Of a stretch of DNA of 64,000 bases, positions 1 through 64,000 are shown in pieces; within the stretch, counting starts at the first letter, position 1, and every line of letters starts with the position of its first letter. The DNA lies in the IMG/VR virus record IMGVR_UViG_3300028840_002431, positions 62,001 to 126,000 of that record; one strand, 5' to 3'. The notes beneath the pieces were generated by a model. That model was not told the DNA's origin. It did no database searches and worked only from the letters and a program-made list of their open reading frames with translations. The position numbers and the translations under genes were made by a program.

Positions 1-510
1 CTCCATGTTGGACCCAACCAACTCCACGAGATCTTCCGGCTCTGTGGCGGGACCCCTGTTGGCGTTGCCATCCGTGAAGAGAATGACCCTTAGGATGACC
101 TCCGACGACAGGTCCGCCTCTTGGGCAAGTTCAAAACCCTTGAGAAGCGCGTCGGCAATGTTGGTGGACCCTCTCGTCTGAAGATCGCTAACCTTACGTT
201 TCAGATCCTCCTTGGCTTCGGCGGTACAAGGTACGGGCCTTGAGATCACCTGGGCAGATTCGGAGAAGTCGATCAGGCCGCAGTAATCGTTCGGTGAGAG
301 GTGCTCGATCAACTTGGTCAGCGAGCGTTTCGCGTAGACGAGCTTTGACCCCATCATAGAGCCGGACACGTCCACGAGCGGTATGATGCACAACCGGGGT
401 CGCTTGTCTTCGACCGACACCGACGGTGCTGACAGCCCTAGGACAAGGTGGGCTTCGTTTTCCAGGTCAAACTGGACTTTATCAAATGTGAGTTTCGCAC
501 TAATTTCCAT
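1..510 (-). CDS. vWA domain protein (YfbK-like), runs off the window edge
   Basis: Hand translation from ATG at 510 (RBS GGAGG): MEISAKLTFDKV...RPRLCIIPLVDVSGSMMGSKL...GSTNIADAL...RVILFTDGNAN. MIDAS DxSxS, T and D motifs present. Confidence 0.85.
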   Translation of the reverse strand, partial: MEISAKLTFDKVQFDLENEAHLVLGLSAPSVSVEDKRPRLCIIPLVDVSGSMMGSKLVYAKRSLTKLIEHLSPNDYCGLIDFSESAQVISRPVPCTAEAKEDLKRKVSDLQTRGSTNIADALLKGFELAQEADLSSEVILRVILFTDGNANRGPATEPEDLVELVGSNME

Positions 511-694
511 GGCTTTGGTCCTCCCGTAGCCGTCTGGCCTAGCAACTTCCCCTGGTGCGGGCCTGGACTGACCCCAAAACCAAAGGACCGCTAAGCGGTC
601 ACAGAACGTCCACCGCCTTTCCAAACCTCGGATTTTCCTTAGGCGCGATCAGCGGCACGAGAGACCCAACCCGGAGGCGCGGCCTCACGCTTAC

Positions 695-723
695 CATGAT
701 ATACACCGGAAAAGGGAAGTCAA
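695..723 (-). promoter_or_regulatory. sigma70-like promoter for the vWA gene
   Basis: Minus strand TTGACT-N16-TATCAT about 190 nt upstream of the ATG. Confidence 0.45.
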
Positions 724-753
724 GTTCTTATTTGTGCCGGTGTAAGATCCAAG

Positions 754-1065
754 ATGAGCCTCCCGGATAAATTCTTCGCTGGGTTCCCGGATGAAACTCA
801 GGCTTCAAGATCCACGGTCCTCGACTACATCTACGACACCTTGGACGATTGGATGTTGGAAGGGAACGGGACCGCCGTTGACGAGGTGCTCGACCGAGTA
901 GATGTGGACTCTTGCGAACTCGTGTACCTGATCGGGTACCTCACGATCACGGGACAATGGAAACATAAGCTGACCAAACGGGACGAGTTCTACAACCGGG
1001 TAAGGAGCAGAGTCTTGCAGGAGGAACCAGAACGAGTCATTCCCCTCCTGCAAGGACTACGCTAA
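754..1065 (+). CDS. hypothetical protein
   Basis: 103-aa ORF preceded by GGTGTA-N9-ATG motif. Confidence 0.7.
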   Translation: MSLPDKFFAGFPDETQASRSTVLDYIYDTLDDWMLEGNGTAVDEVLDRVDVDSCELVYLIGYLTITGQWKHKLTKRDEFYNRVRSRVLQEEPERVIPLLQGLR

Positions 1066-1220
1066 TCCGACAGTTGAGCCTGAATCTCGGCCTTAGCTCG
1101 ACGACGAACCCGCGTTTCGATAGCCTTTTCAGCGGCGTTCGGAGCACGCTTCGGGGCATGACCATGACGGACAACCCAAGACTTGCGCCCACCCGCCTTA
1201 CGATATGATCCGTTCCTCAT
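1062..1220 (-). CDS. small basic hypothetical protein (MRNGSYRK...)
   Basis: Internal ATG of the 1062..1358 ORF, Arg/Lys-rich. Confidence 0.45.
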   Translation of the reverse strand: MRNGSYRKAGGRKSWVVRHGHAPKRAPNAAEKAIETRVRRRAKAEIQAQLSD

Positions 1221-1294
1221 GTTTGGTCTACCGCTGGGGTCCCAAAAACCTAAATAAAACGCCCACGAACCTAAGCTCGTGGGCGTTTGAGGGT

Positions 1295-1834
1295 TTATCC
1301 AGCCGCCAACATGTGCCGGGGCGTGCCTCCCAGATAGAAGGACCACTCCTCCGGACACATCTCGATCGGAATCGCTGGCATGGGAAGCGGTAGAGACTTG
1401 GGCCTGTACGGTTTCCTAAGCAACCTCATCTTGGCTTGCCTGGGAGTACGACCGGCCTTACGGGCATTACAGGCGTAGCACGCCGTGACAATGTTGATCC
1501 AGTTAGTCTTACCGCCCTGGTTCCTCGGGGTCACGTGATCGTAGTTCAACTCACGACGCGGAAGCCGATTCCCACAGTACTGGCAGGTGAAGTTGTCACG
1601 AGTCAGAACGTTGATCCGCGAGAACTTGACACCCTTCTTGTGGGTCGGGATTTTGGACGTAAGTCTAGCTACGGACGGAATCTGGTAGGTCACACTCGGA
1701 GACGACACGGTCTCGTCGTAAGACTCCAAGACCTCGATCTCTCCCATGTAGAGCCGACAGATAGCGTCCTGCCAAGGAACGATTCGGTGTGGTTGCATCC
1801 ACGGGGTCAGTAATAGTGTATGGAACTCAGACAT
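1295..1834 (-). CDS. HNH endonuclease (McrA/HNH_5-like)
   Basis: FSRINVLTRDNFTCQYCG, DHVTP..QGG..NWINIVTACYACN motifs. Confidence 0.9.
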   Translation of the reverse strand: MSEFHTLLLTPWMQPHRIVPWQDAICRLYMGEIEVLESYDETVSSPSVTYQIPSVARLTSKIPTHKKGVKFSRINVLTRDNFTCQYCGNRLPRRELNYDHVTPRNQGGKTNWINIVTACYACNARKAGRTPRQAKMRLLRKPYRPKSLPLPMPAIPIEMCPEEWSFYLGGTPRHMLAAG

Positions 1835-2058
1835 TGTCCTAACGCCTCATCAGCGCCTCCTTGTTAAGGTTATTCTCTGGGCCTCTCACACCCGCTAATC
1901 TTTATCAGACATCTTTACGACGATCTCATCATGGACCAACTGAGCCAGATGGGAGAAGATCTCTACAACGTCGCAGTGCCTGAAAGCGTCTTCTAACTCG
2001 TCCAACTGTGTCATGAACAGTTTTTCTATTTCCTCTTTGGTCATCATTCACCTAATCG

Positions 2059-2148
2059 TGCTCGGGGTAAGAGTCGAACTTACAAGCCTCCCGGCCAGCA
2101 AAGCCCTATAGCGACTTCGCCTGTGTCTACCTATTCCACCACCCGAGC
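2059..2148 (-). tRNA. tRNA-Leu-like RNA with 9-bp anticodon stem (loop GCTATAG)
   Basis: Acceptor GCTCGGG/CCCGAGC, Leu-type D arm, long variable arm, GTTCGAC T loop, extended anticodon stem. Confidence 0.7.
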
Positions 2149-2643
2149 AGGAAATCGACGGCCAACCCACGAGCCAAAAAGGCCCGCCTTACGAGTCTTC
2201 CGAATGGCCGGGGCAATACGCAGCCATGCGTCATAAGGCATTGACCCCCGAATGGTATTACATCTTATGCAAGCTGGGACCACATTATCAACGGTGTGTC
2301 CTTTACTATTATCGATACGATCCAAGCTCATTCTAATCGACGCCTCTCCGCAATAGCTACAACCTTTGGAAATCGACTCTGCGATAAACTCCTTTGTGAG
2401 ATCGTTGGCTCTCCCTTTCTTACGATCGACGGCTCTAGTGTCACTGTAGATCGCTTGTGCTGGATTGTTCTTACGATACTGACTACGTTGAACATTCAAT
2501 TTGTCCTTGTGCCGCTGCCAGTAAACTTTACCATAACAAGCTGTGCAGATTCGCCGTCGGTAAGGGGAATTGCGCCTTAACGGTCTGAACTTCCCGATAG
2601 GCTTAGTTTTGTGACAATGCTTACACTTCCGCTCTTCTGGCAT
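2131..2643 (-). CDS. HNH-type homing endonuclease
   Basis: N-terminal CxxC pairs, CSYCG, LDRIDNSKGHTVDNVVPACIRCN. Confidence 0.85.
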   Translation of the reverse strand: MPEERKCKHCHKTKPIGKFRPLRRNSPYRRRICTACYGKVYWQRHKDKLNVQRSQYRKNNPAQAIYSDTRAVDRKKGRANDLTKEFIAESISKGCSYCGEASIRMSLDRIDNSKGHTVDNVVPACIRCNTIRGSMPYDAWLRIAPAIRKTRKAGLFGSWVGRRFPARVVE

Positions 2644-2699
2644 GGTGTTATAATGCCATGCTCGTCATAGCGAGCAAGAGCTATTACACCTCGAAGCTC

Positions 2700-2972
2700 T
2701 TAATTCAAAGATGAATCACGGAGAGCTACAACATCAGCTTTTCGTACGGCCCGGACCAAACCTTGAGCGTTGAGTTCCAGAGCCTTTGAGGGCAATCTGA
2801 CAGCCTTCTCCGTGCAACTTCGGCCCCAGCCGGGGGTGAGTGCGTTGTGTCCCAGGCGATCCCATGAACGCCGACCGCAATGAAGACACACGTAAACGTG
2901 GTCAGGCCCATGCGGTCTCCGTATCTCTAACGCGCCTTTTTCACAGTGTTCCAAATGCGCTCTCCAATACAC
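2700..2972 (-). CDS. hypothetical Cys-containing protein
   Basis: 90-aa ORF with CLHCG. Confidence 0.5.
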   Translation of the reverse strand: MYWRAHLEHCEKGALEIRRPHGPDHVYVCLHCGRRSWDRLGHNALTPGWGRSCTEKAVRLPSKALELNAQGLVRAVRKADVVALRDSSLN

Positions 2973-3078
2973 CCCTCCAACAAGGACATTACGTTTTCCT
3001 CAAACCTCGTTTCACGTGAAACTTTGTCTCCGTACCTCCTTATATTACACCGAAAAAATCAACTCAAGAAAAATAATT

Positions 3079-3152
3079 TGGCTCGGGCGCAGGGATTCGA
3101 ACCCCGATACTCGGCACCAAAAACCGATGTCCTGCCATTAGACGACGCCCGA
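3079..3152 (-). tRNA. tRNA-Gln(TTG)
   Basis: Full cloverleaf, loop TTTTGGT, CCA encoded. Confidence 0.92.
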
Positions 3153-3401
3153 TCACACTGCGATCAATACCGCCAACTTCTTAGGAGCACGATAGAATGT
3201 AAGAATATCTCCTCCCGAAACACCCGCCAACGCACCCTCAACCAAAGCCCGAAGACGGTACACCCCGTTGGTCTCCGTCTTTTCTAGGACAGCCGACCAC
3301 TGTCCGTAAGGGTGCCCTTCTTCATCTGTAGGCAACCGAACCGTCCCCTGAACCCGTTCAGGGAGAGGCTCGGCCAACTCTTTCACCACAACGAAAGCCA
3401 C
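3153..3401 (-). CDS. hypothetical protein
   Basis: 82-aa ORF, GGTGTA-N9-GTG motif. Confidence 0.6.
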   Translation of the reverse strand: MAFVVVKELAEPLPERVQGTVRLPTDEEGHPYGQWSAVLEKTETNGVYRLRALVEGALAGVSGGDILTFYRAPKKLAVLIAV

Positions 3402-3417
3402 GCCTTAGATTACACCA

Positions 3418-3493
3418 TGGTGGAGCCAGGGGGAATTGAACCCCCGACCTCGTGACTGCCAGTCACGCGCTCTCCCAACTGAGCTATGGCCCC
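3418..3493 (-). tRNA. tRNA-Ala(GGC)
   Basis: Canonical cloverleaf, G3-U70, CCA. Confidence 0.95.
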
Positions 3494-3499
3494 TTGGAT

Positions 3500-3892
3500 T
3501 CAGGACGCGGTAATATCGACCTGCCACTCGTCCTTGGCTTTGTCGTATTGTGCGTGGCCGTACATGTCTATTGCACTGTCCAACCACTTGGAGACTCGCT
3601 CCGCTCCCTCGCGTTCTCCGAATTCAATCAGCTTTACTGTGTTCTCCGGACGATCCTTGAGGTACAGCATCCCCTCGATTCTAACACCGTCAGACCCGTG
3701 ATAATACTTACTCAAGTAAGATCGTCTCAGGTCGATATCAAGGCCGACCGACTTTAGGTAGGGGACTGTGGATTTCAACAAGTTATCAAGATCTCGCCGC
3801 TCGGCCTCGGCGTGTGCGTCAATAATGTCCCTCCACTTGGCGTAGAGGTCCATCTTGGCAGCGGTCTTCTTGCGGCGATCGTAGTTGTACAT
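3500..3892 (-). CDS. hypothetical protein, MYxYDRR N-terminal tag
   Basis: Starts MYNYDRR, coupled to upstream ORF. Confidence 0.75.
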   Translation of the reverse strand: MYNYDRRKKTAAKMDLYAKWRDIIDAHAEAERRDLDNLLKSTVPYLKSVGLDIDLRRSYLSKYYHGSDGVRIEGMLYLKDRPENTVKLIEFGEREGAERVSKWLDSAIDMYGHAQYDKAKDEWQVDITAS

Positions 3893-4185
3893 TACGTGGC
3901 CCGGCGTTTGATAACTTCGAATAGATTGGAAGCATCGACCATCGCGTTAAGCGTCTCACGTCGGAGTTCCGCGAACGTCCGTGAGAGTTGCTCTCCTTCA
4001 CGTACCTCACGCGGCTCCAGGGCTTCCAGCCGTTCCAGGTTGCCGAACAGATCTTCAAAAGTACCGTAAGCCTTGTAAACGTCTACCCGGTCAAGTTCCC
4101 TGAAAGCCTTCGTGAGCGGCTTGGTGAACGTCCAGGAGGGTAAAGGCTCTAGCTGGAGCGCAAGACGGCGGTCGTAGCTGTACAT
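3892..4185 (-). CDS. hypothetical protein, MYxYDRR N-terminal tag
   Basis: Starts MYSYDRR. Confidence 0.75.
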   Translation of the reverse strand: MYSYDRRLALQLEPLPSWTFTKPLTKAFRELDRVDVYKAYGTFEDLFGNLERLEALEPREVREGEQLSRTFAELRRETLNAMVDASNLFEVIKRRAT

Positions 4186-4221
4186 ACCAACCGCTGCCTA
4201 CAAAATGATGCTGAAAAGTTA

Positions 4222-4347
4222 GAGAGCGTTCGAGACGAGAAGCAGGATGTTTGCGATGGGAATCGAACCCACTACTTTCTGTGTGTAAAACAGACGCTCT
4301 ACCCTAAATGAGCTACGCTTGTATGCTTTCTCCGATTGATCGCTCTC
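4222..4347 (-). ncRNA. tRNA-chimeric RNA copy 1: D, anticodon (TAC) and T arms with the conserved stem domain replacing the acceptor stem
   Basis: Terminal stem GAGAGCG/CGCTCTC, CAATC..GCATACAAGC, TAGCTCA..GGTAGAGC, GGTTCGATTCC, ..CTGC..TCTCG. Confidence 0.85.
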
Positions 4348-4486
4348 GGTGGCAGACGTTGGACTCGAACCAACAATTTTGCTTGTGAGCACAGAAGTAT
4401 TGTTCTCTCGCGAGAACGAGTGTTAGGTGCTGATTGCGTACAAACCTACGTTATGATCGTAAGCGGGCCACCCGGCCCAGTCTGCC
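4348..4486 (-). ncRNA. tRNA-chimeric RNA copy 2: tRNA body (loop ATCATAA) with conserved domain in the variable region
   Basis: Acceptor GGCAGAC/GTCTGCC, insert CAGCAC..ACTCG TTCTC GCGA GAGAA CAAT..GTGCT CACAAGC, T arm GTTGG TTCGAGT CCAAC. Confidence 0.85.
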
Positions 4487-4495
4487 TAAAATCTT

Positions 4496-4635
4496 CCCGC
4501 ACCCGAGTCATGAACCTGTTTGATTGCTCGTTTTCTAGACGAGTGCCTAACCACTAGGCTATTTCCAATAGTTTTGGTTTGGAAAACAGGATTCGAACCT
4601 GTGTATGCATGTAAGATTCACCTGTTGGGTACGGG
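4496..4635 (-). ncRNA. tRNA-chimeric RNA copy 3: circularly permuted tRNA (T, acceptor, D, anticodon AGA) closed by the conserved domain
   Basis: CCCGTACC CAAC..TCT TACATGC, T arm, TTTCCAA-ACCAAAACTA-TTGGAAA, D arm, CTCGT CTAGAAA ACGAG, CAGG..ACTCG GGTGCGGG. Confidence 0.85.
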
Positions 4636-4636
4636 T

Positions 4637-4777
4637 TGGAGGGGCTATCGGGAGTCGAACCCTAAAACGCTTGTGAGGACCAGAAATATGGCTCCTTGCA
4701 GAGCCGAGAATCGATCCTGGGTTTTTGGTTTTTCCTCTTCGATAGAAAGGTGACGGACCGTCCGTCTGTATAGCCCC
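4637..4777 (-). ncRNA. tRNA-chimeric RNA copy 4: tRNA body (anticodon ATC) with conserved domain in the variable region, CCA end
   Basis: Acceptor GGGGCTAT/ATAGCCCC-TCCA, insert CAGGATC..TCTCG GCTCT GCAA GGAGC CATA..GGTCCT CACAAGC. Confidence 0.85.
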
Positions 4778-4785
4778 TTATTAGT

Positions 4786-4886
4786 GGAGTGTACCCGAGT
4801 TCTAAACCTGTTGGTTACTGCGGTGGGCGGCTTCTTTGCCGCCCGGTTTAATCGTCGTGTAAGGTATAGGTATTGGGTACGTCCCC
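4786..4886 (-). ncRNA. conserved-domain RNA copy 5 (no tRNA body, GC hairpin instead)
   Basis: GTACC CAATA..ACCT TACACG..GGGCGGC/GCCGCCC hairpin..CAGGT..ACTCG GGTAC. Confidence 0.75.
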
Positions 4887-4911
4887 TAAGATACTGATCC
4901 AAACGGTGTTG

Positions 4912-5481
4912 TCAAGTAATAATTACACCGCCTGGGCTGATTTCATAACCGATTTTCTTGCCGTCCTTGAGGAACGCCTGAGCCGACCGGGCCAGAAGGG
5001 CAGAGACCACAGCGATGAAGGGCAGATGCTCACCGTCCTCGCAAGTGGCGGCCCCGGCTGCCCCGTCGTCGATGACGAAATTCTCGGTCCAGACCACCCG
5101 GCCGAAAGCTCCGTCGGCGGCCAGCGCTCCGTGGAGACACGGGATCTCGGCCTCCTTGGCGAAACCCTGGACCACGCGCCGAGACTCTGGGTTGTCCAGG
5201 CAGTCGATGACCAGATCGGCACCGCCCAGAAGCTCCTTCTCGTTGTCGGCCGTCAGTTTGTGCGGGACCATGTTGAGCTTGATCCCGAATAGGAACTGCA
5301 TTGCCTGGGCCAGGGACTGCGTCTTGTTCTTGCCGACGCCCGCCTTGCCATGGAACTGGCTCAACGTGTTCTTTTGCTCCACCCGGTCGAAATCGACGAC
5401 CTTCATGGTCGCCTCGTTCCGTAGGAACAGTATCAAATGTGAGCCTAGAGCACCGGCACCTATGATCGTGATGTTCTTCAT
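4912..5481 (-). CDS. ThiF/MoeB/E1-family adenylyltransferase
   Basis: IIGAGALGS, DFDRVEQKN, GKNK, DLVIDCLD. Candidate catalytic Cys in ATCED. Confidence 0.9.
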   Translation of the reverse strand: MKNITIIGAGALGSHLILFLRNEATMKVVDFDRVEQKNTLSQFHGKAGVGKNKTQSLAQAMQFLFGIKLNMVPHKLTADNEKELLGGADLVIDCLDNPESRRVVQGFAKEAEIPCLHGALAADGAFGRVVWTENFVIDDGAAGAATCEDGEHLPFIAVVSALLARSAQAFLKDGKKIGYEISPGGVIIT

Positions 5482-5511
5482 ACCCCTGTGTACGGTTGGC
5501 TGTTGAAAGAC

Positions 5512-5949
5512 CTAAGCATTTTCTTCTTGCCAGAGGGTTTTTAGCCGGTCCCGCTCCTTGGCTATGAAAGCAGCGATCTCTCTGGCATCACCCTGTTCAA
5601 AGCGACTAAGAGGCTCCCGTAGGAACTTGTAAAGGGCCTCTTCGTCTTCTTCTTCGGGCACCTTCTCTCGATCGAAGTCGTAATAGTAATAATGAGGGGC
5701 TTTGGTCAGAACCTGGGCCATCCAGTAGATCACGGCGTAGGCGTACGTCCGTTCACCGAAACTGATCCAGGACTTGTAGTCGAACCCGACGGGCCACTTC
5801 ACCTTCTCGGAATACGCCATGTCCGTGGTCAGCCAAAGCGCCGACGCCTCCGGAAGGGGAGTCATGTACTTGAAGTGTTGTTCCAGAAAGTCGAACATCC
5901 GCTTCTGGTCTTTTTGGCTCCTGGCAGCAACGTAGATTGAGTAGCCCAT
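5512..5949 (-). CDS. hypothetical protein
   Basis: Likely start ATG 5949 coupled to upstream stop. Confidence 0.65.
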   Translation of the reverse strand: MGYSIYVAARSQKDQKRMFDFLEQHFKYMTPLPEASALWLTTDMAYSEKVKWPVGFDYKSWISFGERTYAYAVIYWMAQVLTKAPHYYYYDFDREKVPEEEDEEALYKFLREPLSRFEQGDAREIAAFIAKERDRLKTLWQEENA

Positions 5950-6209
5950 TATGGTCCCGACACACCTGTTCCTTTCTTCTTGTCCCACTTACGAAACTCG
6001 TTCCAGGAGTCGAAGTGGCGTCTCGTCACACCCTTGAAATACTTCCACATATCACTCGCTTTGAACTTGAACGGGCCGCTGACAGCGGCAGCACAATAAC
6101 CACCGGAACAGGTGTATTCCCACTCGCCGGTCTCTTTATTCTCGACACTGCCGAATGTGTCGCCCCCGCAAACGGGACACGAAAACTCTGTCCTGTGTTG
6201 AGTGATCAT
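5949..6209 (-). CDS. small zinc-ribbon-like protein
   Basis: CPVCGG..CSGGYC, overlapping start/stop. Confidence 0.6.
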   Translation of the reverse strand: MITQHRTEFSCPVCGGDTFGSVENKETGEWEYTCSGGYCAAAVSGPFKFKASDMWKYFKGVTRRHFDSWNEFRKWDKKKGTGVSGP

Positions 6210-6409
6210 GGTCTCCGACGATACCCCAGCGACTCCTGGGTGTGTGGTGTTAGCTCCAGGGCGATCTCGAAACTGGTACTAGAATGGGAAGAAGCGACTA
6301 CAGCCACCTCAGGAGGGTTGGCCAGCTTCTTGGCTTGGTCGATGGCCTGAACAAGTTCGCGAACGGTTTGCTCCGTAATCTGAACAGTTGCGCCCTTCAG
6401 GGTAGTCAT
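6206..6409 (-). CDS. hypothetical protein
   Basis: ATGA overlaps at both ends. Confidence 0.5.
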   Translation of the reverse strand: MTTLKGATVQITEQTVRELVQAIDQAKKLANPPEVAVVASSHSSTSFEIALELTPHTQESLGYRRRP

Positions 6410-6792
6410 AGCTTCTGCCACTCCGGGAACGGTCTTTCTTCCGACCGGTCCCACCAACGGTAGCGGTAGCCCTGGAAGCCCCGAATCTTCTGGTCGATCG
6501 TGACAGCTACGGCGTCACCACCTCGAACCAGGGCAAAGCTGTCCTTGAAGTAGACGGGAACGTTCGTGTCGTAGCATACGGGGTCGTCGTCTATCCGTAT
6601 CAACGGCGAGTATCCGATAAGGTGGCCGCTGTAGACCACATAAACACGGTCGCCGGGTTGCAGCTTCTTCGGCGGGCTGCCCCCCATGAACCAACCCCAC
6701 TCCGTGCCGCTCCATTTGGCCCCGGCCGGGTCGCCCTCTGCAATCCAGCGCTTGAGTCCGAAAGACTTGGGCAACGTGACTACAATGTCCAT
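6406..6792 (-). CDS. possible EVE/ASCH (PUA-like) domain protein
   Basis: KLQPGDRVYVVYSGHLIGY resembles the EVE/ASCH core. Confidence 0.45.
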   Translation of the reverse strand: MDIVVTLPKSFGLKRWIAEGDPAGAKWSGTEWGWFMGGSPPKKLQPGDRVYVVYSGHLIGYSPLIRIDDDPVCYDTNVPVYFKDSFALVRGGDAVAVTIDQKIRGFQGYRYRWWDRSEERPFPEWQKL

Positions 6793-7028
6793 CAGGCCGT
6801 TCTTTCGCGTAAAAGCTCCACGACCGCTTCGGCCTGATCCGGCGACAGTCCCTCAGGCCACAGTTCATCAAGCCTGAGCCATTCCCGCAAGACGTTTTTC
6901 TCGTCCTTCGAGATAACTATCTTCGTTTCCTGGGAACCCTCTTCTCTTGTCAGGACGAGGTCGCCACTGGATTTTTCGATACGCGCCAAAAGCCGGTTCC
7001 CCGGCTCACCTATAACAAACGAGGCCAT
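6792..7028 (-). CDS. hypothetical protein
   Basis: ATG 7028 after GGAG RBS. Confidence 0.55.
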   Translation of the reverse strand: MASFVIGEPGNRLLARIEKSSGDLVLTREEGSQETKIVISKDEKNVLREWLRLDELWPEGLSPDQAEAVVELLRERTA

Positions 7029-7030
7029 CT

Positions 7031-7249
7031 TTACTCCTTCAGCCCTTCGAGCAACCAGCGAAGATCCCGTAGATCCGAGTCGTCTACCATTAGCTCGAAC
7101 ACCTCGTCGGGGTCCGGCAAGACCCCCGCGAAGCAAATCCTGTGTTCTATGGAAGGTTCCGGCAGATGCCCGACACACGCATTGTCGCTCAACCGCTTGA
7201 ACCGACAATCCGTGTGCGGACACCAACCAGGACGTTCCTGACCCGCCAT
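7031..7249 (-). CDS. small Cys/His-rich hypothetical protein
   Basis: WCPHTDC..C.GH..H..C, in operon. Confidence 0.55.
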   Translation of the reverse strand: MAGQERPGWCPHTDCRFKRLSDNACVGHLPEPSIEHRICFAGVLPDPDEVFELMVDDSDLRDLRWLLEGLKE

Positions 7250-7253
7250 CGGC

Positions 7254-7520
7254 TCAAACCCCGAAGGGCGTCTTCGGCCGAAGCTGAATCAGGTTGTAGG
7301 GACGTGCGTCGGTTGCGTTGAACCGATCCACGACGTAGTTACCCAGGTCGGGTGCCTGAGCCGGGATACCGGGAATGTCCCCGCCACGGATGGCTTCGGA
7401 GACCCACCCCTTCACGTCGTCGTCAGACGCAGCGAAGAGAACCGGGTCCGGAAGGTCCCCGTTCTGACCCCCGTAGGTGATGTTGACGCGAGCGTCGTTT
7501 TCGTTGATGTTGTCAGCCAT
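7254..7520 (-). CDS. ubiquitin-like (beta-grasp) protein
   Basis: 88 aa, strand-strand-helix pattern, C-terminal strand LIQLRP then KTPFG-V, adjacent to JAB and in operon with E1. Confidence 0.7.
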   Translation of the reverse strand: MADNINENDARVNITYGGQNGDLPDPVLFAASDDDVKGWVSEAIRGGDIPGIPAQAPDLGNYVVDRFNATDARPYNLIQLRPKTPFGV

Positions 7521-7917
7521 GCTGCACCTCTCTTTCTAGCTCGTACCTCGATTCCTTTCGAAGTCTTGGTAGCCATATCGGCTGGTAATATTTGTTGAGA
7601 TTGACGCGGTAGTCGTATTTGTCCGGGCCTTGCCAGACGATGTGAACGAGATGGGTGGAACTCGTGATCCACCAGATTATCCTCCGACCGAGAGCCGTCT
7701 CCACGCCGTTGAAGGTCGTAACGTCCTCGTAAGAGGGACCCGGCACCCCGGAGCCGGGGTGGCTGTGAGCAAATCCTAACACCCTGTCCCGGTTGTCCCA
7801 GATCACGTCCCAGAGCGTTCGGCTGTCTGGAAGGTAGGCCACGGACCGGTCCGTCGGGATATGCCAGAACAGTGGCTTTCCCTCACGATCGACTAGAACT
7901 CCAGCTTCCACAGTCAT
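7513..7917 (-). CDS. JAB/JAMM (MPN+) metallopeptidase
   Basis: N-terminal E (VEAG) and HSHP..PSYED JAMM motif. Confidence 0.85.
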   Translation of the reverse strand: MTVEAGVLVDREGKPLFWHIPTDRSVAYLPDSRTLWDVIWDNRDRVLGFAHSHPGSGVPGPSYEDVTTFNGVETALGRRIIWWITSSTHLVHIVWQGPDKYDYRVNLNKYYQPIWLPRLRKESRYELEREVQHG

Positions 7918-7926
7918 TTCAATACC

Positions 7927-8868
7927 TTAGACGTGCCTGTAAACCACGAGTTGTCCCGTTCGCTCCGCTTCCAGGATAACGGACGGTAGGCTCTCAAGGG
8001 TCAGTAGGTCGTCTCCCTTCTCTCCGGTGTCATGATCTGTTAAACACACCCCAGAATCGATAATCCTAAGAGTTTTCTTGTCGCACGTACATTCGAACCG
8101 CCGCCGCTTGAGCCGGTACTTAACGATCATCTCGTTCTTGCGGTGCCCGGCACGTTGATCCAGAAGCACAGCCCCGCCTACCGCTAAAGCGGCCTTTGCG
8201 GCCTCCTCGAAGTCCAGGAGAGCCATTTCCCGACGGCCAGCGCCGTCTCCCAGCTTCTCGACGATCTCGCGTCTACGGGCCTCCTTTTGACGCTCCTCTT
8301 CTTCCCGCTGGCGCTTTTCGGCAAGCTCCCGCCGACGCTTCTCTGCCTCCTTCCGTTGGAAGATCTCCATCCGGAAAGCGGCATCCAGGGCCGGGGAAAC
8401 ATCCTTGATGTCGGCCACGGAATCCTTGCCGTCCAGGTACGCCGTCAGAACGTCCATCTCCGGACCCAGCGGCATCTCTTGTTGCATGAAAAAGAGCGGG
8501 CCGTCCTCACACATACGCCCGGCAGAGACGTACACGAACCGGTCCAGAAACGGCTCGATCAGGTGGACGCGCTCCGCGTTGGCCACGATATCCGCGATCT
8601 TCGGCTCAACTCGAACGTCACGCGGGACCAGCCTGTCTCCGACCAAATAACCCATGACCTTACCCATGAGCAGATCAGTGTCAGAATCGTCGGCCTGTCG
8701 GAGAACACGCGCCCGCCGACCGTTCAGGGAGAAGACTACCCAACCGTGCTCATCCGGCAAACGGCCGTCGATGGTCCACTGTCGTGAACCCGACCGGAGA
8801 GACCTACCCCCGACCCATGGCGAAACCAGGGTTTCATCCTTAGTCTGTAGTAGGTCTCTCCAAGTCAT
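7927..8868 (-). CDS. coiled-coil protein with putative divergent E2 (UBC-like) C-terminal domain
   Basis: RIIDSGVCL followed by LTLESLPSVI resembles E2 GxICL plus following helix, and sits beside JAB and Ubl. Confidence 0.5.
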   Translation of the reverse strand: MTWRDLLQTKDETLVSPWVGGRSLRSGSRQWTIDGRLPDEHGWVVFSLNGRRARVLRQADDSDTDLLMGKVMGYLVGDRLVPRDVRVEPKIADIVANAERVHLIEPFLDRFVYVSAGRMCEDGPLFFMQQEMPLGPEMDVLTAYLDGKDSVADIKDVSPALDAAFRMEIFQRKEAEKRRRELAEKRQREEEERQKEARRREIVEKLGDGAGRREMALLDFEEAAKAALAVGGAVLLDQRAGHRKNEMIVKYRLKRRRFECTCDKKTLRIIDSGVCLTDHDTGEKGDDLLTLESLPSVILEAERTGQLVVYRHV

Positions 8869-8899
8869 GGTTCAACTATTACACCGGTTAGAGTTAGAA

Positions 8900-10783
8900 T
8901 CAAGCTGCCCAAGCGGGCTTGGTCAGCAACTCAGTGTTGAGGATGAGATCGACCAGCGATACTCTGGGAGCCGCCGCCTTTCTGGACGCCTTGCCCACCG
9001 GAGTAGCCGCGATCAGGTCTCTGATGGTGCGGGGAATCGCGTACGGGTCCGCGAAGATCCCCTCGTCGATCATGAAGCACGGGATACCGAGATTGGCCGC
9101 CGTGTCCTGGACCGCCGTGTAGCCGCGAGTGCCGCCTACCTTGAGGAACCCGAAAGCAACCGGGTTGAGGCCGGAAGACCTCACGGAATCGGAGAAGTCG
9201 TACGCCTCTTCGTCGCCCACGAAGATGAAGATCACGTCTTCATCGTCCTCAGGCTTGAAGGACTGGAGTACCCTGACGCCCGCTCCGTAATCGGTGCCGC
9301 CGCCCGCCCTGAAACCACGGAAAGCTTGCTCGACACCAGCCGACGAGTTCTGCTTGATCTTCACAACACGACCGGAGGTGTTGAACACCGACACGTGAGT
9401 CCGCTCCAGGGGGAACCCCTGTAGGAACTGGGTCAGGTACCGCTTAGCCGTCGGAATGGCCTTGTGCATGGAGGACGAAACGTCCACACAGAAGTAGATT
9501 CTCTGGCTATTGAGCACCTCTGCGACGGCCTTCTTGACAGCGTTGTCGGCCGCCTCCGACAGCTTCTCCTGGGTCTTCTTGGACTTGACACGCTGGGCGA
9601 TGTTGGCCGCCCGCATGTCTTCGGCCTCCTTGACCGCCGTCTCCCACCGAACCCGGATGTCCTGGACATCCAACAGTCCAAGCTCTTCCAGAGTCGGGGT
9701 CGCGATGATCAGGTCCTTGTTGGACAGGGACCCGACCTCGATGGCAGCCGCCATGACAGCCCTGGTCACACCGTCCTTGGGCAGAAGACCCACGACCCGC
9801 TTCCAGTTCGGCCGGTCCTGGGTGATCTTCTCGCAGATCTGCTCTTCGGTCAGACCCTCCCAGGATTCCGCCGCCTTGACCTCCTGGCCGATGGCGATGC
9901 TCCGGTGCCCCTCCTTGGACTGCGCTTGCTTCCAACGAAGGGTCTCGAAGAACTTGCCGGTGTTCGGCTTGTATCCGACCTTACGGGCCAGATCCATCAC
10001 CGTACGCCGGAAGCCCGCGTTGACCAGACCTTCCAGCATCTTGGGGTTCTCTTCCCGGTACCGTAGCCACTTCTCCACGGCCTTGGGCCAACGACCCAGG
10101 AACGGCTTACGAGCGGACTTACCGAAACCGAGATCCCGGTTGATCTTGGCGACGGCCGGTAGGCTCAGAACATCGTGGACCCTCATGAGCAACTTCGGGT
10201 TGAAGCTGACCTTGCCGTCCTTGCCCTTGGTGGTGATCAGGAACATGGCCTCGCCAACGTCACGGTAGTCCTCGTCGAGGAACGCGACCTTGCCCTTGTC
10301 CAGGACCGGATCACCCTTACGGGTTTGAACGAGCATGAAGGCTGCCAGGATGACCTTGAGGTCCCGGTGCTCCTGGCCGTATGCGTAGGAGGCCCACTTG
10401 GCCGCGAACTCGTTATCGAGATTCCAGACTTCCGCGACCTGCTTGTAGACCCACTCAACAACGTCCGGGTACAACCCGGCCGGTTGGTACTTGCCTACAA
10501 CCCGACGACCGTCCCGAACACGCCCGTCATTGCTGAGCTTGCCCAGCTTGACCTTGGTGCTCTTGCGGCCGACCTTACGCAATTCGTAAACGATCTTGTC
10601 GCCGTTCTCCTCTACGTGAGTGACCGGCAACCACTTAGAACCCACGACCGATCCGGTGTCGGTAACTGCGATACCAGCACGGTTGTGGACAGCATGGCCC
10701 GAGTGAGAGAGGACCGTCTGTAGGATTCTCTCAGCCGGTCCGAGATTCTCGTTTTGCATGTTATCCATCCGATCTGCCCGCAC
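8900..10783 (-). CDS. Ro60/TROVE-like protein: long basic helical region plus C-terminal vWA
   Basis: vWA motifs CVDVSSSM, GGGTDY, FIFVGDEE are clear. The TROVE assignment is inferred from architecture and segments KAVEKWL and DLARKVGYKP. Real start may be ATG 10768 or 10759. Confidence 0.65.
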   Translation of the reverse strand: MRADRMDNMQNENLGPAERILQTVLSHSGHAVHNRAGIAVTDTGSVVGSKWLPVTHVEENGDKIVYELRKVGRKSTKVKLGKLSNDGRVRDGRRVVGKYQPAGLYPDVVEWVYKQVAEVWNLDNEFAAKWASYAYGQEHRDLKVILAAFMLVQTRKGDPVLDKGKVAFLDEDYRDVGEAMFLITTKGKDGKVSFNPKLLMRVHDVLSLPAVAKINRDLGFGKSARKPFLGRWPKAVEKWLRYREENPKMLEGLVNAGFRRTVMDLARKVGYKPNTGKFFETLRWKQAQSKEGHRSIAIGQEVKAAESWEGLTEEQICEKITQDRPNWKRVVGLLPKDGVTRAVMAAAIEVGSLSNKDLIIATPTLEELGLLDVQDIRVRWETAVKEAEDMRAANIAQRVKSKKTQEKLSEAADNAVKKAVAEVLNSQRIYFCVDVSSSMHKAIPTAKRYLTQFLQGFPLERTHVSVFNTSGRVVKIKQNSSAGVEQAFRGFRAGGGTDYGAGVRVLQSFKPEDDEDVIFIFVGDEEAYDFSDSVRSSGLNPVAFGFLKVGGTRGYTAVQDTAANLGIPCFMIDEGIFADPYAIPRTIRDLIAATPVGKASRKAAAPRVSLVDLILNTELLTKPAWAA

Positions 10784-10903
10784 ATTTGAGGGCGGGTTTC
10801 CTCTTGGTGTACTATTACACCGCCTCGCGAAATCAGTTTTGCCGTATTCTGACTGTTACACCGGTAAATCTGATTCCTAAAGATTTATTTTAACTCTCTG
10901 GGT

Positions 10904-11209
10904 ATGGACGCTGAAAAAGTCATGACCCGGTACCTGGAGAAGACGGGCCTGGAGTTAGATTCTGACACCCGTGTGGGATTTAAGTACTCGCCAAAAGAGT
11001 CAAAAAAGTCCAAGGTTGAGCGAGTCATGCGGCTCATCAGAGACAAGACAGGTATTGGCCGTAAGGTTGCGGAGGACATTGCCAACGCGATCGTCAGGGG
11101 ACGAGATGTAGTTCGGCTGACCTTCCAGAAGAAATGGCCTATGGTCGAAGGTGTGATAGAAGGTCCCCGTGGAACCTTACCCCTGGAAGAGGCTCAGGCG
11201 ACACTATAA
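10904..11209 (+). CDS. hypothetical protein (VxxRY tag)
   Basis: MDAEKVMTRYL, coupled ORF trio. Confidence 0.7.
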   Translation: MDAEKVMTRYLEKTGLELDSDTRVGFKYSPKESKKSKVERVMRLIRDKTGIGRKVAEDIANAIVRGRDVVRLTFQKKWPMVEGVIEGPRGTLPLEEAQATL

Positions 11210-11520
11210 TGGATCACTTACGCTGGAAGACCGGATACTCTGGGTATGACGAGGAGTTCCTAGATGAACTGGTTGACGACAAAGAGTTAAGAAAGGCGAT
11301 CAGCGACTTTCTCAAAGGGATCACCTCAGAGGGCCAGAAGCTCAACAAGCTCATGGAACGGCGTATAAAACACCTTGCGGACAACATGACCGATTGGGAC
11401 AAAGTCCCCACCAAAGACGTGGTCCGCTACCTCCGACAGTACATGAAGCACGAGTTCGGGGAAGACGACCTTGCGAAAGCCCTGGCAAAGGGCATTATTA
11501 CCGGGGAAGGCTTCTTCTGA
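11209..11520 (+). CDS. hypothetical protein (MDHxRWK tag)
   Basis: TAATG coupling, MDHLRWKTG. Confidence 0.7.
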   Translation: MDHLRWKTGYSGYDEEFLDELVDDKELRKAISDFLKGITSEGQKLNKLMERRIKHLADNMTDWDKVPTKDVVRYLRQYMKHEFGEDDLAKALAKGIITGEGFF

Positions 11521-11825
11521 TGCCCAAGAGCGAACAGGTTGTAGAACGATTCCTAACAGCCGCCCCAAAGAGCGTCAGTATCGAGGACATCAGGGACTTC
11601 ATCAAAAAAGAGAGAACCTGGATGGATCTCGAAGAAGAGGATGACAAGTCCCTGTTGTATACAACGAGAGATCACGGGGACATGGAGAACGACGAGCCGG
11701 GCCGGGAAGACCTGAACCACGCAAAAGCCTTGGGCAGGGCTGTCCTTAGAGAGTTCGGTCGCGCCGTCAAGGTCGAACTCGACTACATAGACGAGTGGAC
11801 CCAACTCACAATCGAACTACGCTAG
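11520..11825 (+). CDS. hypothetical protein (VxxRF tag)
   Basis: TGATG coupling, MPKSEQVVERFLTAA. Confidence 0.7.
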   Translation: MPKSEQVVERFLTAAPKSVSIEDIRDFIKKERTWMDLEEEDDKSLLYTTRDHGDMENDEPGREDLNHAKALGRAVLREFGRAVKVELDYIDEWTQLTIELR

Positions 11826-11836
11826 GTGTTAGAACC

Positions 11837-11912
11837 GGTCGGCCCGGTGGGAGTTGAACCCACGGTCTTTCGATTATCGGTCGAATGCTTTGGCCAACTA
11901 AGCTACGGGCCG
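11837..11912 (-). tRNA. tRNA-Ile(GAT), C33
   Basis: Cloverleaf, loop CCGATAA. Confidence 0.9.
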
Positions 11913-12493
11913 GTAATAAAGTCTAGCCACTCAGACACCTGATCTAACTCGTCGAGGGTTTGCCCTCCCTCATCTAACCAGGATCTATAAACCAAACGTA
12001 ACTGTGAGGCGGCCTCTGCCAGGACATCCGGCTTCGGTCGCGGTATCTTCTTCGGAGGCGGTCCAGGGAGCCGGTCCGTAACGTCCCACTCAATGACCAT
12101 CCGCCCTGTAATCTTACAACTCCGGGTACCCGTCTCGTATATCAGACCACGTGCTCTCAACTCCGATAGCCGGGTACGGGTGTTCCAGTTGATGCCTTGC
12201 TTGCCTTCGGACTTCAGGTCCTCGTCGATCGAGATGAAACACTCCGTGCCTGTCATCGGGCCTTTGTCGTAGAGCTTGGCGTAAATGCGCTGACAGGAGC
12301 GATTAACTGTCCCGTCCTCCATGACCGCCTCGTAGGCCAGGGCGCTCGTGAGCCGCCCATGAGTTGGTTGTTGGACGGGCCGTCGGACAGGTTCCGGAGC
12401 TTTGACGGGCGCTGGTTCGATGGAAGGAGACTCAAGATCCTCTGGCTCCAGGCACCAGGAACAACCCGCCCCGCCACACATCTCGCATTCCAT
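11903..12493 (-). CDS. winged-HTH protein
   Basis: GPMTGTE..RTRLSELRARGLIYETGTR. Confidence 0.65.
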   Translation of the reverse strand: MECEMCGGAGCSWCLEPEDLESPSIEPAPVKAPEPVRRPVQQPTHGRLTSALAYEAVMEDGTVNRSCQRIYAKLYDKGPMTGTECFISIDEDLKSEGKQGINWNTRTRLSELRARGLIYETGTRSCKITGRMVIEWDVTDRLPGPPPKKIPRPKPDVLAEAASQLRLVYRSWLDEGGQTLDELDQVSEWLDFITGP

Positions 12494-12548
12494 AACGATT
12501 TTTACACCATGTCGCCTTGTAATCGTTTGTTAGTTTGGGCTTTGTAAC

Positions 12549-12893
12549 GTGGACCACTCGATCTGGAAGACCGGGGCAATGAACCCCCCAGAGCTTCACC
12601 GCTTTCTGCAAGAAGCCCTGCTTAGCTACTGCCGCCTAGTTGTCAAAGAACTGGCCAAGCTGTCGGGGTGGAAGTTCCACGAGTCAAACTGGAAGGCTGT
12701 TCTCGTCATCGATCCTGACCCCGGCGCGAAGCGGGAGATCATGGTCACGGCGCACCAGGACACCCCACTCAAGTCAAGCCTCTCGGCCTATTTGGAGGCT
12801 CCCGGTGACGCCCAAGACTCGTTTACCCTCAAAGCCGTGTCGCCCCGTAAGGACGCCAAAGTAATCTGGGAATACTTCTCCCAGAACTTCTAG
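12549..12893 (+). CDS. hypothetical protein (MDHxxWK tag)
   Basis: MDHSIWKTG. Confidence 0.7.
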   Translation: MDHSIWKTGAMNPPELHRFLQEALLSYCRLVVKELAKLSGWKFHESNWKAVLVIDPDPGAKREIMVTAHQDTPLKSSLSAYLEAPGDAQDSFTLKAVSPRKDAKVIWEYFSQNF

Positions 12894-12895
12894 CT

Positions 12896-12969
12896 TGGTG
12901 CGCGTAGAGAGATTCGAACTCCCATGACTCGCTGATCGGGCGAGCGCCTTGCCATTAGACGATACGCGC
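12896..12969 (-). tRNA. atypical tRNA (loop CCGATCA, nominal GAT)
   Basis: Acceptor GCGCGTA/TACGCGC-ACCA, normal D and T arms, C33 and C37. Confidence 0.75.
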
Positions 12970-13085
12970 ACTAGGCCCCTGTGAGGCTCATTTGCCGACC
13001 GGAGTCTCCCTGAGAGGGGGAGCTTTTGACCGACCGGTTTTTGCCTCACGGCTTCTCATATCACCACCGGGGCACAGTGGTAGCC

Positions 13086-13172
13086 GGTGTCAGCGAGAGG
13101 AATCGAACCTCCACGGGATTGCTCCCACCAGATCCTTAGTCTGGCGCGTCTGCCTAGTTCCGCCACGCTGAC
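13086..13172 (-). tRNA. tRNA-Leu(AAG)
   Basis: Type II cloverleaf, loop CTAAGGA. Confidence 0.9.
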
Positions 13173-13197
13173 ATTCTTCTGATAAGCTAACAGTTAC

Positions 13198-14394
13198 GTG
13201 GACTCACGCTGGAAAACCTCGTCCGCCCTCCCTACCGAGATAAGGGAGCACCCCTTACTTAAGGCCGCTTCTAACAAGACGGCCACGTGGTGGAGAGGCG
13301 AATCCTTCCCCGACCTTGGTACCCATTTCGACAAGGGGCCAGCCACGTGGGCGGGCCTTGGACTTCTACGAAAGGCCCTCGAAGGAGGGGAACCCGTCCG
13401 GCAAGCCACCTGGGAAGGGAACCTGATTGTCCCCCACAAGGACTTGATCGAAGCCACGAAGAAGATACTGAATGTTCGGCCTCTGTACCTCACGGACTTT
13501 GGCAATAACAACGGTGTCGTACTTCTGGGTTCCGAGGACACCTGGGTCAATATCCGGCAAAGCGAGAGGGGCCAGACAGCGGATGTCCAAATCGTTACAT
13601 CCAGCCTTGAAGACGCCCTCAAGTCCGAAAAGCTCTTCAACGCTTGCATCCAGCCGGACGACCCCCGGAAGGGGTTAGTGTTTGCGCTGACCAAGTGCAT
13701 GACCGGGTACAGCCTTACCCGACTCGGTACTGCGGGCACACCGTTAGAAAGGGGTAACTACACGGACGCGGTCCTTGCTGACTATGACCACGTCGTCGCG
13801 GACCTCAAGACTCCAGGCCCGTGTGGAAGGCTGATTATATTTTCAGGATCTCCCGGCACCGGAAAGACTTTCCTGGTCCGCGCCCTTCTGACAGAGGTTC
13901 CCAACGCCGCCTTCGTCCTCATTCCTCCTCAGATGGTGAGCGACCTTGGTGCTCCGGAACTGTTGCCCGCTCTCCTCAACGCCAAGAACGAGATCAACGG
14001 CCCCATCATTCTCATCCTCGAAGACGGAGACAAGGCTCTCGTCAAGCGTAAGGATGGGGACATGAACACCATCTCGTCCCTTCTGAACCTGGGGGACGGT
14101 ATCCTGGGGTCCATCATGGACATCCGGATTCTCGCCACCACGAACGCCGAGACCCTGGAGATGGACCCGGCCACCCGCCGTAAGGGGAGGCTTTGCCGTC
14201 ACATACAAATCGATGCGTTGCCAGCCGAACAAGGCTCACAGATTGTCCAACGGCTCACCAACAATCCTTACACATTCAAGGGCGATACGGTCCTTGCCGA
14301 CGTGTACAGCGCCGCCCGTGAAAAGGGTTGGAAGCCAGCGGAAGTTGTGCCGCCCCGGCCAGAGGCGCGTCCCGAAATAATCGGTGTGTTATAG
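13198..14394 (+). CDS. AAA+ ATPase
   Basis: Walker A GSPGTGKT, Walker B LILEDGD, LLNLGDG, ATTN, DPA..RKGR. Confidence 0.9.
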   Translation: MDSRWKTSSALPTEIREHPLLKAASNKTATWWRGESFPDLGTHFDKGPATWAGLGLLRKALEGGEPVRQATWEGNLIVPHKDLIEATKKILNVRPLYLTDFGNNNGVVLLGSEDTWVNIRQSERGQTADVQIVTSSLEDALKSEKLFNACIQPDDPRKGLVFALTKCMTGYSLTRLGTAGTPLERGNYTDAVLADYDHVVADLKTPGPCGRLIIFSGSPGTGKTFLVRALLTEVPNAAFVLIPPQMVSDLGAPELLPALLNAKNEINGPIILILEDGDKALVKRKDGDMNTISSLLNLGDGILGSIMDIRILATTNAETLEMDPATRRKGRLCRHIQIDALPAEQGSQIVQRLTNNPYTFKGDTVLADVYSAAREKGWKPAEVVPPRPEARPEIIGVL

Positions 14395-14400
14395 AACGTT

Positions 14401-14451
14401 GTCAGTCTGTTACACGGTGAAGACTGGGTTCGACTCCCAGCGGTCGCCCCA
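14401..14451 (+). pseudogene. tRNA 3'-half relic on the plus strand
   Basis: CTGGG TTCGACT CCCAG CGGTCGC C CCA with no matching 5' half. Confidence 0.55.
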
Positions 14452-14465
14452 TGAGTGACCCCACC

Positions 14466-14887
14466 CTAAATTCCAGTGTATTGCCCCCGCGCATATGTCC
14501 TGATCCTATGACAACAAGCGCACACAACGTCGCACTTTTTCGTTTCCTCTAAAATCTCTTCCATGCTTCTGTTGTAGACCAAGCTGCTTATAGTGCCCGT
14601 TTTTTCGTTTTCCTCTCTGTGATCAAAATCCATTGCGATCGGTGGGAAAGAGTTTCCACAGTCCGCGCACGGTTTGTCTTTTAATTTGTCCACCAACGCT
14701 CTAACCCTATCTCTATGTCTAGCTGCTTTGTCTACATAATACTGCCTATTCTCCTCGTAGTGTTTTTTTAGATACGCCCGGTGGCACTTCTTACACGACT
14801 GATGACGGCCGTCTTTCTTAGCTCGATTTTAGAAAATTGCTCTGTGTCTTTCCGCTCCCCACACACCGTGCATCTCTTGGTCGTCAT
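14466..14887 (-). pseudogene. frameshifted HNH endonuclease
   Basis: MTTKRCTVCG.. frame breaks near 14830, then continues as SCKKCH..CADCG..FDHR..KCDVVCACCHRIRT. Span is 422 nt, one base short of in-frame. Confidence 0.75.
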
Positions 14888-14920
14888 ACTACGAACCATA
14901 ACACAGATCCGTATCAATAG

Positions 14921-14991
14921 CTCGGGCGGATGGAATTGAACCACCGTCTCTAGGGCCAGAACCTAGCGTACTACCATTGTACGACGCCCGA
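14921..14991 (-). tRNA. tRNA-Gln(CTG)
   Basis: Cloverleaf, loop TTCTGGC. Confidence 0.9.
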
Positions 14992-14997
14992 ATATCT

Positions 14998-15071
14998 TGG
15001 CACGGGTGGCTGGAATCGAACCAACGTTAACCGGGTCAAAGCCGGTCGCTCTGCCATTGAGCTACACCCGT
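14998..15071 (-). tRNA. tRNA-Gln(TTG), second copy
   Basis: Cloverleaf, loop CTTTGAC, CCA. Confidence 0.85.
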
Positions 15072-15072
15072 A

Positions 15073-15160
15073 TGGCGGAGAGCAGAGGAGTCGAACCCCA
15101 CACCCGTGAAGGTGCCCATTGGTTAGCAACCAAGTTCCGCGCCACGCGAATTTACTCTCC
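15073..15160 (-). tRNA. tRNA-Ser(GCT), 8/4 fold
   Basis: GGAGAGTA/TGCTCTCC 8-bp acceptor, 4-bp T stem, long variable arm, G73. Confidence 0.9.
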
Positions 15161-15186
15161 AAAAGATTTGATAAGACTACAGAGGC

Positions 15187-15579
15187 ATGGAAAAGATAGC
15201 CTCACCCAAAGAGCTTGCCGCTGAACTCCAACGGATTCTGGCCTACACGGAAACCGCCGAACCCAGCCGTGAGAAAATAGCCGCCGACCTGAAGGCTCTG
15301 GCCAACAGGGTGGCTTTCCCAGCCCGTAGAACCAAAGGCCCTTCGTTCGGCCAAGAGGGGTGGGAACCAAAATATGACAAGAGCCTCCGGAGAAAATACC
15401 AGAGGGCCATGCGAGGAGTTGACGCCTATCTCGAAAAAGCTCGTGAACTAGCCATCGAGATGGGTTTCCCGCCCGACGAAAAAGAGGGGCAGGATATGAA
15501 TCCAGCCGGGGCGCTTTGGGAAGCAATGGGAAAGGCCCACCGTACCTACAAGTGTAACATCTACTGGATGATCGATTAG
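15187..15579 (+). CDS. hypothetical protein
   Basis: 130-aa ORF filling the gap between two tRNAs. Confidence 0.7.
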   Translation: MEKIASPKELAAELQRILAYTETAEPSREKIAADLKALANRVAFPARRTKGPSFGQEGWEPKYDKSLRRKYQRAMRGVDAYLEKARELAIEMGFPPDEKEGQDMNPAGALWEAMGKAHRTYKCNIYWMID

Positions 15580-15664
15580 GCGGAGAGCAGAGGAGTCGAA
15601 CCCCAGGCCCGAAGGCTCGCACAGATTTCAAGTCTGGCCCCACACCGTTGCAGGTTTACTCTCC
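15579..15664 (-). tRNA. tRNA-Ser(TGA), 8/4 fold
   Basis: Loop CTTGAAA, 8-bp acceptor. Confidence 0.9.
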
Positions 15665-16309
15665 ATGTATAGTTACGATCGACGGTTCGCCAAATACATC
15701 GTTGAAACACGTTCACGTAAGCCTGGGATCAACGACGATGGTACCGTCACTGTGCTCCACGGAACCTCAACCATCAACGCCGCCCTGATTCGTGAACAGG
15801 GATTCAAACCCTTTGACGCCATGGACGTGGCGACCGTGGTGGCCGAAGCGTACGGCCTTAAGCCTCGTGATATCTACGACAGTGTTTACTTCGAGTTCCC
15901 TAGAGGGCGTCGGGATGTCAACAAGGTGTTTTTCACATCGTCTCCTGAGACCGCACAAGTACACGGAGTCCCCGAATCAATCCAGGACGCCCTGACCGCT
16001 GTATGGGCCGCGAAACACCCAGAATGGTCGCAGCAAGACGCCGCTACAAGAGACGACGTGAGAAAACGAGAGAAGCACAGGAAAGAGTGGATCAGAAAAG
16101 AAGCACAGAGGTTTGGAAAGCCGGAAACCCTCGCCGTCACGTTGCCGTGGGAAGTAGTGGGAGACAACGCCTTTGGGAAGAAGCTAAGTCTCGAACGGTA
16201 CCTGGAAATCGTTGGCGGCCCGCAAGACTGGGACGACCTCTTACACAACTTCTCACTCCCGATATCGGCGTTGCGGGGCACCACCGTCAAGATAGCCCCT
16301 TACCGTTAG
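15665..16309 (+). CDS. putative ADP-ribosyltransferase-fold protein with MYSYDRR tag
   Basis: VLHGTS..I..QGF and VFFTS motifs. Confidence 0.55.
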   Translation: MYSYDRRFAKYIVETRSRKPGINDDGTVTVLHGTSTINAALIREQGFKPFDAMDVATVVAEAYGLKPRDIYDSVYFEFPRGRRDVNKVFFTSSPETAQVHGVPESIQDALTAVWAAKHPEWSQQDAATRDDVRKREKHRKEWIRKEAQRFGKPETLAVTLPWEVVGDNAFGKKLSLERYLEIVGGPQDWDDLLHNFSLPISALRGTTVKIAPYR

Positions 16310-16393
16310 CGGAAGACAGAGGATTCGAACCCCACACCTTTCGGTGCCCACTGATTTCGAGTCAGGGCCGATACCGATACCGGATTGTCTTCC
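16310..16393 (-). tRNA. tRNA-Ser(CGA), 8/4 fold
   Basis: GGAAGACA/TGTCTTCC, loop CTCGAAA. Confidence 0.9.
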
Positions 16394-16394
16394 C

Positions 16395-16469
16395 TGGTAG
16401 GCACGGGCAGAGTTGAACTGCCAACCCCTACCGTGTCAAGGTAGTGCTCTTCCGTTGAGCTACGTGCCT
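16395..16469 (-). tRNA. tRNA-Val(GAC)
   Basis: Canonical cloverleaf, CCA. Confidence 0.93.
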
Positions 16470-16470
16470 A

Positions 16471-16542
16471 TGGTCGCAACGAGGGGAATTGAACCCCTGC
16501 GAACCGGCGTATGAAACCGTCCTCCCTCCATGGGTCGTTGCG
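16471..16542 (-). tRNA. atypical tRNA(CAT), Met or Ile2
   Basis: CGCAACG/CGTTGCG-ACCA, reduced D arm, loop TTCATAC. Confidence 0.75.
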
Positions 16543-16549
16543 AAGAACC

Positions 16550-16843
16550 CTATGCTTTCCAACGGCCTTGACCGCCAGCGAGCCGTGTGACGGAAGAAGC
16601 ATGTATTTCCGCGATCATTTCCGAGACTTTGTTGGCAACTTTGTCCGGTAAGGAGGGGAACTGATAGTTTCCCTCTGGCTCCTTGCCGAAGGGTACGGAG
16701 ACATTCAACTGATGAGTGAGTACACGCTTCGGAGTTTCTTCGGAAACACTTATGATGTAGTCGTTGGAATCACGTACTCGTTGCGGCGAGCGTGACACTT
16801 TGACTTTGAAGTTGACCCTAACGGAAGCCTTCAAAGAATCCAT
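16550..16843 (-). CDS. hypothetical protein
   Basis: Likely start MDSLK at 16843. Confidence 0.6.
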   Translation of the reverse strand: MDSLKASVRVNFKVKVSRSPQRVRDSNDYIISVSEETPKRVLTHQLNVSVPFGKEPEGNYQFPSLPDKVANKVSEMIAEIHASSVTRLAGGQGRWKA

Positions 16844-16866
16844 ACCAACGGCGGAATAACAAAAAC

Positions 16867-17073
16867 TTAGTAAATGTCCCACCAGATGGTGGGCGGGTGC
16901 CGGTCTTGGATATCGTCGTACCGCCCGTGGGCCATCAATTCTCGAACCTTGGCCCGGTGCTTCTGCCAGTAAGCTTTCCGGTACGGGATAAGAGACGGAG
17001 GTGTCCGCCGCCAGCCTTTGCCTTCTTTTCTAGGGTTATGCTTAGCGAGTTTACGCCTATAATTTCGGTGCAT
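16867..17073 (-). CDS. small basic hypothetical protein
   Basis: GGAGG RBS, 68 aa. Confidence 0.65.
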   Translation of the reverse strand: MHRNYRRKLAKHNPRKEGKGWRRTPPSLIPYRKAYWQKHRAKVRELMAHGRYDDIQDRHPPTIWWDIY

Positions 17074-17144
17074 TCGTCCTCCAACAGGTCATCACTAATG
17101 ACCTGTTGGGGGCTTCTGGCTCCAAATCCTCATAGGGTTCTCCG

Positions 17145-17459
17145 TCAAAATGCAGACAACACAAGGTGAATTAAACTGATAACTGTAAGAATGATGGCTG
17201 TCAAGAACAGCCAACTGTTCCCGTCTCTGCGCCAGCGCATGGCACACGCGCTACCGAACTCGTGATCAACCATCTGTTTGCGGACCACCATGACCACCGA
17301 CCCATCCTTACGGAGATCGGTTCTAGGTTCAGGGGCTATCGGGACGACATCAATCTGCCGCCAACAATACGAACACGTGATCTTGAAAGTCTCCCCCTCA
17401 AGATCCTTACGGTAGCCACCGCCGATCCACCCTGAGCCACGGCACTTCATACCGTACAT
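17145..17459 (-). CDS. hypothetical membrane-anchored protein
   Basis: C-terminal hydrophobic helix, GGTGTA motif at the start. Confidence 0.6.
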   Translation of the reverse strand: MYGMKCRGSGWIGGGYRKDLEGETFKITCSYCWRQIDVVPIAPEPRTDLRKDGSVVMVVRKQMVDHEFGSACAMRWRRDGNSWLFLTAIILTVISLIHLVLSAF

Positions 17460-17470
17460 TACACCAAACT

Positions 17471-17547
17471 TGGACTCGGAGGCCGGACTCTAACCGACTG
17501 GGTTGTCAATCCCTGACAAGGGACCCACTATTCAACTTAGCTCCGAG
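17471..17547 (-). ncRNA. aberrant tRNA-like RNA
   Basis: CTCGGAG/CTCCGAG-TCCA acceptor, T arm with TTAGAGT loop, elongated bulged middle arm with 5-nt loop. Confidence 0.65.
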
Positions 17548-17548
17548 A

Positions 17549-17623
17549 TGGCACCCCTGAAGAGAGTCGAACTCCCATCTTCCGGTCCGTAGCCGGACGC
17601 TCTGTCCGTTGAGCTACAGGGGC
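17549..17623 (-). tRNA. tRNA-Arg(ACG)
   Basis: Cloverleaf, loop CTACGGA. Confidence 0.93.
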
Positions 17624-17629
17624 TTGTAG

Positions 17630-17701
17630 CGTCCCCAGGAGGAATCGAACTTCCATCTTCGGTTCCGGAGACCGACGCTCTGTCCGTTGAGCTATGGGGA
17701 C
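17630..17701 (-). tRNA. tRNA-Arg(CCG)
   Basis: Cloverleaf, loop CTCCGGA. Confidence 0.92.
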
Positions 17702-17706
17702 TTGGT

Positions 17707-17781
17707 TGGCAGGGGCACTGGGAATCGAACCCAGATCAATGGCTTAGAAGGCCACCGCATTGTCCATTATGCTATGCCCCC
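17707..17781 (-). tRNA. tRNA-Arg(TCT)
   Basis: Cloverleaf, loop CTTCTAA. Confidence 0.92.
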
Positions 17782-17782
17782 A

Positions 17783-17856
17783 TGGAGTCGCGGGTGGGAG
17801 TCGAACCCGAACCTCACCGGGGTTGCAACCCGGCACCATCCCAGATGGACCGCGAC
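17783..17856 (-). tRNA. tRNA-Cys(GCA)
   Basis: Loop TTGCAAC, U73, CCA, atypical D arm. Confidence 0.85.
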
Positions 17857-17864
17857 AAAGGGTG

Positions 17865-18299
17865 CTAATCTAAAAAGTTCTCTAGAAGCGACTCAAGGTC
17901 GTCGAGTTCGAGGCGTCTCAAGGCCAGCCGGAAGTAGAAGGCTCCTGGGTCTCGTTCTAACTCCCGTTGAAGACCCTGGATGGCCTTCACGTGCCTGAGC
18001 AGTTCCTGGGCCTTGGGCTTCGTGGCTTGGATGGCCCGGCTCTGGTGTTGTATGTTTTCCCAGTCTCTCAGGTGCCTACGAAGGCTGGCCGCGAGGTGGT
18101 CGGGCTTCTTCATGTAGTAGGCCAACTCGCTCTTACGAGGCTTCTTGACGACCCCCATGTCCTTGAACAACTTCCGGTAGAGGGGAAGCGCCCTGTCCAT
18201 GTCCCTTTGGATGACGATATCGACTAACTCATCGATCCGCCTCTCCAGGTCGGCTTTGGTGGCCTCGAATGCTACGCGCCTGTCGTACCCATAGCCCAT
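17865..18299 (-). CDS. hypothetical protein (YDRR tag)
   Basis: Likely start MGYGYDRRVA. Confidence 0.7.
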   Translation of the reverse strand: MGYGYDRRVAFEATKADLERRIDELVDIVIQRDMDRALPLYRKLFKDMGVVKKPRKSELAYYMKKPDHLAASLRRHLRDWENIQHQSRAIQATKPKAQELLRHVKAIQGLQRELERDPGAFYFRLALRRLELDDLESLLENFLD

Positions 18300-18330
18300 G
18301 CCTACCGTTATTACCAAAAGAACACCGACT

Positions 18331-18681
18331 TTACTGACCCCCGCAGTAGCCCTGTTTTTGCTCTTTACAGGTTCGGGCCTTGGCGATCAGCCAATCGATA
18401 TGACCCTTTATCCTCCCGATCGTCTCGTCCCACTCTTCGTCCTTCCGCTCGTTTTGTCTTTTCTTACAATCATCGAGCATCCGGCTCCAGTTATTAATGG
18501 CCGATCGGGTCTCTGCATGGGCCTCTTCGATCTCTTTTTCGGCCGCTTGCCGCGCTACCTGGGCCTTGTTGTGGAGGTGGTAAATCGTACCGGTTTCCAG
18601 CATCACAAGGAGGGCCAGCGCCACGATAATTACGTTCTTCCAGTGCATCCACGTAATTACACCGTCGGTAGCTGGCATCAT
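18331..18681 (-). CDS. membrane-anchored coiled-coil protein
   Basis: N-terminal TM helix followed by coiled coil. Confidence 0.6.
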   Translation of the reverse strand: MMPATDGVITWMHWKNVIIVALALLVMLETGTIYHLHNKAQVARQAAEKEIEEAHAETRSAINNWSRMLDDCKKRQNERKDEEWDETIGRIKGHIDWLIAKARTCKEQKQGYCGGQ

Positions 18682-18701
18682 ACCCCTAGATCATACCCGC
18701 G

Positions 18702-18776
18702 TGGAGCGAGCGATGGGAGTCGAACCCACTTGGTGCTGCTTGGAAGGCAGCCGCCTGACCGTTAGGCTACGCTCGC
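18702..18776 (-). tRNA. tRNA-Gly(TCC)
   Basis: Cloverleaf, U73, CCA. Confidence 0.93.
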
Positions 18777-18777
18777 A

Positions 18778-18866
18778 TGGCGGAAGCAGGAGGATTCGAA
18801 CCCCATACCCGTGAAGGTACCCACTGATTTCCAGTCAGGGCCGACACCAATGCCGGTTCTACTTCC
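18778..18866 (-). tRNA. tRNA-Ser(GGA), 8/4 fold
   Basis: GGAAGTAG/CTGCTTCC, loop CTGGAAA. Confidence 0.9.
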
Positions 18867-19040
18867 CCGTGTTAGTATTTCCCCCTCAACGAGGGAAACC
18901 AGAAAGCCGCCCGTCGAATCGCTTCTAACATCTTACCTTCTGGTTTGACGACCTTTGCCCCAAGCGCTTTGGCCACCGCTTCCGGATCTATCTTAGGGGC
19001 TTTGGGACCCGTGTCTTTGACTTTCTTCATTCTAACCTCC

Positions 19041-19115
19041 TGGTAGGCCGTATGAGAGTCGAACTCATGTCGCTCGCTTATAGGGCGAGTGCTCTGGCCA
19101 CTGAGCTAACGGCCC
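19041..19115 (-). tRNA. tRNA-Ile(TAT), C33
   Basis: Cloverleaf, loop CCTATAA, CCA. Confidence 0.88.
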
Positions 19116-19130
19116 GGTGTAGGGAACAGC

Positions 19131-19412
19131 ATGTCCAAAAAGAAGCTCAAAGAAGGCACGTTGGAGATTTGCAACCTGCCCGACTTCTCCGAAATCCTTG
19201 GTTGTTTCACGCCGGGCGAAGAGGACGAGCACACCCACTTGGGAAACGTGCTCCAACGGATAACAGCCTGTGGCCGTTCTGTCGGAGACATGATGCCTTT
19301 CAGCCGGGACGTGGTCATCGACTGCCCTGACTGCGTGGCGGAGCTAACCCACCGGGGAAACGACCGAAAAGCCGCTAATCAGCCTTTCGGTGTCGTCACA
19401 CACAAGGAGTAG
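19131..19412 (+). CDS. hypothetical protein
   Basis: GGTGTA-N9-ATG, His/Cys cluster. Confidence 0.65.
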   Translation: MSKKKLKEGTLEICNLPDFSEILGCFTPGEEDEHTHLGNVLQRITACGRSVGDMMPFSRDVVIDCPDCVAELTHRGNDRKAANQPFGVVTHKE

Positions 19413-19484
19413 AGCCTACACCTGGAATCGAACCAGGATCTCTCCCGTACCAGGGGAGTGCATTGGCCATTGTGCTATGTAGGC
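19413..19484 (-). tRNA. tRNA-Thr(GGT)
   Basis: Cloverleaf, loop CTGGTAC. Confidence 0.92.
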
Positions 19485-19488
19485 GAAT

Positions 19489-19740
19489 TCAGGGACGCAG
19501 CCCAAGCAGGGATAGCGCCTCGTCCTCGTTCAACCAACCCCGCTGGCAACAAAAGCGGCCAGTGTCCGCGTCCAGAATAACGTGCTGTGCAGCGTCCACC
19601 ATGGCTACGCCGACCCTCCAAAAACTCCACCGTCCGTAGTTATTGTGAGAGCAATTGAGCTTTTCGTCGCGTACTGCCTGTACCAACTGACAGAACTCTT
19701 CTAGCGTCGGCTCCCAAGCTTCACGTCTTTGACAGGGCAT
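19489..19740 (-). CDS. hypothetical protein
   Basis: GGTGTA-N9-ATG. Confidence 0.6.
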   Translation of the reverse strand: MPCQRREAWEPTLEEFCQLVQAVRDEKLNCSHNNYGRWSFWRVGVAMVDAAQHVILDADTGRFCCQRGWLNEDEALSLLGLRP

Positions 19741-19757
19741 GTTCTAGATTACACCGA

Positions 19758-19845
19758 TGGTGCGAGAGGCGGGAATCGAACCCGCACGACCTCTCGGCCA
19801 GAAGATTTTAAGTCTCCCGCGTCTGCCTAGTTCCGCCACTCTCGC
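19758..19845 (-). tRNA. tRNA-Leu(TAA)
   Basis: Type II cloverleaf, CCA. Confidence 0.94.
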
Positions 19846-19871
19846 AAATGGTTTTGTGTGATTATATAAAC

Positions 19872-20138
19872 ATGGACCACGACCGCTGGAAAGATAAGTC
19901 AGCCGCCCCGAAGCCAAGCGTAGAGCAAGCCGGTAAGGACGCCTTCAAACAACTGGACGAGGCCATCAATCATATAGAAAAGGCCATCCCCCTCTTTACC
20001 GGCGCGAGAGACTACCTATCCGGCTGGTCCCACACCTTCCGGGAAATGCACAGAGACGTGGACCGCCTTGTAGGCGACGCGGAAGAGATAGAGCGCGACG
20101 CGAACAAGATCCGCATGGACCTCTGGAAATACCGTTAG
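19872..20138 (+). CDS. hypothetical protein (MDHxRWK tag)
   Basis: Likely start MDHDRWK. Confidence 0.7.
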   Translation: MDHDRWKDKSAAPKPSVEQAGKDAFKQLDEAINHIEKAIPLFTGARDYLSGWSHTFREMHRDVDRLVGDAEEIERDANKIRMDLWKYR

Positions 20139-20139
20139 G

Positions 20140-20463
20140 ATGGTTGAAGCCACCGTAGTTGCCGACCGGTACGCCGCCGCTAAGGTCAAGAAAATCAAGG
20201 ACCAGGGGTGGGATATTACCGTCCCGGTCATCCAGGGGGCCGCTGCCGTCGATGGTGCTGTGGAAGTGTACGCCGAAAAAGACGGGGTAAAGCTGAAACT
20301 CCGCTACTGGTTCGAGCGGTATACCCGCCGTGTCTTTCTCAAGGCCGAAGGCGTCTTCAATGTGGCCATGCCTCGACAGAACCTCGAACGACAAATCCCG
20401 TCCGCCTTCAAGAAAATGATCCGACGCCACGTCCTGAGGCACATCGACAAGCTACCCAGATAG
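20140..20463 (+). CDS. hypothetical protein (VxxRYAAA tag)
   Basis: MVEATVVADRYAAA. Confidence 0.7.
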   Translation: MVEATVVADRYAAAKVKKIKDQGWDITVPVIQGAAAVDGAVEVYAEKDGVKLKLRYWFERYTRRVFLKAEGVFNVAMPRQNLERQIPSAFKKMIRRHVLRHIDKLPR

Positions 20464-20546
20464 TGCGAGAAGAGGGACTCGAACCCTCACGCCCTCTCGG
20501 ACACCTGATTTTGAGTCAGGCGCGTCTGCCATTCCGCCACTCTCGC
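20464..20546 (-). tRNA. tRNA-Leu(CAA)
   Basis: Type II cloverleaf. Confidence 0.94.
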
Positions 20547-20583
20547 AAAATAATACTGAAAAGACTTATACGGAGATATAGAT

Positions 20584-20835
20584 ATGGACCCAAGAAAAGC
20601 CTTTGAGCAAGCTCTTACAGCCTCCAAACCTCTGGCCGAAGCCTTCGAGGAACTTGACCGGGCCTCAGACCACGCCAATGGCCTACAACTGGCGCTCGTT
20701 AATGCTCGCCGCGTTATGAAAATGGAAGAGATTGACCGGAACGAGATAAGAGAGATCGAAAAGCTCACGCGCACCGCCGAGACCCTTCTGAGTGATGTAA
20801 ACGACTTTAGATACAAGTTGAAGATGAAGTATTAA
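20584..20835 (+). CDS. hypothetical protein (PRKAFE tag)
   Basis: MDPRKAFEQAL, shared with 32367..32672. Confidence 0.7.
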   Translation: MDPRKAFEQALTASKPLAEAFEELDRASDHANGLQLALVNARRVMKMEEIDRNEIREIEKLTRTAETLLSDVNDFRYKLKMKY

Positions 20836-21274
20836 CACACTCACATTCCGCCAACACAGCGACGGCTACAAACCTTCCGTGGTAGGCAAATGACTCTTGA
20901 CCCCCTGGCATCCTAGAGGCCAGCAATCGAGCCTCTGTGTCCCGTTTGCCTATTGCCGTTATGGACCCAGCGGTCCAGGCGTGCGCGAAGTCATCGTTCG
21001 TCTCCACGCATACCTGAACCGTCTGACGCTTCCAATGAACCGCCACTTTATCCGCCCATCCTTGTACCTCGAATAATACGGGGATGAACACCGCCGACGG
21101 GTCGAGCCTTTTACATGCCTTGTAGGCTGCTTCTTTACAGGCCCATAACCCCCACCGAATGTGCCTGGACTCGATCAGTTGTTTCTCGGCTCTTGTAAAG
21201 ATTCGAGAGTCGGAACGAGGATGCACTCGAAACGTTCTGGGGTCTCTCAGGTCTACGATGTCGTTACCGACCAT
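20807..21274 (-). CDS. 4'-phosphopantetheinyl transferase
   Basis: VGNDIVD and WACKEAAYKA motifs. Confidence 0.88.
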   Translation of the reverse strand: MVGNDIVDLRDPRTFRVHPRSDSRIFTRAEKQLIESRHIRWGLWACKEAAYKACKRLDPSAVFIPVLFEVQGWADKVAVHWKRQTVQVCVETNDDFAHAWTAGSITAIGKRDTEARLLASRMPGGQESFAYHGRFVAVAVLAECECVNTSSSTCI

Positions 21275-21518
21275 CGAGCTTGGCCGCAATCATGTCGATA
21301 ACGTGATGCATGTGCTTGAAAGTGACAACCTCTTCGTCCGTCAACTCGATCCCAAACTCATCCTCGAATTCCATAGAGGCGTCTACCATGTGGGAGGAAT
21401 CGACCCCAAGCTCCTTTTTTAAATGTTGTTCGGGCGTCGCTGTTGGCATGGCTTCCGGCTCGTCCGAGTAAGGAGTAAGAATCTCGACCACCTTCTGTAA
21501 AATTTCATCCTTGCTCAT
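21264..21518 (-). CDS. acyl carrier protein
   Basis: ELGVDS, MEFEDEFGIEL, ATGA overlap with KS. Confidence 0.92.
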   Translation of the reverse strand: MSKDEILQKVVEILTPYSDEPEAMPTATPEQHLKKELGVDSSHMVDASMEFEDEFGIELTDEEVVTFKHMHHVIDMIAAKLDGR

Positions 21519-22774
21519 CACTTCTCCCATTTGCGTAACACAATCACGCTGTTCACATCACCGAAGCCGAAGTTTGCTTTGAGTGCAATGTAGAGAGGCT
21601 TCTCCTCCGTTTGGTGGGGGACACGTTGATCCTCAATTTCGGGGATAGGATCTTCACAGTTTATCGAAGGGTGTATGAAATCGCCTCTCAACATGAGACA
21701 ACAAGCGGCGACCTCGATTCCTCCCGCTGCCTGAAGCGTGTGACCCAAGAGAGACTTCGTTGAATGTATGTAAGGGAGGTCGGAGTCCCCGTAAACCTCT
21801 CGCCAACACCGTACTTCCAGGGCGTCTGCCATCGTGCCAGTCAGATGGCCGTTTATGAAGCTGACATCGAGAGGTCTGATTTTCGCGTTGACGAGAGCCT
21901 TTCGTATACAACGCTGGACGGCGTTCAGGTTTGGGGCCGTCATGCTGCCGCCCTCCCGTTGCGCCCCGCAGTTCGTGTGGTGTCCTAACACTTCGGCGTA
22001 GATTCGAGCACCTCTACGTTCCGCGCTTTCGAGTCTTTCGAGCACCACAACACCAGCCCCGCCGCTGGGCACGAGGCCGGTTGCCGACTTGCTCATAGGG
22101 CGGCTCGCTTTATGAGGCTCGTCCTTGTAGCCTTTCGCTGTCACACGTACAGCGTCCAGGGCCGCCCAGGCGTAGGGTCCGCTGCCTTCGGCCCCGCCGC
22201 ACACCATCCTGTCGGCGTAGCCGTGTTGGATATGCCTCACACCATCCAGGATGGCCGCCAGCCCGGTAGCGCTCGTGGAACTGGCAGCGATTACCTTGTT
22301 CCCCAAACCTAGAAACTCAGCGGTACGGGCCACAATGCCTTCTGACAAGGTCCGGTGAACATGCTTTGCACCCAGCCTACGCACGTTGCCTGAGACAACG
22401 GCCGGGGACAAATCTTCCGCCAAAGCGCGATGTCCGGCATGGCTCCCTGAGCCGATTACGGCTCCTGAGTCCCAGTCAGGAGGCCCCTCTCCCAAAGGCG
22501 GGACCTCAAGCCCGGCGTCTTCCCATGCCTTGACCGCAGCGATACAACCATAACGGTTGACATCGTCCATGTAGGCCAACCGGTTTTTTGGGAAGTAGAC
22601 TTCCGCCAACGTGTCCGTGGCCTCCGGGATACCCGCCACTTGGCACCGGAAGTTTTCCAAATCTTCGTGATAGGCGATTCCGGACCGACCCTCCCGCAGA
22701 TTCTTTTCGAACTCGCCTAAAGTGTTACCAAGGGCGGTAACAACACCCAGCCCGGTGATCACGACCCTTTCCAT
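21518..22774 (-). CDS. FabF-like ketosynthase with active-site Cys replaced by Ser
   Basis: RVVITGLG, SSTSATG (normally xxACxxG), INGHLTGT, KSLLGH, NFGFG. Confidence 0.9.
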   Translation of the reverse strand: MERVVITGLGVVTALGNTLGEFEKNLREGRSGIAYHEDLENFRCQVAGIPEATDTLAEVYFPKNRLAYMDDVNRYGCIAAVKAWEDAGLEVPPLGEGPPDWDSGAVIGSGSHAGHRALAEDLSPAVVSGNVRRLGAKHVHRTLSEGIVARTAEFLGLGNKVIAASSTSATGLAAILDGVRHIQHGYADRMVCGGAEGSGPYAWAALDAVRVTAKGYKDEPHKASRPMSKSATGLVPSGGAGVVVLERLESAERRGARIYAEVLGHHTNCGAQREGGSMTAPNLNAVQRCIRKALVNAKIRPLDVSFINGHLTGTMADALEVRCWREVYGDSDLPYIHSTKSLLGHTLQAAGGIEVAACCLMLRGDFIHPSINCEDPIPEIEDQRVPHQTEEKPLYIALKANFGFGDVNSVIVLRKWEK

Positions 22775-22783
22775 GTCGCGGTT

Positions 22784-23368
22784 CTACACCGAATTATATG
22801 GTTCTTTACCTGACCACTGAGCCAATGTGATTTTGGACCGCCAAACGCCACCAATATGGGCGGCGATACTTCGCGGCGGCTGGTCCAGTGTGGCTCTTTC
22901 GTAAGTGACCATCAGCGACTCACCGGCCCACACAGGCGCGAGAGTATGCAGGTTTCTGAGCCACTGGCACGTTCGTACCAACAAGATGGATTGTGTTCTC
23001 AAGGCACCATGGTCGTCTGAGGGCAACGTCTTATAGTTGTCCATGGCGTAAGCTTCTTGTTCGTCGATCACCTTACGAGGCGTTGCCGCTCTCAGAGTAT
23101 GATGCCTGATCATTGCTTCGGATGCTGGCGTAGGAAAGAGGTCTCTAACAGAGTCCAAGAACATGGCTTTGGCTCCGTCCGGGTTACACAGGGAGAACAC
23201 GTGGAGCCAGTATTGAGGAAACCGGCGATTCAGGTTGTACCACTCCGCCATGGTATCGACGCTGGGCTTCTCGACGAGCGTAACCCCATGCTCGCACCAG
23301 TAAGCGTCCGGCCCCTCCGCCCGTAGCGTTTTGAGCCTGTCAAGAAGCTCAGTGACCTGTGGTTCCAC
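22784..23368 (-). CDS. hypothetical protein
   Basis: 194-aa ORF contiguous with neighbours. Confidence 0.6.
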   Translation of the reverse strand: MEPQVTELLDRLKTLRAEGPDAYWCEHGVTLVEKPSVDTMAEWYNLNRRFPQYWLHVFSLCNPDGAKAMFLDSVRDLFPTPASEAMIRHHTLRAATPRKVIDEQEAYAMDNYKTLPSDDHGALRTQSILLVRTCQWLRNLHTLAPVWAGESLMVTYERATLDQPPRSIAAHIGGVWRSKITLAQWSGKEPYNSV

Positions 23369-23370
23369 GT

Positions 23371-24030
23371 TTAGATAGGACCGCTGGGCTGGTACTCTAT
23401 GATGGACATCTCGCAGAAGAGATCCACGGTGGCCGCTCCAGAACTCTGCGATTGGACTTCAATCTCAATGTTACCGCCCTTCCCCTTGTTCTTCGTTATG
23501 GAAATACGATAACCGTCCATCTCTTCGTAGTAGGTGGCTGTAGCGGTCAAAGTGGAAACGCCAACGCTCATACGACCCATCGCACCGCCGCTTTTATAAC
23601 AGGGGTAGTATGAAGGGCCATCGGGGGGAAGCATCGTTATTTGATACTTCATTGCCCAGATGCACGGATCATTGGCAAACACGTACGATAGAACGACGAG
23701 CGGTCCCTTGGAGAAACCTGGAATGACGTTGGTAACTCTGTCGATTTTCAGGATCGACGGGGCAGCGTCAAGGGTGGTCTGATCGGTAATTGAATCGAGG
23801 GAAACCCCAATGTCGATCGGCGCTCCACCACCTGCGATCGAGCCGCCGCTCGTGATTTGGATCTCGTTACCGGCGTCGTCCTGGGTGAATAATTCGGCTA
23901 TCCCGCTTACGTCCTTGGCGTACAACCTGTGGATGTTTGCCAAGACTCCCGGTGTGGCCTGTTCGGAAAGGTCTACCGGAACAGCCTCCTGACCGATAAC
24001 GGTTCCTATTTCAGATTTCTTGACACCCAT
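23371..24030 (-). CDS. putative virion fibre/decoration protein
   Basis: Shares LYAKDVSGIAELF..GNEIQITSGGSIA module with 46485..47951. Confidence 0.6.
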   Translation of the reverse strand: MGVKKSEIGTVIGQEAVPVDLSEQATPGVLANIHRLYAKDVSGIAELFTQDDAGNEIQITSGGSIAGGGAPIDIGVSLDSITDQTTLDAAPSILKIDRVTNVIPGFSKGPLVVLSYVFANDPCIWAMKYQITMLPPDGPSYYPCYKSGGAMGRMSVGVSTLTATATYYEEMDGYRISITKNKGKGGNIEIEVQSQSSGAATVDLFCEMSIIEYQPSGPI

Positions 24031-24089
24031 TGCTGCTCCATTTCTCTACAATGTGAGATATGAACACGCGGATTTACAAAACAATAAAC

Positions 24090-24175
24090 GGTGCTGGGGA
24101 CAGGAGTCGAACCTGCACGGTCTCTCGACCACTGGAGTCTGAGTCCAGCGCGGCTGCCTATTACGCCACCCCAGC
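24090..24175 (-). tRNA. tRNA-Leu(CAG)
   Basis: Type II cloverleaf, loop CTCAGAC. Confidence 0.92.
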
Positions 24176-24178
24176 ATG

Positions 24179-24248
24179 TTTCCTAGTAGGCCACATCCAT
24201 TGGGTACCCTGAGTAGGATTCGAACCTACGTGGAACGCTACTAGGAAA
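24179..24248 (-). ncRNA. small T-arm RNA closed by an 11-bp terminal stem
   Basis: TTTCCTAGTAG/CTACTAGGAAA, CCAC/GTGG, GTAGG TTCGAAT CCTAC. Confidence 0.65.
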
Positions 24249-24325
24249 TGGTACGGGGAGCCGGGGTCGAACCGACGACTTCCTCCTTGTAAGAGAGGCA
24301 CTCTGGCCAACTGAGTTATCCCCGC
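24249..24325 (-). tRNA. tRNA-Val(TAC)
   Basis: Cloverleaf, CCA. Confidence 0.93.
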
Positions 24326-24358
24326 ATAAACTTATCGTCTCGGTGTATCAAAGCCGGT

Positions 24359-24541
24359 ATGGAACACCACGAGATGTTAAACCTGTTTGCCGAAATCTCG
24401 GTTCTGGCCGATGAGAGGGTAGGCACCCTTTCGAAAGAACAGAGACTGCGAAAGATCATGGAGATCTGCGCTCAAGCCGGGATAGGGGTACCAGCTTGTA
24501 TAGGAGCTACGGGACCCGCCTACCCGCCCGAAAGGAGCTAA
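24359..24541 (+). CDS. small hypothetical protein
   Basis: GGTGTA-N11-ATG, abuts psd. Confidence 0.5.
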   Translation: MEHHEMLNLFAEISVLADERVGTLSKEQRLRKIMEICAQAGIGVPACIGATGPAYPPERS

Positions 24542-24542
24542 C

Positions 24543-25619
24543 ATGTCAGATCAACCGACCGTCATCGCCCTGAAAGAGCTTCTCAAGAAACACGAAGGCT
24601 GGAAGGCCCTGTTAGAAGACTCCATCTCAGAGGCCAAGAAAGAGGCCGTGAGGGGTGGGATTCGGGACGCCGACAAGTTCCCAGAAGGCTTGGAAGGCAA
24701 ACACGGTTATTATCACTACCTGAACGAGATGGTCCAGTGGTGCCCCAGAGAAGACTACGACAAGGAGTGCTTCTACATGCTGGCCAAGTTCTACTGGCTG
24801 TTAGACCAGCCGTCTGGCCGGAAGCTCCAAGAGTCGGACGAGTTCAATACCTGGATGCGTAACTTTGCCGACGACTGGGGAAGCTACCTGAACACAACCG
24901 ACTCGGCCAAGTACATCCAGACCTTTATTGACGACCCGGCCTTCAATGCATGGCAGTACATGAAGAACCCGTCGGGCTGGCTCACCTTCAACCAGTTCTT
25001 CGGCCGGGAAATCAGCCAGGGCCTACGTCCCGTGGCCGGTATGAAGAACGACGACATTATCACATCCCCGGCCGACTCCGTCTTCAAGGAGAAGTTCCAC
25101 ATCACCGACGATGACGAGATCATCATAAAGCTCACCCACCGGTACAAGATCATCGACCTGTTGGAGGACAGTCCCTTCAAGGAGGACTTCCGGGGTGGCC
25201 TCTTCATGCATTCGTTCCTGGGTCCGAACGACTACCACCGGTTCCGTGCTCCCGTGGCCGGGACCGTCCTTGAGTGCCGGGCCATCCAACAGAACGTCTA
25301 TCTGGATGTGCAAATCCGGGACGGACATTTCACCGCTCCGGACGGGGGTGGGTACGAGTTCACCCAGACCCGTGGGCTGATCATCTTCGACTCGCCCGTT
25401 GGCCTAGTGGCCGTTCTGCCGATCGGCATGGCTCAGGTCTCGTCCGTGAACATGACCGCCGTGGAAGGGGCCTATCTCCAGAAGGGTGAGGAGTTCGGCT
25501 ACTTCTTGTTTGGCGGCTCCGACATTATCATGCTCTTCCAGGCCGACAGCGGGGTCGAGATCACCTGTGCGCCGGGCATCCACTACAACTGTGGGATGTG
25601 CGTGGGAGAGGTGCTCTAG
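24543..25619 (+). CDS. psd: phosphatidylserine decarboxylase family proenzyme
   Basis: TFNQFFGR, SPAD, FLGPNDYHRFRAP, KGEEFGYFLFGGSD self-cleavage motif. Confidence 0.92.
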   Translation: MSDQPTVIALKELLKKHEGWKALLEDSISEAKKEAVRGGIRDADKFPEGLEGKHGYYHYLNEMVQWCPREDYDKECFYMLAKFYWLLDQPSGRKLQESDEFNTWMRNFADDWGSYLNTTDSAKYIQTFIDDPAFNAWQYMKNPSGWLTFNQFFGREISQGLRPVAGMKNDDIITSPADSVFKEKFHITDDDEIIIKLTHRYKIIDLLEDSPFKEDFRGGLFMHSFLGPNDYHRFRAPVAGTVLECRAIQQNVYLDVQIRDGHFTAPDGGGYEFTQTRGLIIFDSPVGLVAVLPIGMAQVSSVNMTAVEGAYLQKGEEFGYFLFGGSDIIMLFQADSGVEITCAPGIHYNCGMCVGEVL

Positions 25620-25909
25620 CGTTTCCGCCAGCCGCCGTTCGCTCTAGACCGCCAATACTGAATCCAGTTAGTGCTACAGGTCTTGCACCGGTATAGCGAA
25701 GCATCTCGTATAGGTCGTCTGTCCCGCTCCAGGAGTCCCTTACAGTCAGGGCACTCGTACCCCCCGTCTGTCTTGGTGGGCTGTTCTTCGGACCCGTACA
25801 AGCCAGCGTGGAGACGCCGACCCGGAGGGTGTTCGAGAGCCTCGAAAAGCCGGTTTGACGCTTTCGCTACAGCGTCAGGATCGCTGAGTAATTTTGGTTT
25901 GTCGGACAT
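25616..25909 (-). CDS. zinc-ribbon hypothetical protein
   Basis: CPDC..CKTC, start MSDKPK (the longer ORF overlaps tmRNA). Confidence 0.6.
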   Translation of the reverse strand: MSDKPKLLSDPDAVAKASNRLFEALEHPPGRRLHAGLYGSEEQPTKTDGGYECPDCKGLLERDRRPIRDASLYRCKTCSTNWIQYWRSRANGGWRKR

Positions 25910-26025
25910 GGGTATAATTGATTGGCCTTGAAACGCACAATCTGGCCTGATCGGGACCAGCACGGGTGCCCTGTGCATCTTCACCCTACCCGGCACCGAA
26001 TAGGGTACGTGTTCCAGGGCCAATC

Positions 26026-26405
26026 GGTGGAGTCGGCGGGAATCGAACCCGCGTCCGAAAGTGCTACTAATTACCACCTCTACGTGTGTAGCTCCATTTC
26101 GTGTCTTTGACAGGAACACCACCGGAGCGGGCAAAACCTGGGGGCGGCCTCACGGCTGCCACTTCCACCACTGGTCTAAACAACCTTGATTGAGGACGAC
26201 CAGAGACTGCGCCTCAACTGCACCGGCTAATCGTCGCCCCATCCAAAGACGCCGGATTCTCTGGCGGGACGCCCTAGGCCGCGATGGCCAGGGGTGCTGC
26301 GTTATCGTTCGCAGTTATGTTTGAGCGGCTTGATAACCCGGCCAGCCGATCAACCGGGACACGCAGTAGTAAATTCCACACCTCCGTCGAAACCTTTACG
26401 ACCCC
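26026..26405 (-). ncRNA. ssrA: tmRNA, one-piece, tag ANDNAAPLAIAA (26274..26312)
   Basis: 5' GGGGTCGTAAAGGTTTCGAC, 3' GGACGCGGGTTCGATTCCCGCCGACTCCACC, G3-U70, resume context ATAACT GCG. Confidence 0.96.
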
Positions 26406-26436
26406 ATATGGGACAACCTATATTACACCTCCCACA

Positions 26437-26557
26437 AGTTTTGTCATTTCGTCATTCCAACATTTCCACACTCAATGAAATAAGGCTCGAACCTTGGAAA
26501 CAATGGAATGACAAAACTCCGACCAATCTAATTTTCGCGTGACACAATGACAAAACT
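26437..26557 (-). ncRNA. AT-rich inverted-repeat RNA with T-loop hairpin
   Basis: AGTTTTGTCATT versus two AATGACAAAACT copies, GTCATTCCA/TGGAATGAC, AAGGTTCGAGCCTT. Confidence 0.5.
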
Positions 26558-26560
26558 CAG

Positions 26561-26632
26561 TGGAGAGGACGGGAATCGAACCCGCCAAAAGTTCCGTGCG
26601 AGGGAACCCCGACCCCATGTCTGTTCCTCCCC
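26561..26632 (-). tRNA. tRNA-Ala(CGC), atypical D arm
   Basis: G3-U70, loop CTCGCAC. Confidence 0.82.
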
Positions 26633-26639
26633 TAATTTG

Positions 26640-26710
26640 TGGAGAGTAGGGGAATCGAACCCCTCGCATCCGGCTTGCAAGGCCAGACCGACCCCTTGTC
26701 TGTACTCCCC
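26640..26710 (-). tRNA. tRNA-Ala(TGC), atypical D arm
   Basis: G3-U70, loop CTTGCAA. Confidence 0.82.
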
Positions 26711-27279
26711 TAAAACTCCTCTATCGGGGTTTCGTTGTAATGCTTCTTATTCTGAATCTGGATGGCCCCAGAAATTTTTTGCCCTGGCAGTTCAAGAGGC
26801 CCCGGCTTATACGTCAGGCCGATAGTAGGGAGCCAGAGCCTAAGAGCCTCCTCGCAAAGTCCTTCGTACGTTAGTATTTCCAAGTGCGCGTCCGTGGACC
26901 TGATGTCTTGTATGTTTCGAGCGATGGTCGCTGTCCTATGGAAAAGGAACTCTTGTTGGTTCCTCCTCATACTACGAAGATTGGCAACGGGTTCTCTTAC
27001 CATGACGATACACACGACTTGTCCGTACCCTTTGCCTTTCAAGGCGGCCACCCAAGAGTCCAAGTCTTGGTGGAAGATGCATACGTAAGGCCCCTTTGCG
27101 TCAGGGATGTCTTCTACAGTTCCCGGTTGATTGGCACTGCCTTCTCCAGCACAACCGCAACGCACCAAGATGGAAGCGAGGAGGCGGTTCCCACTACATA
27201 TAGGCCCGCATACCACGTAAGCTGTGTTGTTCTCCAAAAGCTCTCTCCTAACCAACCGCTTCCGCGATCCACTCGCCAA
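26710..27279 (-). CDS. sulfotransferase-like protein
   Basis: VCGPICSGNRLLASIL and VMVREP..S motifs, LTYEGL. Confidence 0.55.
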   Translation of the reverse strand: MASGSRKRLVRRELLENNTAYVVCGPICSGNRLLASILVRCGCAGEGSANQPGTVEDIPDAKGPYVCIFHQDLDSWVAALKGKGYGQVVCIVMVREPVANLRSMRRNQQEFLFHRTATIARNIQDIRSTDAHLEILTYEGLCEEALRLWLPTIGLTYKPGPLELPGQKISGAIQIQNKKHYNETPIEEF

Positions 27280-27514
27280 GCTGTGCCCGGCGTTCTAACT
27301 CTCTGGTTGTCTTGCTCAGAATCACACGAGCCGTTCTACGCTGTTTCCAGGTTAGGCCACCGGCCCGTGCCCACCACTCGGGAGTCTCTTTCGTAAAGCC
27401 TCGCTCCCAAGGTGTTAGAGTTAACTCTTCGAACAGACGGTGCCTGGAGATCAGGATCATGGCCCGACACAGGCCGCCGTCATCTAACTTCAATATCTCA
27501 GGGTGGTGCGCCAT
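27248..27514 (-). CDS. hypothetical protein
   Basis: GGTGTA-N11-ATG. Confidence 0.6.
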   Translation of the reverse strand: MAHHPEILKLDDGGLCRAMILISRHRLFEELTLTPWERGFTKETPEWWARAGGLTWKQRRTARVILSKTTRELERRAQLGEWIAEAVG

Positions 27515-27639
27515 CCCCTCAATATTACACCGGAAATCGTCAAAACGCTAGTGCGAAAATTCGCCGTTTTGACACTCAAAACCGGCGCTATTGCGCCACC
27601 CATGTGTAATGAATTCAAGCCGATAGGGCTTGTAAATGG

Positions 27640-27885
27640 TCAACGCATGAACAACCCACTGCGACTGTCCCGAAACTGGTTGACTCTTTTAACCGCCTTT
27701 AGAAGGTTCTTGGCGTCGTGGAGAACATCCTCCGAGAGACCCTGTACCGGGTCCCACTTCCCGTCCGAATCGCCCATCAAAGTCTCGTCCAGTTCCGCCA
27801 AGTTGCTCTTGAGGGACCGCATGGCCTTGAGAATAGCACCCTGTAGGCGTGGGATGGACGCCGTCCGACGGTCGTAGGAGTACAT
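27640..27885 (-). CDS. hypothetical protein (MYSYDRR tag)
   Basis: MYSYDRRTA. Confidence 0.72.
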   Translation of the reverse strand: MYSYDRRTASIPRLQGAILKAMRSLKSNLAELDETLMGDSDGKWDPVQGLSEDVLHDAKNLLKAVKRVNQFRDSRSGLFMR

Positions 27886-27910
27886 GCTTTAGTGTCAACA
27901 TAAGAAGATT

Positions 27911-27985
27911 TGGCGGGGATGACGAGGATCGAACTCGCCTCACCGGATCGACAATCCGGCCGCTTCACCAGATGCGTACATCCCC
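27911..27985 (-). tRNA. tRNA-Asp(GTC)
   Basis: Cloverleaf, G73, CCA. Confidence 0.92.
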
Positions 27986-27990
27986 TTGGT

Positions 27991-28563
27991 TTACTTTCGG
28001 TTCGGCCGCCCACGACCTTTATTCAGAGCCTTATAAGTGGGCGTCAAAGCATGGCAGTTAGGGCATATCAATCTAAGATTCTCTTCAGTGTTGTTTTTAT
28101 GGTCTCCGTCCACATGATCGACCTCAAGAGGTATCTTCTGACCCATCCACGTCTTTCGGCCACAACTCGCACATCTGTACTCTCTAGTCCGTAACAGATA
28201 CCGGCGAATATTGGCTGAATTTTTGATATCTTCTAGTTTCTTCCGCCGACTGGAAAGATGTACCCCCTCGTCGATACAGTCTCTACAATACTTGTTCTTA
28301 CCCGACGGCTTGCCGCACGCAGCGCAATATCTCGGGTCCTTAATTACCCGGTGCCTCGTGAAGTTGACGTATTTACCCGCGCAGGAATGGTTACAAAATT
28401 TGCCATAGCGTTTCTCGTAAGGCAGAGGCTCCCCGCACAATTTACATTTAGGGGCAGCTTGTTCGTGTTTGCGTACGGCTTCGTCGTGCCTTTTTTGACG
28501 GCACTTGTCTAAGACTTTGCTAACCTTCGCGTAACCTTTCTTTCCCGCCGCGCTATGATCCAT
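27991..28563 (-). CDS. HNH endonuclease
   Basis: LEVDHVDGDHKNNTEENLRLICPNCH, several Zn motifs. Confidence 0.9.
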   Translation of the reverse strand: MDHSAAGKKGYAKVSKVLDKCRQKRHDEAVRKHEQAAPKCKLCGEPLPYEKRYGKFCNHSCAGKYVNFTRHRVIKDPRYCAACGKPSGKNKYCRDCIDEGVHLSSRRKKLEDIKNSANIRRYLLRTREYRCASCGRKTWMGQKIPLEVDHVDGDHKNNTEENLRLICPNCHALTPTYKALNKGRGRPNRK

Positions 28564-28636
28564 GGAGCCGGTAGAGGGAATCGAACCCTCGTATCCTGTT
28601 TACAAGACAAGTGTTCTGCCATTGAACTATACCGGC
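28563..28636 (-). tRNA. tRNA-Thr(TGT)
   Basis: Cloverleaf, CCA. Confidence 0.93.
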
Positions 28637-28655
28637 ATTCTCGTCACAATGTTAG

Positions 28656-28739
28656 TACCGGGAACAGGAATCGAACCTGCACGCCCTTTCGAGCACCAGA
28701 TCCTAAATCTGGCGTGTCTACCAGTTCCACCACCCCGGC
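28656..28739 (-). tRNA. tRNA-Leu(TAG)
   Basis: Type II cloverleaf, loop TTTAGGA. Confidence 0.93.
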
Positions 28740-28745
28740 ATAAAT

Positions 28746-29135
28746 TTATCGAGTTCTACGTTCGCGCTCTCGTTCCCACTGCTTGAACAGGCGCTCCCCC
28801 TGTTTGAGACCGTTCTTCAAATCCCGCTCACCGCTTCGAATTCGAATCTCTTTCTCACGCCGTCCGAACGACCCCTCGTAGTCGGCACCCTCGCTATAGT
28901 TGAGAGTAAGCTTTGCCGTCCCGTCTTCTAACAAGGAGTCCACGTTATCCAATGTAGCCGTTATATGGGACTCGTCTCCGTGCGACCCTTGCTTGGAATA
29001 ATACATGATCCAGTAGCCGTCGTAGCTGGCTTCCCAAAACGAGCCACCAATTTTCATCAGTTCTTCGACCTTGTTCAGACGCTCTCGCGTATCTCCGGTC
29101 GCGAACCGTGCGGCTATCCGTGTTGCCTTGGTCAT
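28746..29135 (-). CDS. hypothetical protein (RIAARFA tag)
   Basis: MTKATRIAARFA. Confidence 0.7.
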   Translation of the reverse strand: MTKATRIAARFATGDTRERLNKVEELMKIGGSFWEASYDGYWIMYYSKQGSHGDESHITATLDNVDSLLEDGTAKLTLNYSEGADYEGSFGRREKEIRIRSGERDLKNGLKQGERLFKQWERERERRTR

Positions 29136-29166
29136 ACCAACCTAGGCTAACAAGAGATTCTCTACT

Positions 29167-29241
29167 TGGGTTGACCGACGGGACTCGAACCCGCTCCTCC
29201 TGACCCACAATCAGGTGCTCTGCCAGTTGAGCTTCGGCCAA
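29167..29241 (-). tRNA. tRNA-His(GTG), no encoded G-1
   Basis: Loop TTGTGGG, C73, CCA. Confidence 0.88.
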
Positions 29242-29259
29242 AGGCTTGGTCTTACGACC

Positions 29260-29334
29260 GGGCCTCCTGACGGGAATCGAACCCGCTAATACCTGACCCA
29301 CAATCAGGCCGCTATCCATTTGCGTTCAGAAGGC
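29260..29334 (-). tRNA. tRNA-His(GTG) with G-1
   Basis: G-1:C73, loop TTGTGGG. Confidence 0.88.
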
Positions 29335-29338
29335 ATAG

Positions 29339-29482
29339 CCCCCGCTCCCGGAGTTGAACCGGATTTGCATGTAAGAACCGCTGGATGCCTCCCGTGAAGG
29401 AGGCGAGTGAACAATCCTGAAGAGCATTTTTGCTCCAGCTTTAGCAGTGCTGGCGGGGGAACCACACCCCCAGTAAGCGGGG
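29339..29482 (-). ncRNA. tRNA-chimeric RNA copy 6: Ser(GCT)-like body with conserved domain in the variable region
   Basis: CCCCGCTT/GAGCGGGG, CAGGATTG..ACTCG CCTCC TTCACG GGAGG CATCC..CGGTTCT TACATGC. Confidence 0.82.
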
Positions 29483-29489
29483 AAAGAGA

Positions 29490-29685
29490 AGGCAGACGAC
29501 GAGTCAATGAACCCGTAGGCGGGCATCTTCATCGGGACCCCAGGAACCACACTCCGGTCTAAGACCGGCACAGGCACTCTGTGTTTCCTCTCGGGAACTC
29601 GCCCCGCACAGTGCCGTACGAGGCACGCATCCTGAGGGGATGAGATGAAACAGGACCCGAAAACGGGCATCTTCGTCGTTTGCCC
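29490..29685 (-). ncRNA. multi-branched structured RNA of unknown family
   Basis: Terminal stem GGGCAAACGACGA/TCGTCGTCTGCCT, two GAAGATGCCCG-N4-CGGGT modules, nested stems. Confidence 0.65.
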
Positions 29686-29689
29686 TCTC

Positions 29690-29824
29690 TGGCGGGGCTT
29701 TGGGGAGTCGAACCCCAAAGAACGTGTAGACGTAACAAGGTTGCGTCCCTTTGTGTCAGATGCCTCTGACAGAGATGCGAGTATCGTGCGTCGAACAGTT
29801 TGGCGGCCTCCCGCCAAAAGCCCC
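29690..29824 (-). ncRNA. tRNA-chimeric RNA copy 7: conserved domain replaces the anticodon arm
   Basis: GGGGCTT/AAGCCCC-GCCA, GACG..ACTCG..CAACC..CGTC TACACG, T arm TGGGG TTCGACT CCCCA. Confidence 0.75.
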
Positions 29825-29831
29825 TAAGTCA

Positions 29832-29980
29832 GTCCGCGTTCGAGTCGATCGACCTGTTTAGCGTTTGCTTGTTCCGTAGACAAGTGCCTGTACCAATTCG
29901 GCTATATTCCCGATGTGGAAATAGTGGGACTCGAACCCACATAACGTATGCATGTAAGATCGTTCTGGATGAACGCGGAT
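29832..29980 (-). ncRNA. tRNA-chimeric RNA copy 8: circularly permuted tRNA (T, acceptor, D, anticodon ACG)
   Basis: TCCGCGTT CATCC..GATCT TACATGC, T arm, TATTTCC-ACATC-GGGAATA, D arm, CTTGT CTACGGA ACAAG, CAGGTCG..ACTCG AACGCGGA. Confidence 0.87.
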
Positions 29981-30136
29981 TGGTCGGGACCCTAGGATTC
30001 GAACCTAGATTGCTTGTAAGCGCCGTGGAGGTGTTTCCTACTTTTAGGGAGCTATCCCATATAAGAAACGAGTTACAGTGCTGGTCAGTATTGCTTCTGA
30101 TTTACGTTCAGAATGGATGCCATCTCCATGGTCCCG
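29981..30136 (-). ncRNA. tRNA-chimeric RNA copy 9: tRNA body (loop ACGTAAA) with conserved domain in the variable region, CCA
   Basis: CGGGACC/GGTCCCG-ACCA, CAGCAC..ACTCG TTTC..GAAA CACC..GCGCT TACAAGC. Confidence 0.82.
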
Positions 30137-30232
30137 ATATGCCGATCCTGTTAGGTGCCCGAAGACCCCGACCGTTTCAACGGTATGCACCGTCGAACGT
30201 TGTTGTCCGGGACCGGCGTCGGACGACAACGT

Positions 30233-30306
30233 TGGTGCGGGTAGGGAGAATCGAACTCCCGTATCGTGCTTGGCAAGCACGCATTCTACCTCTGAATTAT
30301 ACCCGC
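30233..30306 (-). tRNA. tRNA-Gly(GCC), A73
   Basis: Cloverleaf, loop TTGCCAA, CCA. Confidence 0.9.
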
Positions 30307-30379
30307 ATGGCCTCGTTTTTCACCCCAGCGGCGAGGCCCCCGCTGAACCAAACCCCGCCTTAAGAAGACGGACATAAGG

Positions 30380-30457
30380 TGGTCGGGATGGCCGGATTTG
30401 AACCGGCGACCCCCTGTCCCCCAGACAGGTGCCCTTGCCAGACTGGGCCACATCCCG
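30380..30457 (-). tRNA. tRNA-Pro(GGG)
   Basis: Cloverleaf, CCA. Confidence 0.94.
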
Positions 30458-30458
30458 A

Positions 30459-30534
30459 TGGTGGCTGGGGTGGGAATCGAACCCACTACGCCCTGATTTT
30501 CAGTCAGGCGCTCTACCTTTTGAGCTACCCAGCC
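30459..30534 (-). tRNA. tRNA-Phe(GAA)
   Basis: Cloverleaf, CCA. Confidence 0.94.
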
Positions 30535-30538
30535 GTAG

Positions 30539-30609
30539 TGACCCTACGGAGAATCGAACTCCGATCTGTGGAATGAAAGCCCACGGTTCTGCCATTAAAC
30601 TATAGGGCC
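30539..30609 (-). tRNA. tRNA-Glu(TTC)
   Basis: Loop CTTTCAT. Confidence 0.88.
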
Positions 30610-30612
30610 GAT

Positions 30613-30688
30613 TGGTACCCCTGACCGGACTTGAACCGGTGTTTGCGGCGTGAGAGGCCGCTGTCCTGGCCAACTAGACGACAGGGGC
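30613..30688 (-). tRNA. tRNA-Glu(CTC)
   Basis: Loop CTCTCAC, CCA. Confidence 0.93.
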
Positions 30689-30693
30689 AAACA

Positions 30694-30768
30694 GGAGCCT
30701 ACGACCGGGATCGAACCGGCCATTTCCTCATTACGAAAGAGGCGTCCCACCATTGAGACTTCGTAGGC
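30694..30768 (-). tRNA. tRNA-Thr(CGT)
   Basis: Loop TTCGTAA. Confidence 0.88.
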
Positions 30769-30770
30769 GC

Positions 30771-30841
30771 GGCGGGCCAGTAGGGAATCGAACCCCATCC
30801 TCCGGATTTGGAATCCGGTTGGCTTCCATAGCCCCTGACCC
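30771..30841 (-). tRNA. tRNA-Trp(CCA)
   Basis: Loop TTCCAAA, G73. Confidence 0.86.
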
Positions 30842-30845
30842 GTAA

Positions 30846-30970
30846 GAACGTTCGAGTTGCTTGAGCAGATTGGTTAGCAAAATGGGATTCGAACCCATGC
30901 CTTTCCGGTTGATAGCCAGATGTCCTTCCACTGGACGATTCGCTTGTATGCTCTGACAGATTGAACGCCC
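30846..30970 (-). ncRNA. tRNA-chimeric RNA copy 10: D, anticodon (ATC) and T arms, conserved domain replaces the acceptor stem
   Basis: GGGCGTT CAATC..GAGCA TACAAGC, tRNA arms, CTGCTC..ACTCG AACGTTC. Confidence 0.87.
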
Positions 30971-30971
30971 T

Positions 30972-31015
30972 TGGCGGTAAGCGAAGGAATCGAACCTTCA
31001 TTGACCATCCTTACC
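30972..31015 (-). ncRNA. tRNA minihelix-like element (acceptor and T arm only)
   Basis: GGTAAG..GAAGG TTCGATT CCTTC G CTTACC G CCA. Confidence 0.55.
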
Positions 31016-31357
31016 TTCGTCGTCTCTCAAGTGGTCCCACAGCGTCGGCCTTTCTCCGACCTCCACAGGCGTCGGCTCTGGGTCTGGCAGTGGCTTCGGG
31101 GTTTGAGCCTCCCACGCTAAATAAGGAGGGGGTATGATCGGCGCTGACGTGTCCGGAGGCACCGTCGAGAGAACCACATAACAAATGGTCCCGTCCGGCC
31201 CCTTCACACAAAGGTGGTGTTGCTCGTCCACGAAGATCTGCAACCCATTGCCCTGGAAGTTGTCTATATCAAACCTACCCACGGCGGTGATCGCAGCCGG
31301 TTGTTCGTCGGGAGGAATGTTACGATCAACCACACGATCGCGATCGTCATTAGGCAT
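30998..31357 (-). CDS. hypothetical protein
   Basis: GGTGTA-N10-ATG, Pro-rich tail, LWDHL end similar to LWDYL in 43775..44359. Confidence 0.7.
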   Translation of the reverse strand: MPNDDRDRVVDRNIPPDEQPAAITAVGRFDIDNFQGNGLQIFVDEQHHLCVKGPDGTICYVVLSTVPPDTSAPIIPPPYLAWEAQTPKPLPDPEPTPVEVGERPTLWDHLRDDEGKDGQ

Positions 31358-31375
31358 GGCCCGATCCTACACCGA

Positions 31376-31450
31376 TGGCTCCAGGGGAGGGAGTCGAACC
31401 CACGATGTACCGGTTAACAGCCGGTTGCCTTACCACTTGGCTACCCTGGA
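31376..31450 (-). tRNA. tRNA-Asn(GTT)
   Basis: Cloverleaf, CCA. Confidence 0.93.
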
Positions 31451-31495
31451 AAAAGAAGGGTGAGGAACCTTTTTGGGCCAAAAGGCCCTCACCCC
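31451..31495 (-). terminator. intrinsic terminator-like hairpin inside the tRNA array
   Basis: GGGGTGAGG..CCTCACCCT followed by TCTTTT. Confidence 0.5.
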
Positions 31496-31562
31496 GTGAA
31501 TCCGATTACTGCCGCTCGACCCGAAGATCGCACGACCGCAACCGTCTCACCGAAATCATCAA

Positions 31563-31575
31563 TTTTCAAAGAACA
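31563..31575 (-). promoter_or_regulatory. boxA-like antitermination site
   Basis: TGTTCTTTGAAAA matches rrn boxA form. Confidence 0.7.
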
Positions 31576-31591
31576 ACGTCAACGCTTCTAC

Positions 31592-31666
31592 GGTGGGTGC
31601 AAAAGGACTCGAACCTTTTCAGACCAGCTTAAGAGGCTGGTGCCCGTCCAGTCGGGCGCTGCACCC
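31592..31666 (-). tRNA. tRNA-Lys(CTT)
   Basis: Loop CTCTTAA. Confidence 0.88.
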
Positions 31667-31673
31667 TATCTAT

Positions 31674-31748
31674 TGGTAGGGTCGGTGGGAATCGAACCCA
31701 CAACCGTCGGGTTAAAAGCCCGCTGCTCTACCGTTGAGCCACGACCCC
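31674..31748 (-). tRNA. tRNA-Lys(TTT)
   Basis: Loop CTTTTAA, CCA. Confidence 0.93.
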
Positions 31749-31807
31749 ATAGTCGGGTTGCGGACTTTCGTTTTATTCGGCTCTTCATCGTTCTATCCTC
31801 TCTTTCT

Positions 31808-31896
31808 TGGTGGAGCGTGGTTGGAGTCGAACCACACACCCCGAAGGGAACGGGTTTACAGCCCGTCAGCTTCTACCGGAAGCCTAATCACGCTCC
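31808..31896 (-). tRNA. tRNA-Tyr(GTA), 8-bp acceptor
   Basis: GGAGCGTG/CACGCTCC-ACCA, loop CTGTAAA, variable arm. Confidence 0.85.
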
Positions 31897-31967
31897 ATGA
31901 GTTCGTGCGCGTGGAGCGTAAATAAGATTCGTGTAATGGTTTTCGTAACATTGTGAAAATTCTCCTT

Positions 31968-32041
31968 AAACGCCAAAGGCCACCTGGGTTTCCCTAGGCG
32001 GCCTTAGATCTCTCTCACGAGTAATAACTAATGGCCGCCTA
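31968..32041 (-). promoter_or_regulatory. attenuator: antiterminator strand (32033-32041) competing with terminator hairpin (31976-32005)
   Basis: TAGGCGGCC is complementary to GGCCGCCTA, the left arm of AAGGCCGCCTAGGGAAACCCAGGTGGCCTTTGGCGTTT. Confidence 0.7.
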
Positions 32042-32191
32042 TGTATCCACCTCCAAATTCTGGCGACTAATAAATTCGGAGGCGGGCATATGGGTCGTGA
32101 CGCAACCGAGATATGCGGCTCCCAGGACGCACCACGACGCCGCAAGTTTCGCTTGCTTGGCGCGTATTGATAATGTGGTCCGGGAAGTCAT
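32039..32191 (-). CDS. leader peptide (50 aa, all 20 amino acids)
   Basis: MTSRTTLSIRAKQAKLAASWCVLGAAYLGCVTTHMPASEFISRQNLEVDT*, stop codon overlaps the antiterminator strand. Confidence 0.6.
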   Translation of the reverse strand: MTSRTTLSIRAKQAKLAASWCVLGAAYLGCVTTHMPASEFISRQNLEVDT

Positions 32192-32366
32192 TGTCTTAAC
32201 TCACTGGTTACTCGTACAAGATATAAGTACACCTTGATGGGGTGTCTGGCAAGAGAAATCGACGGCCTTATGTTCTTTTTTATTCAGACCCGCGAAATAC
32301 CCAATGGTTATCGCTAGATGGCGTCAAGGACGCCTTGAGGCCGGTACATCCTTATATAGTAGGCCG

Positions 32367-32672
32367 TTACCTCGATAGCCGTTTGATGCTTTCCCGAACA
32401 GCTTCTCTAACTGCCTGGAGCAAGTAGATAGGCTTGGGGGTGGGCCGTAGTGGATCGCCGTTCGCATCGACATAGATGTCCAGACTCTCGCCAGTGTTGG
32501 ACTTGATCATCACCAAGTATTGATCCACCTCAAGCGGGCCGTTCCGTCTGTACGCGCCGAAGGAGTAGTCAGGGATGACCGTGACATCCAACTTGACGGA
32601 GAACTTATCTCGCTTGACGGGGGCGGCCTCTTTGGACAACGCCTCTTCAAAAGCCTTACGTGGTTTACCCAT
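32367..32672 (-). CDS. hypothetical protein (PRKAFE tag)
   Basis: GGAGG RBS, MGKPRKAFEEAL. Confidence 0.7.
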   Translation of the reverse strand: MGKPRKAFEEALSKEAAPVKRDKFSVKLDVTVIPDYSFGAYRRNGPLEVDQYLVMIKSNTGESLDIYVDANGDPLRPTPKPIYLLQAVREAVRESIKRLSR

Positions 32673-32681
32673 CTACGCCTC

Positions 32682-33716
32682 CTAAGTCACCGTGGCGTTG
32701 GCGGTCACGCTCGAATCGCCGTCCATAGTTGAGACGCCATCGTAAGCGACTTCAGCGTCCGCGCCCACAGTGGAGTCACCGGCCATGGTCGGAGCATCAC
32801 CGTACTTCACGGTGGCCCCAGCCGCAACGCTGGAAGCACCAGCCATGGTGGAACTCTCTTCATCGTATATGTCGATGTCCATCGCCGTGGACGAGTCGCC
32901 AGCCATGGTCGAAATCGCGTCAAAGACTACGGACCCGTCCGCACCGACGGTGGAGTCACCGGCCATAGTCGTGTCACCACCCAACACCAGACTGATGTCA
33001 GCGCCGACGGTGGACTCGCCCGGCATATTGGCGTTGCCCTGATGGATCTCTTCTTCTTCGACCACGGCTCCGGGGACGACCTCGAATGTTACAAGCCCGC
33101 CTACCTGGACCTTACCCACAGTGCCTGTGAACTCGGTGAGTCCCAGCCCACTCAAAGTGGTCCCAACATATAACACCGTGGGCGTGAACGGGTCCCACGA
33201 GGCCACGTCTGGATACCAGACCGCAACGTTATTGTTAAATTGGAAAGCCGCCTGATCGTCAGCGTAAACAAGATGATCGGCGTCCCACGCGAACTGGATC
33301 TCGATAGGAGTTCCTTCCAGGATGGGAGGCCCCATCACACCGCTCTTGCCTACAGAGAACCCCATATTGTCCACAATGATGCCGTAAGGGACGTTGTTGG
33401 GGTCCAAAGCCACTCCTAACAGCCGGGTTGGAGGGCTGCCGTCCGTGGTGGCCACCCCCAGAAAAGCCACGGCCTGATTACCACCGGGCGGCCCAGCGGT
33501 GCAGTTGATCCGCATGGTCCCCCGTCGGCCGGTAAGCCTGTACCCTCGTGGGCCAGCTAGTGAGTGTTGACCCACACCACGGGCCATGACAGAGCCACCG
33601 GGCAACTGTTGGGCGACAACGACGCCCCCATAAGTTCCCGGTCCCCCTCTCGGGGTGACTACGCTTACATCCATGATGTAGCCAGCGGGCGAAAGGATGG
33701 AAAATCCGTCTTGCAT
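32682..33716 (-). CDS. putative structural protein, beta-rich with C-terminal ~19-aa repeats
   Basis: About six copies of (S/T)TMAGDS(T/S)VGAD. Confidence 0.7.
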   Translation of the reverse strand: MQDGFSILSPAGYIMDVSVVTPRGGPGTYGGVVVAQQLPGGSVMARGVGQHSLAGPRGYRLTGRRGTMRINCTAGPPGGNQAVAFLGVATTDGSPPTRLLGVALDPNNVPYGIIVDNMGFSVGKSGVMGPPILEGTPIEIQFAWDADHLVYADDQAAFQFNNNVAVWYPDVASWDPFTPTVLYVGTTLSGLGLTEFTGTVGKVQVGGLVTFEVVPGAVVEEEEIHQGNANMPGESTVGADISLVLGGDTTMAGDSTVGADGSVVFDAISTMAGDSSTAMDIDIYDEESSTMAGASSVAAGATVKYGDAPTMAGDSTVGADAEVAYDGVSTMDGDSSVTANATVT

Positions 33717-33756
33717 AACTACTCTTTTCCAAAAGAACTTTTGCGGTTACGTAAGC

Positions 33757-34374
33757 ATGGCCCCTGTGTTCACCGAAGATGTCCAGCAATTGCTCCGTCA
33801 GGCGTCTGACGCCCCCGTGAGCCAGACTTTTAGCTGTGACGTATTCGACGACCCTGAATGGAACGATTTTGTAGAGTTATGGGCACCTCGTATCCATAAA
33901 TTCGTGGAACACGCTCTCGGACCGTACGGGACAGAGCCTAAACCCAATATTCTCAAGGTTAGCGACGGATTCCACTCGTCCGGGGCAAACGCCAGTTTCA
34001 ACATCGTGACAGGGCAAATCAGGCTGGCTAACACCCTAGGAGGCAAGCCGGGCGTACTCTTAGAAAAACTAACTCACGAGATGATTCACGGCTCCCTGTC
34101 CAAATTCCCAGAAGGCGATCCGTTCTATGAGGAGGGTTGGGTCGATTACACTGTCTGGGTCATGGCGCACGCCCCGTGCTGGGAACCTTACAACGAGGAC
34201 ATGCTCGCGGCGGCTTCTAACAACATCAAAGTGCGTCGAGAACGAGCCATGAAAACCAACAGCGATTATGACCGTAAGCGCTGGACGGGCGGCTTCTACG
34301 CCTCCGTGGCCTTCGGCTCCCATATCGTGGCCATGCTCCGAATGAAGAAAGAAGAGGACAATTTAGTATGGTAG
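33757..34374 (+). CDS. zincin-like metallopeptidase
   Basis: LTHEMIHG followed by EEG. Confidence 0.75.
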   Translation: MAPVFTEDVQQLLRQASDAPVSQTFSCDVFDDPEWNDFVELWAPRIHKFVEHALGPYGTEPKPNILKVSDGFHSSGANASFNIVTGQIRLANTLGGKPGVLLEKLTHEMIHGSLSKFPEGDPFYEEGWVDYTVWVMAHAPCWEPYNEDMLAAASNNIKVRRERAMKTNSDYDRKRWTGGFYASVAFGSHIVAMLRMKKEEDNLVW

Positions 34375-34799
34375 ATCCTGACAAAGTCGTCACCCGCTAC
34401 GCTGCCGCCAAGACTAACGATCCCGATCGGGTTAGAAAGCAGATCGACCGGGAGGCAGATAAGGCTCTCCGCGAGGTCGCCAAGGAGTTAGACTGGAAAC
34501 TCAAAAAGACCGGTTGGGGCAGAGACGGCGACGAGTGGGAAGCACATCTGAAGGATCTCGACTTCACCTGTAAGATATTCATTTTCATGATCGAAGAGGA
34601 CGACGACGAGTTTCAATACTCGTTTATGACAGAGATGCGCGGCCAGCGAAGAGAAAAGGCCAGGGCCGTGCAATATGTCTTGCAGAAGAAGCTCAAGGAG
34701 GGAGACGTTTGGGAGGACCCCGACAAATTCCTCCGGTTCATAAAATACGAATTGGCGGACGCCTTTATCGAAGCCTCGGAAGCGTCTGAGTACGATTAA
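34368..34799 (+). CDS. hypothetical protein (VxxRYAAA tag)
   Basis: MVDPDKVVTRYAAA. Confidence 0.7.
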   Translation: MVDPDKVVTRYAAAKTNDPDRVRKQIDREADKALREVAKELDWKLKKTGWGRDGDEWEAHLKDLDFTCKIFIFMIEEDDDEFQYSFMTEMRGQRREKARAVQYVLQKKLKEGDVWEDPDKFLRFIKYELADAFIEASEASEYD

Positions 34800-35332
34800 G
34801 CCCCGTCGGCCAACTCGGCCAACTCGAAGGGTGTCATCTGGGCCGAGAAAACTGTTTCGCTTCCGTCGGGCTTGGCGTCACACCCGGCCAGGAAAGCCCT
34901 CCATTGCCGGTCCGGTGGTTCGAATCCTAACACCCCAGCCCTGTAGACCCACACCCTGACCACGGGTATTGTGACTTTTGCGAACAGGTAGGCCAGCTTT
35001 CTTCTGTCAATGAGGGTACCCAGGAGAACCCCCTGGTACTCGACCAGCACCTCCCCGGACGGGATCAAAGCCAGGGGCGGAGTCCCGGCCCATTCCTTGA
35101 TCCTCGTCAAATCTAGCTCGGTTGGGTCGGCGGCCGGTTGCGTCAGCATCTCTTCCAGGTCCTCGTGGTACTCCTTACTCGCCTTGGCCCCCGCCGTTTT
35201 TACAGCCAAGAGTACGTGACCGTCCGTAGCCACAGACCATGTGGTACGACCCAACTTGAGAGAAAACGGGAGCGCGTGCCACCTCTCCGTACCCATCGAA
35301 AAACGCATAAGCTGTGAAAGTAAAGCACTCAT
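34796..35332 (-). CDS. hypothetical protein
   Basis: 178 aa, VATDGH resembles sliding-clamp-like segments. Confidence 0.6.
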   Translation of the reverse strand: MSALLSQLMRFSMGTERWHALPFSLKLGRTTWSVATDGHVLLAVKTAGAKASKEYHEDLEEMLTQPAADPTELDLTRIKEWAGTPPLALIPSGEVLVEYQGVLLGTLIDRRKLAYLFAKVTIPVVRVWVYRAGVLGFEPPDRQWRAFLAGCDAKPDGSETVFSAQMTPFELAELADGA

Positions 35333-35359
35333 TTGAAATTGTTATATGGAGGAGTAATT

Positions 35360-35548
35360 ATGGACCCGACCGAATCTCTTAACATCATACTCAACGGCTT
35401 GGAAGCGCTACAAGATCACCCGGACGACCAGGATCTGAAATCGGACATAGCCGGGCATCTTACGAATCTAGCCGAATGGTTGGCCAGGGGAGGCGCGGGA
35501 CCCGACGCCGAAGAGGCGTTCAGGAAAGCAGGGTATGTCCAGGGTTAG
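35360..35548 (+). CDS. small hypothetical protein
   Basis: GGAG RBS, MDPTESL..LAEWLARGG. Confidence 0.6.
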   Translation: MDPTESLNIILNGLEALQDHPDDQDLKSDIAGHLTNLAEWLARGGAGPDAEEAFRKAGYVQG

Positions 35549-35940
35549 GTGTGGGGTAACGTCTTGATTTCCGATATCTCGTCCGTCAACTGTATCTGGT
35601 AGGGCGTGCTACCGACCAGCCTACTCAATATATCCCTCCGTTCTCGGATCTCCTGTGTGACAATGGCCTCTGTTAGCTTTCCCTTCTTGGAAAGTTCGCG
35701 CAATGTCTCGATCGATAACATATTAGACTCCTCTACGATCATGCGGGCCGCGAGTTTCTGACGCTCGAAAACCTCTCCCAGACGTAACCGGCCGATTTCC
35801 TCAATCTCCCCGGACAATATAGAAGGATATAACCCGCCTACCATTTGCTTCATCAGTTCTATGCGTTCCTGGATTTCGCCGTCAGCAACATCGATTAGCT
35901 CCTGAGTGCCAAGCTCGCGCAACTTCTCAATGGTCCTCAC
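35545..35940 (-). CDS. hypothetical protein with internal duplication
   Basis: IEKLRELG..EIQER repeated as IETLRELS..EIRER. Confidence 0.6.
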   Translation of the reverse strand: MRTIEKLRELGTQELIDVADGEIQERIELMKQMVGGLYPSILSGEIEEIGRLRLGEVFERQKLAARMIVEESNMLSIETLRELSKKGKLTEAIVTQEIRERRDILSRLVGSTPYQIQLTDEISEIKTLPHT

Positions 35941-36656
35941 CGTTCCTCCTGAGGCAATTCTTCCACGAGGCGCATAACTTCTTGTGCAACTTCTAACTCC
36001 CGGAGCCTTTCCCGGAGCTTAGGTGAGTGGGCTTGGATCGCTGGCATGGGGCCTTCTGACTCCAACCCCCACGCATCCCAGCCCCTGTATTGGAACCGGG
36101 CAAACAATTCGATACGAGGGATGTCTCCGAACAACTCCTCGATACGTTCCCTGGCCTCCGGAGGCTTCTCGGAATGCCGGGGCGGCCTAGGGGCGAAGAT
36201 CAGTTGTCCCTGGCTCTCCGTTTCGAGAGGCAACGTCCGCCCCTTTGCCTCAGTGGACCCTATAATAACCAACTCCGACTCTTCGGGAGGCTCCGTCGAA
36301 CCAACGATTACCAGTTCCGTTGTCGGCTTGACGAAGGAGGGTCTGACCCCCTGTCCTTTAATTATACGCCCGTCCTTCGTGGTCTTGATCCAGATGTAAC
36401 CAATACCACGATAGAAGAAGTCCCACATCCGCAGTAGGTCCACGGCTTCGTCCAGCTTGGGGCCGGTCGCCCACATGAAGATAACACCAGGAGGATCGAT
36501 AAGGCTGTGAACCGGGAGCTTCACAAGCTCGTCGAAGGGCATCATATTGAAGTGCTTGCCCGCCGCCTGATCCTTGTCCGGGTCTCCATAGTAATCCCAC
36601 GGAGGGTCCAGGTATATGAGCTTATAACGCCCGGCGAGCGACGCGAGTTCAATCAT
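35937..36656 (-). CDS. MT-A70 family adenine methyltransferase
   Basis: LIYLDPPW, HSEKP, RIELFAR, GWDAWG. Confidence 0.92.
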   Translation of the reverse strand: MIELASLAGRYKLIYLDPPWDYYGDPDKDQAAGKHFNMMPFDELVKLPVHSLIDPPGVIFMWATGPKLDEAVDLLRMWDFFYRGIGYIWIKTTKDGRIIKGQGVRPSFVKPTTELVIVGSTEPPEESELVIIGSTEAKGRTLPLETESQGQLIFAPRPPRHSEKPPEARERIEELFGDIPRIELFARFQYRGWDAWGLESEGPMPAIQAHSPKLRERLRELEVAQEVMRLVEELPQEER

Positions 36657-38142
36657 CTTGTTCCAAGTCGAACATCAATTCAAAAGCCTCTCGCTGAGAG
36701 GCTTCGTCGGCTTTGGTTTCCAGTTCCGGCTTCAAGGCCAACAAGCGTTTCCTCGCCAGCGCATGAGATTCTGGGTCCTTCTCGATACCTATGAAGTTAC
36801 ACCTAGAAGCGATGGCCGCCGCACACGTTGTCCCGGTTCCGCAGTAAGGGTCCAACACAACACCATCTACAGGGGTCACGAGTTTGACAAGCCACTCCAT
36901 GAGCTTCAACGGCTTCATGGTCGGGTGTTTGTTGTCTTCGTCGCCGGGCAACCATCCCCCACGCTCGCGTTTATTCACCTTAGCCGCGTACAGGAACGGC
37001 TCCTCAGGCTGGAACTGGCCGAAGTAATGAGGAGAGTCGGATTTCTGACGCTCCAACGCCTTGGCAGGGCACCCCTCCGCACACCTGTAGATAGGAAGCT
37101 CCTCCATGCCTTCGACGTCGCCGCGATGCTCAGAACTGTACGGATGCCCCGCTCCATCTCCAAACGGCTTCATGCCATCGTCAAAGCGGTTGATAACCGG
37201 AGCCTGTACTTTCTTATACCCTACGATCTTACAGCCGTCCGCATGTGTGACAACAAGGTTGGATGGCCAGCGCCCCTGATCCGTAAACGTAGCCCCAGTG
37301 CCGCGCCTGTAACCGGACCCGCCTTGTCCAACTCCCCACCCCTTTCCGTTTCTTACAGTACGAACTCCAGCCGTCGCTTGTCTTCGTCCGCTTGTTATTC
37401 TAGTGGCATCTATGTTGTATGCTCCGGTGCCGTGCGCCAATACATTGGAAGCCACCGTTGATTCTTCCAAAGGTTTCCGAAAAACGAGTATAGGCTCCCA
37501 CGATGGCTTGAGTGCCGTACCCCAACCCTCCCACGCCCATGCTTCTTTCGTCGCAGGGACTGTGATTGGAGCCTTGGACCAATCCATACGGTCACGCTCG
37601 TCGTGTCGCCCTTCTATCTCCCTCCAATTCTCGCTGATGGCGGCCGACGTACGCTTCTTCCCGTCGTATCTACCCCTAGGATCGTAGGTGCCCACCACCT
37701 GTCGTTTGGCCCCGGCCTCCTCATCGATGGCTTTTGATATATTACGGGACTTGGGGAAGCCTTGTCCGTAGACCCATTGCAGAACCGTACAGGCGAATTG
37801 CGAGGCCACTGTGTCCCGGTTCTCGAACCCAGCGGCTCTGATCCCCAAGGAGATGAGGTCAGAAGTCCGGGTCCCGCCAAAACTCAACAGGTGGCCGCCC
37901 GGTTTCAACACCCGGAAACACTCTTTCCACACGGAAACAGACGGGATGTGCCAGTCCCGGCCCATGAAATCCCCACCCGTATCGAGGTCGGAGTCTCCTG
38001 AGAGATAGGCTATAATCTCGTCGATTCCCGGTTCCCGGTCGCCAAGACCGTAAGGAGGATCGGTGACAATAGAGTCCACGGAAGCGTCCGGCAGCGTCCG
38101 GAGAACCTCTAGACACGTCCCCAGTAGAATCGAGTTCAACAC
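36649..38142 (-). CDS. N4/N6 DNA methyltransferase (beta class)
   Basis: VTDPPYG, HPTMKP, VLDPYCGTGTT. Confidence 0.93.
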   Translation of the reverse strand: MLNSILLGTCLEVLRTLPDASVDSIVTDPPYGLGDREPGIDEIIAYLSGDSDLDTGGDFMGRDWHIPSVSVWKECFRVLKPGGHLLSFGGTRTSDLISLGIRAAGFENRDTVASQFACTVLQWVYGQGFPKSRNISKAIDEEAGAKRQVVGTYDPRGRYDGKKRTSAAISENWREIEGRHDERDRMDWSKAPITVPATKEAWAWEGWGTALKPSWEPILVFRKPLEESTVASNVLAHGTGAYNIDATRITSGRRQATAGVRTVRNGKGWGVGQGGSGYRRGTGATFTDQGRWPSNLVVTHADGCKIVGYKKVQAPVINRFDDGMKPFGDGAGHPYSSEHRGDVEGMEELPIYRCAEGCPAKALERQKSDSPHYFGQFQPEEPFLYAAKVNKRERGGWLPGDEDNKHPTMKPLKLMEWLVKLVTPVDGVVLDPYCGTGTTCAAAIASRCNFIGIEKDPESHALARKRLLALKPELETKADEASQREAFELMFDLEQDD

Positions 38143-38151
38143 TCGACCAGA

Positions 38152-38970
38152 CTACACTGAAATCGGAAAGTCCTTGAAGCTTTTCTGCAACAGGGCGTTG
38201 ATCTTGGGCTTGTAGGTCATACCCCAGGACGCCTCTGTCAAGGGCTTGCCTTGCCGTGTGTAAGGGTCCGTCAGCTTGGACTCTATACCACGAGCAACGT
38301 CACCTATAATCTCACGGTCCGAATAACCCTCGATCAGAGATAGCTTTATGTAGAGAAGAGCGTCCGGATGGATGGCCTTCAATCTGGACTTGAGTCGGGG
38401 TAGTTGCCGCATGAGTTCTCGTTCGGCCGTCTCTTCATCGAACACCGGTATCTCGTGTCGGCGCTCCTGCCCCTGGCTGAAATAAACATCGCTGGTTTCC
38501 TTCTTCTTCCGAATGTAATTCTTGGTGTTCCACTCCAGCTTGTTCATCACGTACCGCTCGGCACTCCTGCGGGAGTATGATTCCTTCAAGGCGTCAGAAC
38601 CGCCGCCTAAGAAGTCCACCAGAAAATCGAGCATGACTTGTTCAGTCACCTGGGGTCCCTGGTGGAACTTGGACATGAGCTTCCGAAAAACCGACTTGCC
38701 ATACTCGCGCCCGTACCCACGTGGCAGGTAATTCGCGATCGGTTTCCGGGTAGCATCGAACTCAGAGGCTGGCTCCCCGTTGATATCAGGCATCCCATCC
38801 GTGATACCGTGGGCCAAGAATTCCCCGTAGATGGTCTTCCCAAACGCCTCTGTGGTGCTGACGGCCATACGAGAGAAGAAGTCTGCCAGCCGTACCGAAA
38901 AGGGCAAGGAGGCCCAGATCTGGCGGCGTAACGACCCCGAAGCCTGGATCAGGTGAGCAACTCGGTTCAT
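38152..38970 (-). CDS. putative divergent sigma-factor-like protein
   Basis: RYVMNKLEWNTKNYIRKK (region 2-like), LSLIEGYSDREI (region 4-like). Confidence 0.45.
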   Translation of the reverse strand: MNRVAHLIQASGSLRRQIWASLPFSVRLADFFSRMAVSTTEAFGKTIYGEFLAHGITDGMPDINGEPASEFDATRKPIANYLPRGYGREYGKSVFRKLMSKFHQGPQVTEQVMLDFLVDFLGGGSDALKESYSRRSAERYVMNKLEWNTKNYIRKKKETSDVYFSQGQERRHEIPVFDEETAERELMRQLPRLKSRLKAIHPDALLYIKLSLIEGYSDREIIGDVARGIESKLTDPYTRQGKPLTEASWGMTYKPKINALLQKSFKDFPISV

Positions 38971-38997
38971 CTCACCCGAAGCATACTAACAAAAGAA

Positions 38998-39957
38998 CTA
39001 ACTAAATTCGCGGGCTAACGGTCGCACCGTATCGATTACCGACTTACAGACCTTGGGCGGAAGCTCGGTATTTCTAAGGGCTTGCATAAGGGAAGCCCCG
39101 TTCTCCAACGACGTGAAGACCTTTGATTCGGTCTCCTTCACAGGCTTACAACCTTCCAGGCCGACCATGTGCTCGTGCAAGGTGTTAGAAAGCATCTGAC
39201 GAGCCTCGTCAAGGGCGATCATGGTGTCAGCGTTTGCCGACTTATCGGGAAGGGTTGACTCCCAAGCCGGTGCCTCCTCGTTACGCTTGTAAGCCGGGGG
39301 CGTGTACGGACGTTCCTTGTGCCGTCGCTCCTGGGTCCGACAGAAATTCGCGTAATGGTTCAAAACAGCCATAACCAGATAATTCTGGAACTGGGCCTTG
39401 GTCGGCTTCACCTCCGGGAACTTGAGATAACCCTCAGGACGACTTTCTCCTACAACAACTCCGTCCTGGACATCACGGCCCATCTTCCGAAAGGTTTTCT
39501 CTTCCAGAGTCAGTCGAATCACATCCTCGAAAGCGACCAGCGCGGTCTTAGCGTTGTAGCCAAACAGGCCCTGGACCTGGAATTCCATCAAGTTGATCGG
39601 AGTGGGCATCCAGTGGCCCCTCTTCCGGGGACCCGGCTTACGGGTCCCGTCCTTTCGCTTCCGTGGTTGGCCTTTGTGGTAGGACCACATAGCCGATTCC
39701 CACTGTTGCCAGGAAACCCCCAGGAAATCACAGGCTTGCGTAGCCGATAAAACCTTCGGGGTCTGGCGTTGTATTTTTGCCTCGAATCGGAGAAGGAGCC
39801 GGGCTTCTATCAGCTTCATCCAGATGTACGAATGCAAGTCCTCGAAGTTTCTCTCGATCTTGTTTGCCTTGAGAAGCACCGAATAGATAAGGCGTCCGTA
39901 CTGCCGTTCCAACTCATCGTAATTCTTGGGTATAACTGACACGTGTGACGATGGCAT
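38998..39957 (-). CDS. putative divergent sigma-factor-like protein with insertion
   Basis: YDELERQYGRLIY..FEDLHSYIWMKL and FQNYLVMAVLNHYANFCR resemble ECF regions 2.1-2.4. Confidence 0.55.
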   Translation of the reverse strand: MPSSHVSVIPKNYDELERQYGRLIYSVLLKANKIERNFEDLHSYIWMKLIEARLLLRFEAKIQRQTPKVLSATQACDFLGVSWQQWESAMWSYHKGQPRKRKDGTRKPGPRKRGHWMPTPINLMEFQVQGLFGYNAKTALVAFEDVIRLTLEEKTFRKMGRDVQDGVVVGESRPEGYLKFPEVKPTKAQFQNYLVMAVLNHYANFCRTQERRHKERPYTPPAYKRNEEAPAWESTLPDKSANADTMIALDEARQMLSNTLHEHMVGLEGCKPVKETESKVFTSLENGASLMQALRNTELPPKVCKSVIDTVRPLAREFS

Positions 39958-40562
39958 CAGTGGGGTCCCCGGTATATGGCTCGCTAGAAACGAGGTAAAG
40001 GTTTAAACAATTGAAATGTAGCGGTGAATCAGTAGGACTACCTCAGGCGTTGGTTAGTCGTCAATAAATAAAATCGGTTGGTACACGATTTTTTGTGGTT
40101 AGATAGGAAAAATAAATTGATACGTTTTAATCTGTCTATGAATTCTTGTGTGACTTTGGTTGGTTAAAGGTTAAACAGCTTTTTGGGTTTAGGTTTTAGT
40201 TTTCGGTTTATTGGAGTCTCTGGTTTCAGTCCGTCATCGACGATGTCGATGGGAAGATCTTTTAGCTCAACTCGATCTTCTCGTTACCTACTTCGCTGGA
40301 TACTGGACTGGAAAGAGTTGATTTCCCTAAGTATCCCTCCGCCGACCACCCTTCCGTCTGCAACCCACTTCTACCGGTGACGAAAAGACGATCGGAGCAT
40401 CCAACCTCTGATAGGTTGGCCAGAGCAGTTGGCCTTGTTCACCCTCCTAGGCTGCCTTAAGAGAGCGCCCTGCAAAGCAGGTATGGGGGCCTGAGGACGC
40501 CAAACCCATGCGGGTCAAACGGTTATACACCACGTTCCTGTCCGGTGGTGTAAAAAGGAAAC

Positions 40563-40877
40563 ATGGGAAACACTTTTTTCGTGCTGACCGACCTCTCCGA
40601 CTTCCGCGTCCAGGTTGGCGACTACGATTTCCTCCGGATAGGAGACAAGATAAGTCTGCGTTTTCGGCTGGAAAGAATGCACGACGGCCGTAGAGAAATG
40701 GCCGACGTAGACGGCGAGTTCCGTGTAGCGGCCGTGCAGATCGCCCACGGTCCAACAGGGTCCCGGCAGATCGCCCAGATCGCCGCTATCAACAAGCCCC
40801 CGTTCTGGAAAGCTATCAAGCTTTTGCCGCCCCGCGTTCTCCCCCCGGCACGCTTTCCCCCAACAGAAGTGAAGTAG
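40563..40877 (+). CDS. hypothetical protein
   Basis: GGTGTA-N10-ATG. Confidence 0.65.
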   Translation: MGNTFFVLTDLSDFRVQVGDYDFLRIGDKISLRFRLERMHDGRREMADVDGEFRVAAVQIAHGPTGSRQIAQIAAINKPPFWKAIKLLPPRVLPPARFPPTEVK

Positions 40878-41177
40878 CTCTATATGTTGGGCGTCCGTCC
40901 ACCGGCTCTCCACGACAGGCTGTGCCTTCCGCGACGAGGGTGTCTACAGCGAAGGCCAGATTTGCTTTGACCGGGTCCTCGTGAAACCACTCAACGTGAA
41001 GTCGGCCGGTGGCGGTGATGACCTTGTTCTCTCGCAGCCGTCGATAAATCGTCCGGCAGAACTCCCGGTTCAGTCCGGTGGCCTTCGCGATCTTGTCGGC
41101 GTTGGTGGTCTGGCAGTAGAACATGGCCAGCATCGCCCGGCCGACCACTCTCCCGTCCCCAACGATCCGTAAATCGT

Positions 41178-41648
41178 TTAGAGTTTGTTCAATCTCTCGT
41201 TCAGACTTGAGATCAATTCGAGGTATTTGCGGACGACGTTTTCGGCCGTCTTTTCGGTTCGCCATCTTCTGAACGGACTCGGCTCGGGCACCTTGGGCAA
41301 TTTCAGAGGCGGGACGGGCGGCACAGGCTTGGGCGGCACAGGCGGTTTCTCTGGTACCGGGGGGCGGATGGGCGCTGGCGGCGGGTCCACTGGAATCCTG
41401 GCCCTCTCTGGCTTCTGAGGGTACCGTGGCGGCTTCGGCTTCCCCCTCCATTGAGGTTCGCCCACCTCGTTCGGGCGGAGCTTCTGGAAGCGTTCTGGCT
41501 GTTCCTTGAGCGTTTCCGGCAGGACGTAGACGGTCCGACCCGTCTCCCGGTTCTTCACGGGGATCTCTTCGGCCCAGCGAGCCAGGACACGGTGAAGAAG
41601 ATCGCTCACCCTTACGTGAATCCATAAGAAGATGCTACACCGGGCCAC
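41178..41648 (-). CDS. proline-rich hypothetical protein
   Basis: PPVP repeats, RVLARWA and VVRKYL tags, start probably later. Confidence 0.6.
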   Translation of the reverse strand: MARCSIFLWIHVRVSDLLHRVLARWAEEIPVKNRETGRTVYVLPETLKEQPERFQKLRPNEVGEPQWRGKPKPPRYPQKPERARIPVDPPPAPIRPPVPEKPPVPPKPVPPVPPLKLPKVPEPSPFRRWRTEKTAENVVRKYLELISSLNERLNKL

Positions 41649-41650
41649 TT

Positions 41651-41686
41651 AAAAGGCAAACGGTCCTCATACTCGGAGGACCGTTT
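41651..41686 (-). terminator. intrinsic terminator
   Basis: AAACGGTCCTC/GAGGACCGTTT then GCCTTTT. Confidence 0.65.
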
Positions 41687-41886
41687 ACGCACACTGTATG
41701 ATTTGGTTGGCCCTTTCTCGGGTGACGCTCCTCACAGAAAGGGCGGTTCGCTCTCGTAGCGGTCGATGACAATGTTCGCAGTGTGCGCGACAGCCGTATC
41801 TCGCTCGACGGTCCCCGGAGGAAAGATACAAACCAATATCAGCGGTGCCGGTACTGGTTCGATCGTCATTGGGGTGAAGAGCATCA

Positions 41887-43296
41887 TTAGTTCAGTTTGG
41901 CCTCGGTCTCGCCAGAAGCAGTCTCGCTGGCGCTTCGAGCGGCCGGGAAAGACCTAGCCTTTCTTGTGCGCCATGTCCGGACCCTGGCCGACCGGAGGTG
42001 GGCCACGATCTTACTCCAGATCTTGGCCATATTACTGGCGTGGTCGTAACTCCGATGGGAAACCTCTTCCACCAGGACTTCGAGCGCCTTGTCGCGGTCA
42101 GCGAGAATTCGTCTGGCGACGAAAACCTGATCCTTGTCGCTCTTGTACATCCCGCACTTTGCCTCAGACCGAAAATCCACTATGCGGATGTCGTCGGGGC
42201 TGAGCCGATCCACCCGGTCGATGAGAAAGACCGCGCTATCCAGATTGGCCTTTTCCTCGGGTTCGAGGTCGGCCCACGAGTAGAAATTCACGGCCTCGTT
42301 CTGGAGCGCCTTCTTGATGTCGTACAGGTCGCCCATCTCGTCGTCGAGAATGGCCTTGAGAGGTTTGTTCGTGACCAGAACGCTCTTCTTGCCCAGCGTC
42401 TCGACCTCCTGGCCGTCCAGAACGGTCTCGACCGCGATCGCGTCTTCCCCGTGGTCGGCCTTGAACTTGGCCACAACCTGCTCTTTGAGCTTGTCGTCCA
42501 GTTGGCTCGCTCCCCAGCTATCCAGGCCAGACAGGTCCCGGTGCTCCCCTTGGAGAGCCTCCATGAACGGAGCGATTAGCTCTTCCCGCTCGGCTGTGGA
42601 GTGTTGCCAGATCATCCGGGTTCGCCAGTGGAGATCGTGCCGCATGACCATCTTCCGGTCCCGATCCACCTGGACATCCTTGTCCAGATCGTAGCCGAAC
42701 CGGATCTCCGGATCGTGCTCCACGAAAATCCCCTTCACGAAGATCTTCCCGGCGTACTCATTGTCCAGCAACAGAGCACCGTAGCTCGTGTTGATCCGAA
42801 GACGATCCTCTTTCTTCTTGAGGAACAAGAAGCACGCCTTCTTCTCTTCCCACCACTCCTTGTCGATGTTGCCGATCTCGACCTGAACACGCTCGACCGG
42901 CTTACGACCCTTGTCGATCCGGAACGTGAGCACGTCGGCCTTGAACTTCTCGGAGTGCTCGATCCGGGGCGTCCACACCTCCGAACCCGATCGGATCTTG
43001 ACGGTGTGCCCGGCACGCAACAGGGCCAAGGTGCCGTCCTTCAACCCCTCTCCGAACTTGCCCCGGAGTTCATCGTTGTCGGCCTTGGTGGTATGGCCGT
43101 ATAACAACGCCTCGTACGGAAGCGTGGTCCCCTTGTTCTCGATCACCAGCGTCTGAGCGTCGGCCCGATAACGCACGGTCAGCGGGGCATCGAATTCGTC
43201 GGCGGCGTCTGCCGCGTTTTGTAACAACTCCCGAACCCCTTCAAAGGTTCTCCAGTCCGGTAGGTGGTTGCTCTTGATGGATAGCTCAATTTTCAT
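41887..43296 (-). CDS. GHKL (HSP90/MORC-like) ATPase domain protein
   Basis: RELLQNAAD, GKFGEGLK, strong RBS, degenerate EEVSH near the C-terminus. Confidence 0.8.
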   Translation of the reverse strand: MKIELSIKSNHLPDWRTFEGVRELLQNAADAADEFDAPLTVRYRADAQTLVIENKGTTLPYEALLYGHTTKADNDELRGKFGEGLKDGTLALLRAGHTVKIRSGSEVWTPRIEHSEKFKADVLTFRIDKGRKPVERVQVEIGNIDKEWWEEKKACFLFLKKKEDRLRINTSYGALLLDNEYAGKIFVKGIFVEHDPEIRFGYDLDKDVQVDRDRKMVMRHDLHWRTRMIWQHSTAEREELIAPFMEALQGEHRDLSGLDSWGASQLDDKLKEQVVAKFKADHGEDAIAVETVLDGQEVETLGKKSVLVTNKPLKAILDDEMGDLYDIKKALQNEAVNFYSWADLEPEEKANLDSAVFLIDRVDRLSPDDIRIVDFRSEAKCGMYKSDKDQVFVARRILADRDKALEVLVEEVSHRSYDHASNMAKIWSKIVAHLRSARVRTWRTRKARSFPAARSASETASGETEAKLN

Positions 43297-43368
43297 CCCT
43301 GACCTCCTCCTACTGTTACACCGGACCCTGGATAATTCAAAAGTTATTTTTAAAAAAGCCTAACTGTC

Positions 43369-43857
43369 ATGACCATAGATGCAGATCAGATACATAACGA
43401 CCTCTGGCAGGGGTCAGCCCCGCCTACCGGAACCCATGTAAAAGACGCTGGTTTTACCGCACTCGTCCTGTGCGCCGACGGGTACCAACCCCCAGCTTCT
43501 GAGTTCCCAGGCGTCCAGGTTATCCACGCTCCTAACACCGACGACCCGACTGTACCGCCCAGGAGAGCCGACCTGAACCGGGCCTTACAAGCCGCTGGCC
43601 AAGCAGCCGAAATCTTAGAACAAGGTGGGAAAGTGCTCGTCACGTGCCGGATGGGGATCAATCGGTCCAGTCTTGTGACGGCCCTCACCCTTCACAAACT
43701 GACAGGTATGTCCGGCTTGGAGGCTTGTGAACGGATAATGTCAAAGCGTTTGGCCCTGACCAACCCTCAGTTCCTCAAGTGTCTTTCTCGGATTCCGGCT
43801 CGTCTGGATCTTGAAGGTAATCCCACAATAAGCCGCGTCGTTTCGACTCGTCCCTAG
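43369..43857 (+). CDS. dual-specificity protein phosphatase
   Basis: VLVTCRMGINRS (CX5R). Confidence 0.9.
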   Translation: MTIDADQIHNDLWQGSAPPTGTHVKDAGFTALVLCADGYQPPASEFPGVQVIHAPNTDDPTVPPRRADLNRALQAAGQAAEILEQGGKVLVTCRMGINRSSLVTALTLHKLTGMSGLEACERIMSKRLALTNPQFLKCLSRIPARLDLEGNPTISRVVSTRP

Positions 43858-44359
43858 GTTCCATCACTTCCCGAAGAACCGTCAGCGCCTTACCGGCCGC
43901 CTTCTCTGTCATACCTTGGGATACGATGGTGATGCCCGTCTCGGAGGGAGCTAACACCACGCCCTTGGGAACACCCTTTTCTTCCAACCTTTTGATGGCA
44001 CACTCGGCGGTACGTATGACCTGCCTTGCCCGTGCCTCTTCTTGCCGGGCTTTGGCCTCGATGTCCAAACACTTGACAATGTGGTTGATGATCTTGTCTA
44101 CCGGTAGGAGGCCCGCCTTGTTCTGCCGAAACCGTTTGATTTCCGTATGCTCGGTTTTCACCCGGAAAACGTGGATCATGCTCCCCATGACCTGGAGATC
44201 AAGGCGGACCTTGTCCCTACCGATATTAACAACAATCGAGTCGCGGCGAGAAGTGTCAAAAGGACCTAACTGCTCCTGCGTTCTATACATACGTCTGGTT
44301 CGACGCTGAACACCGTCCAGAATCTCCTGTTGCAGTTTAACAGGGTCCACCATCACCAT
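43775..44359 (-). CDS. hypothetical protein
   Basis: 194 aa, coupled to the phosphoesterase. Confidence 0.65.
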   Translation of the reverse strand: MVMVDPVKLQQEILDGVQRRTRRMYRTQEQLGPFDTSRRDSIVVNIGRDKVRLDLQVMGSMIHVFRVKTEHTEIKRFRQNKAGLLPVDKIINHIVKCLDIEAKARQEEARARQVIRTAECAIKRLEEKGVPKGVVLAPSETGITIVSQGMTEKAAGKALTVLREVMEPRDESKRRGLLWDYLQDPDEPESEKDT

Positions 44360-45204
44360 CAGTCGTCACCGATGCACACCTTGTTAAAATACACCTTCTT
44401 CGGGTACACCTGGACGAACTCTGGGTCAGTTGGAAGCGACTGAGGCAAGACCATCGCGGTGAGCGGACCACCGTACGCGCACCCGGTGTCGATGCCGTAG
44501 CAACAGCCACCAGGAAACCGGTCGATACGAGGATTTTTAAAGTCGGCTACGGCGTGCCCGTAGATGACACTCTCCGGACCCTTCCATAGCTCGGTCCAGT
44601 AGACCATCCCGATGGCAGCGTCATCCAGAGTGGCCTCCCGTGTGAAAGCCGGGAGAAGCCGGGACGGACAACTGTCGAAGAATTTCTTAGGTAGTGACGT
44701 GAACGCCCGACGAGGAGTTCTTGACCCCTTCTTCCAACCGACGAACTTCCCCGTCTCGTCCACAAACCGAACCCGTAGAACGCCCTTCTTCTGATCCTCG
44801 AAGGAGAACATCGGCTCCAGGCCGCCATGGACCACGACCATACCGTTCTCAAGGTTCAGGGTCATCGGGAGATTGGCCATCCACTCCATCTCCTCGTCGG
44901 TGAAGGCCGCATTCTCGGCGGCCCGCTCCGGAGGAAACGGACGCATGGGATTCTTTTTACCGGTGATTTTACGGACCGCCTCGTGCTTCCGCCACCGGAT
45001 GTGCTTCTCCTCATGGTTCCCCATGACGACGGTAGCGCCGCACTCTCTGGCGAAGCGTACACATCCGACGGAGTCAGGTCCCCGATCCACGAGGTCCCCA
45101 ACCGAGACGAGCCTGTCCCTCCCTTTGGAAAAGGACAGTAATTTCAGTAGCTCACGGAACTCATCGAGGCAACCGTGAACGTCGCCTATGACAATCGTAC
45201 GCAT
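44359..45204 (-). CDS. metallophosphoesterase (ApaH/PrpA/Pnkp-like)
   Basis: GDVHG, GDLVDRG, GNHE, VHGG, YGH, IDTGC. Confidence 0.93.
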   Translation of the reverse strand: MRTIVIGDVHGCLDEFRELLKLLSFSKGRDRLVSVGDLVDRGPDSVGCVRFARECGATVVMGNHEEKHIRWRKHEAVRKITGKKNPMRPFPPERAAENAAFTDEEMEWMANLPMTLNLENGMVVVHGGLEPMFSFEDQKKGVLRVRFVDETGKFVGWKKGSRTPRRAFTSLPKKFFDSCPSRLLPAFTREATLDDAAIGMVYWTELWKGPESVIYGHAVADFKNPRIDRFPGGCCYGIDTGCAYGGPLTAMVLPQSLPTDPEFVQVYPKKVYFNKVCIGDD

Positions 45205-45250
45205 ATCTGTACTACGCCGGGCGGGTGTAAAACCAAAAGATTAAAGCACC

Positions 45251-45907
45251 TTATGGGATCGGTGCAACTTTGGGCGGCCTCAGGGAATAAAGAACCTCTT
45301 CGGCTTCGTGGTTGGCGACCGCCTTCCGCACCTTCTCAGGGACATCCTTACCATTCGAGATAGCCCAACGCACTAAGTTCGTATGAGCCTTGAGGAACGT
45401 CCCCACCGCCATAATATTAATGTGCTGGGTGGAGATGTCCAAAACTCTAGGAGTCTCCCGGAACCACTGCTCTACGAGCCTCGTAGCCAAACCTTGTCTT
45501 CGGTACCCGTCACGAACAATGATCTCATGCCAATGGCGAGTCATGTTGCCGGGAATTACATAAGAGCCAATGATCAAGGCCCCATCAAACACAATGACCC
45601 CGGCTCTATTATCCCCCGTCAACGGGATCTCTGGGCATCGATCGTGAATCGGGAAGATGCTCACCGCTTTCGAGGTGTCCGAAACCCCAAGCTGATAAGT
45701 GTAGGGGGTCCCCTCAAGAGGGCGTTTAGGCCCCTTAAAAGGAACCGTCGGTAACGAGACCACATTAGGAACAGCACGCCTCAGTACAAAACAAGCGTAA
45801 AGTTCTCTTGGGGTTAACGTCCAACGATAGGCTATCTCAGACGCCAACGGAGCCTCGCCGCTGTAGCAGACGGCGGCGACTCCGGGCTGGCGCTCCCTCA
45901 CGGGCAT
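45251..45907 (-). CDS. GNAT acetyltransferase (paralog 1, true start uncertain)
   Basis: VRDGYRRQGLAT. Confidence 0.7.
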   Translation of the reverse strand: MPVRERQPGVAAVCYSGEAPLASEIAYRWTLTPRELYACFVLRRAVPNVVSLPTVPFKGPKRPLEGTPYTYQLGVSDTSKAVSIFPIHDRCPEIPLTGDNRAGVIVFDGALIIGSYVIPGNMTRHWHEIIVRDGYRRQGLATRLVEQWFRETPRVLDISTQHINIMAVGTFLKAHTNLVRWAISNGKDVPEKVRKAVANHEAEEVLYSLRPPKVAPIP

Positions 45908-46472
45908 TCAGTTTCGCCATAATCTCCTGGGCTTCCGTTCCGGCAGCCACCGCATCCCTGACGTTTTGCGGGACAGGCTTTCCGGCAGCAACAGCCCAGG
46001 TTACAACATTGGAATGCGCCCTGATGAAAGTCTTACACGCCATGAAATTGATAGGTTGTTGGGTCGTATCGACAACGCCGGGGACCTCTTTTTGCCACTG
46101 CTCGATCAGCTTCGTACCCAACCCTTGTTGGCGGAACTCTTCCCGAACAATGATTTGCCTTACACCAGGGCCAACGTTACCTGAGATTATATAGGACGCG
46201 ATAACGAAGTGTCCCTTGTAGATAATGACACCCGCTCTTCTATCACCCGAGAGCGGGATGTTTGGGTACTCCGCATGAATCGGCGCTATGTCCGATGCCA
46301 CAGAAGTATCAGAAACAGCGCACTGATACATGTAAGGTGTTCCCTCAAGAGGTCGCTTGGGACACGCGAAGGGAATCGTCGCCAATGCTGCGCGAGCCGT
46401 TGTGCTATGCACTGGCCTGAAACAGGCGTAAAGTTCTTTTGGGGTTAACGTCCAACGGTATGCTAGGGGCAT
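45837..46472 (-). CDS. GNAT acetyltransferase (paralog 2)
   Basis: VREEFRQQGLGT, similar along its length to paralog 1. Confidence 0.75.
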   Translation of the reverse strand: MPLAYRWTLTPKELYACFRPVHSTTARAALATIPFACPKRPLEGTPYMYQCAVSDTSVASDIAPIHAEYPNIPLSGDRRAGVIIYKGHFVIASYIISGNVGPGVRQIIVREEFRQQGLGTKLIEQWQKEVPGVVDTTQQPINFMACKTFIRAHSNVVTWAVAAGKPVPQNVRDAVAAGTEAQEIMAKLNAREGAPARSRRRLLQRRGSVGV

Positions 46473-46484
46473 CGATACGTCTCC

Positions 46485-47951
46485 TTAGGACGGGCCGGGC
46501 GGCTCAGGGAGGAACCCGGCGTCAATGGCAAGCGGTATCGGCAACGCAAAACCAAGGGAGGAGTCTAGCAGCCAAGTGCCCACACCATCGGAAATCAACC
46601 TAAGAGGCTCATAAGTTGACCACACAACGGCAGTCTCACCCGCCCCCAAATCTGGTGAGACAGCGTCTCCCGGCGCTGGCTGCACAACGACTACAGCACC
46701 GGAAGTACCCGTCTTCTTCTTGGCTTTCTTGGACAGGTAGTTAAGAAACGTTATGGCTTTCGTAGCGCTTTCGGGTGTGATCGGGGGTAGAGTCAGAATA
46801 ACATAACCAGAAGTCGGACTATCGAGTCTGGGCGACCGCCCCGCCACCATGTCATAGAAGTCAACATCAACACGAACCGGCCCCCAACTCGCGTAGTCTT
46901 GCGTGTTATACAGAAGCCAAGACTGAGGGTCAGTGCCCATCACGACGCTCTCGGACTTCGGGTGATTCAAGATCCACGTCGTTCCAAAATATGTGACACC
47001 ACTACTCACAGCCACCGCTATGCCACCCGGTTGGACCGCCCCCTCTTCAAAGGGCGATGGGCGTGTCCAAGCCCCCGTCGCCACGGTCCAGACCCCATTT
47101 TCTATGGGGTCCGTCTGAGCCGAGAGAAGAACAACATCGTCCGCAGCAAGCACCTGACCGTCTATAGTGCTCCCCTCCCCGGAAAGAGATGCAACGTTGG
47201 CCACGGCAACAACGTCGGCGGAGTCAACCGCTGGCGGTGCCGACTCGATAACAATAACCCAATTCTGTGGATCATCGCCAACAGTTATAGGGACACCAGA
47301 CGGGTTCCAGAAAGCCCAGCGTTGAGTTACCTCCGGTGGCCCCGGATCTGTCTCCATCTCGACTATGGCATCCTGAATCGCAGCGCCGGTATCAGCATCG
47401 GGAGCGCGGGTCCAGGCCCCCGACGCAACGATATAGATACCATTTGCTATTTGATCCTCCGTTTGGCTTAACGCACAAGCGCGAAGAACGCGATCACCAG
47501 CCGAAACCACGACGCCTTCTTTGTCCCCCTCACCGGAAAGGTCCGTTGTAGAATCGATAAGAACCTGGACAACGTCAACGAGCGTTGGAACGGTGCTCGT
47601 GGCATCATACAACTCGCCCGGCGTATCGTCCTTCCACTTCATAGTCGCTGTGACGGCCGCTAAACTGCCACCGCTCGTGATTTGGACCTCTTGCCCGAAG
47701 TCGTTTATCGCGAAAAGCTCGGACACACCTCCAACGTTCTTCGAGTAGACCTTCGCAGAACCAGCGGTAGGGTCAGGAGCGTCCGGGAGAACGTTGTATT
47801 GACTGGGACCTCCCGCTGACGTGGCGGGAGTTATCACACCATCGGAGTCTTTGAGGGAAGGATTACCGTTCTCATCCACGAAGAATGTAAGGTGTGAGGG
47901 AGGTGGGGTTGGAACTCCATCACCGGGTCTCTTTTTCAATGCTATCGACAT
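46485..47951 (-). CDS. tail fibre/decoration protein
   Basis: Two copies of the GDRVL..QT..NG(I/V)(Y/W)..GAWTR phage fibre module. Confidence 0.75.
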   Translation of the reverse strand: MSIALKKRPGDGVPTPPPSHLTFFVDENGNPSLKDSDGVITPATSAGGPSQYNVLPDAPDPTAGSAKVYSKNVGGVSELFAINDFGQEVQITSGGSLAAVTATMKWKDDTPGELYDATSTVPTLVDVVQVLIDSTTDLSGEGDKEGVVVSAGDRVLRACALSQTEDQIANGIYIVASGAWTRAPDADTGAAIQDAIVEMETDPGPPEVTQRWAFWNPSGVPITVGDDPQNWVIVIESAPPAVDSADVVAVANVASLSGEGSTIDGQVLAADDVVLLSAQTDPIENGVWTVATGAWTRPSPFEEGAVQPGGIAVAVSSGVTYFGTTWILNHPKSESVVMGTDPQSWLLYNTQDYASWGPVRVDVDFYDMVAGRSPRLDSPTSGYVILTLPPITPESATKAITFLNYLSKKAKKKTGTSGAVVVVQPAPGDAVSPDLGAGETAVVWSTYEPLRLISDGVGTWLLDSSLGFALPIPLAIDAGFLPEPPGPS

Positions 47952-47963
47952 ACAAGACTCCCT

Positions 47964-48647
47964 CTAGATCTGTTCCGGCTCAATGTAGTGGTAATGTAGA
48001 ACGGCCACCCAGGTGTCAGGAGTCTCCCCAAACGGAGTGCATACGACCCTGAATTTGACGCCGAAAAACCGGCCACCCAACGGGCCAGCGTTAACTGTTG
48101 GCATGATCCATGACGGTGCTTGGTCTATCGAGCCTTGGCCAGCCGGTGCCACCACTATAGGAAACACTGTGCCACCAGATCCTACATTCTTGACCTCGAC
48201 GAACCGGCCGTCGTCAGGCGGTAAGGCTGTCGGTAGTTGCACGATCAGCCCCGGCCCTGCGGTGCTATCACATATAACAGTCTCGCCCAGCGTGGCCGGG
48301 TATCCAGCGGGGTGTGTGGCCACCGTAACGGGAACCGGAGTAAGAACAAGACTCTGTTCACTCCCTGGTACACCGCCACCTGCGGGACCTGTCGGCCCAG
48401 TCGCTCCCGGACTACCGGGAGATCCCGCTGGCCCTTGCGCCCCCGTCGGACCCGTAGGTCCCGGAGGGCCGCCCGTCGCGCCTGTTGGTCCTTGAGGTCC
48501 TGTCGGCCCAGTCGCCCCCACCGGCACAACACCGCCACCAGGGGTCTTGAACGCGGGGTTCCCACTTGGGTCAACAAAAAAAGCCACGTGTGCCGGATCA
48601 GGCGTCGGCACTCCAGCGGCAGGTCTCTTTCTTAGTAGTATGGCCAT
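47964..48647 (-). CDS. collagen-like fibre protein
   Basis: G-X-Y triplets GATGPTGPQGPT. Confidence 0.8.
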   Translation of the reverse strand: MAILLRKRPAAGVPTPDPAHVAFFVDPSGNPAFKTPGGGVVPVGATGPTGPQGPTGATGGPPGPTGPTGAQGPAGSPGSPGATGPTGPAGGGVPGSEQSLVLTPVPVTVATHPAGYPATLGETVICDSTAGPGLIVQLPTALPPDDGRFVEVKNVGSGGTVFPIVVAPAGQGSIDQAPSWIMPTVNAGPLGGRFFGVKFRVVCTPFGETPDTWVAVLHYHYIEPEQI

Positions 48648-48650
48648 ACT

Positions 48651-49223
48651 TTACCCGAGTTGCATCCAGTTTGCGCCGTCCGAACGAAGGATGATCCATT
48701 CGTAGTCCGTGTTGAGAACCGCACTCGCGGCACCGTCTATGGTCTCAATACCGGCCGTATTCACCGTACACGCGAAAGTAGCCGCCGAAACCAGCTTGAC
48801 CCATATCTCCCGGTCGGTGTTCCCGACCGCCGTGGGCAAGTTGACGGCGATAGCCGCTCCCGCCACATTCACCCTGACGAGTTCGCCTATCGACGCCGCG
48901 TAGGTAGGGCCGACTTGAACGGCTGTTTGGGCGACTGGAGAGCCGACGAGCAGCACAGCGCCCGGTGCCTTCCAAGTGGCCGCCGCTGGGGAGTCGGCTG
49001 TTAGAATACTTCCAAGCACGGGAGGCGCTGAAGCCGAAACATCAACGGGCGCTCCCGTTGTGGCCAACTCATCTGCCGTCCCGACACCGGACGGACGGAC
49101 CGTGCCAGCGTCGTCCTTTGTCTTTAAAATATCGTCAGCACTGTCAACAAACAGGCGTAGTTGATCTGTTTGCGGAAGCGGAACGCTGGCAGCGCTCTGT
49201 TTCTTGATAGTGATCATACCCAT
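48651..49223 (-). CDS. fibre/decoration protein
   Basis: VNLPTA..ETIDG..LRSDGANW domain shared with neighbours. Confidence 0.75.
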   Translation of the reverse strand: MGMITIKKQSAASVPLPQTDQLRLFVDSADDILKTKDDAGTVRPSGVGTADELATTGAPVDVSASAPPVLGSILTADSPAAATWKAPGAVLLVGSPVAQTAVQVGPTYAASIGELVRVNVAGAAIAVNLPTAVGNTDREIWVKLVSAATFACTVNTAGIETIDGAASAVLNTDYEWIILRSDGANWMQLG

Positions 49224-49267
49224 AATTCAATAGCCTCCAAAGACTCCGCTCGATGAATAACTTATCG

Positions 49268-50503
49268 CTATCCGTGTTCCACGACCTTCCCGGTCACACG
49301 CCAGTCGATGCTTTCGCCAGCGTCTCCGGTAACTTGAATAAGAATAGTGGGGCCACCGCCAGGAGCGGTAAGCGTTACATCCCAAGCAGCGGCTCCCGCG
49401 TCTTGGAAAGGCCCGTTGAAGAAATTAATGTCCTTGATTGTTACGGTTGCCGCCCCGGCTGCCCTGTGGGCAACAGCCGCGATCATGAAGAGAGCCGTGT
49501 CAGTGTTGGCGTTAGATTGGGCCTCTACCAGTATATCGAGGGCGATGATCCGGTTGTCAGACGCCGTTGTGTAAGAATAGATCGTGGTCGGAGCCGCAGT
49601 CGTCGTTATAACGGTATCGTCCACGAACGTTTGACCAGGGAGCGAGCTTTCCAGAGCCGCTATGATGTCAAAACCGTCATAAGGAGTGATGTCGATGATA
49701 TCGCCATCAACCACCAAAGTTCCGTCAACAACCATCGATGACGTGTAGCCCATCTGGTCGTTCTCTTGGACAACACGCCGAGAACGAGTAGGAACGTACA
49801 GGATCGAGAAATTGTCCTCCGTGCGGCCCGGTGTGGCGTTCCCCTCCGATACCAAGTCGCCGCCGTCCCCAATGATTACGTCATCGACGTAAACCATGTC
49901 CTGCTTCTCAGGAATAAGCTGTTCGTCGGTTACTTCGGCCAGCGTATAACCACCGCCTCCGCCCTCTCCTGAAATAACCGTAAAGAGCAAAGGCGTAGTG
50001 TTAAGAGTGATCGGCGCGGCGGACGCCAGAATGTACAGTTTCGAGTTTGTGGTGGCACCTTCCGGACCAGTCCCAACGACCATTCCAGGGCTTATCTGCG
50101 CGGAGTTCGCCATGTCCCCACGACGCTCCAGAATGAAGGGTAAGGACCCGCTGCCGAGTTGGGTGATAGTCCAAACCCCGTTATCCGCGTCAGCCGCCCC
50201 GTTGAGGAACAGAAACGAATCATTGAGATCCGGCGTCACACCATCTATGGCCGGGATAAGCCCAAAGGCATCAGCCGTGATGATATTACCTACACGAGTG
50301 TAAGCCGGAAGCGCCGCAGCCGACCCCATTCTAACAGCGTCTTTCCAGTCCTGGACGCCAGCCACCGGATAGACCGCGCCGAGATGATCCTTGAGCTTGA
50401 GAAGCCCGTCAGCTTGGTCTTTGAATAAACGGGCTTTTCCAGCGGCGGACGCTACCGGAATCGAGGTGGCAACTTCTTCTGTGAATTGGATGTTGGAAGC
50501 CAT
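49268..50503 (-). CDS. tail fibre-like structural protein
   Basis: DWKDAVR..IDGVT..NGVW module. Confidence 0.72.
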   Translation of the reverse strand: MASNIQFTEEVATSIPVASAAGKARLFKDQADGLLKLKDHLGAVYPVAGVQDWKDAVRMGSAAALPAYTRVGNIITADAFGLIPAIDGVTPDLNDSFLFLNGAADADNGVWTITQLGSGSLPFILERRGDMANSAQISPGMVVGTGPEGATTNSKLYILASAAPITLNTTPLLFTVISGEGGGGGYTLAEVTDEQLIPEKQDMVYVDDVIIGDGGDLVSEGNATPGRTEDNFSILYVPTRSRRVVQENDQMGYTSSMVVDGTLVVDGDIIDITPYDGFDIIAALESSLPGQTFVDDTVITTTAAPTTIYSYTTASDNRIIALDILVEAQSNANTDTALFMIAAVAHRAAGAATVTIKDINFFNGPFQDAGAAAWDVTLTAPGGGPTILIQVTGDAGESIDWRVTGKVVEHG

Positions 50504-50507
50504 CTAT

Positions 50508-51095
50508 TCAAATCTCCAAAAGTATTAGTTCACCGACTGCGTCCAATTCCCCTTCGAGGTTGACACCACCAACAACGATCATCTGTTGGTACTGGGGGAT
50601 GGTTACAATGTCCCCAGCGGGAACCGTTTCGTAACTGAAGTTATCGACCCCGCCCCCTCCGCCTCCCGCACGGATAAGAGGGTTCAACTTCGTGGACCAA
50701 CCGTAATCTGTGTCCCCCTCGCGAGTCTCCGTAACAAATCCGACACGGGTGCTAAAAGCCGTGAGGGAGAAAAGGCCGAACGTGATCTCTATGGGTCCGC
50801 CCGTGCCCGTGACCCAACTCTTGAAACCTAACGCCCGCCCAGTTGCTGCGGGAAACACACACGTGACGACGGTCGTCGGAGTCGTAACTAAGTGTGTGCC
50901 AGGGTTGACATCGGTGAGAGGCGGAGCGGTGGATAGCTCATCGGTTCCGAAGATTTGAAGATACCATTCAACAACGCTTGTTGCGTCCTGTAGCTTGATA
51001 CTAATCGTATTGCCCGGAGTTACATCCACTCCGTCCGTGGTCGGAACGAAAGGACCAACTCCATCTTGAACTAGGCATACAGGGGAAAGAGGCAT
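50508..51095 (-). CDS. putative structural protein
   Basis: C-terminal DNFSY..TIPQYQQMIV..LEGEL module also repeated in 49268..50503. Confidence 0.65.
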   Translation of the reverse strand: MPLSPVCLVQDGVGPFVPTTDGVDVTPGNTISIKLQDATSVVEWYLQIFGTDELSTAPPLTDVNPGTHLVTTPTTVVTCVFPAATGRALGFKSWVTGTGGPIEITFGLFSLTAFSTRVGFVTETREGDTDYGWSTKLNPLIRAGGGGGGVDNFSYETVPAGDIVTIPQYQQMIVVGGVNLEGELDAVGELILLEI

Positions 51096-51202
51096 TTCAC
51101 TCCAAGCGGACCGATAGATAAAAAACGGGTTATGCGAGCCTTTCCACAAGTTGCCGTTACATAAGGAAAAATTTACGGGCCTCTCATGGTGTAAGAAGGA
51201 AA

Positions 51203-51778
51203 ATGGTCTACCCCGACTCCGAATTCATCAAACACGGTGAGTCCCTCATCACACCGTTTGACCCGAAACGAGTTCAGCCAGCCAGCTATGATCTGAGCCT
51301 GTATGAAGAACTGCTCGTCCCGAAGCCCGTAGGCCCGACCGGGACCCGACCCGTCAACCGCGTGGTAGATCTACGCGAGGACAACCCTAAGAAACTCATA
51401 GAGTCTGTTAAAATAAAGGATCGGTACGAACTTATCCCAGGAGCCTGTGTCCTGGGTTCGACCGTGGAGACAGTCCATTGTCCTACAAACGCCGCCGCGA
51501 GAGTCGAAGGCAAGTCCAGTTTGGGACGGCTTTTCTTAGCGGTACACGTTACGGCCGGATTCATCGATCCCGGCTTCAACGGCCAAGTGACCTTAGAGAT
51601 CGTCAATCACGGACCCTGGACAGTGGTCCTTTGGACTGGGATGCCGATCGCCCAAATCAACTTTTCAACGCTTCTTTACACTTGCGACAGACCTTACGGG
51701 TCCCCGGTGTTGGACAGCCACTACCAGGGACAACGAGGGCCAACTGCCGCTGCGGGAGAACGGAGTAAGAAACGGTGA
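51203..51778 (+). CDS. dcd: dCTP deaminase
   Basis: QPASYDL, EGKSSLGR, AGFIDPGF.G.VTLE, YQGQ. Confidence 0.95.
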   Translation: MVYPDSEFIKHGESLITPFDPKRVQPASYDLSLYEELLVPKPVGPTGTRPVNRVVDLREDNPKKLIESVKIKDRYELIPGACVLGSTVETVHCPTNAAARVEGKSSLGRLFLAVHVTAGFIDPGFNGQVTLEIVNHGPWTVVLWTGMPIAQINFSTLLYTCDRPYGSPVLDSHYQGQRGPTAAAGERSKKR

Positions 51779-52053
51779 GCGCAGTCTTAGAATTACCTTG
51801 CAAGAAATGTGGAAAGTCAACATCACACCAATATCAGGAATCTCCGGGTAGAGACCCCTCCTGGAATTGTGTGACCTGCGACCACAATGTGGAACCAAGG
51901 TTCGTACAACAGTTGATCGACTCCTCCGAAGATTGGAAGACGAGAGCTTTGCGAGCCGAAGGGCACCTCGAAACGAATCAAAAGGCGAAAGCCCGTGGCC
52001 GGGCGTGGGGCGGCAAAGCGCCAGACCGCTTCATGCGTTACAGATTTCGTTAA
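51775..52053 (+). CDS. zinc-ribbon hypothetical protein
   Basis: CKKC..CVTC, GTGA overlap. Confidence 0.6.
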   Translation: MSAVLELPCKKCGKSTSHQYQESPGRDPSWNCVTCDHNVEPRFVQQLIDSSEDWKTRALRAEGHLETNQKAKARGRAWGGKAPDRFMRYRFR

Positions 52054-52460
52054 CGCCGGTCGTAAGTGGGGGCCGTCGTGTGGGCCGACATCGTACGTCG
52101 CGCCCTCAGGTAGGTGCCAAGCTGATTCAAGGACGGTAACGGCATCTCTGGGGTCAGTTCCCCCGGCTCGATGAACACGAGCTTCTCAAAATCGCTTTTC
52201 AGCTTGGAAACAGGTACCTTGGCCACAGCCGCCTCCAAAACCGGTACCACGTTTTCGTCCAAGACAATCGGGTTGTTCCTGACCCACTCCAACGGGTACC
52301 AATCAAGGTTGTCTTTATCGAAGCGTCCGACCCAGTACCCGTCTGTCACGAGCCAATCACCACGACGGACCCTGGCCCGTTGACCCCCTTTTGGGCCAGT
52401 CAGGTTTTTGTCCCTCACCACAATATAAAAGCCTGAACGCATGTTTTTGGTTTTTGACAA
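52050..52460 (-). CDS. hypothetical protein
   Basis: 136-aa ORF ending TYDRR. Confidence 0.6.
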   Translation of the reverse strand: MSKTKNMRSGFYIVVRDKNLTGPKGGQRARVRRGDWLVTDGYWVGRFDKDNLDWYPLEWVRNNPIVLDENVVPVLEAAVAKVPVSKLKSDFEKLVFIEPGELTPEMPLPSLNQLGTYLRARRTMSAHTTAPTYDRR

Positions 52461-52487
52461 AAGGAATGTTTAGGTAGCTGGGGGTGT

Positions 52488-52874
52488 ATGTGTAAGCCCT
52501 ATATGGAAGACTTTTTCGAACTGGAAAGACGCGCCCGAGAGGCGGCCGACCAAAAAGTACAACCGCGACAAGCCGCCCTGAAAGTAGGCGACTTCTTCGT
52601 CCGTCAAGCCCACGGGTTGACGGTTTACAGCGAAGTTCTGGACGCAGCCGCCCTTATTCTTGACGGGCGTGCGGTCGAGGACCTCACCGAAGAAGAACGA
52701 GAAGAGTACGAGGGTGTGCGTGACTCGTACAAGGAGATGGAAAATTATCGCTTCACTCGCTCGTACAGCCGCGTCTGTCCCAAAGGTGAGCTAGGTGACG
52801 TTCACGTGTCCACGGTATCTCGTGTGATCTCGCGTGAAGAATTCCGTGCCGCTCAGAAAAACGAGTGGGCATAG
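52488..52874 (+). CDS. hypothetical protein
   Basis: 128-aa ORF. Confidence 0.65.
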   Translation: MCKPYMEDFFELERRAREAADQKVQPRQAALKVGDFFVRQAHGLTVYSEVLDAAALILDGRAVEDLTEEEREEYEGVRDSYKEMENYRFTRSYSRVCPKGELGDVHVSTVSRVISREEFRAAQKNEWA

Positions 52875-52905
52875 ATCAAATAAGTTCTTTTGCGAACACT
52901 AAGGC

Positions 52906-53241
52906 ATGTTAGTGGATCTCTCTAATTATCCATCGACGAAAAAAGGGGTTGAGGCTCTTGTACAAGACCTAACCCCTACCATCGCTGATCTATGGAAAAT
53001 AGAACGGGAAGATCACACGGATGATCTGGTAGCGATCATCGACGCCCACACCAATCGAGTTTCTCTGAAAGCGCGGACCGAAGTCCATAAGCAACTTAAG
53101 AAGTTTAATCCGAATGTAGACATCCTTAAGCGCATCGAGAAGCCCGCGTCGAAGCCGAACGGCACCGTGCGAATCTGGACCATCATTGGGTTCTCCAATG
53201 GTAAGGTTTGCGCCCTTCCGATGGTGTTAGCTCGAAGCTAG
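52906..53241 (+). CDS. hypothetical protein
   Basis: 111-aa ORF. Confidence 0.6.
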   Translation: MLVDLSNYPSTKKGVEALVQDLTPTIADLWKIEREDHTDDLVAIIDAHTNRVSLKARTEVHKQLKKFNPNVDILKRIEKPASKPNGTVRIWTIIGFSNGKVCALPMVLARS

Positions 53242-53832
53242 GACCGGTGGGCGTAGGCCCCATTCAGCACTAGGATGGTTTCGAATCACGTCCAAGTAAA
53301 ACTCGCGCCCCTCCTCGCACGGGATGATCCACGGACTGACATCAACCAACAGTGCGTGGTTGACGAGTAGCACCCGTCCGACCTTCCCGTTGTACAACTC
53401 GTAAGGATGTATGTTCTCGAACTCGCTGTGTAACGACCAGAGTTCGTTCACTTTCCAATTCAGGGTGACAGACTTCTTGGTTCGCAGAGCGTTGATCGTC
53501 CTTTGGACGGAACGATTCCAGGCCCACATACAATACGGAACATGCTGGGCCTCCAATATAGGGTTGAGTCCAATTTTGACATTACGCTTACGGAGCTTCT
53601 CAGCTAAAGGGTGGTCCCGCAATAACAGCCTGTGCGTGGCGTGCGGTAATGCGAACCGGCTCTCGGCCGCCATCCGGATAGCATAGATAACAGCCTCCCG
53701 GTGCCCGTCGTAAACGAGAGTCCCAGGCTCGCTTGGACCCGGTTGCGGATCAATCATATTCGACTCCACAATGAAGTCGTGGACCCAATCCTTGGTCAAC
53801 TCGGCCTGATAGAGTAGTTCTGACTCTTCCAC
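53227..53832 (-). CDS. Fic-domain protein (degenerate motif)
   Basis: IHPYELYNGKVGR versus HPFxxGNGRxxR, ESNMID. Confidence 0.82.
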   Translation of the reverse strand: MEESELLYQAELTKDWVHDFIVESNMIDPQPGPSEPGTLVYDGHREAVIYAIRMAAESRFALPHATHRLLLRDHPLAEKLRKRNVKIGLNPILEAQHVPYCMWAWNRSVQRTINALRTKKSVTLNWKVNELWSLHSEFENIHPYELYNGKVGRVLLVNHALLVDVSPWIIPCEEGREFYLDVIRNHPSAEWGLRPPVLASS

Positions 53833-53833
53833 A

Positions 53834-54127
53834 CTACCTCGGTTTTATAATCTTCCGTGGCGTTGTATCCCGTTTAGCCACTTGCATGAGGTGGCGAATC
53901 TCTCGTTCCTGGGTTTTTGTAGGCCCCCGGACAGTCAGTTGCGTAAGAGGTGTAGACCAGCCGTAATAACGTGCCTCTGACTTCAAACCCTCTTCCAGTA
54001 TCCATTGTAGATAGGTCTGGTACCCTATCTCGTGGTAGGCCGCGCCTTGTCGTAACGCTTTGAGCACGTCAGGCTTGAGCCTTATTTTAACGTGTACCCT
54101 GGAAGCCGGTTTACGTTTTGACGCCAT
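53834..54127 (-). CDS. BrnA/CopG-like ribbon-helix-helix protein
   Basis: VKIRLKPDVL..GYQTYLQWIL, GGTGTA-N9-ATG at 54127. Confidence 0.7.
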   Translation of the reverse strand: MASKRKPASRVHVKIRLKPDVLKALRQGAAYHEIGYQTYLQWILEEGLKSEARYYGWSTPLTQLTVRGPTKTQEREIRHLMQVAKRDTTPRKIIKPR

Positions 54128-54752
54128 GGACGACTCTACACCGCTGTTAGAAACAATGGAATACGGACAGCTTACTGTTGAAACCTTGGACGACGTGACC
54201 CCTCGATTGAGAGAGTTCACCGTCGATCTTATCAAGCGGCTCCGCGCCTGTGAAATCGATGTGGAGACAACGACAGTTTACCTATTAAACTCCACGGACC
54301 ATCCAATCGAAGTACCGTCCTCAGGGGACGGCGTTCCTATTGAGATGAATTTTGACGCGACGCTGCCGGTCTGGGCACCAGAACCCAGAGCGAGACTTCA
54401 AGCCAGTTTTAATCACGGGAGACGTTACTACTTCGTAGAACGGGGCAAGAAGGCCAGTAACGCCAAGTTCGCCATGGCCAGGGTGTTAAAACGCTTTCTC
54501 ACAGAGATCAAGATAGAGGAACGTAAGCGGCGACTGGCAGTAGAAAAAGAAGAGAAAGCCGTCCAAGCAGCGCAGCGTTTCAAGGTCATGGCGGAAGAGC
54601 TTGGAATCCCCATGGCCGGGGACCCACCCCAGATTAAGAAGGGGAACGTCCAGGTATCGTGCCAGCCTCAAAAATCGACCGAAGTGCGCCTCTCCATAAG
54701 TATTCCCCACGCCCAAGCCGTTGAAATCATTACTAAATACATGAAAGAATAG
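54126..54752 (+). CDS. hypothetical protein (start uncertain)
   Basis: Long ORF divergent from the RHH gene. Confidence 0.6.
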   Translation: MDDSTPLLETMEYGQLTVETLDDVTPRLREFTVDLIKRLRACEIDVETTTVYLLNSTDHPIEVPSSGDGVPIEMNFDATLPVWAPEPRARLQASFNHGRRYYFVERGKKASNAKFAMARVLKRFLTEIKIEERKRRLAVEKEEKAVQAAQRFKVMAEELGIPMAGDPPQIKKGNVQVSCQPQKSTEVRLSISIPHAQAVEIITKYMKE

Positions 54753-54821
54753 ATTCCGCCTTAGGTTAATTACCGCCGCTGTGTAATTCCGGGTAGGAGA
54801 GAAGTTTTATGTTGGAGGCTT

Positions 54822-55370
54822 ATGGCGGAAAAGAAAGCTGAACAGGTGGCCTTGTTGGACCTGGATGGTTCGCTGGCCGACTTCGACGCCCGCATGAAGG
54901 AGAAGCTGTTGGAGTTGCAATCGCCGGGTGAACCCACGGGTTCATCTGACTGGATAAGCGCCCGCAGAGATCTCATCAAACGACAACCTGGGTTCTGGAT
55001 GTCCCTGGCTCCCATTCCCTTCGGTATCAGCCTCTACCATCTGTTGGGAGAACTGGGCTACACCCGGATGATCCTGACAAAAGGTCCGAGAACCAACACG
55101 GGTGCGTGGGCCGAAAAAGTGGCGTGGTGTCTTGAGCATGTCCCCGAAGCCGACATCACGATCACTCAAGACAAGGGCCTTGTCTACGGCAAGGTGCTCT
55201 ACGATGACTGGGTGCCGTACATTACCCGGTGGTTAGAATGGCGTCCGAGAGGCAAGGTGCTCATGCTCGACGCGGCCCACAACAGCGAATTTGAACACCC
55301 AAACGTGCTGCGTTGCTATCGAGACCCCCTCGAAACACAACGAAGCGAGATCCTGGAGTTTCTGAGGTGA
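54822..55370 (+). CDS. HAD-family 5'(3')-deoxyribonucleotidase-like
   Basis: LDLDGSLADF, K..W, DK..LYDD. Confidence 0.85.
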   Translation: MAEKKAEQVALLDLDGSLADFDARMKEKLLELQSPGEPTGSSDWISARRDLIKRQPGFWMSLAPIPFGISLYHLLGELGYTRMILTKGPRTNTGAWAEKVAWCLEHVPEADITITQDKGLVYGKVLYDDWVPYITRWLEWRPRGKVLMLDAAHNSEFEHPNVLRCYRDPLETQRSEILEFLR

Positions 55371-55373
55371 GTT

Positions 55374-55736
55374 ATGAACGCAAACAAGGACCCCGCCGAA
55401 AGGCGCGAACACCAATTCCCGTTGGGATCGTTGGTCAAAGTCAAGGTGGATTTGACGCAACGGAATACGGACGACAACATCAAAATCAATCTCGTCGGGG
55501 ACTGCCAGCTATACATCGTCGGCCACCTCTTCGACAGTTCTGGTGAACCCTTCTACATGGTCTCCGACCTGCCTGTGGCCTACCCGGTGGACGAAGACTC
55601 TCAAAGCTGGTCCCGGCTAACATTCAGTTCCATGGCCACAGTCCTGGAGTATTTCTTCGAGGACGAGGTGGAACTTCTCGACAAGAAACCTCGTACCCTC
55701 TGTCCGACCTTGCACAACTGGCTCGAAAAGGAGTAA
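55374..55736 (+). CDS. hypothetical protein
   Basis: GAGGTG RBS. Confidence 0.65.
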   Translation: MNANKDPAERREHQFPLGSLVKVKVDLTQRNTDDNIKINLVGDCQLYIVGHLFDSSGEPFYMVSDLPVAYPVDEDSQSWSRLTFSSMATVLEYFFEDEVELLDKKPRTLCPTLHNWLEKE

Positions 55737-55739
55737 CAC

Positions 55740-56279
55740 ATGGGACTATCCGTTTACGTAAGAACCTATATCGCCGTGGAAGCGTCTCTGTCATCGTTTT
55801 TCACGGACACAGGGGAACGAACCGCCATCTGCACCCGGTACGAGTGTCACGAGGTCAGCGAGACCGCGAAGTTCTGCGAGCATTGCGGAGCAGCGGTAGG
55901 GCAAAAGGCCACAATGAAACCCACAGAAGCTTTCGCGGCTTTCTGTGAAAAGGCCGGGGCCACCCCAGAGAGCGCCTTCGAGCAACTGAAAGATGGTGAT
56001 TGGGAGTGGTCTAACGACGAGGGAGAGAGCCACCCGGTCGGCTGGTACGCCGTCAATCCGGTGGAAGATTCCGAGAGCCGGGGAGAACGGCTCATGGCTC
56101 TGGGTGTCCGACTGGTGAACCACAACTTGGACGGGTGGGTCCGCGAAGCCAGGGTAGACGAACTATCCTACACAGCCAGCGACCTCACGAAGCTCTCCAG
56201 GATCGTCCTCGAACTGATGTCCGAGTTAAGGATCGACGGCACACCCAAGCTATATGTCCAGGGCTATATGTCCTACTAA
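55740..56279 (+). CDS. hypothetical protein with zinc ribbon
   Basis: AGGAG RBS, KFCEHCG. Confidence 0.65.
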   Translation: MGLSVYVRTYIAVEASLSSFFTDTGERTAICTRYECHEVSETAKFCEHCGAAVGQKATMKPTEAFAAFCEKAGATPESAFEQLKDGDWEWSNDEGESHPVGWYAVNPVEDSESRGERLMALGVRLVNHNLDGWVREARVDELSYTASDLTKLSRIVLELMSELRIDGTPKLYVQGYMSY

Positions 56280-58423
56280 CCTTCTGGCACTACCTCTAGG
56301 TCGTCGGGCTGGACTCTACTGACCCGCCTCCGGTCGCCCTCCTCCTCTTGTATCGTCAGACCCTTACTGGAGTGGTGGACGACCTTCCACAAAGTACCGG
56401 CAGCGTACCCTTCTTCTCCGGTGGTGGCGATTGCTCGAACGAGTCTCACCCGCTTGCCGAGAAATTTCTCATGCTGCTTCCGGCGTTCATAAGCTAAACG
56501 ACCCGCCCATGTGCTGGTCTTTGGGGCTGGTTCCGGTGGCTCCGGTACCTTGCGGTTCCCAGCATGATACTCTTCGGCTTCCAGCAACCACGGTGCCCAT
56601 TGTAGATACTCAGCGCGGGTACGTGGGTCTTCAAAGAACCGCCGAAAATCTCCCGGTGTGTAGGCGTCTACGTTGAACACTTGATCCTGGTCGATGGTCG
56701 CCGTTGTCCGGAACTTCTTGCCGTAGTTGTCGTAGGTCGTACCATCCCGGTGCCACGCATACACACACCGTTTTTTACGAGGCTCGTACTTCGCGACTCG
56801 TTCAAGCATGGCGGGGCCTGGATTGCCGTACTGGTTCCGACGCTTCTCGCCATGCTCTTCGTCAGCGAGCCAAGCCCTATGCTGGCCCACAGTCACAGAC
56901 CCCGTTTTGAGGCTCGCGTTCACCCGCTTGTGATACGCCGCGAAGTCTGGCTTCTCGCCTCCAACCAGGGCGCGGCTCGCGTCATAGACAAACTCCAAGG
57001 CTTGGCTGGAACCACCACGGGACCAGATCTTCCACGGAGGGTGGGGGTGCAAGACGGGCGACCGATCCAACAAGCCCTGAATGATGATACCGATCCGGTT
57101 ATATTGCCGCATCTCGTCAGCGATTTTCTTTTGGATGTCGTCGTAGTAGATGTTGTCCGTCTCAAACGGCTCGTAGTTACGGCTGGGGTCGTCGGACCAG
57201 AAATGCGGAAGCCAAGGCTCCCTTTCGTCGAAGTCCTCGCCCGCTGCTTTGGCGGCTTTCTTGCGGTCCCTCCAAGCCTTGTGCTTAGCCTTATGTTCTC
57301 TCTTGGCTGTCTTGTGCTCGGCTTCTTTACGTTTGTGTTCCTCGATAAGCCCCTGATACTGGTCATCGGTAATAATCTGATCGACTCTGCCCGCAAAGGT
57401 CTTCGCCCAAAGTTTGGTTCCCGCAGTCAACCAGTGGTGGTTGGTGTCTGGGAACAGTTGCTCACCAAACTCCAACTGAGTGTTCATGCGGTAAATCTTC
57501 TCGCCGTTCCGAATGTAGAGAAAGGTTAGCCTGTCAGCTTCCATTTCCGCGACGGCTCTAAAGAAATCGATGTACGAGTGGATTTCCCGGTACTTATCGT
57601 GCCGTCGGACTCGGAACGCCACGATGCAACGAGGGAAGGGTAGGATACGGTCGCGGTGTTCGGGTTGGGCGAGCCAGGAATCGAAAGCACGAAGATCTTT
57701 AAACTCCATACCCCCGGCTTGGTACTCAACAAGACACTCCTCGTCCATGTAGCACCGACGCTGCATGAGCCTGATCTTCTCAGTCATCTTGGCAGGTTCG
57801 CCGTCAACGATCAGTTCTACCTCCTCGGTCAAACCCGCGTATAGTTCCACATTGAAGATGCGATTCTCGATGAGGTCGAGCGCCCCTTTCATTTGCTTGA
57901 CCTGGGCACGCATCGGAAGGGTCTCGGCTTTCATCCATTTTGCGAGACTCCTGTTGGCGTCTTCGATCTCCTTGAACAGTTCCGGGAGTTCCTGGTCCTT
58001 AGCCTTAATAAGAGCGGTCTTATAGGCACCCACGTCCACGTTGGTGTCGAGCTTGGCCAGGGCGTGTCCCTCAGACTCGCCCGAAGGCAAAGCGGCGGAG
58101 GAGCCAACCCCAAGGCGAGCAGTCAACGCTTCGACCTCTGCCATGAGACGGCGGACTTCTTCTTTCTGTCCGTGGATGTTTTGTTGAATCACCCGCGAAG
58201 CATCTGGTTCCAGGCGGCACTCGGAATGGAATTGATCCACATGGACACGCACGGTCGAGCCGTCGATGCTGGTGATCTCTGTGTAGTTAGATCCCAGATG
58301 TGTGACGCACCCTAACCACTCTTCATCGTCGTCTGTAACCCAATACCACTGGGCCAGTTTTGCGTCGTCGTCAACAACGGTCTCAGCCGTCGAAGAGTTA
58401 TCTATCTTCTTGAGTTTGGTCAC
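56276..58423 (-). CDS. large hypothetical coiled-coil protein
   Basis: 715-aa ORF, no motif recognised. Confidence 0.8.
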   Translation of the reverse strand: MTKLKKIDNSSTAETVVDDDAKLAQWYWVTDDDEEWLGCVTHLGSNYTEITSIDGSTVRVHVDQFHSECRLEPDASRVIQQNIHGQKEEVRRLMAEVEALTARLGVGSSAALPSGESEGHALAKLDTNVDVGAYKTALIKAKDQELPELFKEIEDANRSLAKWMKAETLPMRAQVKQMKGALDLIENRIFNVELYAGLTEEVELIVDGEPAKMTEKIRLMQRRCYMDEECLVEYQAGGMEFKDLRAFDSWLAQPEHRDRILPFPRCIVAFRVRRHDKYREIHSYIDFFRAVAEMEADRLTFLYIRNGEKIYRMNTQLEFGEQLFPDTNHHWLTAGTKLWAKTFAGRVDQIITDDQYQGLIEEHKRKEAEHKTAKREHKAKHKAWRDRKKAAKAAGEDFDEREPWLPHFWSDDPSRNYEPFETDNIYYDDIQKKIADEMRQYNRIGIIIQGLLDRSPVLHPHPPWKIWSRGGSSQALEFVYDASRALVGGEKPDFAAYHKRVNASLKTGSVTVGQHRAWLADEEHGEKRRNQYGNPGPAMLERVAKYEPRKKRCVYAWHRDGTTYDNYGKKFRTTATIDQDQVFNVDAYTPGDFRRFFEDPRTRAEYLQWAPWLLEAEEYHAGNRKVPEPPEPAPKTSTWAGRLAYERRKQHEKFLGKRVRLVRAIATTGEEGYAAGTLWKVVHHSSKGLTIQEEEGDRRRVSRVQPDDLEVVPEG

Positions 58424-58655
58424 GGGGGCTTACCTATACTACGCCAGAAGCCCCAGGAATCTAAGAAAAATATTTTCCCTTTAGATTACCAGGACTTCCG
58501 GTGTACTACCTGGGATTAACACACCTGACGACCGCAAACAATCCTGGAATCAGGTTGACTTCGCAGGAACAGACCGGGACTAATAGAACTCTCAAACCAC
58601 GGCTACTAGAACGCTCAAATTTATATAATCTATTCCCTGCGCCATTTTCGTCAAT

Positions 58656-58684
58656 TTGACTTTTTATATTATCTATGCTACACT
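58656..58684 (+). promoter_or_regulatory. strong sigma70 promoter
   Basis: TTGACT-N17-TACACT with extended TG, in an AT-rich intergenic region. Confidence 0.75.
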
Positions 58685-58729
58685 TAAAAATAATGGAAGA
58701 TCAGATCACACTCAAATCGGAGGAGAAAG

Positions 58730-60217
58730 ATGACGAGACCTACGTTTGATGTTTCTAAGAAGGGGCTGGCGAAGACACTGACCAGACGCCCTATCGAGTT
58801 CGTCGTTCTGGAGTTAATTCAGAACGCCCTCGATGAAGACTCGACCCGTGTAGAGGTCGGAGTACACCCGGTCCCCGACAAGCGTGGCCTTTATACATTA
58901 CACGTCGAGGACGACAACCCGGAAGGGTTCAAAGACTTGAGCCACGCATACACACTCTTCGCGGAGTCGCTCAAAGGTTCCAATCCGGACCAGCGCGGGC
59001 GCTACAATCTCGGAGAGAAACTGGTCATCGCCGTGTGCCAGTATTCTTACATCCGGACCACGACCGGGACCGTAGAGTTCAAGGACGACCAACGGTTCCA
59101 TCGCCGCGAGCGTACCGAGAAAGGTTCCATCTTCCACGGCGAGATTCGGTTAAAGAAGGATGACTTGGCTCGCATCGAAGAAGCCGTGCGCCAGACCATC
59201 ATGCCGCCCGGTATCGAAATCTGGTTCAACGGTCGGATGAACGACGAGTGGCGACCCGAGAAAACGTTCGAAGCCACGCTGGCCACCGAGAAGACCGACG
59301 AAGAAGGCTACCTACGCCGGACCCGTCGGAAGACCAAGATCGAGGTCTACGAAGCCGACGGCGAAGCCCAACTTTACGAGATGGGTATCCCGGTCGTGGC
59401 CATTGACTGTGCGTGGCACATCAACGTCTGCCAAAAGGTCCCCCTCAACGTGGACCGGGACAACGTGACGCCCGCCTACATGAGGGAACTCCTCGCTCTC
59501 GTGCTCAACGAGATGCACGAGGAACTGGACGAGGACAACGCCAGGAGCGCCTGGGTTGACGAAGCCCTGGAGACCGGAGACATCAACAACGACGCCGTGG
59601 ACGCCGTCCTCACCGCCCGCTACGGAGAGAAACGAGTCGTTGCCGACCCCAGCGACCCGGAAGGCACGAAGCTCGCGGTGTCCAAAGGCTACAGTGTCAT
59701 CCAAGCCGGGTCCTTCAACAAAGCCCAGTGGGAAAACATCCGACAGAGCGGGGCCGTGCTCCCGGCCGGGAAAGTGACCCCCAGCCCCAAAGCTTGGTCC
59801 GACGACCCGGACGCGAAGATGGCCGACTACATCCCCGAAGACAAATGGTCGCCGGGCATGAAGCGGGTGGCCGTCTACGCCCGGAGACTCGCCTACCTCC
59901 TCATGGACGAGTCGAGCCTGACGGTTTCCTACGTCAGGGTGCCCAACAACTGGTCCGCCTGTTACGGACCGGGCGAGCTTACCTTCAACCTCCGGTGGCG
60001 GAGTAAGCAGTGGTTCGAGGACGCCCACTTCCATATCGAGGATCTGGACAGCCTACTCATCCACGAGTTCGGACACCACTACAGTTCGGACCATCTGAGC
60101 AAGGCGTACCACCGGGCGCTGTGCGACCTGGGAGCCAAGCTCAAGTCGCTGGCCATGTCCGGCAAGCTCCGAGAGCCGGTAAAGAAGCTGAAGCCCAAGA
60201 AAGAGAAGGCTGCCTAA
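58730..60217 (+). CDS. GHKL ATPase with C-terminal HExxH domain
   Basis: ELIQNALD, VEDDNPEG, GRYNLGEK, LIHEFGHH. Confidence 0.82.
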   Translation: MTRPTFDVSKKGLAKTLTRRPIEFVVLELIQNALDEDSTRVEVGVHPVPDKRGLYTLHVEDDNPEGFKDLSHAYTLFAESLKGSNPDQRGRYNLGEKLVIAVCQYSYIRTTTGTVEFKDDQRFHRRERTEKGSIFHGEIRLKKDDLARIEEAVRQTIMPPGIEIWFNGRMNDEWRPEKTFEATLATEKTDEEGYLRRTRRKTKIEVYEADGEAQLYEMGIPVVAIDCAWHINVCQKVPLNVDRDNVTPAYMRELLALVLNEMHEELDEDNARSAWVDEALETGDINNDAVDAVLTARYGEKRVVADPSDPEGTKLAVSKGYSVIQAGSFNKAQWENIRQSGAVLPAGKVTPSPKAWSDDPDAKMADYIPEDKWSPGMKRVAVYARRLAYLLMDESSLTVSYVRVPNNWSACYGPGELTFNLRWRSKQWFEDAHFHIEDLDSLLIHEFGHHYSSDHLSKAYHRALCDLGAKLKSLAMSGKLREPVKKLKPKKEKAA

Positions 60218-60392
60218 GTACGATTGTAGATGCTCTCCAGCTTCTTGAGTTGCTTGGCGGTGAGGTTCTGCCCTCTTTGAAGACGCTCCTCGATATTAAT
60301 CACGAAGTCCTCTTCCCACTCATCCAATTCGAAGTCCTCGTCTAACCGGAGGCAATCGTTGATGGCTCCTATCATATCCAGCGGCGTAGCCA

Positions 60393-60614
60393 TCAGTTGC
60401 TCTCCCGGTCTGGGAGGTCGAACAACTTGGAGAGGTCCTTCGTTATGTCCGCTTCCGTGCGCCCGTAGGTGATGACAGCCTGACCGTCCATCCTGAACGG
60501 CTGTAGGTCGATAACGATCTGCTTGCCCTGCCTCAGGAGTTCGAGGTTGGTTTCGGACAGACCCAGGATAACGACCGGCTTGCCTTCGTTGTTAGTGACG
60601 CCCAGTTTGATCAT
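60393..60614 (-). CDS. small hypothetical protein
   Basis: GGAGG RBS before MIKLG. Confidence 0.6.
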   Translation of the reverse strand: MIKLGVTNNEGKPVVILGLSETNLELLRQGKQIVIDLQPFRMDGQAVITYGRTEADITKDLSKLFDLPDRESN

Positions 60615-60993
60615 GCGAGCCAACCCTCCTGAAACAATCCAGTGGGCCGAGCACAAGACTTTGCCCACACACCGGACACGGGTCCCCGACCACAAGCCCG
60701 TCGTGCTTGCCGTGCTCCGGGCAGAAGACCTGGAACACAGCTTCGACTCTACCCCAACCGGGGACGCCGTTGTGTTCCTGGGTACCAGCCAACCCGTTGA
60801 GGACGCCTAACAAGCCGACGCCGAACTTACCCCCATCGGCTGCTACCTGGATTGTCGGGTGCTCAGCCAAGGCTTTGTTGCACGGGACTCTTGCCTCCGT
60901 CAGAGCGTAGACGGCTGCCGGGTCTGACTCCAACGCGCTGTTCATCACCTCGACGATGCGATCCGCTATCAGTTCATCAAGTTCTTTTTCCAT
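60592..60993 (-). CDS. hypothetical protein
   Basis: GGTGTA-N9-ATG. Confidence 0.7.
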   Translation of the reverse strand: MEKELDELIADRIVEVMNSALESDPAAVYALTEARVPCNKALAEHPTIQVAADGGKFGVGLLGVLNGLAGTQEHNGVPGWGRVEAVFQVFCPEHGKHDGLVVGDPCPVCGQSLVLGPLDCFRRVGSHDQTGRH

Positions 60994-61012
60994 GGCCTAC
61001 CTTACACCACCG

Positions 61013-61690
61013 TCACCGCTTCTCGAACCGATACCCGAAATACGCAATATCTTTAGCGTATCTCTTTTCCACAATCTCTCTCCGCTTCTCATTGTAGTAT
61101 TTACTGTAGTGTTCGTGGTCGGTCTTTAGTGTATGAGGAAGCGCTGTCTGAGGCAGTCCCAGATCCCGGCACACGCAATCAAAGTCTTCTTGGAGCCGCT
61201 CAAATTGAATAAACCGAAAGGGTGCCTCCACGCCCGGCTGTGTCACGAAGTCCAACACAGGGTCCAGCAATAACCCTTTCCCGGTACCTTGCTTCGGGAA
61301 CTGAGCTTCCGGTCTTCCATCTCTAGTTTCTATAATCCGGAACCAGTGGTCCAAGGACACACGCTCGTACACCTGACTATAATAAAAGTATCCGGAAACG
61401 ACACGATCCCACGGGTTACGAGCGGTAGCAAAAAAATAGAACCGTTTTAACGCTTTCGGGTCAAAAAGACGGGCAAAGTAATCCAGCCTCGCGTGTTTAA
61501 TATCGTCGCCAGAGATACGGACACACACATTATCGTTGTCGAAGTGTGGGTACGACGTTATAACCCCATCGGCGTAGGGAGTCAGAGCAACCTCTATGGA
61601 GTTCCCACCGGTTTTGGCCGGGTGTATAAATATAAAGTTGTGCTTGTAGGAAATCACCCCGCGTGCCTGAATATCTGGAACAGTCCACAC
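61013..61690 (-). CDS. sulfotransferase family 2 protein
   Basis: FIFIHPAKTGGNSI, RNPWDRVVSGYFY, FERLQEDF, DIAYFGY. Confidence 0.9.
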   Translation of the reverse strand: MWTVPDIQARGVISYKHNFIFIHPAKTGGNSIEVALTPYADGVITSYPHFDNDNVCVRISGDDIKHARLDYFARLFDPKALKRFYFFATARNPWDRVVSGYFYYSQVYERVSLDHWFRIIETRDGRPEAQFPKQGTGKGLLLDPVLDFVTQPGVEAPFRFIQFERLQEDFDCVCRDLGLPQTALPHTLKTDHEHYSKYYNEKRREIVEKRYAKDIAYFGYRFEKR

Positions 61691-61947
61691 CCTACTTGCG
61701 TGTAATACACCTTAAGCTTCTCGCCCTTCCAGTCATAATACTTGTCGAACGGTTCGTAGCGGACTGTGTCAGCATATAACTCTCTTCCGATAACCTTGCC
61801 TTCTTCGTCTCTTTTGTCTTTCCATCTCGTGCGAACAAAGACCAGTTTGCCCGTAGTGTTGGTATAACCCTTCTTTCCAAAAGACCTGAACACATAGGTC
61901 TTTCCAGCCCGGAGATCCTTGTACTGTTTGACTGGTACCTTCTTCAC
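61654..61947 (-). CDS. hypothetical protein
   Basis: 97-aa ORF. Confidence 0.55.
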   Translation of the reverse strand: MKKVPVKQYKDLRAGKTYVFRSFGKKGYTNTTGKLVFVRTRWKDKRDEEGKVIGRELYADTVRYEPFDKYYDWKGEKLKVYYTQVGCGLFQIFRHAG

Positions 61948-61983
61948 ACGGCGTAATACACCTTTTTTGGCGATCCTAGAACA

Positions 61984-62643
61984 ATGAACATCCTCACCTT
62001 ACGAGTTGCCGCGAGGTTCGCAGCCCGGAGCAGTTACCGGGTAGACCGGATGAGAGTCCGCAGGGCACTGAGAATCAATCACCCGGATGCTATAGAAGAC
62101 TCCAAGAAATACCACGGCGGCTACTCCGTAGCCCGTTTCGAGCACGTCCCCATATCCAAAATCAAACTGCCGCCAATCTGGAAACCCTCAAGAGCCGTCA
62201 GAATCAGAAAGGCGATTAAAGAGGGAAAGGCGTTACCGCCTATACACCTGGGACCCAATTACGAGATCTCCGACGGCATCCATAGAACCAATGTGTCTAA
62301 AGAGTTTGGCTTTACCCACGTCCCCGCCATTATCACAGAGTGGGTAGAGACCCCCGATGAAATCGAATTACCCGAGCCTGAGAAACCTCGATTGGATGTT
62401 GGAGACTGGGTCAAAACCCGCGAGAAGTGGGACGGACGGGAATACGGTTGGATCGAAGAACAACTCCTCTATGCTTTCGACAGAAGGGTAAAAAGATGGA
62501 AGTACGCTGTGGCCTTGGTCAAGCGTGGGGACGACTGGCCCGACATTCTGGACCTGAGAGACTCAGAATTTGATCCGGCGCGAGTACCCTCCTGGGTCAA
62601 GAAACATAGGCAGGACTGGATCAAGAAATACAAAGAGAGTTAG
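61984..62643 (+). CDS. ParB/Srx-like domain protein (RVAARFAA tag)
   Basis: LPPIHL..ISDGIHR..VPA. Confidence 0.7.
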   Translation: MNILTLRVAARFAARSSYRVDRMRVRRALRINHPDAIEDSKKYHGGYSVARFEHVPISKIKLPPIWKPSRAVRIRKAIKEGKALPPIHLGPNYEISDGIHRTNVSKEFGFTHVPAIITEWVETPDEIELPEPEKPRLDVGDWVKTREKWDGREYGWIEEQLLYAFDRRVKRWKYAVALVKRGDDWPDILDLRDSEFDPARVPSWVKKHRQDWIKKYKES

Positions 62644-62867
62644 TCCGGGTACTTACAGCCGTTCTTCTCCTGCCACTCCTCCATATCGTGAGCGAGCTTC
62701 AAAGCCTCGTCAATTTTCCGACCGTCGATTCCAAGGTTGGACGCACGGTCGGCCCAGTACCTGATGACTCTGGGGGCCAGCCTGTCTTTGCCCCTGAGGA
62801 CGAATACAGGTTCATCGTCGGCTACCCTGGAGAAACACCCGCGTTCGATTTCTTCTCGTTTGATCAT
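62640..62867 (-). CDS. small phage protein
   Basis: DEPVFVLRGKDRLAP..YW. Confidence 0.7.
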   Translation of the reverse strand: MIKREEIERGCFSRVADDEPVFVLRGKDRLAPRVIRYWADRASNLGIDGRKIDEALKLAHDMEEWQEKNGCKYPD

Positions 62868-62876
62868 AACGCCTTG

Positions 62877-63710
62877 CTACACCATCCTGTCTTCGTGTTT
62901 GGCAGACAATAGATTATACCCTCTGGGCACGCTGTGGTTAAGTTTTATGAGCACCTTGGCCCGCTGTTCCCAGGACTCGTCGCCCCTAGGGTCGTAGCCA
63001 CGTACCCTGGACATCCAGAGTCTTACGGTCGTCCCGTCGATTATCCTGAAAACCCAACCCCAATATGTCCGGCCGTCCGGAGCATCGAGGTTGTGTTTCA
63101 CAGGCTGGCTCCCCTCGTAGTACAGCCAGTCAGACCCTATGTGCGGCAACTTGGCCGAGCCAATAGCGGCGTTCACATTCGTCTTAATGTTTGTCTTGTT
63201 TGAGACCCCCACGCTAGTGACTACGAACAGGGTTGATTTGTTGACTGTGCTTCGCTTGAAAAAGAAGGGCTTGTGGTAATCCCAAACGCCCTGGACTCTC
63301 TCCACGTAATCGATCAGTTCCTTTTCCAGATCCGTCAGGGTGTCCGGAGCCTCGTCAAACAAGCCTCCCATACTGACATCGTCGTCCATCCACGAAAGGT
63401 CTTCGTCCGATTCCTCTGGCTCTGGTTTGGCGGAACCAGGGTTAACAAAATTCTTGGCCAGCATCCGGTACTCCGTGATCTGGTGTGCGGACGACATGTG
63501 TTGAAGATGGTCCAGAAGACCCTCTACCGTCTCTAGGTAGAAGGTGTCGGCCTTCTTCTCCGTGTCAAAACCCCCGGCTCGAATGTCTTCGTGCAGTGCC
63601 CTTAGCTGCCTCGACACACTGTCGGAACTGAGGTCCTTCCAACTGCACGCGAGCGCCTTTATTAATGTCTTGCCGTACCTCGACCTGGGTCCAGTGTTCT
63701 CCTTCGCCAT
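62877..63710 (-). CDS. hypothetical protein
   Basis: 277-aa ORF with GGAGG RBS. Confidence 0.7.
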   Translation of the reverse strand: MAKENTGPRSRYGKTLIKALACSWKDLSSDSVSRQLRALHEDIRAGGFDTEKKADTFYLETVEGLLDHLQHMSSAHQITEYRMLAKNFVNPGSAKPEPEESDEDLSWMDDDVSMGGLFDEAPDTLTDLEKELIDYVERVQGVWDYHKPFFFKRSTVNKSTLFVVTSVGVSNKTNIKTNVNAAIGSAKLPHIGSDWLYYEGSQPVKHNLDAPDGRTYWGWVFRIIDGTTVRLWMSRVRGYDPRGDESWEQRAKVLIKLNHSVPRGYNLLSAKHEDRMV

Positions 63711-64000
63711 TGCTTCCCTCCATTCACAGATTTCATCTTCGCTTTCATTTCGTTCTTCGCTTCTTCCACAACGTCCAAGCTACACCGCATAAGACGGCAA
63801 ACAGAAGCGCCCCTTGGACAGCTAGGAGCACCATGGCGGACATAACAAGTAATTCCATCTATTCTTTTGCCGCGTCTTCCGCTTTCAGGATGTCTAGCCA
63901 CCTCCGGATCTTGGCAAAATGCTCTTCGTCGCCTCCGTGCAACATTAGCTGAAACCTAAAACACAACTCAGCGAACCCGGCCCTTATGACGAACAGATAG

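What the first reader, a model, noticed from the sequence alone, without database searches (positions are those of the whole stretch)
20807..22774. Phage-borne ketosynthase (Cys-to-Ser), ACP and PPTase cassette
Seen: three translationally coupled genes behind a GGTGTA motif. The KS keeps both His residues but has SSTSATG at the catalytic Cys site, and the ACP keeps its Ser. Established: Cys-to-Ser KS enzymes in polyketide beta-branching cassettes (PksF type) decarboxylate malonyl-ACP to acetyl-ACP. Inference: the phage makes its own holo/acetyl-ACP to prime lipid synthesis, supply acylation, or act as an ACP decoy. This is unusual cargo for a phage.
Basis: partly seen in the sequence, partly recalled or inferred. 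Interest (0 to 1): 0.62.

Follow-up and report, generated by a model that had tools for sequence, protein, structure and literature searches.

The report
Phage ketosynthase-like decarboxylase, ACP, PPTase
A 416-kb phage carries three genes copied from a bacterial lipid-synthesis cluster (a condensing enzyme, its carrier protein and the carrier's activating enzyme), and the condensing enzyme has lost its catalytic cysteine in a way that probably leaves it only able to turn malonyl-carrier into acetyl-carrier.

Summary
On the minus strand, three overlapping genes encode a KS (21518-22774), an ACP (21264-21530) and an AcpS-like PPTase (20807-21274/21289). A GGTGTA motif that recurs genome-wide precedes them.

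Ser168 (codon AGC) occupies the catalytic Cys position. His310, Lys340, His345 and the gate Phe404 are kept. Three public runs hold the stretch with no differences.

Seven relatives (50-58% identical) come from phage-like contigs, two of which share other genes with this phage. All have Ser, and the five with DNA all use AGC. They form one clade, sister to a 94-member bacterial Cys-containing KS family.

It is not PksF-type. The PksF model scores 194 bits (cut-off 445), a genuine PksF-type KS is only remotely similar, and the phage has no HMGS or ECH.

All three genes are a syntenic fragment of a widespread bacterial auxiliary FAS-II cluster (MAT-SDR-KASIII-FabA-FabZ-KS-ACP-AT-PPTase). In the Ser clade both acyl-pocket gate residues are replaced, while the decarboxylation residues stay invariant. 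This fits a condensation-dead malonyl-ACP decarboxylase.

The physiological role is unknown. In four relatives a PAPS-sulfotransferase-like gene abuts the KS. This is a new variant of a known kind; interest 0.62.

The parts
21518..22774 (-). KS-like gene (418 aa) with Ser168 in place of the catalytic Cys; His310, Lys340, His345 and Phe404 are kept
   Evidence: Pfam KS N+C. The best NCBIfam model is FabF at 271 bits, below its cut-off; the PksF model gives 194 bits against a cut-off of 445. Residue table and alignment blocks. Tree.
22271..22273 (-). Codon AGC = Ser168, at the position of the nucleophilic Cys
   Evidence: Read. The same AGC codon is present in all five Ser-clade genes with DNA. 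No variant appears in three runs.
21264..21530 (-). Acyl carrier protein (88 aa, or 84 aa from the second Met); phosphopantetheine Ser45 in DSS (codon 21396-21398)
   Evidence: PF00550 at 24.1 bits, above its cut-off. PHROG 5934 'acyl carrier protein'. Aligns to solved ACPs. Its best relatives are the ACPs directly downstream of bacterial Cys-family KS genes, at E 1e-16 to 1e-8. The predicted KS2-ACP complex scores ipSAE 0.69 against a best control of 0.00.
20807..21289 (-). AcpS-like phosphopantetheinyl transferase (155 aa from ATG 21274; 160 aa from TTG 21289)
   Evidence: PF01648 at 30.1 bits against a cut-off of 25. It keeps the GNDIVD and W..ACKEAAYKA motifs shared with E. coli AcpS. An HMM built from 67 PPTases of the bacterial cluster scores it 107.7 bits, E 4e-35.
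22785..22790 (-). GGTGTA motif, 10 nt upstream of the KS start codon
   Evidence: 13-fold enriched upstream of ORFs genome-wide. Spacing to the start codon peaks at 9-10 nt.
22784..24030 (-). Two upstream same-strand ORFs (194 aa at 22784-23368; 219 aa at 23371-24030), closely spaced but not part of the conserved cassette
   Evidence: No Pfam, NCBIfam or PHROG hit. No homolog next to the KS of relatives. The 219-aa protein resembles viral proteins of unknown function in the Atlas; nearest clusters that carry a Pfam family include T4 gp9/10-like (baseplate) and Mtd_N, which the tool flags as often chance. The 194-aa protein stays unexplained.
61013..61690 (-). PAPS-sulfotransferase-like gene (225 aa), a possible functional partner: its homologs abut the KS in four relatives, but here it lies 38 kb away
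   Evidence: PF03567 at 23.1 bits against a cut-off of 22. Motifs HPAKTGGNSI and RNPWDRVVS. The block 60411-61959 is collinear with L006, where the KS sits between the 104-aa gene and the sulfotransferase-like gene. Adjacency in P0002, P0003, P0004 and P0006.
20463..20546 (-). tRNA-Leu(caa) flanking the cassette downstream; the cassette lies inside a 44-tRNA array
   Evidence: ARAGORN; Rfam tRNA at 57.4 bits.
24090..24325 (-). tRNA-Leu(cag) and tRNA-Val(tac) flanking the five-ORF block upstream
   Evidence: ARAGORN; Rfam.

Best explanation
The cassette is a piece of a bacterial auxiliary type II fatty-acid-synthase cluster, captured by an ancestor of a group of huge phages and then repurposed. 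In bacteria the cluster reads FabD-like MAT, SDR, KASIII, FabA-like, FabZ-like, KS, ACP, PlsC-like acyltransferase, PPTase. The phage kept only KS, ACP and PPTase.

Proposed mechanism:
1. The PPTase converts the phage ACP to its holo form (inferred from family membership and kept catalytic motifs).
2. A host malonyl-CoA:ACP transacylase loads malonate (inferred; the phage has none).
3. The KS homodimer binds the phage ACP (supported by a predicted complex) and decarboxylates malonyl-ACP to acetyl-ACP without condensation.

Step 3 rests on three points. The thiol nucleophile is replaced by Ser. Both acyl-pocket gate residues are replaced. The His-His-Lys-Phe-Thr machinery that binds and decarboxylates malonyl-ACP is invariant.

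What the cell does with the product is not shown. The likeliest options are FabH-independent priming or boosting of lipid synthesis (as MadA does in Proteobacteria), or draining of malonyl units away from the host pathway.

Shown here: gene identities, the origin, the Ser clade and its residue pattern. Inferred: the decarboxylase activity, the malonyl loading and the physiological role.
For: Origin:
- The KS Ser clade (8 rows) is monophyletic (SH-aLRT 98) and sister to 94 bacterial Cys-KS. The joint stem has support 100 and stands apart from housekeeping FabF.
- The phage ACP's best matches are the ACPs just downstream of those bacterial KS genes.
- The phage PPTase scores 107.7 bits (E 4e-35) against an HMM of 67 PPTases from the same bacterial cluster.
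- Bacteroidota versions have KS-ACP-PPTase directly adjacent, as in the phage.

Decarboxylase reading:
- C163 is Ser in 8 of 8 Ser-clade members.
- H303, H340, K335, F400, T305, T307, D311, E314 and N404 (FabF numbering) are invariant in the Ser clade.
- F202 is L or V in 8 of 8 (F in 94 of 94 Cys relatives). I108 is S/T/G/A in 8 of 8. G107 is E or D in 6 of 8.
- F202 and I108 are the acyl-pocket gating residues, and H303/H340 hold the substrate carbonyl (PMC7138838).
- KS enzymes without condensing activity are known to make acetyl-ACP from malonyl-ACP (PMC10006238).

Selection for Ser: AGC is one step from TGC, yet it is kept in five lineages that are about 50% diverged.

Functional carrier: the ACP Ser is kept, a private PPTase is present, and the KS2-ACP model scores ipSAE 0.69 against a best control of 0.00. 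That mark was reached by 51 of 78 solved complexes and 2 of 108 mismatched pairs. Partner pLDDT was 87-88, the runs agreed in at least 90% of contacts, and ACP residues 44-50 around Ser45 sit at the interface.

Precedent for a priming role: MadA (PMC8666670).
Against: - No activity has been measured.
- A Ser at this position could in principle still be acylated as an oxyester.
- The predicted complex may pass from memory of solved FabF-ACP complexes.
- The phage encodes no malonyl transferase, so loading depends on an unknown host enzyme.
- No consumer of acetyl-ACP was found in the phage. PlsC, hexapeptide, AMP-binding, SDR, HMGS and ECH families are all absent.
- Relatives carry an SDR, an O-methyltransferase or a sulfotransferase-like gene next to the KS. 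That would fit a product-forming pathway better than a bare decarboxylase.
- In five of the seven relatives no ACP was recognised beside the KS, though most contigs are short.
- The PPTase could not be modelled (pLDDT 36).
Confidence: 0.5

Rival explanations
1. The Ser enzyme is still an acyl-transferring or slowly condensing enzyme that uses Ser168 as an oxyester nucleophile. Together with the ACP and tailoring enzymes (sulfotransferase-like, O-methyltransferase or SDR in relatives) it builds a small phage-specified acyl product or envelope modification.
For: Tight, often overlapping linkage of the KS with a PAPS-sulfotransferase-like gene in four relatives, upstream in one and downstream in three. 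An O-methyltransferase lies two genes downstream of the KS in L002 and an SDR fragment lies next to the KS in L001. The sulfotransferase-like gene is also present in this phage. The remodelled pocket could mean a new substrate rather than none.
Against: Both acyl-pocket gate residues and the neighbouring Gly are replaced in non-uniform ways (S/T/G/A; L/V; E/D/G), which looks like relaxation rather than a new fixed pocket. From memory, unverified here: Cys-to-Ser mutants of KAS I lose condensation. No thioesterase or acyltransferase to release a product was found in the phage. In this phage the sulfotransferase-like gene is 38 kb away.
Confidence: 0.2
2. The proteins act mainly by binding, not catalysis. 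The dead KS, alone or as a heterodimer with the host's Cys-KS (like a chain-length factor), and the extra ACP would jam or redirect the host's auxiliary FAS cluster or housekeeping FAS during infection.
For: The cassette derives from a host-type cluster, so cognate host partners probably exist. The KS-ACP interface is predicted to be kept. KS/CLF heterodimers with one non-condensing subunit are a known design (preprint 10.64898/2026.05.19.726425, listed; its abstract only, not read).
Against: Invariance of His310, His345, Lys340, Thr312 and Thr314 across a clade with about 50% divergence is hard to explain without catalysis. A dedicated PPTase implies that the holo-ACP thiol is needed. No heterodimer test was possible.
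Confidence: 0.15
3. It is a PksF-type decarboxylase of a polyketide beta-branching (HMG-synthase) cassette.
For: Ser at the Cys site and a stand-alone ACP next door, as in HCS cassettes.
Against: NF005490 (PksF model) scores 194 bits against a cut-off of 445, below the FabF model at 271 bits. A genuine PksF-type KS (L098, 458 bits, next to an HMGS) gives only 57 bits by BLAST and sits on a distant branch. No HMGS or ECH is present in the 416-kb genome.
Confidence: 0.02
4. Artefact: bacterial DNA mis-assembled into a viral contig, a sequencing error at the Cys codon, or a decaying pseudogene.
For: KS genes are otherwise almost unknown in phages. There is no PHROG family for the KS or the PPTase, and only distant hits of 38% identity or less over the aligned part appear in 28 phage records, many unannotated.
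Against: Identical sequence appears in contigs of three runs. Cassette GC equals genome GC. The phage's own GGTGTA start-codon motif precedes the KS. The cassette is embedded in the phage tRNA array on the same strand. The Ser clade is conserved, with 98 invariant columns. Relatives' contigs share other genes with this phage.
Confidence: 0.02

Closest known systems
Elongating KS, ACP and PPTase of a widespread bacterial auxiliary FAS-II cluster (MAT-SDR-KASIII-FabA-like-FabZ-like-KS-ACP-acyltransferase-PPTase; Gemmatimonadota, Myxococcota, Bacteroidota, Marinicella and others). I found no published name for it.
   Same: All three proteins are homologous: KS about 50% identical, ACP E down to 1e-16, PPTase HMM 107.7 bits. 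The gene order KS-ACP-(AT)-PPTase is the same, as are the 'GHLT.T' and 'GFGDVN' signature motifs.
   Different: The phage KS has Ser for Cys and altered acyl-pocket gates. The phage lacks the MAT, SDR, KASIII, dehydratases and acyltransferase.
PksF/CurC/MupG-type KS of HMG-synthase beta-branching cassettes (NCBIfam NF005490)
   Same: FabF-fold KS with Ser at the nucleophile position and both His kept. It works with a dedicated donor ACP and makes acetyl-ACP from malonyl-ACP (PMC10006238; L098).
   Different: Different KS lineage, so the change is convergent. There are no HMGS or ECH partners. F202 is kept in the PksF-type example but lost in the phage clade.
Chain-length / chain-initiation factor (KS-beta, 'KSQ') of type II and modular PKS
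   Same: A KS paralogue whose Cys is replaced and whose remaining activity is malonyl-ACP decarboxylation for priming (from established knowledge; not tested here).
   Different: Gln rather than Ser. Those enzymes act as an obligate heterodimer with a Cys-KS, whereas the phage has a single KS gene.
MadA/MadB (YiiD) malonyl-ACP decarboxylase
   Same: The proposed reaction and one proposed role are the same: acetyl-ACP for FabH-independent initiation, which promotes envelope lipid synthesis (PMC8666670).
   Different: Unrelated fold. The phage protein hits only KS domains in Pfam, and MadA acts on the host's own ACP.
Phage-encoded ACP modules (PHROG 5934; jumbophage 'host-interface islands')
   Same: A stand-alone ACP carried by large phages (PMC13573597).
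   Different: Those reports describe ACPs without a KS or PPTase. PHROGs has no family matching this KS or PPTase.

Membership tests
PksF-type KS of HCS (beta-branching) cassettes | Scores above the curated cut-off of the family model NF005490 (445 bits) | tested here: not met
   194 bits, lower than the FabF model at 271 bits. The control, a genuine member (L098), scores 458 bits.
PksF-type KS of HCS (beta-branching) cassettes | Ser replaces the nucleophilic Cys while His-His is kept | tested here: met
   S168, H310 and H345. L098 also has Ser (GGASASG).
PksF-type KS of HCS (beta-branching) cassettes | HMG-CoA-synthase homologue and ECH1/ECH2 in the same locus or genome | tested here: not met
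   PF08540 and PF00378 give no match in G000 at E<=1 and E<=0.1. tblastn with the L098 HMGS fragment finds nothing. Caveat: the genome is estimated 87% complete.
PksF-type KS of HCS (beta-branching) cassettes | Groups with family members in a phylogeny | tested here: not met
   L098 sits on a 3.7-unit branch outside the clade of the phage group plus the Cys family. BLAST gives 57 bits. Only one genuine member was available.
Condensing KAS I/II (FabB/FabF-type) enzymes | Thiolase-fold KS N- and C-terminal domains | tested here: met
   PF00109 at 105.8 bits and PF02801 at 88.8 bits. Full-length alignment to solved FabB/FabF at E 5e-57.
Condensing KAS I/II (FabB/FabF-type) enzymes | Cys-His-His catalytic triad | tested here: not met
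   Cys is replaced by Ser168. His310 and His345 are present.
Condensing KAS I/II (FabB/FabF-type) enzymes | Acyl-pocket gating residues F202 and I108 (FabF numbering) | tested here: not met
   L206 and S111 in the window. L/V and S/T/G/A in 8 of 8 Ser-clade members, against F in 94 of 94 Cys relatives. Role of the residues per PMC7138838.
Malonyl-ACP decarboxylating KS variants (functional class) | Measured conversion of malonyl-ACP to acetyl-ACP | not testable with these tools
   Only residue conservation is available: H303, H340, K335, F400, T305 and T307 equivalents are invariant.
Acyl carrier protein (PF00550) | Score above the gathering cut-off and a Ser in the D-S-x motif at the start of helix II | tested here: met
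   24.1 bits against 20.8. D44-S45-S46 aligns with the DSL motif of solved ACPs.
AcpS-type phosphopantetheinyl transferase (PF01648) | Score above the cut-off; Mg-binding Asp in G-x-D and Glu/Lys in the W..KEA..K motif | tested here: met
   30.1 bits against 25. G3-N-D5-IVD and W44-A-C-K47-E48-AAY-K52 align with E. coli AcpS. The structure could not be checked (pLDDT 36; no PDB hit by sequence).
Bacterial auxiliary FAS-II cluster (unnamed) | KS, ACP and PPTase each homologous to the cluster's proteins and in the same order | tested here: met
   KS-ACP-PPTase are adjacent in Bacteroidota versions (L083).
Bacterial auxiliary FAS-II cluster (unnamed) | Full enzyme set (MAT, SDR, KASIII, two dehydratases, acyltransferase) | tested here: not met
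   None of these is found in G000.
MadA/MadB malonyl-ACP decarboxylase | YiiD_C hot-dog domain | tested here: not met
   The Pfam scan of the KS lists only KS and thiolase families.

The most novel reading that the evidence does not exclude
A lineage of huge phages runs its own carrier-protein pathway. A KS turned decarboxylase (or Ser-dependent acyl-transferring enzyme), a private ACP and a private PPTase would work together with the PAPS-sulfotransferase-like enzyme that abuts the KS in four relatives. Together they would make a phage-specified acetylated, acylated or sulfated product, or rewrite a host envelope lipid. That would be the first thiotemplate-type biosynthetic module shown to belong to a phage.
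Probability: 0.2. Interest if true: 0.8.

Novelty: new variant of a known kind. Interest (0 to 1): 0.62.

Why it matters
Carrier proteins alone are known phage cargo. A ketosynthase and a phosphopantetheinyl transferase are not: neither matches any PHROG family, and two jumbo-phage reviews searched by keyword mention neither. The phage therefore imports a complete, self-activating thioester-carrier unit.

The enzyme is also a natural experiment. The same Cys-to-Ser solution seen in polyketide beta-branching cassettes arose independently in another KS family. Here it came with loss of the acyl-pocket gates and strict retention of the decarboxylation residues. That gives enzymologists an independent test of which residues matter for each half-reaction.

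If the module primes or drains host fatty-acid synthesis, it is a new kind of metabolic takeover by huge phages. If it works with the linked sulfotransferase-like enzyme, it points to phage-made lipids or envelope modifications.

It also draws attention to a widespread nine-gene bacterial lipid cluster whose product I could not identify.

Tried and rejected
- IMG/VR scans with the protein and with the Ser-clade alignment found only this same phage (L005).
- The one metagenome-contig scan returned only Cys-type and housekeeping KS. Of the 15 loci I inspected (L104-L117, L139), every one whose match covers the site has Cys. The rest, 31-36% identical to the query, were not inspected, and no new Ser-clade locus was seen. 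Two loci named as gut metagenome contigs were not examined.
- The word search with the PPTase found only itself, and a PDB sequence search found nothing. The blank was resolved by a local HMM from the bacterial loci.
- AF2 on the PPTase without an alignment gave pLDDT 36, so no fold search was run.
- Atlas look-ups left the 194-aa upstream ORF unexplained. The 219-aa ORF resembles only viral proteins of unknown function there. Neither recurs next to the KS of relatives, so I do not count them as part of the cassette.
- The promoter and terminator scan gave nothing above shuffles, so the transcription unit is undefined.
- PADLOC gave no hit for any cassette protein.
- No RNA run holds the stretch, so expression is untested.
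- Paper searches found no report of a phage KS or PPTase.
- The host could not be inferred. The KS clade is sister to the whole bacterial family, and the PPTase placement is unsupported; its nearest relatives are Gemmatimonadota-type at 41% identity.
- The Ser clade therefore rests on eight sequences.
- Complex prediction passed for KS2 + ACP, but similar complexes are solved, so the pass may reflect memory.
Full report
**What is there.** The window is bases 62001-126000 of a single 416,539-bp contig that IMG/VR holds as a virus record, linear, with a CheckV completeness estimate of 87%. The window carries 44 tRNA genes and a tmRNA, all on the minus strand between 2.0 and 31.9 kb. It also carries virion structural proteins, a DNA methyltransferase and a NinI-like phosphatase by PHROGs.

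Inside the tRNA array, on the same strand, lie five closely spaced ORFs. The last three are the finding:
- a ketosynthase at 21518-22774 (418 aa);
- an ACP at 21264-21530 (88 aa);
- a phosphopantetheinyl transferase at 20807-21289 (160 aa from TTG, 155 aa from the ATG at 21274).

Their reading frames overlap. The cassette's GC content equals that of the genome, 55.7% against 55.0%. Contigs from three public runs in three studies (two sediment, one seawater) cover 20600-23400 without a single difference at depth 12-13. They may include the source sample, and two may be one data set filed twice.

**The active site.** Aligned with E. coli FabF and 120 relatives, Ser168 (in SSTSATG, codon AGC at 22271-22273) takes the place of Cys163. 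His310, Lys340, His345 and Phe404 correspond to H303, K335, H340 and F400. ACP Ser45 aligns with the phosphopantetheine Ser of solved ACPs. The PPTase keeps the G-x-D-I-V-D and W..A.KEAA.KA motifs of E. coli AcpS.

**The GGTGTA motif.** The motif lies 10 nt before the KS start codon. It is a real feature of this phage. It occurs upstream of 28 of 372 long ATG ORFs against 2.1 expected, and its distance to the start codon peaks sharply at 9-10 nt.

**The Ser is not a lone mutation.** A word search and a profile search of 5.8 billion proteins found seven relatives that are 50-58% identical to the window protein: P0002-P0006, P0021 and P0121. In the first search the next 113 proteins listed, and in the profile search the 112 proteins ranked below the Ser group, are bacterial proteins of about 425 aa at 47-53% identity.

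All seven relatives have Ser at the site. All the bacterial proteins checked have Cys: 113 of the first search's list and the 94 rows of the tree alignment. Ser168 is invariant in the alignment. The five genes for which I hold DNA all use AGC. This fits a single TGC-to-AGC event that has been kept, although reversion needs only one base change.

In a maximum-likelihood tree of 112 KS sequences, the eight Ser sequences form one clade (SH-aLRT 98). That clade is sister to the 94 Cys sequences, on a long joint stem (support 100) away from housekeeping FabF.

The relatives sit on contigs full of small unannotated ORFs, with CHAP and M23 peptidases, sigma-70 region 4 proteins and a Cpn10. Several of their neighbouring genes have homologs elsewhere in this phage at 46-78% identity. 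I therefore take the Ser clade to belong to a group of related huge phages.

**It is not PksF-type.**
- The curated PksF model (NF005490) scores 194 bits against a cut-off of 445, less than the FabF model at 271 bits.
- I fetched a genuine member from a Myxococcota genome (L098, 458 bits, next to an HMG-synthase gene, active-site GGASASG). It gives only 57 bits by BLAST against the phage KS and sits on a distant branch.
- The phage genome has no HMG-synthase and no ECH.

The Cys-to-Ser change is therefore convergent.

**Where the cassette came from.** The bacterial Cys relatives occur in Gemmatimonadota, Myxococcota, Bacteroidota, Marinicella, Acidobacteriota, Bdellovibrionota and others. They lie in a conserved cluster. 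In a Longimicrobiales genome the order is SDR, KASIII, two FabA-fold dehydratases, KS, ACP, PlsC-like acyltransferase. These genes recur in 50-83 of about 80 loci.

In Marinicella gelatinilytica, NCBIfam adds a FabD-like malonyl transferase at the front and a PPTase at the end.

The phage ACP's best relatives are the ACPs immediately downstream of these KS genes (E 1e-16 to 1e-8). The phage PPTase had no relatives by word search. It scores 107.7 bits (E 4e-35) against an HMM that I built from 67 PPTases of this cluster, with an almost identical N-terminus.

In Bacteroidota versions, KS, ACP and a 155-180-aa PPTase are directly adjacent, as in the phage. All three phage genes are thus one syntenic fragment of a bacterial auxiliary type II FAS cluster. 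The phage has none of the other cluster enzymes.

**How it most likely works.** Within the Ser clade, the residues that bind and decarboxylate malonyl-ACP are invariant: H303, H340, K335, F400, T305, T307, D311, E314 and N404 in FabF numbering.

The acyl side of the site has been remodelled:
- F202 is Leu or Val in 8 of 8, against Phe in 94 of 94 Cys relatives.
- I108 is Ser, Thr, Gly or Ala in 8 of 8.
- The neighbouring G107 is Glu or Asp in 6 of 8.

F202 and I108 are described as the gating residues of the FabF acyl pocket, and H303/H340 hold the substrate carbonyl (PMC7138838). Condensation-inactive KS enzymes that make acetyl-ACP from malonyl-ACP are established in beta-branching cassettes (PMC10006238).

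A model of the KS dimer with the ACP scored ipSAE 0.69 against a best control of 0.00. That mark was reached by 51 of 78 solved complexes and 2 of 108 mismatched pairs. Partner pLDDT was 87-88 and the runs agreed in at least 90% of contacts. ACP residues 44-50 around Ser45 lie at the interface across both protomers. Similar complexes are solved, so this shows likeness rather than proof.

I therefore read the module as follows. The PPTase makes holo-ACP. A host malonyl transferase loads it. The KS decarboxylates malonyl-ACP to acetyl-ACP without condensing. The activity, the loading step and the fate of the product are inferred, not shown.

Two physiological readings are open. One is FabH-independent priming that boosts lipid synthesis, as MadA does (PMC8666670). 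The other is a drain on malonyl units. A private PPTase argues against a pure apo-ACP decoy.

In four of the seven relatives a gene of about 210-230 aa abuts or overlaps the KS gene. It lies upstream in P0002 and downstream in P0003, P0004 and P0006. It carries PAPS-sulfotransferase motifs (HPAKTGGNSI, RNPWDRVVS; Pfam Sulfotransfer_2).

This phage has the same gene at 61013-61690. It sits in a block (60411-61959) collinear with contig L006, except that in L006 the KS lies between the 104-aa gene and the sulfotransferase-like gene. Here the KS lies 38 kb away with the ACP and PPTase.

One relative has an O-methyltransferase two genes downstream of the KS; another has an SDR fragment next to it. 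This recurrent linkage is the main evidence for the rival view that the enzyme feeds a product-forming pathway.

**Verdict.** I classify the cassette as a new variant of a known kind, namely a convergent Cys-to-Ser KS carried with its ACP and PPTase by huge phages.

No PHROG family matches the KS or the PPTase. Phage records hold only distant KS hits. The papers I could search describe phage ACPs but no phage KS or PPTase.

Noticed in passing
window 2058-31894, minus strand: An array of 44 tRNA genes covering all 20 amino acids, plus a tmRNA, all on one strand and interspersed with small ORFs and an HNH endonuclease (27991-28563). Some anticodons are unusual for bacteria: Asp(atc), Leu(aag) twice, Ile(tat).
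   Followed up: partly
window 26025-26405 (-) and 25655-26119 (-): The tmRNA is confirmed by Rfam (136 bits; tag ANDNAAPLAIAA). ARAGORN's second, overlapping 'permuted tmRNA' call at 25655-26119 has no Rfam support and is probably false.
   Followed up: yes
genome-wide; e.g. window 22785-22790, 61957-61962, 61003-61008 (minus strand): GGTGTA (often CGGTGTA[A/G]) sits 9-10 nt before start codons far more often than expected (28 of 372 ORFs against 2.1). The spacing is too long for the usual Shine-Dalgarno register. It could be a phage-specific translation signal, or a promoter for nearly leaderless mRNAs.
   Followed up: partly
window 24543-25619 (+): A phosphatidylserine-decarboxylase-family gene (PF02666 E 2.7e-41, plus the PSDC N-domain) with a G-G-S motif at the expected self-cleavage site. 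It lies 1.8 kb from the cassette on the other strand. It is far below every NCBIfam equivalog cut-off, so the substrate is uncertain.
   Followed up: partly
window 60411-61959 (-); L006 515-4279: A four-gene block (104-aa ORF, sulfotransferase-like gene, 131-aa ORF, 72-aa ORF) is collinear with metagenomic contig L006 at 54-78% identity. L006 has its Ser-type KS inserted between the first two genes, so the KS has moved within this phage group.
   Followed up: yes
window 45251-45907 (-) and 45837-46472 (-): Two adjacent ORFs of about 215 aa with weak GNAT acetyltransferase matches (20.7 and 16.7 bits), next to a virion structural protein gene (46485-47951).
   Followed up: no
L043 3964-10980; L011 4990-10328; about 80 bacterial loci L009-L088: A conserved bacterial cluster (FabD-like MAT, SDR, KASIII, FabA-like, FabZ-like, KS, ACP, PlsC-like acyltransferase, PPTase) is spread over at least eight phyla. 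I could not find its product or a name for it.
   Followed up: partly
L002 2080-3192 and 3376-3711; G000 247460-247750: In relative L002 the Ser-type KS is followed by a 75-aa ORF that is not an ACP, a natural-product-type O-methyltransferase (Dimerisation + Methyltransf_2) and a DUF6166 protein. The DUF6166 protein has a 46%-identical homolog elsewhere in this phage. DUF6166 also directly follows the KS of P0121.
   Followed up: partly
window 36649-38142 (-), 44359-45204 (-): A DNA methyltransferase (PHROG 67, E 1e-63) and a NinI-like Ser/Thr phosphatase (PHROG 246, E 4e-32).
   Followed up: no

What the first reader, a model, noticed from the sequence alone, without database searches (positions are those of the whole stretch)
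29490..29685. Separate ~195-nt multi-branched RNA with a duplicated GAAGATGCCCG-N4-CGGGT module
Seen: a 13-bp terminal stem, inner stems TTCATC/GATGAA and CCTCAGGA/TCCTGGGG, at least three internal hairpins, and two copies of a hairpin module on opposite sides of one junction, differing only in the loops. It sits between chimeric RNA copies 6 and 7 and has no tRNA arms. Inference: a novel ncRNA with two symmetric protein-binding sites.
Basis: partly seen in the sequence, partly recalled or inferred. Interest (0 to 1): 0.6.

Follow-up and report, generated by a model that had tools for sequence, protein, structure and literature searches.

The report
Orphan structured RNA in phage tRNA array
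A ~207-base, very stably folding non-coding element sits between tRNA-like genes of a 416-kb phage, but it has no relatives anywhere, is missing from the closest related phage, and its "two binding modules" are more simply the two strands of one symmetric helix, so it is a real but unvalidated curiosity.

Summary
The sequence features are real. On the minus strand, window 29689-29483 folds at -102 kcal/mol (z = -5.8). A 17-bp terminal helix starts one base after the CCA of the upstream tRNA-like RNA and ends 3 nt before the next one. The 16-specified-base module occurs exactly twice in the 416-kb genome. No Rfam family matches.

- The two modules are complementary to each other. Pairing them into one two-fold symmetric rod is 5 kcal/mol better than two local hairpins, and several other folds lie within 7 kcal/mol.
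- No homologue exists. Every other copy, from at least seven assemblies, is 100% identical. Pattern scans of viral, metagenome and genome collections, and a covariance model run on 11 related jumbo-phage records, found nothing.
- The closest complete relative (G010, 398 kb) has the upstream neighbour at 91% identity, followed 8 nt later by tRNA-His. The RNA is therefore a lineage-specific gain.

My best reading is a young accessory RNA, co-transcribed with the tRNA array and released by tRNA end-processing, like T4 RNAC/RNAD. Its function is unknown, and a MITE-like insertion is the main rival. Interest is modest.

The parts
29483..29689 (-). Whole element (207 nt as RNA). It begins 1 nt after the CCA of the upstream tRNA-like RNA and ends with UUU directly before the acceptor stem of the downstream tRNA-like RNA.
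   Evidence: Sequence; fold and z-score; neighbour boundaries.
29673..29689 (-). 5' strand of the terminal helix P1 (RNA positions 1-17; 9 bp, then an A.C mismatch, then 7 bp).
   Evidence: Pair probabilities 0.91-1.0; inverted repeat I1.
29486..29502 (-). 3' strand of the terminal helix P1 (RNA positions 188-204).
29655..29674 (-). Module 1 (GAAGAUGCCCG-UUUU-CGGGU, RNA positions 16-35).
   Evidence: exact match; alignment with module 2.
29511..29530 (-). Module 2 (GAAGAUGCCCG-CCUA-CGGGU, RNA positions 160-179). In the minimum-energy fold it pairs with module 1: positions 23-27 with 174-178, and 31-35 with 166-170, around a 3x3 internal loop.
   Evidence: rod pair probabilities 0.98-1.0.
29644..29650 (-). 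5' strand of inner helix P2 (UUUCAUC, positions 40-46). The same bases can instead pair with 29592-29582 (10 of 11 pairs).
   Evidence: P2 probability 0.82-0.97; inverted repeat I2; alternative fold at -94.6 kcal/mol.
29527..29533 (-). 3' strand of inner helix P2 (GAUGAAG, positions 157-163).
29534..29643 (-). Branched central domain (about 110 nt). It contains an 11-bp hairpin at 29625-29600 and a 6-bp hairpin at 29568-29554.

Best explanation
The element is a young, lineage-specific non-coding RNA of a 416-kb jumbo phage.

Shown:
- It lies on the strand of the tRNA array, packed 0-3 nt from tRNA-like genes on both sides.
- It folds far better than chance.
- It matches no known family.
- It is absent from every related phage examined.

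Inferred:
- It is co-transcribed with the array.
- Its 3' end is made when RNase P cuts at the 5' end of the downstream tRNA-like RNA. Its 5' end is made by 3'-end maturation of the upstream CCA-bearing tRNA-like RNA. The result is a ~205-nt species whose two ends are locked in a 17-bp helix. This is the way T4 RNAC and RNAD come out of the T4 tRNA cluster.
- The duplicated module is the signature of a two-fold symmetric, roughly 35-40 bp interrupted duplex that closes a ~110-nt branched domain, rather than two separate hairpins.

Most likely mode of action (speculative): a stable dsRNA-like platform recognised by a dimeric dsRNA-binding protein. One version is host RNase III trimming the rod to free the central domain. 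The other is sequestration of such a protein. The competing pairings of the UUCAUC segment would allow a rod/cruciform switch.

Sub-confidences: RNA-level element 0.65; rod rather than twin hairpins 0.6; any specific function 0.2 or less.
For: - Strand and packing: all 44 tRNAs and the tmRNA are on the minus strand. The upstream unit ends in GCCA at 29690 and the downstream acceptor stem starts at 29482.
- Stability: z = -5.84.
- Strand choice: the minus-strand fold scores -101.6 kcal/mol with 10 G.U pairs; the plus strand scores -91.8 with 4.
- Rod versus cruciform: rod 5 kcal/mol better and near-certain in the ensemble. Both strands of the rod read the same 5'->3' over about 35 nt.
- Not coding: overlapping ORFs have no Pfam match. 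The 163-aa ORF runs through two tRNA-like genes and cannot exist in G010, where the element is missing.
- The neighbours are genuine RNAs under structural selection: the permuted tRNA-like unit shows 8 compensatory pairs against G010.
Against: - No evidence of transcription or of ends.
- No homologue, so no covariation. All other copies are 100% identical.
- Absent from the closest complete relative G010 and from G002, G004 and G009. Any function is dispensable for this phage group.
- The plus strand folds almost as well (z = -5.3). One A.C mismatch in P1 would be a G.U pair on the plus strand.
- The phage encodes no RNase III, and no partner protein is identified.
- Several alternative folds lie within 7 kcal/mol.
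Confidence: 0.4

Rival explanations
1. The RNA is a four-way junction in which each module is its own hairpin. The two identical hairpins, each with a GAAGAUG 5' flank, are twin sites for a sequence-specific RNA-binding protein, or for an endonuclease that cuts at hairpin bases and frees the centre.
For: - The sequence identity extends into the single-stranded 5' flank (15 of 16 bases). A plain helix does not need that.
- Module 2 can extend to AUGAA/UUCAU, and module 1 to GACGAA/UUCAUC (5 of 6 pairs).
- The cruciform is only 5-7 kcal/mol above the minimum-energy fold, within the error of multiloop energy rules.
Against: - Ensemble probability of the local hairpins is 0.0025.
- The stems are only 4-5 bp, and the loops (UUUU, CCUA) are not stable tetraloop types.
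- The flank identity is equally what a dyad-symmetric duplex predicts.
- No candidate protein, and no conservation.
Confidence: 0.2
2. It is a selfish DNA insertion (MITE-like or palindromic element), or a leftover of a recombination event, with no function as an RNA. Its RNA-like fold would simply follow from terminal inverted repeats and internal palindromes.
For: - 18-bp terminal inverted repeats, 16 of 18 complementary.
- Size of 207 bp, non-coding.
- Presence/absence difference at a syntenic site against G010, where only 8 nt separate the same neighbours.
- Orphan status.
- An 8-nt direct repeat (UGCCUUCU) at 29494-29487 and 29335-29328 brackets the adjacent tRNA-like copy 7, which hints at insertion events here.
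Against: - Single copy in 416 kb.
- No copy in G010 or in any viral, metagenome or genome scan.
- No target-site duplication flanks the element itself.
- Its ends coincide exactly with RNA processing sites.
- The central 110 nt is also highly structured, beyond what terminal repeats would give.
Confidence: 0.2
3. It is a Y-RNA-like (YrlB-type) RNA that binds a host Ro60/Rsr protein through the 5' strand of its terminal stem. It would work together with the neighbouring YrlA-like permuted tRNA-like RNA and the phage RtcB.
For: - GACGAAG at RNA positions 13-19 fits the GNCGAAN0-1G motif found near the 5' end of bacterial Y RNAs (PMC4201824).
- The ends form a long stem.
- A unit with YrlA architecture (T arm, closed acceptor, D arm) lies 150 nt upstream.
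- RtcB is encoded at G000:267836-268849.
Against: - No TROVE/Ro60 gene in this phage or in 7 relatives.
- No YrlA or Y_RNA hit on the element even at E <= 10.
- The motif is 6 fixed bases, so a chance match is plausible.
- In the stable pairing register it lies inside Watson-Crick helix P1.
- At 207 nt the element is larger than Y RNAs (80-130 nt).
Confidence: 0.05
4. It is only a processing spacer. The long symmetric stem would be an RNase III site, like rRNA processing stems, that separates array transcripts, and the excised pieces would be degraded.
For: - A rod-like interrupted duplex of about 35-40 bp with dyad symmetry, placed between RNA genes.
- From memory, not checked here: RNase III cleaves T4 species 1 RNA in vitro.
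Against: - The relatives process the same neighbours with an 8-nt spacer.
- 110 nt of extra ordered structure is unnecessary for a cleavage site.
- The dyad centre is a 3x3 loop, not a regular duplex.
Confidence: 0.1

Closest known systems
Bacteriophage T4 RNAC and RNAD (species 1 and 2 stable RNAs of the T4 tRNA cluster)
   Same: Small stable non-tRNA RNAs encoded inside a phage tRNA gene cluster on the tRNA strand. They are made from the same transcripts, and their function is still unknown (PMC3014915, PMC9697503).
   Different: No sequence relation was tested or expected. No expression data exist for the present element. It has a dyad-symmetric closing rod and is restricted to one phage lineage.
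Bacterial and phage Y RNAs (YrlA/YrlB, Rfam RF02553)
   Same: The ends pair into a long stem that carries a GNCGAA-G-like motif near the 5' end. It sits next to a tRNA-mimicking RNA, and the genome encodes RtcB.
   Different: No Ro60 gene, no Rfam hit, no tRNA-like domain inside it, about twice the usual length, and the motif is buried in a regular helix.
Bacterial MITEs that fold into long hairpins when transcribed (e.g. Correia, ERIC; from general knowledge)
   Same: About 100-300 bp, terminal inverted repeats, non-coding, presence/absence between close relatives, strong RNA fold.
   Different: Single copy, no target-site duplication, no family members anywhere searched.
Bulge-helix-bulge splicing motif (archaeal tRNA endonuclease plus RtcB ligation)
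   Same: A two-fold symmetric RNA helix. In the symmetric register it has 3-nt GAU bulges on opposite strands, and RtcB is present in the genome.
   Different: The bulges are about 13 positions apart rather than the defining 4 bp. No splicing endonuclease is encoded.

Membership tests
Any Rfam family (release 15) | Score at or above the family's gathering threshold | tested here: not met
   No match over 29483-29689 at the gathering threshold. At E <= 10 in 4.2-kb, 0.9-kb and 0.22-kb searches, the only hits inside the element are two C/D-box snoRNA models at E 3-5 and 9-14 bits.
tRNA / tRNA-like 'chimeric' neighbours | T arm (5 bp plus a UUCRANY loop) followed by a 7-nt acceptor strand; conserved AGCGGUUC motif 5' of the T arm | tested here: not met
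   No T arm inside the element. ARAGORN and the Rfam tRNA model are silent there. The motif is absent (sequence).
Y RNA (YrlA/YrlB) | Encoded near a Ro60/TROVE gene on the same strand | tested here: not met
   No TROVE match in G000 or in 7 related records. The control genomes did match.
Y RNA (YrlA/YrlB) | GNCGAAN0-1G motif near the 5' end (PMC4201824) | tested here: met
   GACGAAG at RNA positions 13-19. This is a short motif, so chance is not excluded.
Y RNA (YrlA/YrlB) | Covariance-model match to RF02553 / tRNA-like T and D arms | tested here: not met
   No YrlA hit on the element. The weak YrlA hit (19.8 bits) is on the neighbouring permuted unit.
MITE | Terminal inverted repeats | tested here: met
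   18 nt, 89% complementary.
MITE | Multiple dispersed copies and flanking target-site duplication | tested here: not met
   Single copy in G000. No copies in the collections scanned. The flanks (CCA / UUUCC) are not duplicated. The host genome is unknown and so was not searched.
Bulge-helix-bulge intron motif | Two 3-nt bulges on opposite strands separated by a 4-bp helix; splicing endonuclease available | tested here: not met
   Spacing is about 13 positions (structure). No tRNA_int_endo match.
Retron msr/msd RNA | Adjacent reverse transcriptase | tested here: not met
   No RVT_1 match in G000.
CRISPR repeat mimic / mini-array | Repeats separated by a spacer of about 30-40 nt; repeat matches a known CRISPR repeat | tested here: not met
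   The modules are 144 nt apart start to start, with a structured ~124-nt segment between them. Arrays caught by the genome scan share only the bases fixed in the pattern.

The most novel reading that the evidence does not exclude
A newly acquired phage RNA whose perfectly two-fold symmetric duplex is a purpose-built ligand for a homodimeric host protein, for example a decoy for RNase III or for a dsRNA-sensing defence protein, or a self-pairing surface that lets two RNA molecules swap strands into an RNA-only dimer. The three competing partners of the UUCAUC segment would act as a conformational switch.
Probability: 0.1. Interest if true: 0.6.

Novelty: new variant of a known kind. Interest (0 to 1): 0.3.

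Why it matters
If it is expressed, it would be another example of the unexplained small stable RNAs that phages carry inside their tRNA clusters. T4 RNAC and RNAD have been known for 50 years without a function. This one has an unusually clean two-fold symmetric helix, which makes a partner search straightforward. It also appears to be a very recent gain, so it offers a view of how structured RNAs enter phage RNA-gene arrays. As it stands, it is one sequence from one phage population, with no comparative or expression support.

Tried and rejected
**Homologue searches, all empty apart from 100% identical copies of the same phage**
- blastn against INPHARED phages.
- Exact-module scan of IMG/VR (41 stretches, of which 40 have a single match and were not examined further; only L006 has two matches at the right spacing, and it is identical).
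- Linker-pattern scan of IMG/VR (only coding Asp/Glu repeats).
- Two-module scan of JGI metagenomes.
- Two-module scan of 185,579 prokaryote genomes (unrelated tandem, REP or CRISPR-type repeats).
- Neighbour-protein look-ups (all contigs identical).

**Relatives**
- Found through the 715-aa ORF and through PSD.
- BLAST, nhmmer and covariance model R1 on their whole records, and with filters off on their tRNA arrays, found only hairpins and terminators.
- A scan for the conserved copy-6 sequence found only G000's twin contig and G010.
- Positional analogues with long terminal stems in the relatives' arrays turned out to be coding regions or tRNA-like units.

**Specific readings rejected**
- Retron: no reverse transcriptase.
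- Phage-encoded RNase III partner: none.
- Ro60: none.
- Splicing endonuclease: none.
- Coding ORFs: no Pfam match.
- Weak nhmmer similarity to a region 3' of the tmRNA: E about 2.
- C/D-box and K-turn reading of GAUGAAGAUG: E 3-5, and there are no tandem G.A pairs.

- An RNA-RNA duplex scan against the neighbouring RNAs timed out and was dropped.

Full report
**Context.** The window is bases 62001-126000 of a 416,539-bp IMG/VR virus record, G000. It has about 55% GC and carries 52 tRNA genes plus a tmRNA. Every RNA gene in the window is on the minus strand. The finding lies in an 899-nt stretch without ordinary tRNAs, between tRNA-Gly (30306-30233) and the first of two tRNA-His genes (29333-29260).

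**What surrounds it.** Read on the minus strand, that stretch is a row of RNA-like units.
- A 152-nt tRNA-like RNA with acceptor stem, T arm and CCA (30136-29981).
- A circularly permuted tRNA-like unit (29980-29833).
- A 131-nt tRNA-like RNA ending in GCCA (29824-29690).
- The element under study (29689-29483).
- A 143-nt tRNA-like RNA (29482-29340).

The boundaries come from T arms that ARAGORN did not call and from matching 7-nt acceptor strands. The element therefore starts on the base after a CCA end. It stops with UUU directly before the next acceptor stem.

**Checking the observation.**
- The two modules are exact: 20 nt with 16 specified bases, at 29674-29655 and 29530-29511. That is 2 matches against 0.05 expected, and there is no third copy in the whole genome.
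- The identity continues upstream, with 15 of 16 bases shared before the loop.
- The terminal inverted repeat is 18 nt and 89% complementary.
- The 206-nt RNA folds at -102 kcal/mol against -75.3 +/- 4.6 for shuffles, z = -5.84.
- The plus strand is also stable (z = -5.34), but 10 kcal/mol weaker, with 4 G.U pairs instead of 10.

Together with the orientation of all neighbours, this favours a minus-strand RNA.

**Rod or twin hairpins.**
- Each module is a small palindrome and the two have the same stem sequence. The 5' half of module 1 is therefore complementary to the 3' half of module 2, and the reverse also holds.
- The minimum-energy fold uses exactly these long-range pairs: positions 23-27 with 174-178 and 31-35 with 166-170, around a 3x3 loop, with probabilities 0.98-1.0.
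- With P1 and P2 this gives an interrupted rod of about 35-40 bp in which both strands read the same 5'->3', that is, a two-fold symmetric duplex.
- Forcing both local hairpins costs 4.9 kcal/mol (-96.7 against -101.6), and their ensemble probability is 0.0025.
- A further fold at -94.6 pairs UGUUUCAUCUC with GAGAGGAAACA (10 of 11 pairs).
- The UUCAUC segment thus has three possible partners.

Energy rules cannot settle differences of 5-7 kcal/mol in multiloops. Even so, the simplest reading of the 'duplicated module' is one symmetric helix, not two sites.

**Known families.** No Rfam family reaches threshold. Permissive searches at three scales return nothing over the element except two C/D-box snoRNA models at E 3-5, through the GAUGAAGAUG string. 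I treat those as noise. Overlapping ORFs have no Pfam match.

**Homologues.**
- Every other occurrence is 100% identical over at least 1.5-3 kb: the 173-kb IMG/VR contig and six contigs read from other samples, with a seventh listed without DNA.
- Pattern scans of IMG/VR, JGI metagenomes and the prokaryote genome set gave only chance or unrelated repeats.
- Related jumbo phages do exist. Nine records share the 715-aa ORF at 41-58% identity. Three of them carry syntenic tRNA arrays. Two closer ones share the PSD protein at 83% and 74%.
- BLAST, nhmmer and a covariance model built from the minimum-energy structure (R1) find nothing in any of them, even with filters off on the arrays.

**A lineage-specific gain.**
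- The closest relative, G010, is a 398-kb record with terminal repeats, rated complete. It has the same tRNA-Gly ... tRNA-His interval.
- It holds two long tRNA-like units, the permuted unit, a ~100-aa ORF that the window lacks, and the homologue of the upstream neighbour at 91% identity. Eight nucleotides later tRNA-His begins.
- The element, the downstream tRNA-like copy 7 and the second tRNA-His are missing there.
- The more distant G004 also goes from the permuted unit to tRNA-His without it.

The most economical history is a recent gain in this phage's lineage. By contrast, the neighbours are conserved. The permuted unit keeps its helices through 8 double changes, and the long tRNA-like units share a 16-nt motif with units in G002 and G004.

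**What it most likely is.**
- Position, strand, exact abutment to RNA processing sites, fold stability and lack of coding signal make a co-transcribed, processed RNA the best reading.
- RNase P cleavage of the downstream unit and 3' maturation of the upstream unit would release it with both ends inside a 17-bp helix. These steps are inferred, not shown.
- The nearest precedent is functional rather than evolutionary: T4 RNAC and RNAD, small RNAs from the T4 tRNA region whose roles are unknown (PMC3014915, PMC9697503).
- A symmetric duplex suggests a dimeric dsRNA-binding partner. The phage encodes no RNase III, so a partner would be a host protein. This part is speculation.

**Rivals.**
- A MITE-like insertion fits the terminal repeats, the size and the presence/absence pattern. 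It does not fit the single copy, the lack of a target duplication or the empty searches.
- A Y-RNA-like reading rests on one 7-nt motif (GACGAAG; PMC4201824), a YrlA-like neighbour and a phage RtcB. There is no Ro60 gene in this phage group and no model hit.
- Bulge-helix-bulge, retron, CRISPR-mimic and coding readings each fail a defining feature.

**Limits.**
- There is no covariation.
- The host is unknown.

The element is real as sequence and as a predicted fold, but nothing yet shows that it works.

Noticed in passing
window 29980-29833 (-); L244 ~14935-14775 (-): A circularly permuted tRNA-like unit. A 9-bp terminal stem encloses a T arm, an acceptor stem closed by a loop, a D arm and an anticodon-type arm. 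It is conserved in G010 with 8 compensatory pairs and a different anticodon loop (CUACGGA vs CUUGAGA), and is recognisable in G004. There are weak Rfam hits to YrlA and to permuted tmRNA.
   Followed up: partly
window 30136-29981, 29824-29690, 29482-29340 (-); further T arms at 4256, 4358, 4586, 24213, 30983: A family of 130-150-nt tRNA-like RNAs: acceptor stem, D-like hairpin, a 60-90-nt insert, a T arm and often CCA. ARAGORN does not call them. A conserved motif, AGCGGUUC-YNACANGC, lies just 5' of the T arm and is shared with tandem ~165-170-nt units in distant relatives (G002 99253-99800, G004 157378-157800).
   Followed up: partly
window 29494-29487 and 29335-29328 (-): The 8-nt direct repeat UGCCUUCU brackets tRNA-like copy 7. 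One copy is the 3' strand of the element's terminal helix and the other is the 5' acceptor strand of tRNA-His. The element's outer helix thus resembles a tRNA-His acceptor stem with its strands swapped. The origin is unexplained.
   Followed up: no
G000:C1:267836-268849 (+), outside the window: The phage encodes an RtcB RNA ligase (E = 1e-84), but no Ro60, RNase III, reverse transcriptase or tRNA-splicing endonuclease.
   Followed up: no
window 24543-25619 (+): A phosphatidylserine decarboxylase ORF sits inside the tRNA region (Pfam E = 3e-41). It was useful as a marker for close relatives, at 83% and 74% identity.
   Followed up: partly
window 26026-26405 (-): A full-length tmRNA (136 bits) with tag ANDNAAPLAIAA. 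ARAGORN's second, 'permuted' tmRNA call at 25655-26119 has no Rfam support.
   Followed up: no
window 30871-30945 (-); relatives G002 139122-139296, G004 123254-123328: A tRNA-Asp with the unusual anticodon AUC is present in the window. The relatives carry tRNAs with UCA and UUA anticodons, which are possible stop-codon suppressors.
   Followed up: no
G009:C1:262357-261072 (-): The gap before tRNA-His in this relative encodes an EF-Tu-like GTPase. The GHVDHGKTTL signature can be read directly from the sequence.
   Followed up: no
L244 ~14760-14430 (-): G010 has a ~100-aa ORF between the permuted unit and the copy-6 homologue, where the window has only 8 nt. This is a second indel in the same interval.
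   Followed up: no
window 32696-32981: 60-nt periodic repeats lie inside the 344-aa ORF 32682-33716, which has no Pfam or PHROG match.
   Followed up: no

Follow-up and report, generated by a model that had tools for sequence, protein, structure and literature searches.

We found that the first two tRNA genes of a jumbo phage tRNA array, tRNA-Tyr(GUA) and tRNA-Lys(UUU), are each preceded by a short conserved leader ORF with its own Shine-Dalgarno (SD) site; each leader runs into the tRNA gene that follows and carries, directly or closely downstream of a codon for the cognate amino acid, a segment able to pair with the 5′ strand of that tRNA. Folding predicts that the precursors have no acceptor stem in their minimum-energy structure and that a ribosome placed at or just after the conserved Tyr or Lys codons could release it. 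We favor, with moderate confidence only, an interpretation as a leader-peptide attenuator whose output is the folding and maturation of a tRNA; translation, ribosome pausing and an effect on processing were not examined experimentally. We found no published description.

RESULTS

Leader ORFs in the window

The window, the whole 64 000-nt stretch that was analyzed (positions 62 001 to 126 000 of IMG/VR record IMGVR_UViG_3300028840_002431), is part of a 416-kb uncultured jumbo phage with 52 tRNAs and a tmRNA; all tRNAs of the window lie on the - strand. An earlier note, made from the sequence alone, had claimed that two codon-matched leader ORFs run into tRNA-Tyr and tRNA-Lys and can pair with their 5′ strands. 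This observation is confirmed, and it proved stronger than the window alone suggests: the two ORFs, their SD sites, the Tyr and Lys codons and the complementarity to the tRNA 5′ strands are where the note had placed them (Table 1).

Table 1. Features of the leader region (window coordinates; all on the - strand)
Coordinates	Feature	Observations
32224..32252	Sigma-70-like promoter: TTGCCA (32252..32247), 17-nt spacer, TG-extended TACTTA (32229..32224)	The only plausible source of the transcript that reaches the leaders; both hexamers and the spacing conserved in six relatives; not listed by a simple consensus scan
32039..32191	Conserved 50-codon ORF (..LAASWCVL..RQNLEVDT, then stop) with an internal conserved hairpin; the stop is followed by GGCGGCC, complementary to the 5′ arm of the next hairpin	Covariation in the hairpin; no Pfam or PHROG match
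31968..32003	Conserved GC-rich hairpin (32003..31978) followed by TTTGGCGTTT (31977..31968); terminator-like, with an interrupted U tract, directly before the Tyr-leader SD	Consensus structure with compensatory pairs; does not meet a strict T-tract rule
31962..31967	SD of the Tyr leader, AAGGAG, 10 nt before the ATG	SD-like purine blocks at 5-10 nt in all five lineages
31856..31951	Tyr leader ORF, 31 codons, ATG start, MLRKPLHESYLRST..; conserved core codons 3-12, RKPLHESYLR (31945..31916)	Ends at the TAA formed by the anticodon loop of tRNA-Tyr
31922..31924	Invariant Tyr codon TAT, the proposed sensor codon	TAT in all 5 fetched lineages, unchanged in 2 contig variants
31912..31921	Anti-acceptor segment TTACGCTCCA, directly after the Tyr codon; pairs with tRNA-Tyr positions -1..+9	Predicted helix extends 5′ through the H-E-S-Y codons to the D-arm region; the -1 pair changes from A-U to G-C in lineage L016; lineage L013 has a different acceptor strand and a matching different leader segment
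31888..31897	TGGAGCGTGA, partner of the anti-acceptor	10 bp, including one G.U; 14-nt loop
31808..31896	tRNA-Tyr(GUA) with encoded CCA, first of the array	Atypical: 8-bp acceptor helix, long D stem, weak T stem; ARAGORN call
31797..31802	SD of the Lys leader, GAGAGG, 8 nt before the ATG and 5 nt after the CCA of tRNA-Tyr	SD in all seven lineages
31666..31788	Lys leader ORF, MKSRIKRK..; the ATG lies inside a longer GTG ORF; Lys at codons 2, 6 and 8; conserved core codons 4-8, R-I-K-R-K (31779..31765)	Reads through the whole tRNA-Lys(UUU); position of the end not conserved among relatives
31751..31763	Anti-5′-strand segment of the Lys leader: CCGCAACC (31763..31756) with GGUCGUGG (tRNA positions 3-10, one A.C mismatch); alternative, CGACU (31755..31751) with GGUCG	Weak in the window; relatives have 7-9-bp helices of different sequence that match their own tRNA
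31674..31748	tRNA-Lys(UUU), canonical	ARAGORN; Rfam RF00005, 71.5 bits
31592..31666	tRNA-Lys(CUU), 7 nt downstream, no leader of its own	The stop codon of the Lys leader ORF abuts its 5′ end; RF00005, 47.3 bits

The 5′ end of tRNA-Tyr had to be corrected: ARAGORN places it 2 nt too far in; the continuous 8-bp acceptor helix starts at G31896. In a scan of 31300..32400 with Rfam models (E up to 1) only tRNA-clan matches and two chance hits were returned. Both Lys tRNAs scored above the RF00005 gathering threshold of 29 bits, while the best clan match of tRNA-Tyr was the tRNA-Sec model at 39.6 bits, below its threshold of 47; ARAGORN called the gene Tyr in 4 of 5 lineages and the family consensus cloverleaf shows covariation, so that its standing as a canonical elongator tRNA was left undecided by these scores.

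The Lys pairing named in the earlier note, CCCGACT (31757..31751) with GGTCG, is present, but amounts to only 5 bp and is not the conserved one; the CCGCAACC pairing is the better candidate.

Within the window the evidence against chance is limited. The duplex of the Tyr leader with the tRNA 5′ strand (-15.9 kcal/mol) is the best of all 52 tRNAs in the genome and was reached by 0 of 300 shuffles; however, tRNA-His at 29260 is nearly as good, and after correction for 52 tests the Tyr result is borderline. The Lys duplex (-9.4 kcal/mol, shuffle P 0.55) is not above chance, and the Lys leader ranks only 4th of 52 when compared with all tRNA 5′ strands of the genome. ORFs of such length are everywhere; 27 ORFs of at least 20 aa occur in 1.1 kb. 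What lifts both leaders above chance is conservation in relatives.

Conservation in relatives

A search for the same arrangement in related phages had been proposed in the earlier note as a check; we saw that seven diverged relatives keep the arrangement. Relatives whose neighboring protein is 40-59% identical keep the order Tyr, Lys(UUU), Lys(CUU), Asn. The Tyr leader is conserved as a peptide, RKPLHESY(L/R)R: pairwise differing codons are 36 synonymous and 10 non-synonymous in frame, against 13/43 and 4/43 in the other frames; Ser is encoded by TCT, AGT or AGC, Leu by TTA or CTG, and Arg by CGA, AGA or CGC. Two further contig variants show five changes in the core, all synonymous. The Lys core R-(I/L)-K-(R/T)-K is kept in most lineages, with Arg and Leu/Ile encoded by differing codons. 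SD-like sites are present at about 4-10 nt in all 12 leaders of seven lineages.

The proposed sensor codons are the minor synonymous ones: TAT makes up 30% of Tyr codons and AAA 28% of Lys codons in the long ORFs of the phage, yet TAT in the Tyr leaders and a central AAA in the Lys leaders (7 of 7 lineages) are invariant. They sit 0-10 nt 5′ of a segment that co-varies with the tRNA 5′ strand. As the leader:tRNA helix slides along the 5′ strand between lineages (positions 1-9, 2-9, 3-10, 4-11 and 6-12), a column-wise covariation count was not attempted; a permutation test of cognate versus non-cognate pairings was used instead. Cognate duplexes beat non-cognate ones, for Tyr with P = 0.008 (the true assignment being the best of all 120) and for Lys with P = 0.005; 8 of 12 leaders have shuffle P of 0.03 or less. 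On the other hand, the Lys pairing is weak in the window and in L013, and the Tyr pairing is weak in lineage L023 (shuffle P 0.17-0.28). The Lys leader of L023 is only 7 codons long, with one Lys, and the Lys leaders hold almost as many Arg as Lys codons, so they are basic rather than specifically Lys-rich.

Predicted folding

All 12 precursors form 0 of 7 acceptor pairs in their minimum-energy fold. Without a ribosome the probability of the acceptor stem is near zero in 10 of the 12 precursors (the exceptions being L013 Tyr, 0.16, and L016 Lys, 0.55); it rises to 0.2-0.9 when a footprint (-15 to +12 nt around the A site) is placed at or 1-4 codons after the conserved Lys or Tyr codons. In the window the modeled ON zone for Tyr begins 1-4 codons after the Tyr codon, at rare UUA and CGC codons. 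Nearest-neighbor folding ignores tRNA tertiary structure and modifications, and no RNA or ribosome data exist for this phage (no RNA sequencing run holds the region), so expression was not examined; mutually exclusive pairings selected by ribosome position are seen in silico only.

An analogue in Xanthomonas phages

The Xanthomonas jumbo phages XacN1 and Xoo-sp13 carry an independent analogue. XacN1 has MNKPYYKRYYAKA and Xoo-sp13 has MNKLYYKRYYKKLP, each ending in a stop codon and each behind a sigma-70 promoter; nested alternative hairpins follow, then an 8-bp anti-acceptor (duplex -15.3 and -17.4 kcal/mol, shuffle P 0.002 each) ahead of tRNA-Lys, tRNA-Lys and tRNA-Tyr. These leaders have 4 Tyr and 3-4 Lys in 13-14 codons. 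Xoo-sp13 folds into two near-isoenergetic states, -46 kcal/mol (OFF) and -45 kcal/mol (tRNA folded).

Searches without further instances

In the cultured-phage collection no close relative was found by megablast or blastn beyond tRNA bodies, nor by tblastn with the neighboring 344-aa protein. Pattern scans of IMG/VR and metagenomes with the tRNA-Tyr D arm and degenerate back-translations of the leader peptide returned only the phage's own second contig or chance hits without tRNAs; one contig, L002, is identical to the window. Homologues of the 119-aa array protein gave no new contigs, and the contigs carrying P0008 and P0011 end before the leader region. The other 50 tRNAs of this genome show nothing comparable. 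The tRNA-Lys or tRNA-Tyr neighborhoods of RSP15, BUCTxx99, Phosso, Cp1R7A-A1 and Xanthomonas phage X1 show no comparable leader in their annotation tables, although these five loci were not scanned for short unannotated ORFs. Neither the upstream small ORF nor its neighbors match a Pfam or PHROG family, and there is no RNA ligase in this genome. We also considered whether the pairing originated from a tRNA remnant; however, the 9-nt copy of the tRNA-Tyr 3′ end in the leader does not extend into wider homology with the tRNA (local alignment P about 0.04 for the 9-mer alone, 0.25 with softer scoring), and this origin was rejected.

DISCUSSION

In the interpretation that we favor, the 3′ part of each leader is an anti-acceptor. 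When no ribosome is on the leader, or after a ribosome has run through it, the leader would pair with the tRNA 5′ strand; the acceptor stem then could not form, and the precursor would not be a proper substrate for RNase P and 3′ processing (the OFF state). A ribosome held at the conserved Tyr codon (UAU), or at the Lys codons (AAA, AAG), would sit directly 5′ of the anti-acceptor and cover it, so that the tRNA transcribed behind it would fold natively and be cut out (the ON state). As dwell time at those codons would depend on the supply of charged cognate tRNA, each tRNA would be matured when its own decoding capacity is low, for example, when host tRNA-Tyr or tRNA-Lys is depleted by anticodon-nuclease defenses. 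The analysis itself established the ORFs and SD sites, their amino-acid-level conservation, the invariant minor codons, the co-variation of the anti-acceptor with the tRNA, and a predicted OFF fold with a ribosome-position-dependent ON fold; that the leaders are translated, that ribosomes pause there and that the fold decides maturation is our inference.

The earlier note had proposed that a ribosome stalled on the cognate codon masks the anti-tRNA segment and lets the tRNA fold and be processed, giving demand control for each tRNA. This interpretation is partly supported: every prediction that sequence comparison can address came out as the model requires, and an independent phage lineage has a Tyr/Lys-rich leader ahead of Lys-Lys-Tyr tRNAs. 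We do not go further since, besides the lack of experimental data, the Lys pairing that the note had named is not the conserved one, and only two of the 52 tRNAs show the arrangement. Also, the Tyr leader has a single Tyr codon inside a strongly conserved decapeptide, which a pure codon sensor does not need; this hints at a contribution of the nascent peptide or of neighboring rare codons rather than simple codon counting.

The main alternative, which we consider unlikely but not negligible, retains the RNA switch but not the signal: the conserved nascent peptide (RKPLHESYxR; basic R-I/L-K-R-K) or the adjacent rare codons (UUA, CGA) would arrest or slow the ribosome, constitutively or in response to another cue, such as a small molecule, host state or a phage factor. 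Conservation over 10 residues of the Tyr leader, the rare codon (UUA at 7.5% of Leu, CGA at 11% of Arg) that follows the Tyr or Lys codon in most lineages, and the position of the ON zone in the window agree with this view; however, the invariant residue nearest each anti-acceptor is the cognate one for both tRNAs, the XacN1 and Xoo-sp13 leaders are simple Tyr/Lys runs (7-8 of the 12-13 codons after the start) with no shared arrest-like motif, and the peptide resembles no arrest peptide known to us, although this resemblance was not tested. Somewhat less likely still, the helix could be a constitutive processing or decay element, such as an RNase III or RNase E site or a folding guide for an atypical tRNA, with the ORFs only opening or protecting the RNA, or supplying ribosomes that shield the transcript, and nothing sensing demand. 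The predicted helix in the window, an imperfect duplex of about 20 bp reaching into the D arm, is a plausible double-strand nuclease substrate, and tRNA-Tyr is structurally atypical; yet this reading explains neither why the minor cognate codons are invariant and placed directly 5′ of the anti-acceptor, nor the Tyr/Lys-rich leader and the multi-hairpin, bistable layout in XacN1 and Xoo-sp13, and the canonical tRNA-Lys(UUU) needs no folding guide.

Transcriptional polarity or attenuation, in which leader translation controls Rho-dependent or intrinsic termination ahead of or inside the array and the tRNA pairing is secondary, appears doubtful. The conserved 50-codon ORF, a possible antiterminator (the GGCGGCC after its stop) and a hairpin with a T-rich tail do lie directly upstream, but no U tract follows the leader:tRNA helices, the co-varying segment is the tRNA acceptor strand itself, and the upstream hairpin fails a standard terminator rule. 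It is also improbable that the leaders simply encode small functional peptides overlapping tRNAs for genome economy, with incidental pairing: the Tyr leader is strongly conserved as a peptide, but only the first 8-12 residues are conserved, the rest being dictated by the tRNA sequence, the stop position varies from 7 to 40 codons, and the pairing co-varies with the tRNA. Chance ORFs and chance complementarity in a tRNA-dense region could be argued from the abundance of short ORFs, the weak statistics within the window and the 9-nt repeat; this reading is very unlikely, being refuted, as far as sequence comparison can go, by the synonymous-substitution pattern, SD sites and co-varying pairing in seven lineages, with an independent analogue in cultured phages.

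The closest precedent is ribosome-mediated transcription attenuation by leader peptides (trp, his, pheA, thr, leu and ilv operons; pheST leader), where a short SD-led ORF carries codons for the amino acid concerned, ribosome position chooses between mutually exclusive RNA pairings and the signal is the supply of charged cognate tRNA; the XacN1 and Xoo-sp13 version even has the nested layout of alternative hairpins. Here, however, the regulated helix is the acceptor stem of a tRNA and not an intrinsic terminator, the tRNA body rather than a U tract follows, the product is the tRNA itself, making the loop autogenous, and in the window family the ORF runs into the tRNA. With 1-4 Lys codons in the first 8-9 codons of the Lys leaders and one TAT in the Tyr leader, the codon counts do not tell either way whether the several regulatory codons of a trp/his-type attenuator are present. 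In translational attenuation (ermC, cat and cmlA leaders) a ribosome stalled on a short leader likewise covers one arm of a hairpin and frees the other; the freed arm here is a tRNA 5′ strand, not an SD or start codon, and no drug-dependent arrest peptide is evident, though peptide-induced arrest was not assayed. T-box riboswitches are also cis-acting RNAs responding to the state of one specific tRNA, but they bind uncharged tRNA directly, are not translated and control aminoacyl-tRNA synthetase and amino-acid genes; neither the T-box model nor any other Rfam family outside the tRNA clan, two chance hits aside, matched here. Pairing of a 5′ leader with the acceptor region is expected to hinder RNase P recognition and cleavage of tRNA precursors, an effect that was not tested here; known cases are incidental or constitutive, while here the pairing is conserved, co-varies with the tRNA and is coupled to a translated ORF in the proposed model. 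Like tmRNA, which the phage also encodes, the RNA combines a tRNA part and a short coding part; here the coding part lies 5′ of an elongator tRNA and overlaps it, with no sign of trans-translation function.

tRNA-Tyr and tRNA-Lys are known targets of anti-phage nucleases (retron-Eco7 PtuAB on tRNA-Tyr; PrrC on tRNA-Lys), and phage copies rescue infection (PMC11555353, PMC10264068); those studies describe supply by strong promoters, or resistant anticodon loops, and not demand-gated maturation. One could speculate, tentatively, that giant phages carry a previously unrecognized class of ‘tRNA attenuators’, in which leader peptides rich in the cognate codons gate the folding and maturation of the very tRNA that decodes them; the class would be concentrated on tRNA-Lys and tRNA-Tyr, the tRNAs that host anticodon nucleases destroy, and the phage would sense the damage through ribosome stalling and release its replacement tRNA on demand.

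The arrangement warns annotators that short ORFs overlapping phage tRNA genes are not always spurious, and its existence in cultured Xanthomonas phages makes it directly testable at the bench. If the favored interpretation is true, leader-peptide attenuation would be extended to a new output, the folding and maturation of a tRNA, and this would be the first case known to us in which a tRNA gene is controlled through the decoding of its own codon. It would give a concrete, testable answer to when and why phage tRNAs are made, would offer a compact sensor of the supply of a specific tRNA that could be used in engineering, and would link phage tRNA arrays to host tRNA-cleaving defenses, which target Lys and Tyr tRNAs.

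Setting of the leader ORFs

The IMG/VR virus record from which the window (bases 62001-126000) is taken is 416 539 bp long; ARAGORN found in it 52 tRNA genes and a tmRNA, with 43 of the tRNAs located on the - strand of the window. The tRNA-Tyr(GUA) gene is the 5'-most gene of this array and is followed by tRNA-Lys(UUU), tRNA-Lys(CUU) and tRNA-Asn. No cultured phage was similar at the DNA level beyond the tRNA bodies. An ORF of an HNH endonuclease, a likely mobile element, sits inside the array.

The earlier note had described two leader ORFs with ribosome binding sites, running into tRNA-Tyr and tRNA-Lys, with cognate codons placed just before segments able to pair with the tRNA 5' strands; everything it described is present in the sequence, and the observation is confirmed. 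The Tyr leader is a 31-codon ORF beginning MLRKPLHESYLRST, with AAGGAG 10 nt before its ATG; codon 10 is TAT, and the next ten bases pair with position -1 plus the first nine bases of tRNA-Tyr. The continuous 8-bp acceptor helix shows that the tRNA starts two bases before the ARAGORN call. The second ORF, behind GAGAGG, begins MKSRIKRK and reads through the whole of tRNA-Lys(UUU). Coordinates of all features are collected in the table below.

Coordinates of the leader ORFs, the tRNA genes and other features considered
Feature	Sequence	Coordinates	Strand
SD-like AAGGAG of the Tyr leader	window	31967..31962	-
ATG of the Tyr leader	window	31951	-
TAT, codon 10 of the Tyr leader	window	31924..31922	-
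Anti-acceptor segment TTACGCTCCA	window	31921..31912	-
Its target TGGAGCGTGA	window	31897..31888	-
First base (G) of tRNA-Tyr	window	31896	-
tRNA-Tyr(GUA)	window	31808..31896	-
tRNA-Tyr(GUA)	L013	5252..5334	
tRNA-Tyr(GUA)	L016	12435..12523	
tRNA-Tyr(GUA)	L023	3340..3424	
tRNA-Tyr(GUA)	L024	6258..6343	
GAGAGG of the Lys leader	window	31802..31797	-
ATG of the Lys leader	window	31788	-
Upstream region (promoter, 50-codon ORF, terminator-like hairpin)	window	31968..32252	-
Sigma-70-like promoter	window	32252..32224	-
50-codon ORF	window	32191..32039	-
GC-rich hairpin with T-rich tail	window	32003..31968	-
tRNA called Asp, anticodon ATC	window	30871..30945	-
tRNA-Arg(ACG) at this place	L013	6262..6335	
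tRNA-Asn(ATT)	L016	13052..13125	
tRNA-His(GTG) (with its upstream 70 nt)	window	29260..29333	-
HNH endonuclease ORF	window	27991..28563	-
Two overlapping tmRNA calls	window	25655..26405	-
Standard tmRNA call	window	26026..26405	-
tRNA-Pro(CGG), outside the window	G000:C1	224796-224872	
Tyr/Lys-rich mini-ORF of XacN1	L029 (AP018399.1 30282-31158, reverse complement)	about 688..729	-
Tyr/Lys-rich mini-ORF of Xoo-sp13	L031 (MN047793.1)	268..312	
SD-led ORF before four tRNA-Lys genes	L030 (LR745206.1 342807-343691, reverse complement)	about 528..556	-
Cys-rich small ORF and tRNA-Pro(CGG) (L023), RNA ligase gene (L023, L024), CCA-adding enzyme gene (L016, L018)	L023; L023; L024; L016	3425..3731; 6061..6672; 9721..10332; 8233..9738	

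Within the window alone, the arrangement exceeds chance only weakly. The duplex of the Tyr leader with the tRNA 5' strand (-15.9 kcal/mol) is the best among the 52 tRNAs and was not reached by any of 300 shuffles; the Lys duplex is ordinary (-9.4 kcal/mol, shuffle P 0.55). When each leader was compared with all 52 tRNA 5' strands, the Tyr leader preferred its own tRNA (rank 1), while the Lys leader ranked 4th; ORFs of this size are found everywhere. The leader of a tRNA-His(GTG) is almost as good as the Tyr leader, with the second-best complementarity to its own 5' strand (-15.3 kcal/mol, shuffle P 0.007); there, an SD-led ATG ORF runs into the tRNA, but it holds only one His codon. Outside the window, tRNA-Pro(CGG) is preceded by a GGAGG-led ORF, beginning MFNCFIEPEDPGHPCVRGTGHV, with three Pro codons (duplex -14.2 kcal/mol, shuffle P 0.04). 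The Tyr leader also carries a 9-nt copy of the tRNA-Tyr 3'-end, which does not extend into a tRNA remnant.

Conservation in relatives

Presence of the same arrangement in related phages had been named in advance as a check, with absence of leader conservation counting against the idea; the leaders turned out to be conserved. The 344-aa protein encoded about 0.7 kb upstream has homologs at 40-59% identity on metagenomic contigs, some of about 400 kb. Six of these contigs (L013, L014, L016, L020, L023 and L024) carry a syntenic tRNA array and, together with the window, make seven lineages. Five lineages have tRNA-Tyr (the window, L013, L016, L023 and L024) and all seven have tRNA-Lys(UUU); ARAGORN missed tRNA-Tyr in L016 and tRNA-Lys(UUU) in L020, although both are plainly there.

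Leader peptides and pairing of the Lys leader with the tRNA-Lys 5' strand in the seven lineages
Lineage	Start of Tyr leader	Start of Lys leader	Lys leader segment	tRNA-Lys segment
window	MLRKPLHESYLR	MKSRIKRK	CCGCAACC	GGUCGUGG (one mismatch)
L013	MLRKPLHESYLR	MKRLKRK	UGCGAUC	GGUCGUG
L014		MRKRLKRK	GAUGAUCC	GGGUCGUC
L016	MMREPLHESYLR	MKKRIKTK	GCUACGAU	AUCGUAGC
L020		MIRKERIKR	GCUACGCC	GGCGUAGC
L023	MITHRKPLHESYRR	MEDRLKR, then stop	GCUGCUUCU	GGAGGUAGC
L024	MFTHRKPLHESYRR	MKELKRSY	AGCUACG	CGUAGCU

The Tyr leader is conserved as a peptide. Each of the five ORFs has an SD-like block 5-10 nt upstream, and codons differ while residues stay the same: Arg is encoded by CGA, AGA or CGC; Lys by AAA or AAG; Pro by CCA or CCG; Leu by TTA or CTG; His by CAC or CAT; Ser by TCT, AGT or AGC. 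Over the ten core codons, pairwise differing codons were 36 synonymous to 10 non-synonymous in frame, in comparison with 13/43 and 4/43 in the other two frames. In two further variants, seen as contigs in other runs, the five changes within the core were all synonymous; one of the variants also turns a C-G pair of the anti-acceptor helix into U.G. After the core the peptides diverge completely, as is expected if this part is constrained as RNA.

The Lys leader keeps a core R-(I/L)-K-(R/T)-K; the Arg and Leu/Ile codons vary and an SD is present in every lineage. The end of this ORF is not conserved; its length ranges from 7 codons to a read through the whole tRNA. The Tyr codon is TAT in every lineage and the central Lys codon is AAA in seven of seven, although in 144 long ORFs of this phage TAT makes 30% of Tyr codons and AAA makes 28% of Lys codons. 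AAA is the codon read by the UUU anticodon of the tRNA that follows.

The anti-acceptor segment co-varies with the tRNA. In the Tyr leaders, (i) L016 has the helix of the window, but with G-C instead of A-U at position -1; (ii) L013 has a different acceptor strand (GCGUCGG), and its leader has CCGAUGC; (iii) L024 pairs CCACAG with CUGUGG, and CCCGA with UCGGG. We computed duplex energies for every leader against the 5' strand of every lineage. For Tyr, the true assignment was the best of all 120 permutations (P 0.008); for Lys, it was in the best 0.5%. Eight of the 12 leaders had individual shuffle P of 0.03 or less; the weak ones were L023 (Tyr) as well as the window and L013 (Lys). The anti-segment starts 0-10 nt after the Tyr codon or after the last conserved Lys codon.

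The tRNA-Tyr(GUA) family is itself atypical: it has an 8-bp acceptor helix, a 5-7-bp D stem with a 3-5-nt loop, a short variable arm and, in the window and L016, a 3-bp T stem; it fits the Rfam tRNA-Sec model better than the general tRNA model. In the window, a tRNA called Asp with anticodon ATC sits where L013 has tRNA-Arg(ACG), while L016 has a tRNA-Asn(ATT); A34 anticodons outside Arg are unusual and may mark anticodon-shifted or non-standard tRNAs. In L023 a Cys-rich small ORF and a tRNA-Pro(CGG) are inserted between tRNA-Tyr and the Lys leader. L023 and L024 carry an RNA ligase gene (PF09414) inside the array, which is absent from the genome of the window, and L016 and L018 (a further contig) have a CCA-adding enzyme gene next to the array.

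Predicted folding of the precursors

In all 12 precursors the minimum-energy fold pairs the leader with the tRNA 5' strand and forms none of the seven acceptor pairs. In the window this predicted helix extends through the H-E-S-Y codons into the D-arm region, about 20 imperfect pairs. In the partition function, the acceptor stem has probability near zero without a ribosome in most precursors. We then masked a ribosome footprint (15 nt 5' to 12 nt 3' of the first A-site base) codon by codon; nearest-neighbor folding of tRNAs is crude, thus the outcome shows consistency and is not proof. The probability rose to 0.2-0.9 from K6-K8 onwards in the Lys leaders of the window, L014, L016 and L023; from L4/K5 onwards in the Lys leader of L024; from the Tyr codon onwards in the Tyr leaders of L013 and L024; and from one to four codons later in the Tyr leaders of the window and L016.

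An independent analog in Xanthomonas phages

A tRNA-Lys hit led to Xanthomonas phage XacN1 (384 670 bp), in which a 13-codon ORF on the tRNA strand, MNKPYYKRYYAKA followed by a stop, precedes tRNA-Lys(CUU), tRNA-Lys(UUU) and tRNA-Tyr. Phage Xoo-sp13 (309 kb) has MNKLYYKRYYKKLP, also followed by a stop, directly behind a promoter, TTGACA-17 nt-TAAATA; both mini-ORFs lie behind a sigma-70 promoter, ahead of tRNA-Lys, tRNA-Lys and tRNA-Tyr. Seven or eight of the 12-13 codons after the start are Tyr or Lys. Our binomial estimate for XacN1 is about 5e-5, assuming a 10% background for Lys plus Tyr (the observed share is 8.7% in the phage of the window, from the codon counts in its long ORFs).

Downstream, the Tyr/Lys codons can pair with a second segment; that segment can pair with a third, and the third is an 8-bp anti-acceptor for the following tRNA 5' strand. 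The anti-acceptor duplexes are -15.3 and -17.4 kcal/mol, each with shuffle P 0.002, with compensatory differences between the two phages. The Xoo-sp13 RNA has two near-isoenergetic predicted folds: one (-46 kcal/mol) contains the anti-acceptor helix, the other (-45 kcal/mol) a complete cloverleaf. This is the layout of a classical attenuator with a tRNA in place of the terminator. In XacN1 the sequence right after the anti-acceptor looks like a decayed tRNA 5' half.

In a 634-kb uncultured phage (LR745206) an SD-led ORF, MKTKLKYKR, ends in AAA CGA TAG as in L023; a strong hairpin and four tandem tRNA-Lys genes follow, but no clear anti-acceptor was found at this locus.

Upstream region and tmRNA

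The leaders have no room for a promoter of their own. A conserved sigma-70-like promoter lies upstream, followed by a conserved 50-codon ORF (including LAASWCVL and ending RQNLEVDT at its stop) with an internal co-varying hairpin; a conserved, terminator-like GC-rich hairpin with a T-rich tail ends about ten bases before the Tyr-leader SD. The bases after the stop of the 50-codon ORF (TAGGCGGCC) are complementary to the 5' arm of that hairpin, and L016 carries a matching one-base deletion on both sides. This may be a further, transcriptional tier of control, possibly a classical attenuator in front of the whole array; we did not resolve it. ARAGORN reported two overlapping tmRNA calls in the window, of which the standard one has the tag ANDNAAPLAIAA; the relative L016 has ANDNAVAPLAKAA at the syntenic place. 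If RNase P cuts the tRNA out of a leader transcript, the leader ORF loses its stop codon, so a phage tmRNA could be relevant.

Interpretation

The interpretation offered in the earlier note, a stalled ribosome releasing the tRNA from its leader, is partly supported and is the best-supported reading. In this view, the leader is a translated sensor and its 3' part traps the tRNA 5' strand; a ribosome held at the cognate codons would mask the trap, so that the tRNA folds and can be excised. Our data show the architecture, its conservation, the co-variation and the thermodynamic plausibility of the switch, whereas translation, pausing and the consequence for RNase P are inferred.

The main uncertainty concerns the nature of the signal: the conserved Tyr decapeptide and the rare codons next to the sensor codons leave room for an arrest that depends on the peptide or on the neighboring codons. 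A constitutive processing role, a transcriptional role, functional micropeptides and chance are weaker rivals.

The proposed device would work like leader-peptide attenuation and like ermC-type translational attenuation; however, it fails the defining feature of each, as there is no terminator and no sequestered SD. It is not a T-box. Searches of the paper library for leader peptides combined with phage tRNAs or tRNA operons found nothing relevant, and the XacN1 paper does not mention a leader or attenuation. We regard the arrangement as a new form of leader-peptide attenuation, of high interest and directly testable in cultured Xanthomonas phages.

tRNA-Tyr and tRNA-Lys are the targets of retron-Eco7 PtuAB and of PrrC, and phage tRNAs rescue infection. 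Both phage families place this device on exactly these tRNAs; the link to defense is an inference. If the reading is correct, feedback on each tRNA would run through the decoding capacity for its own codon.
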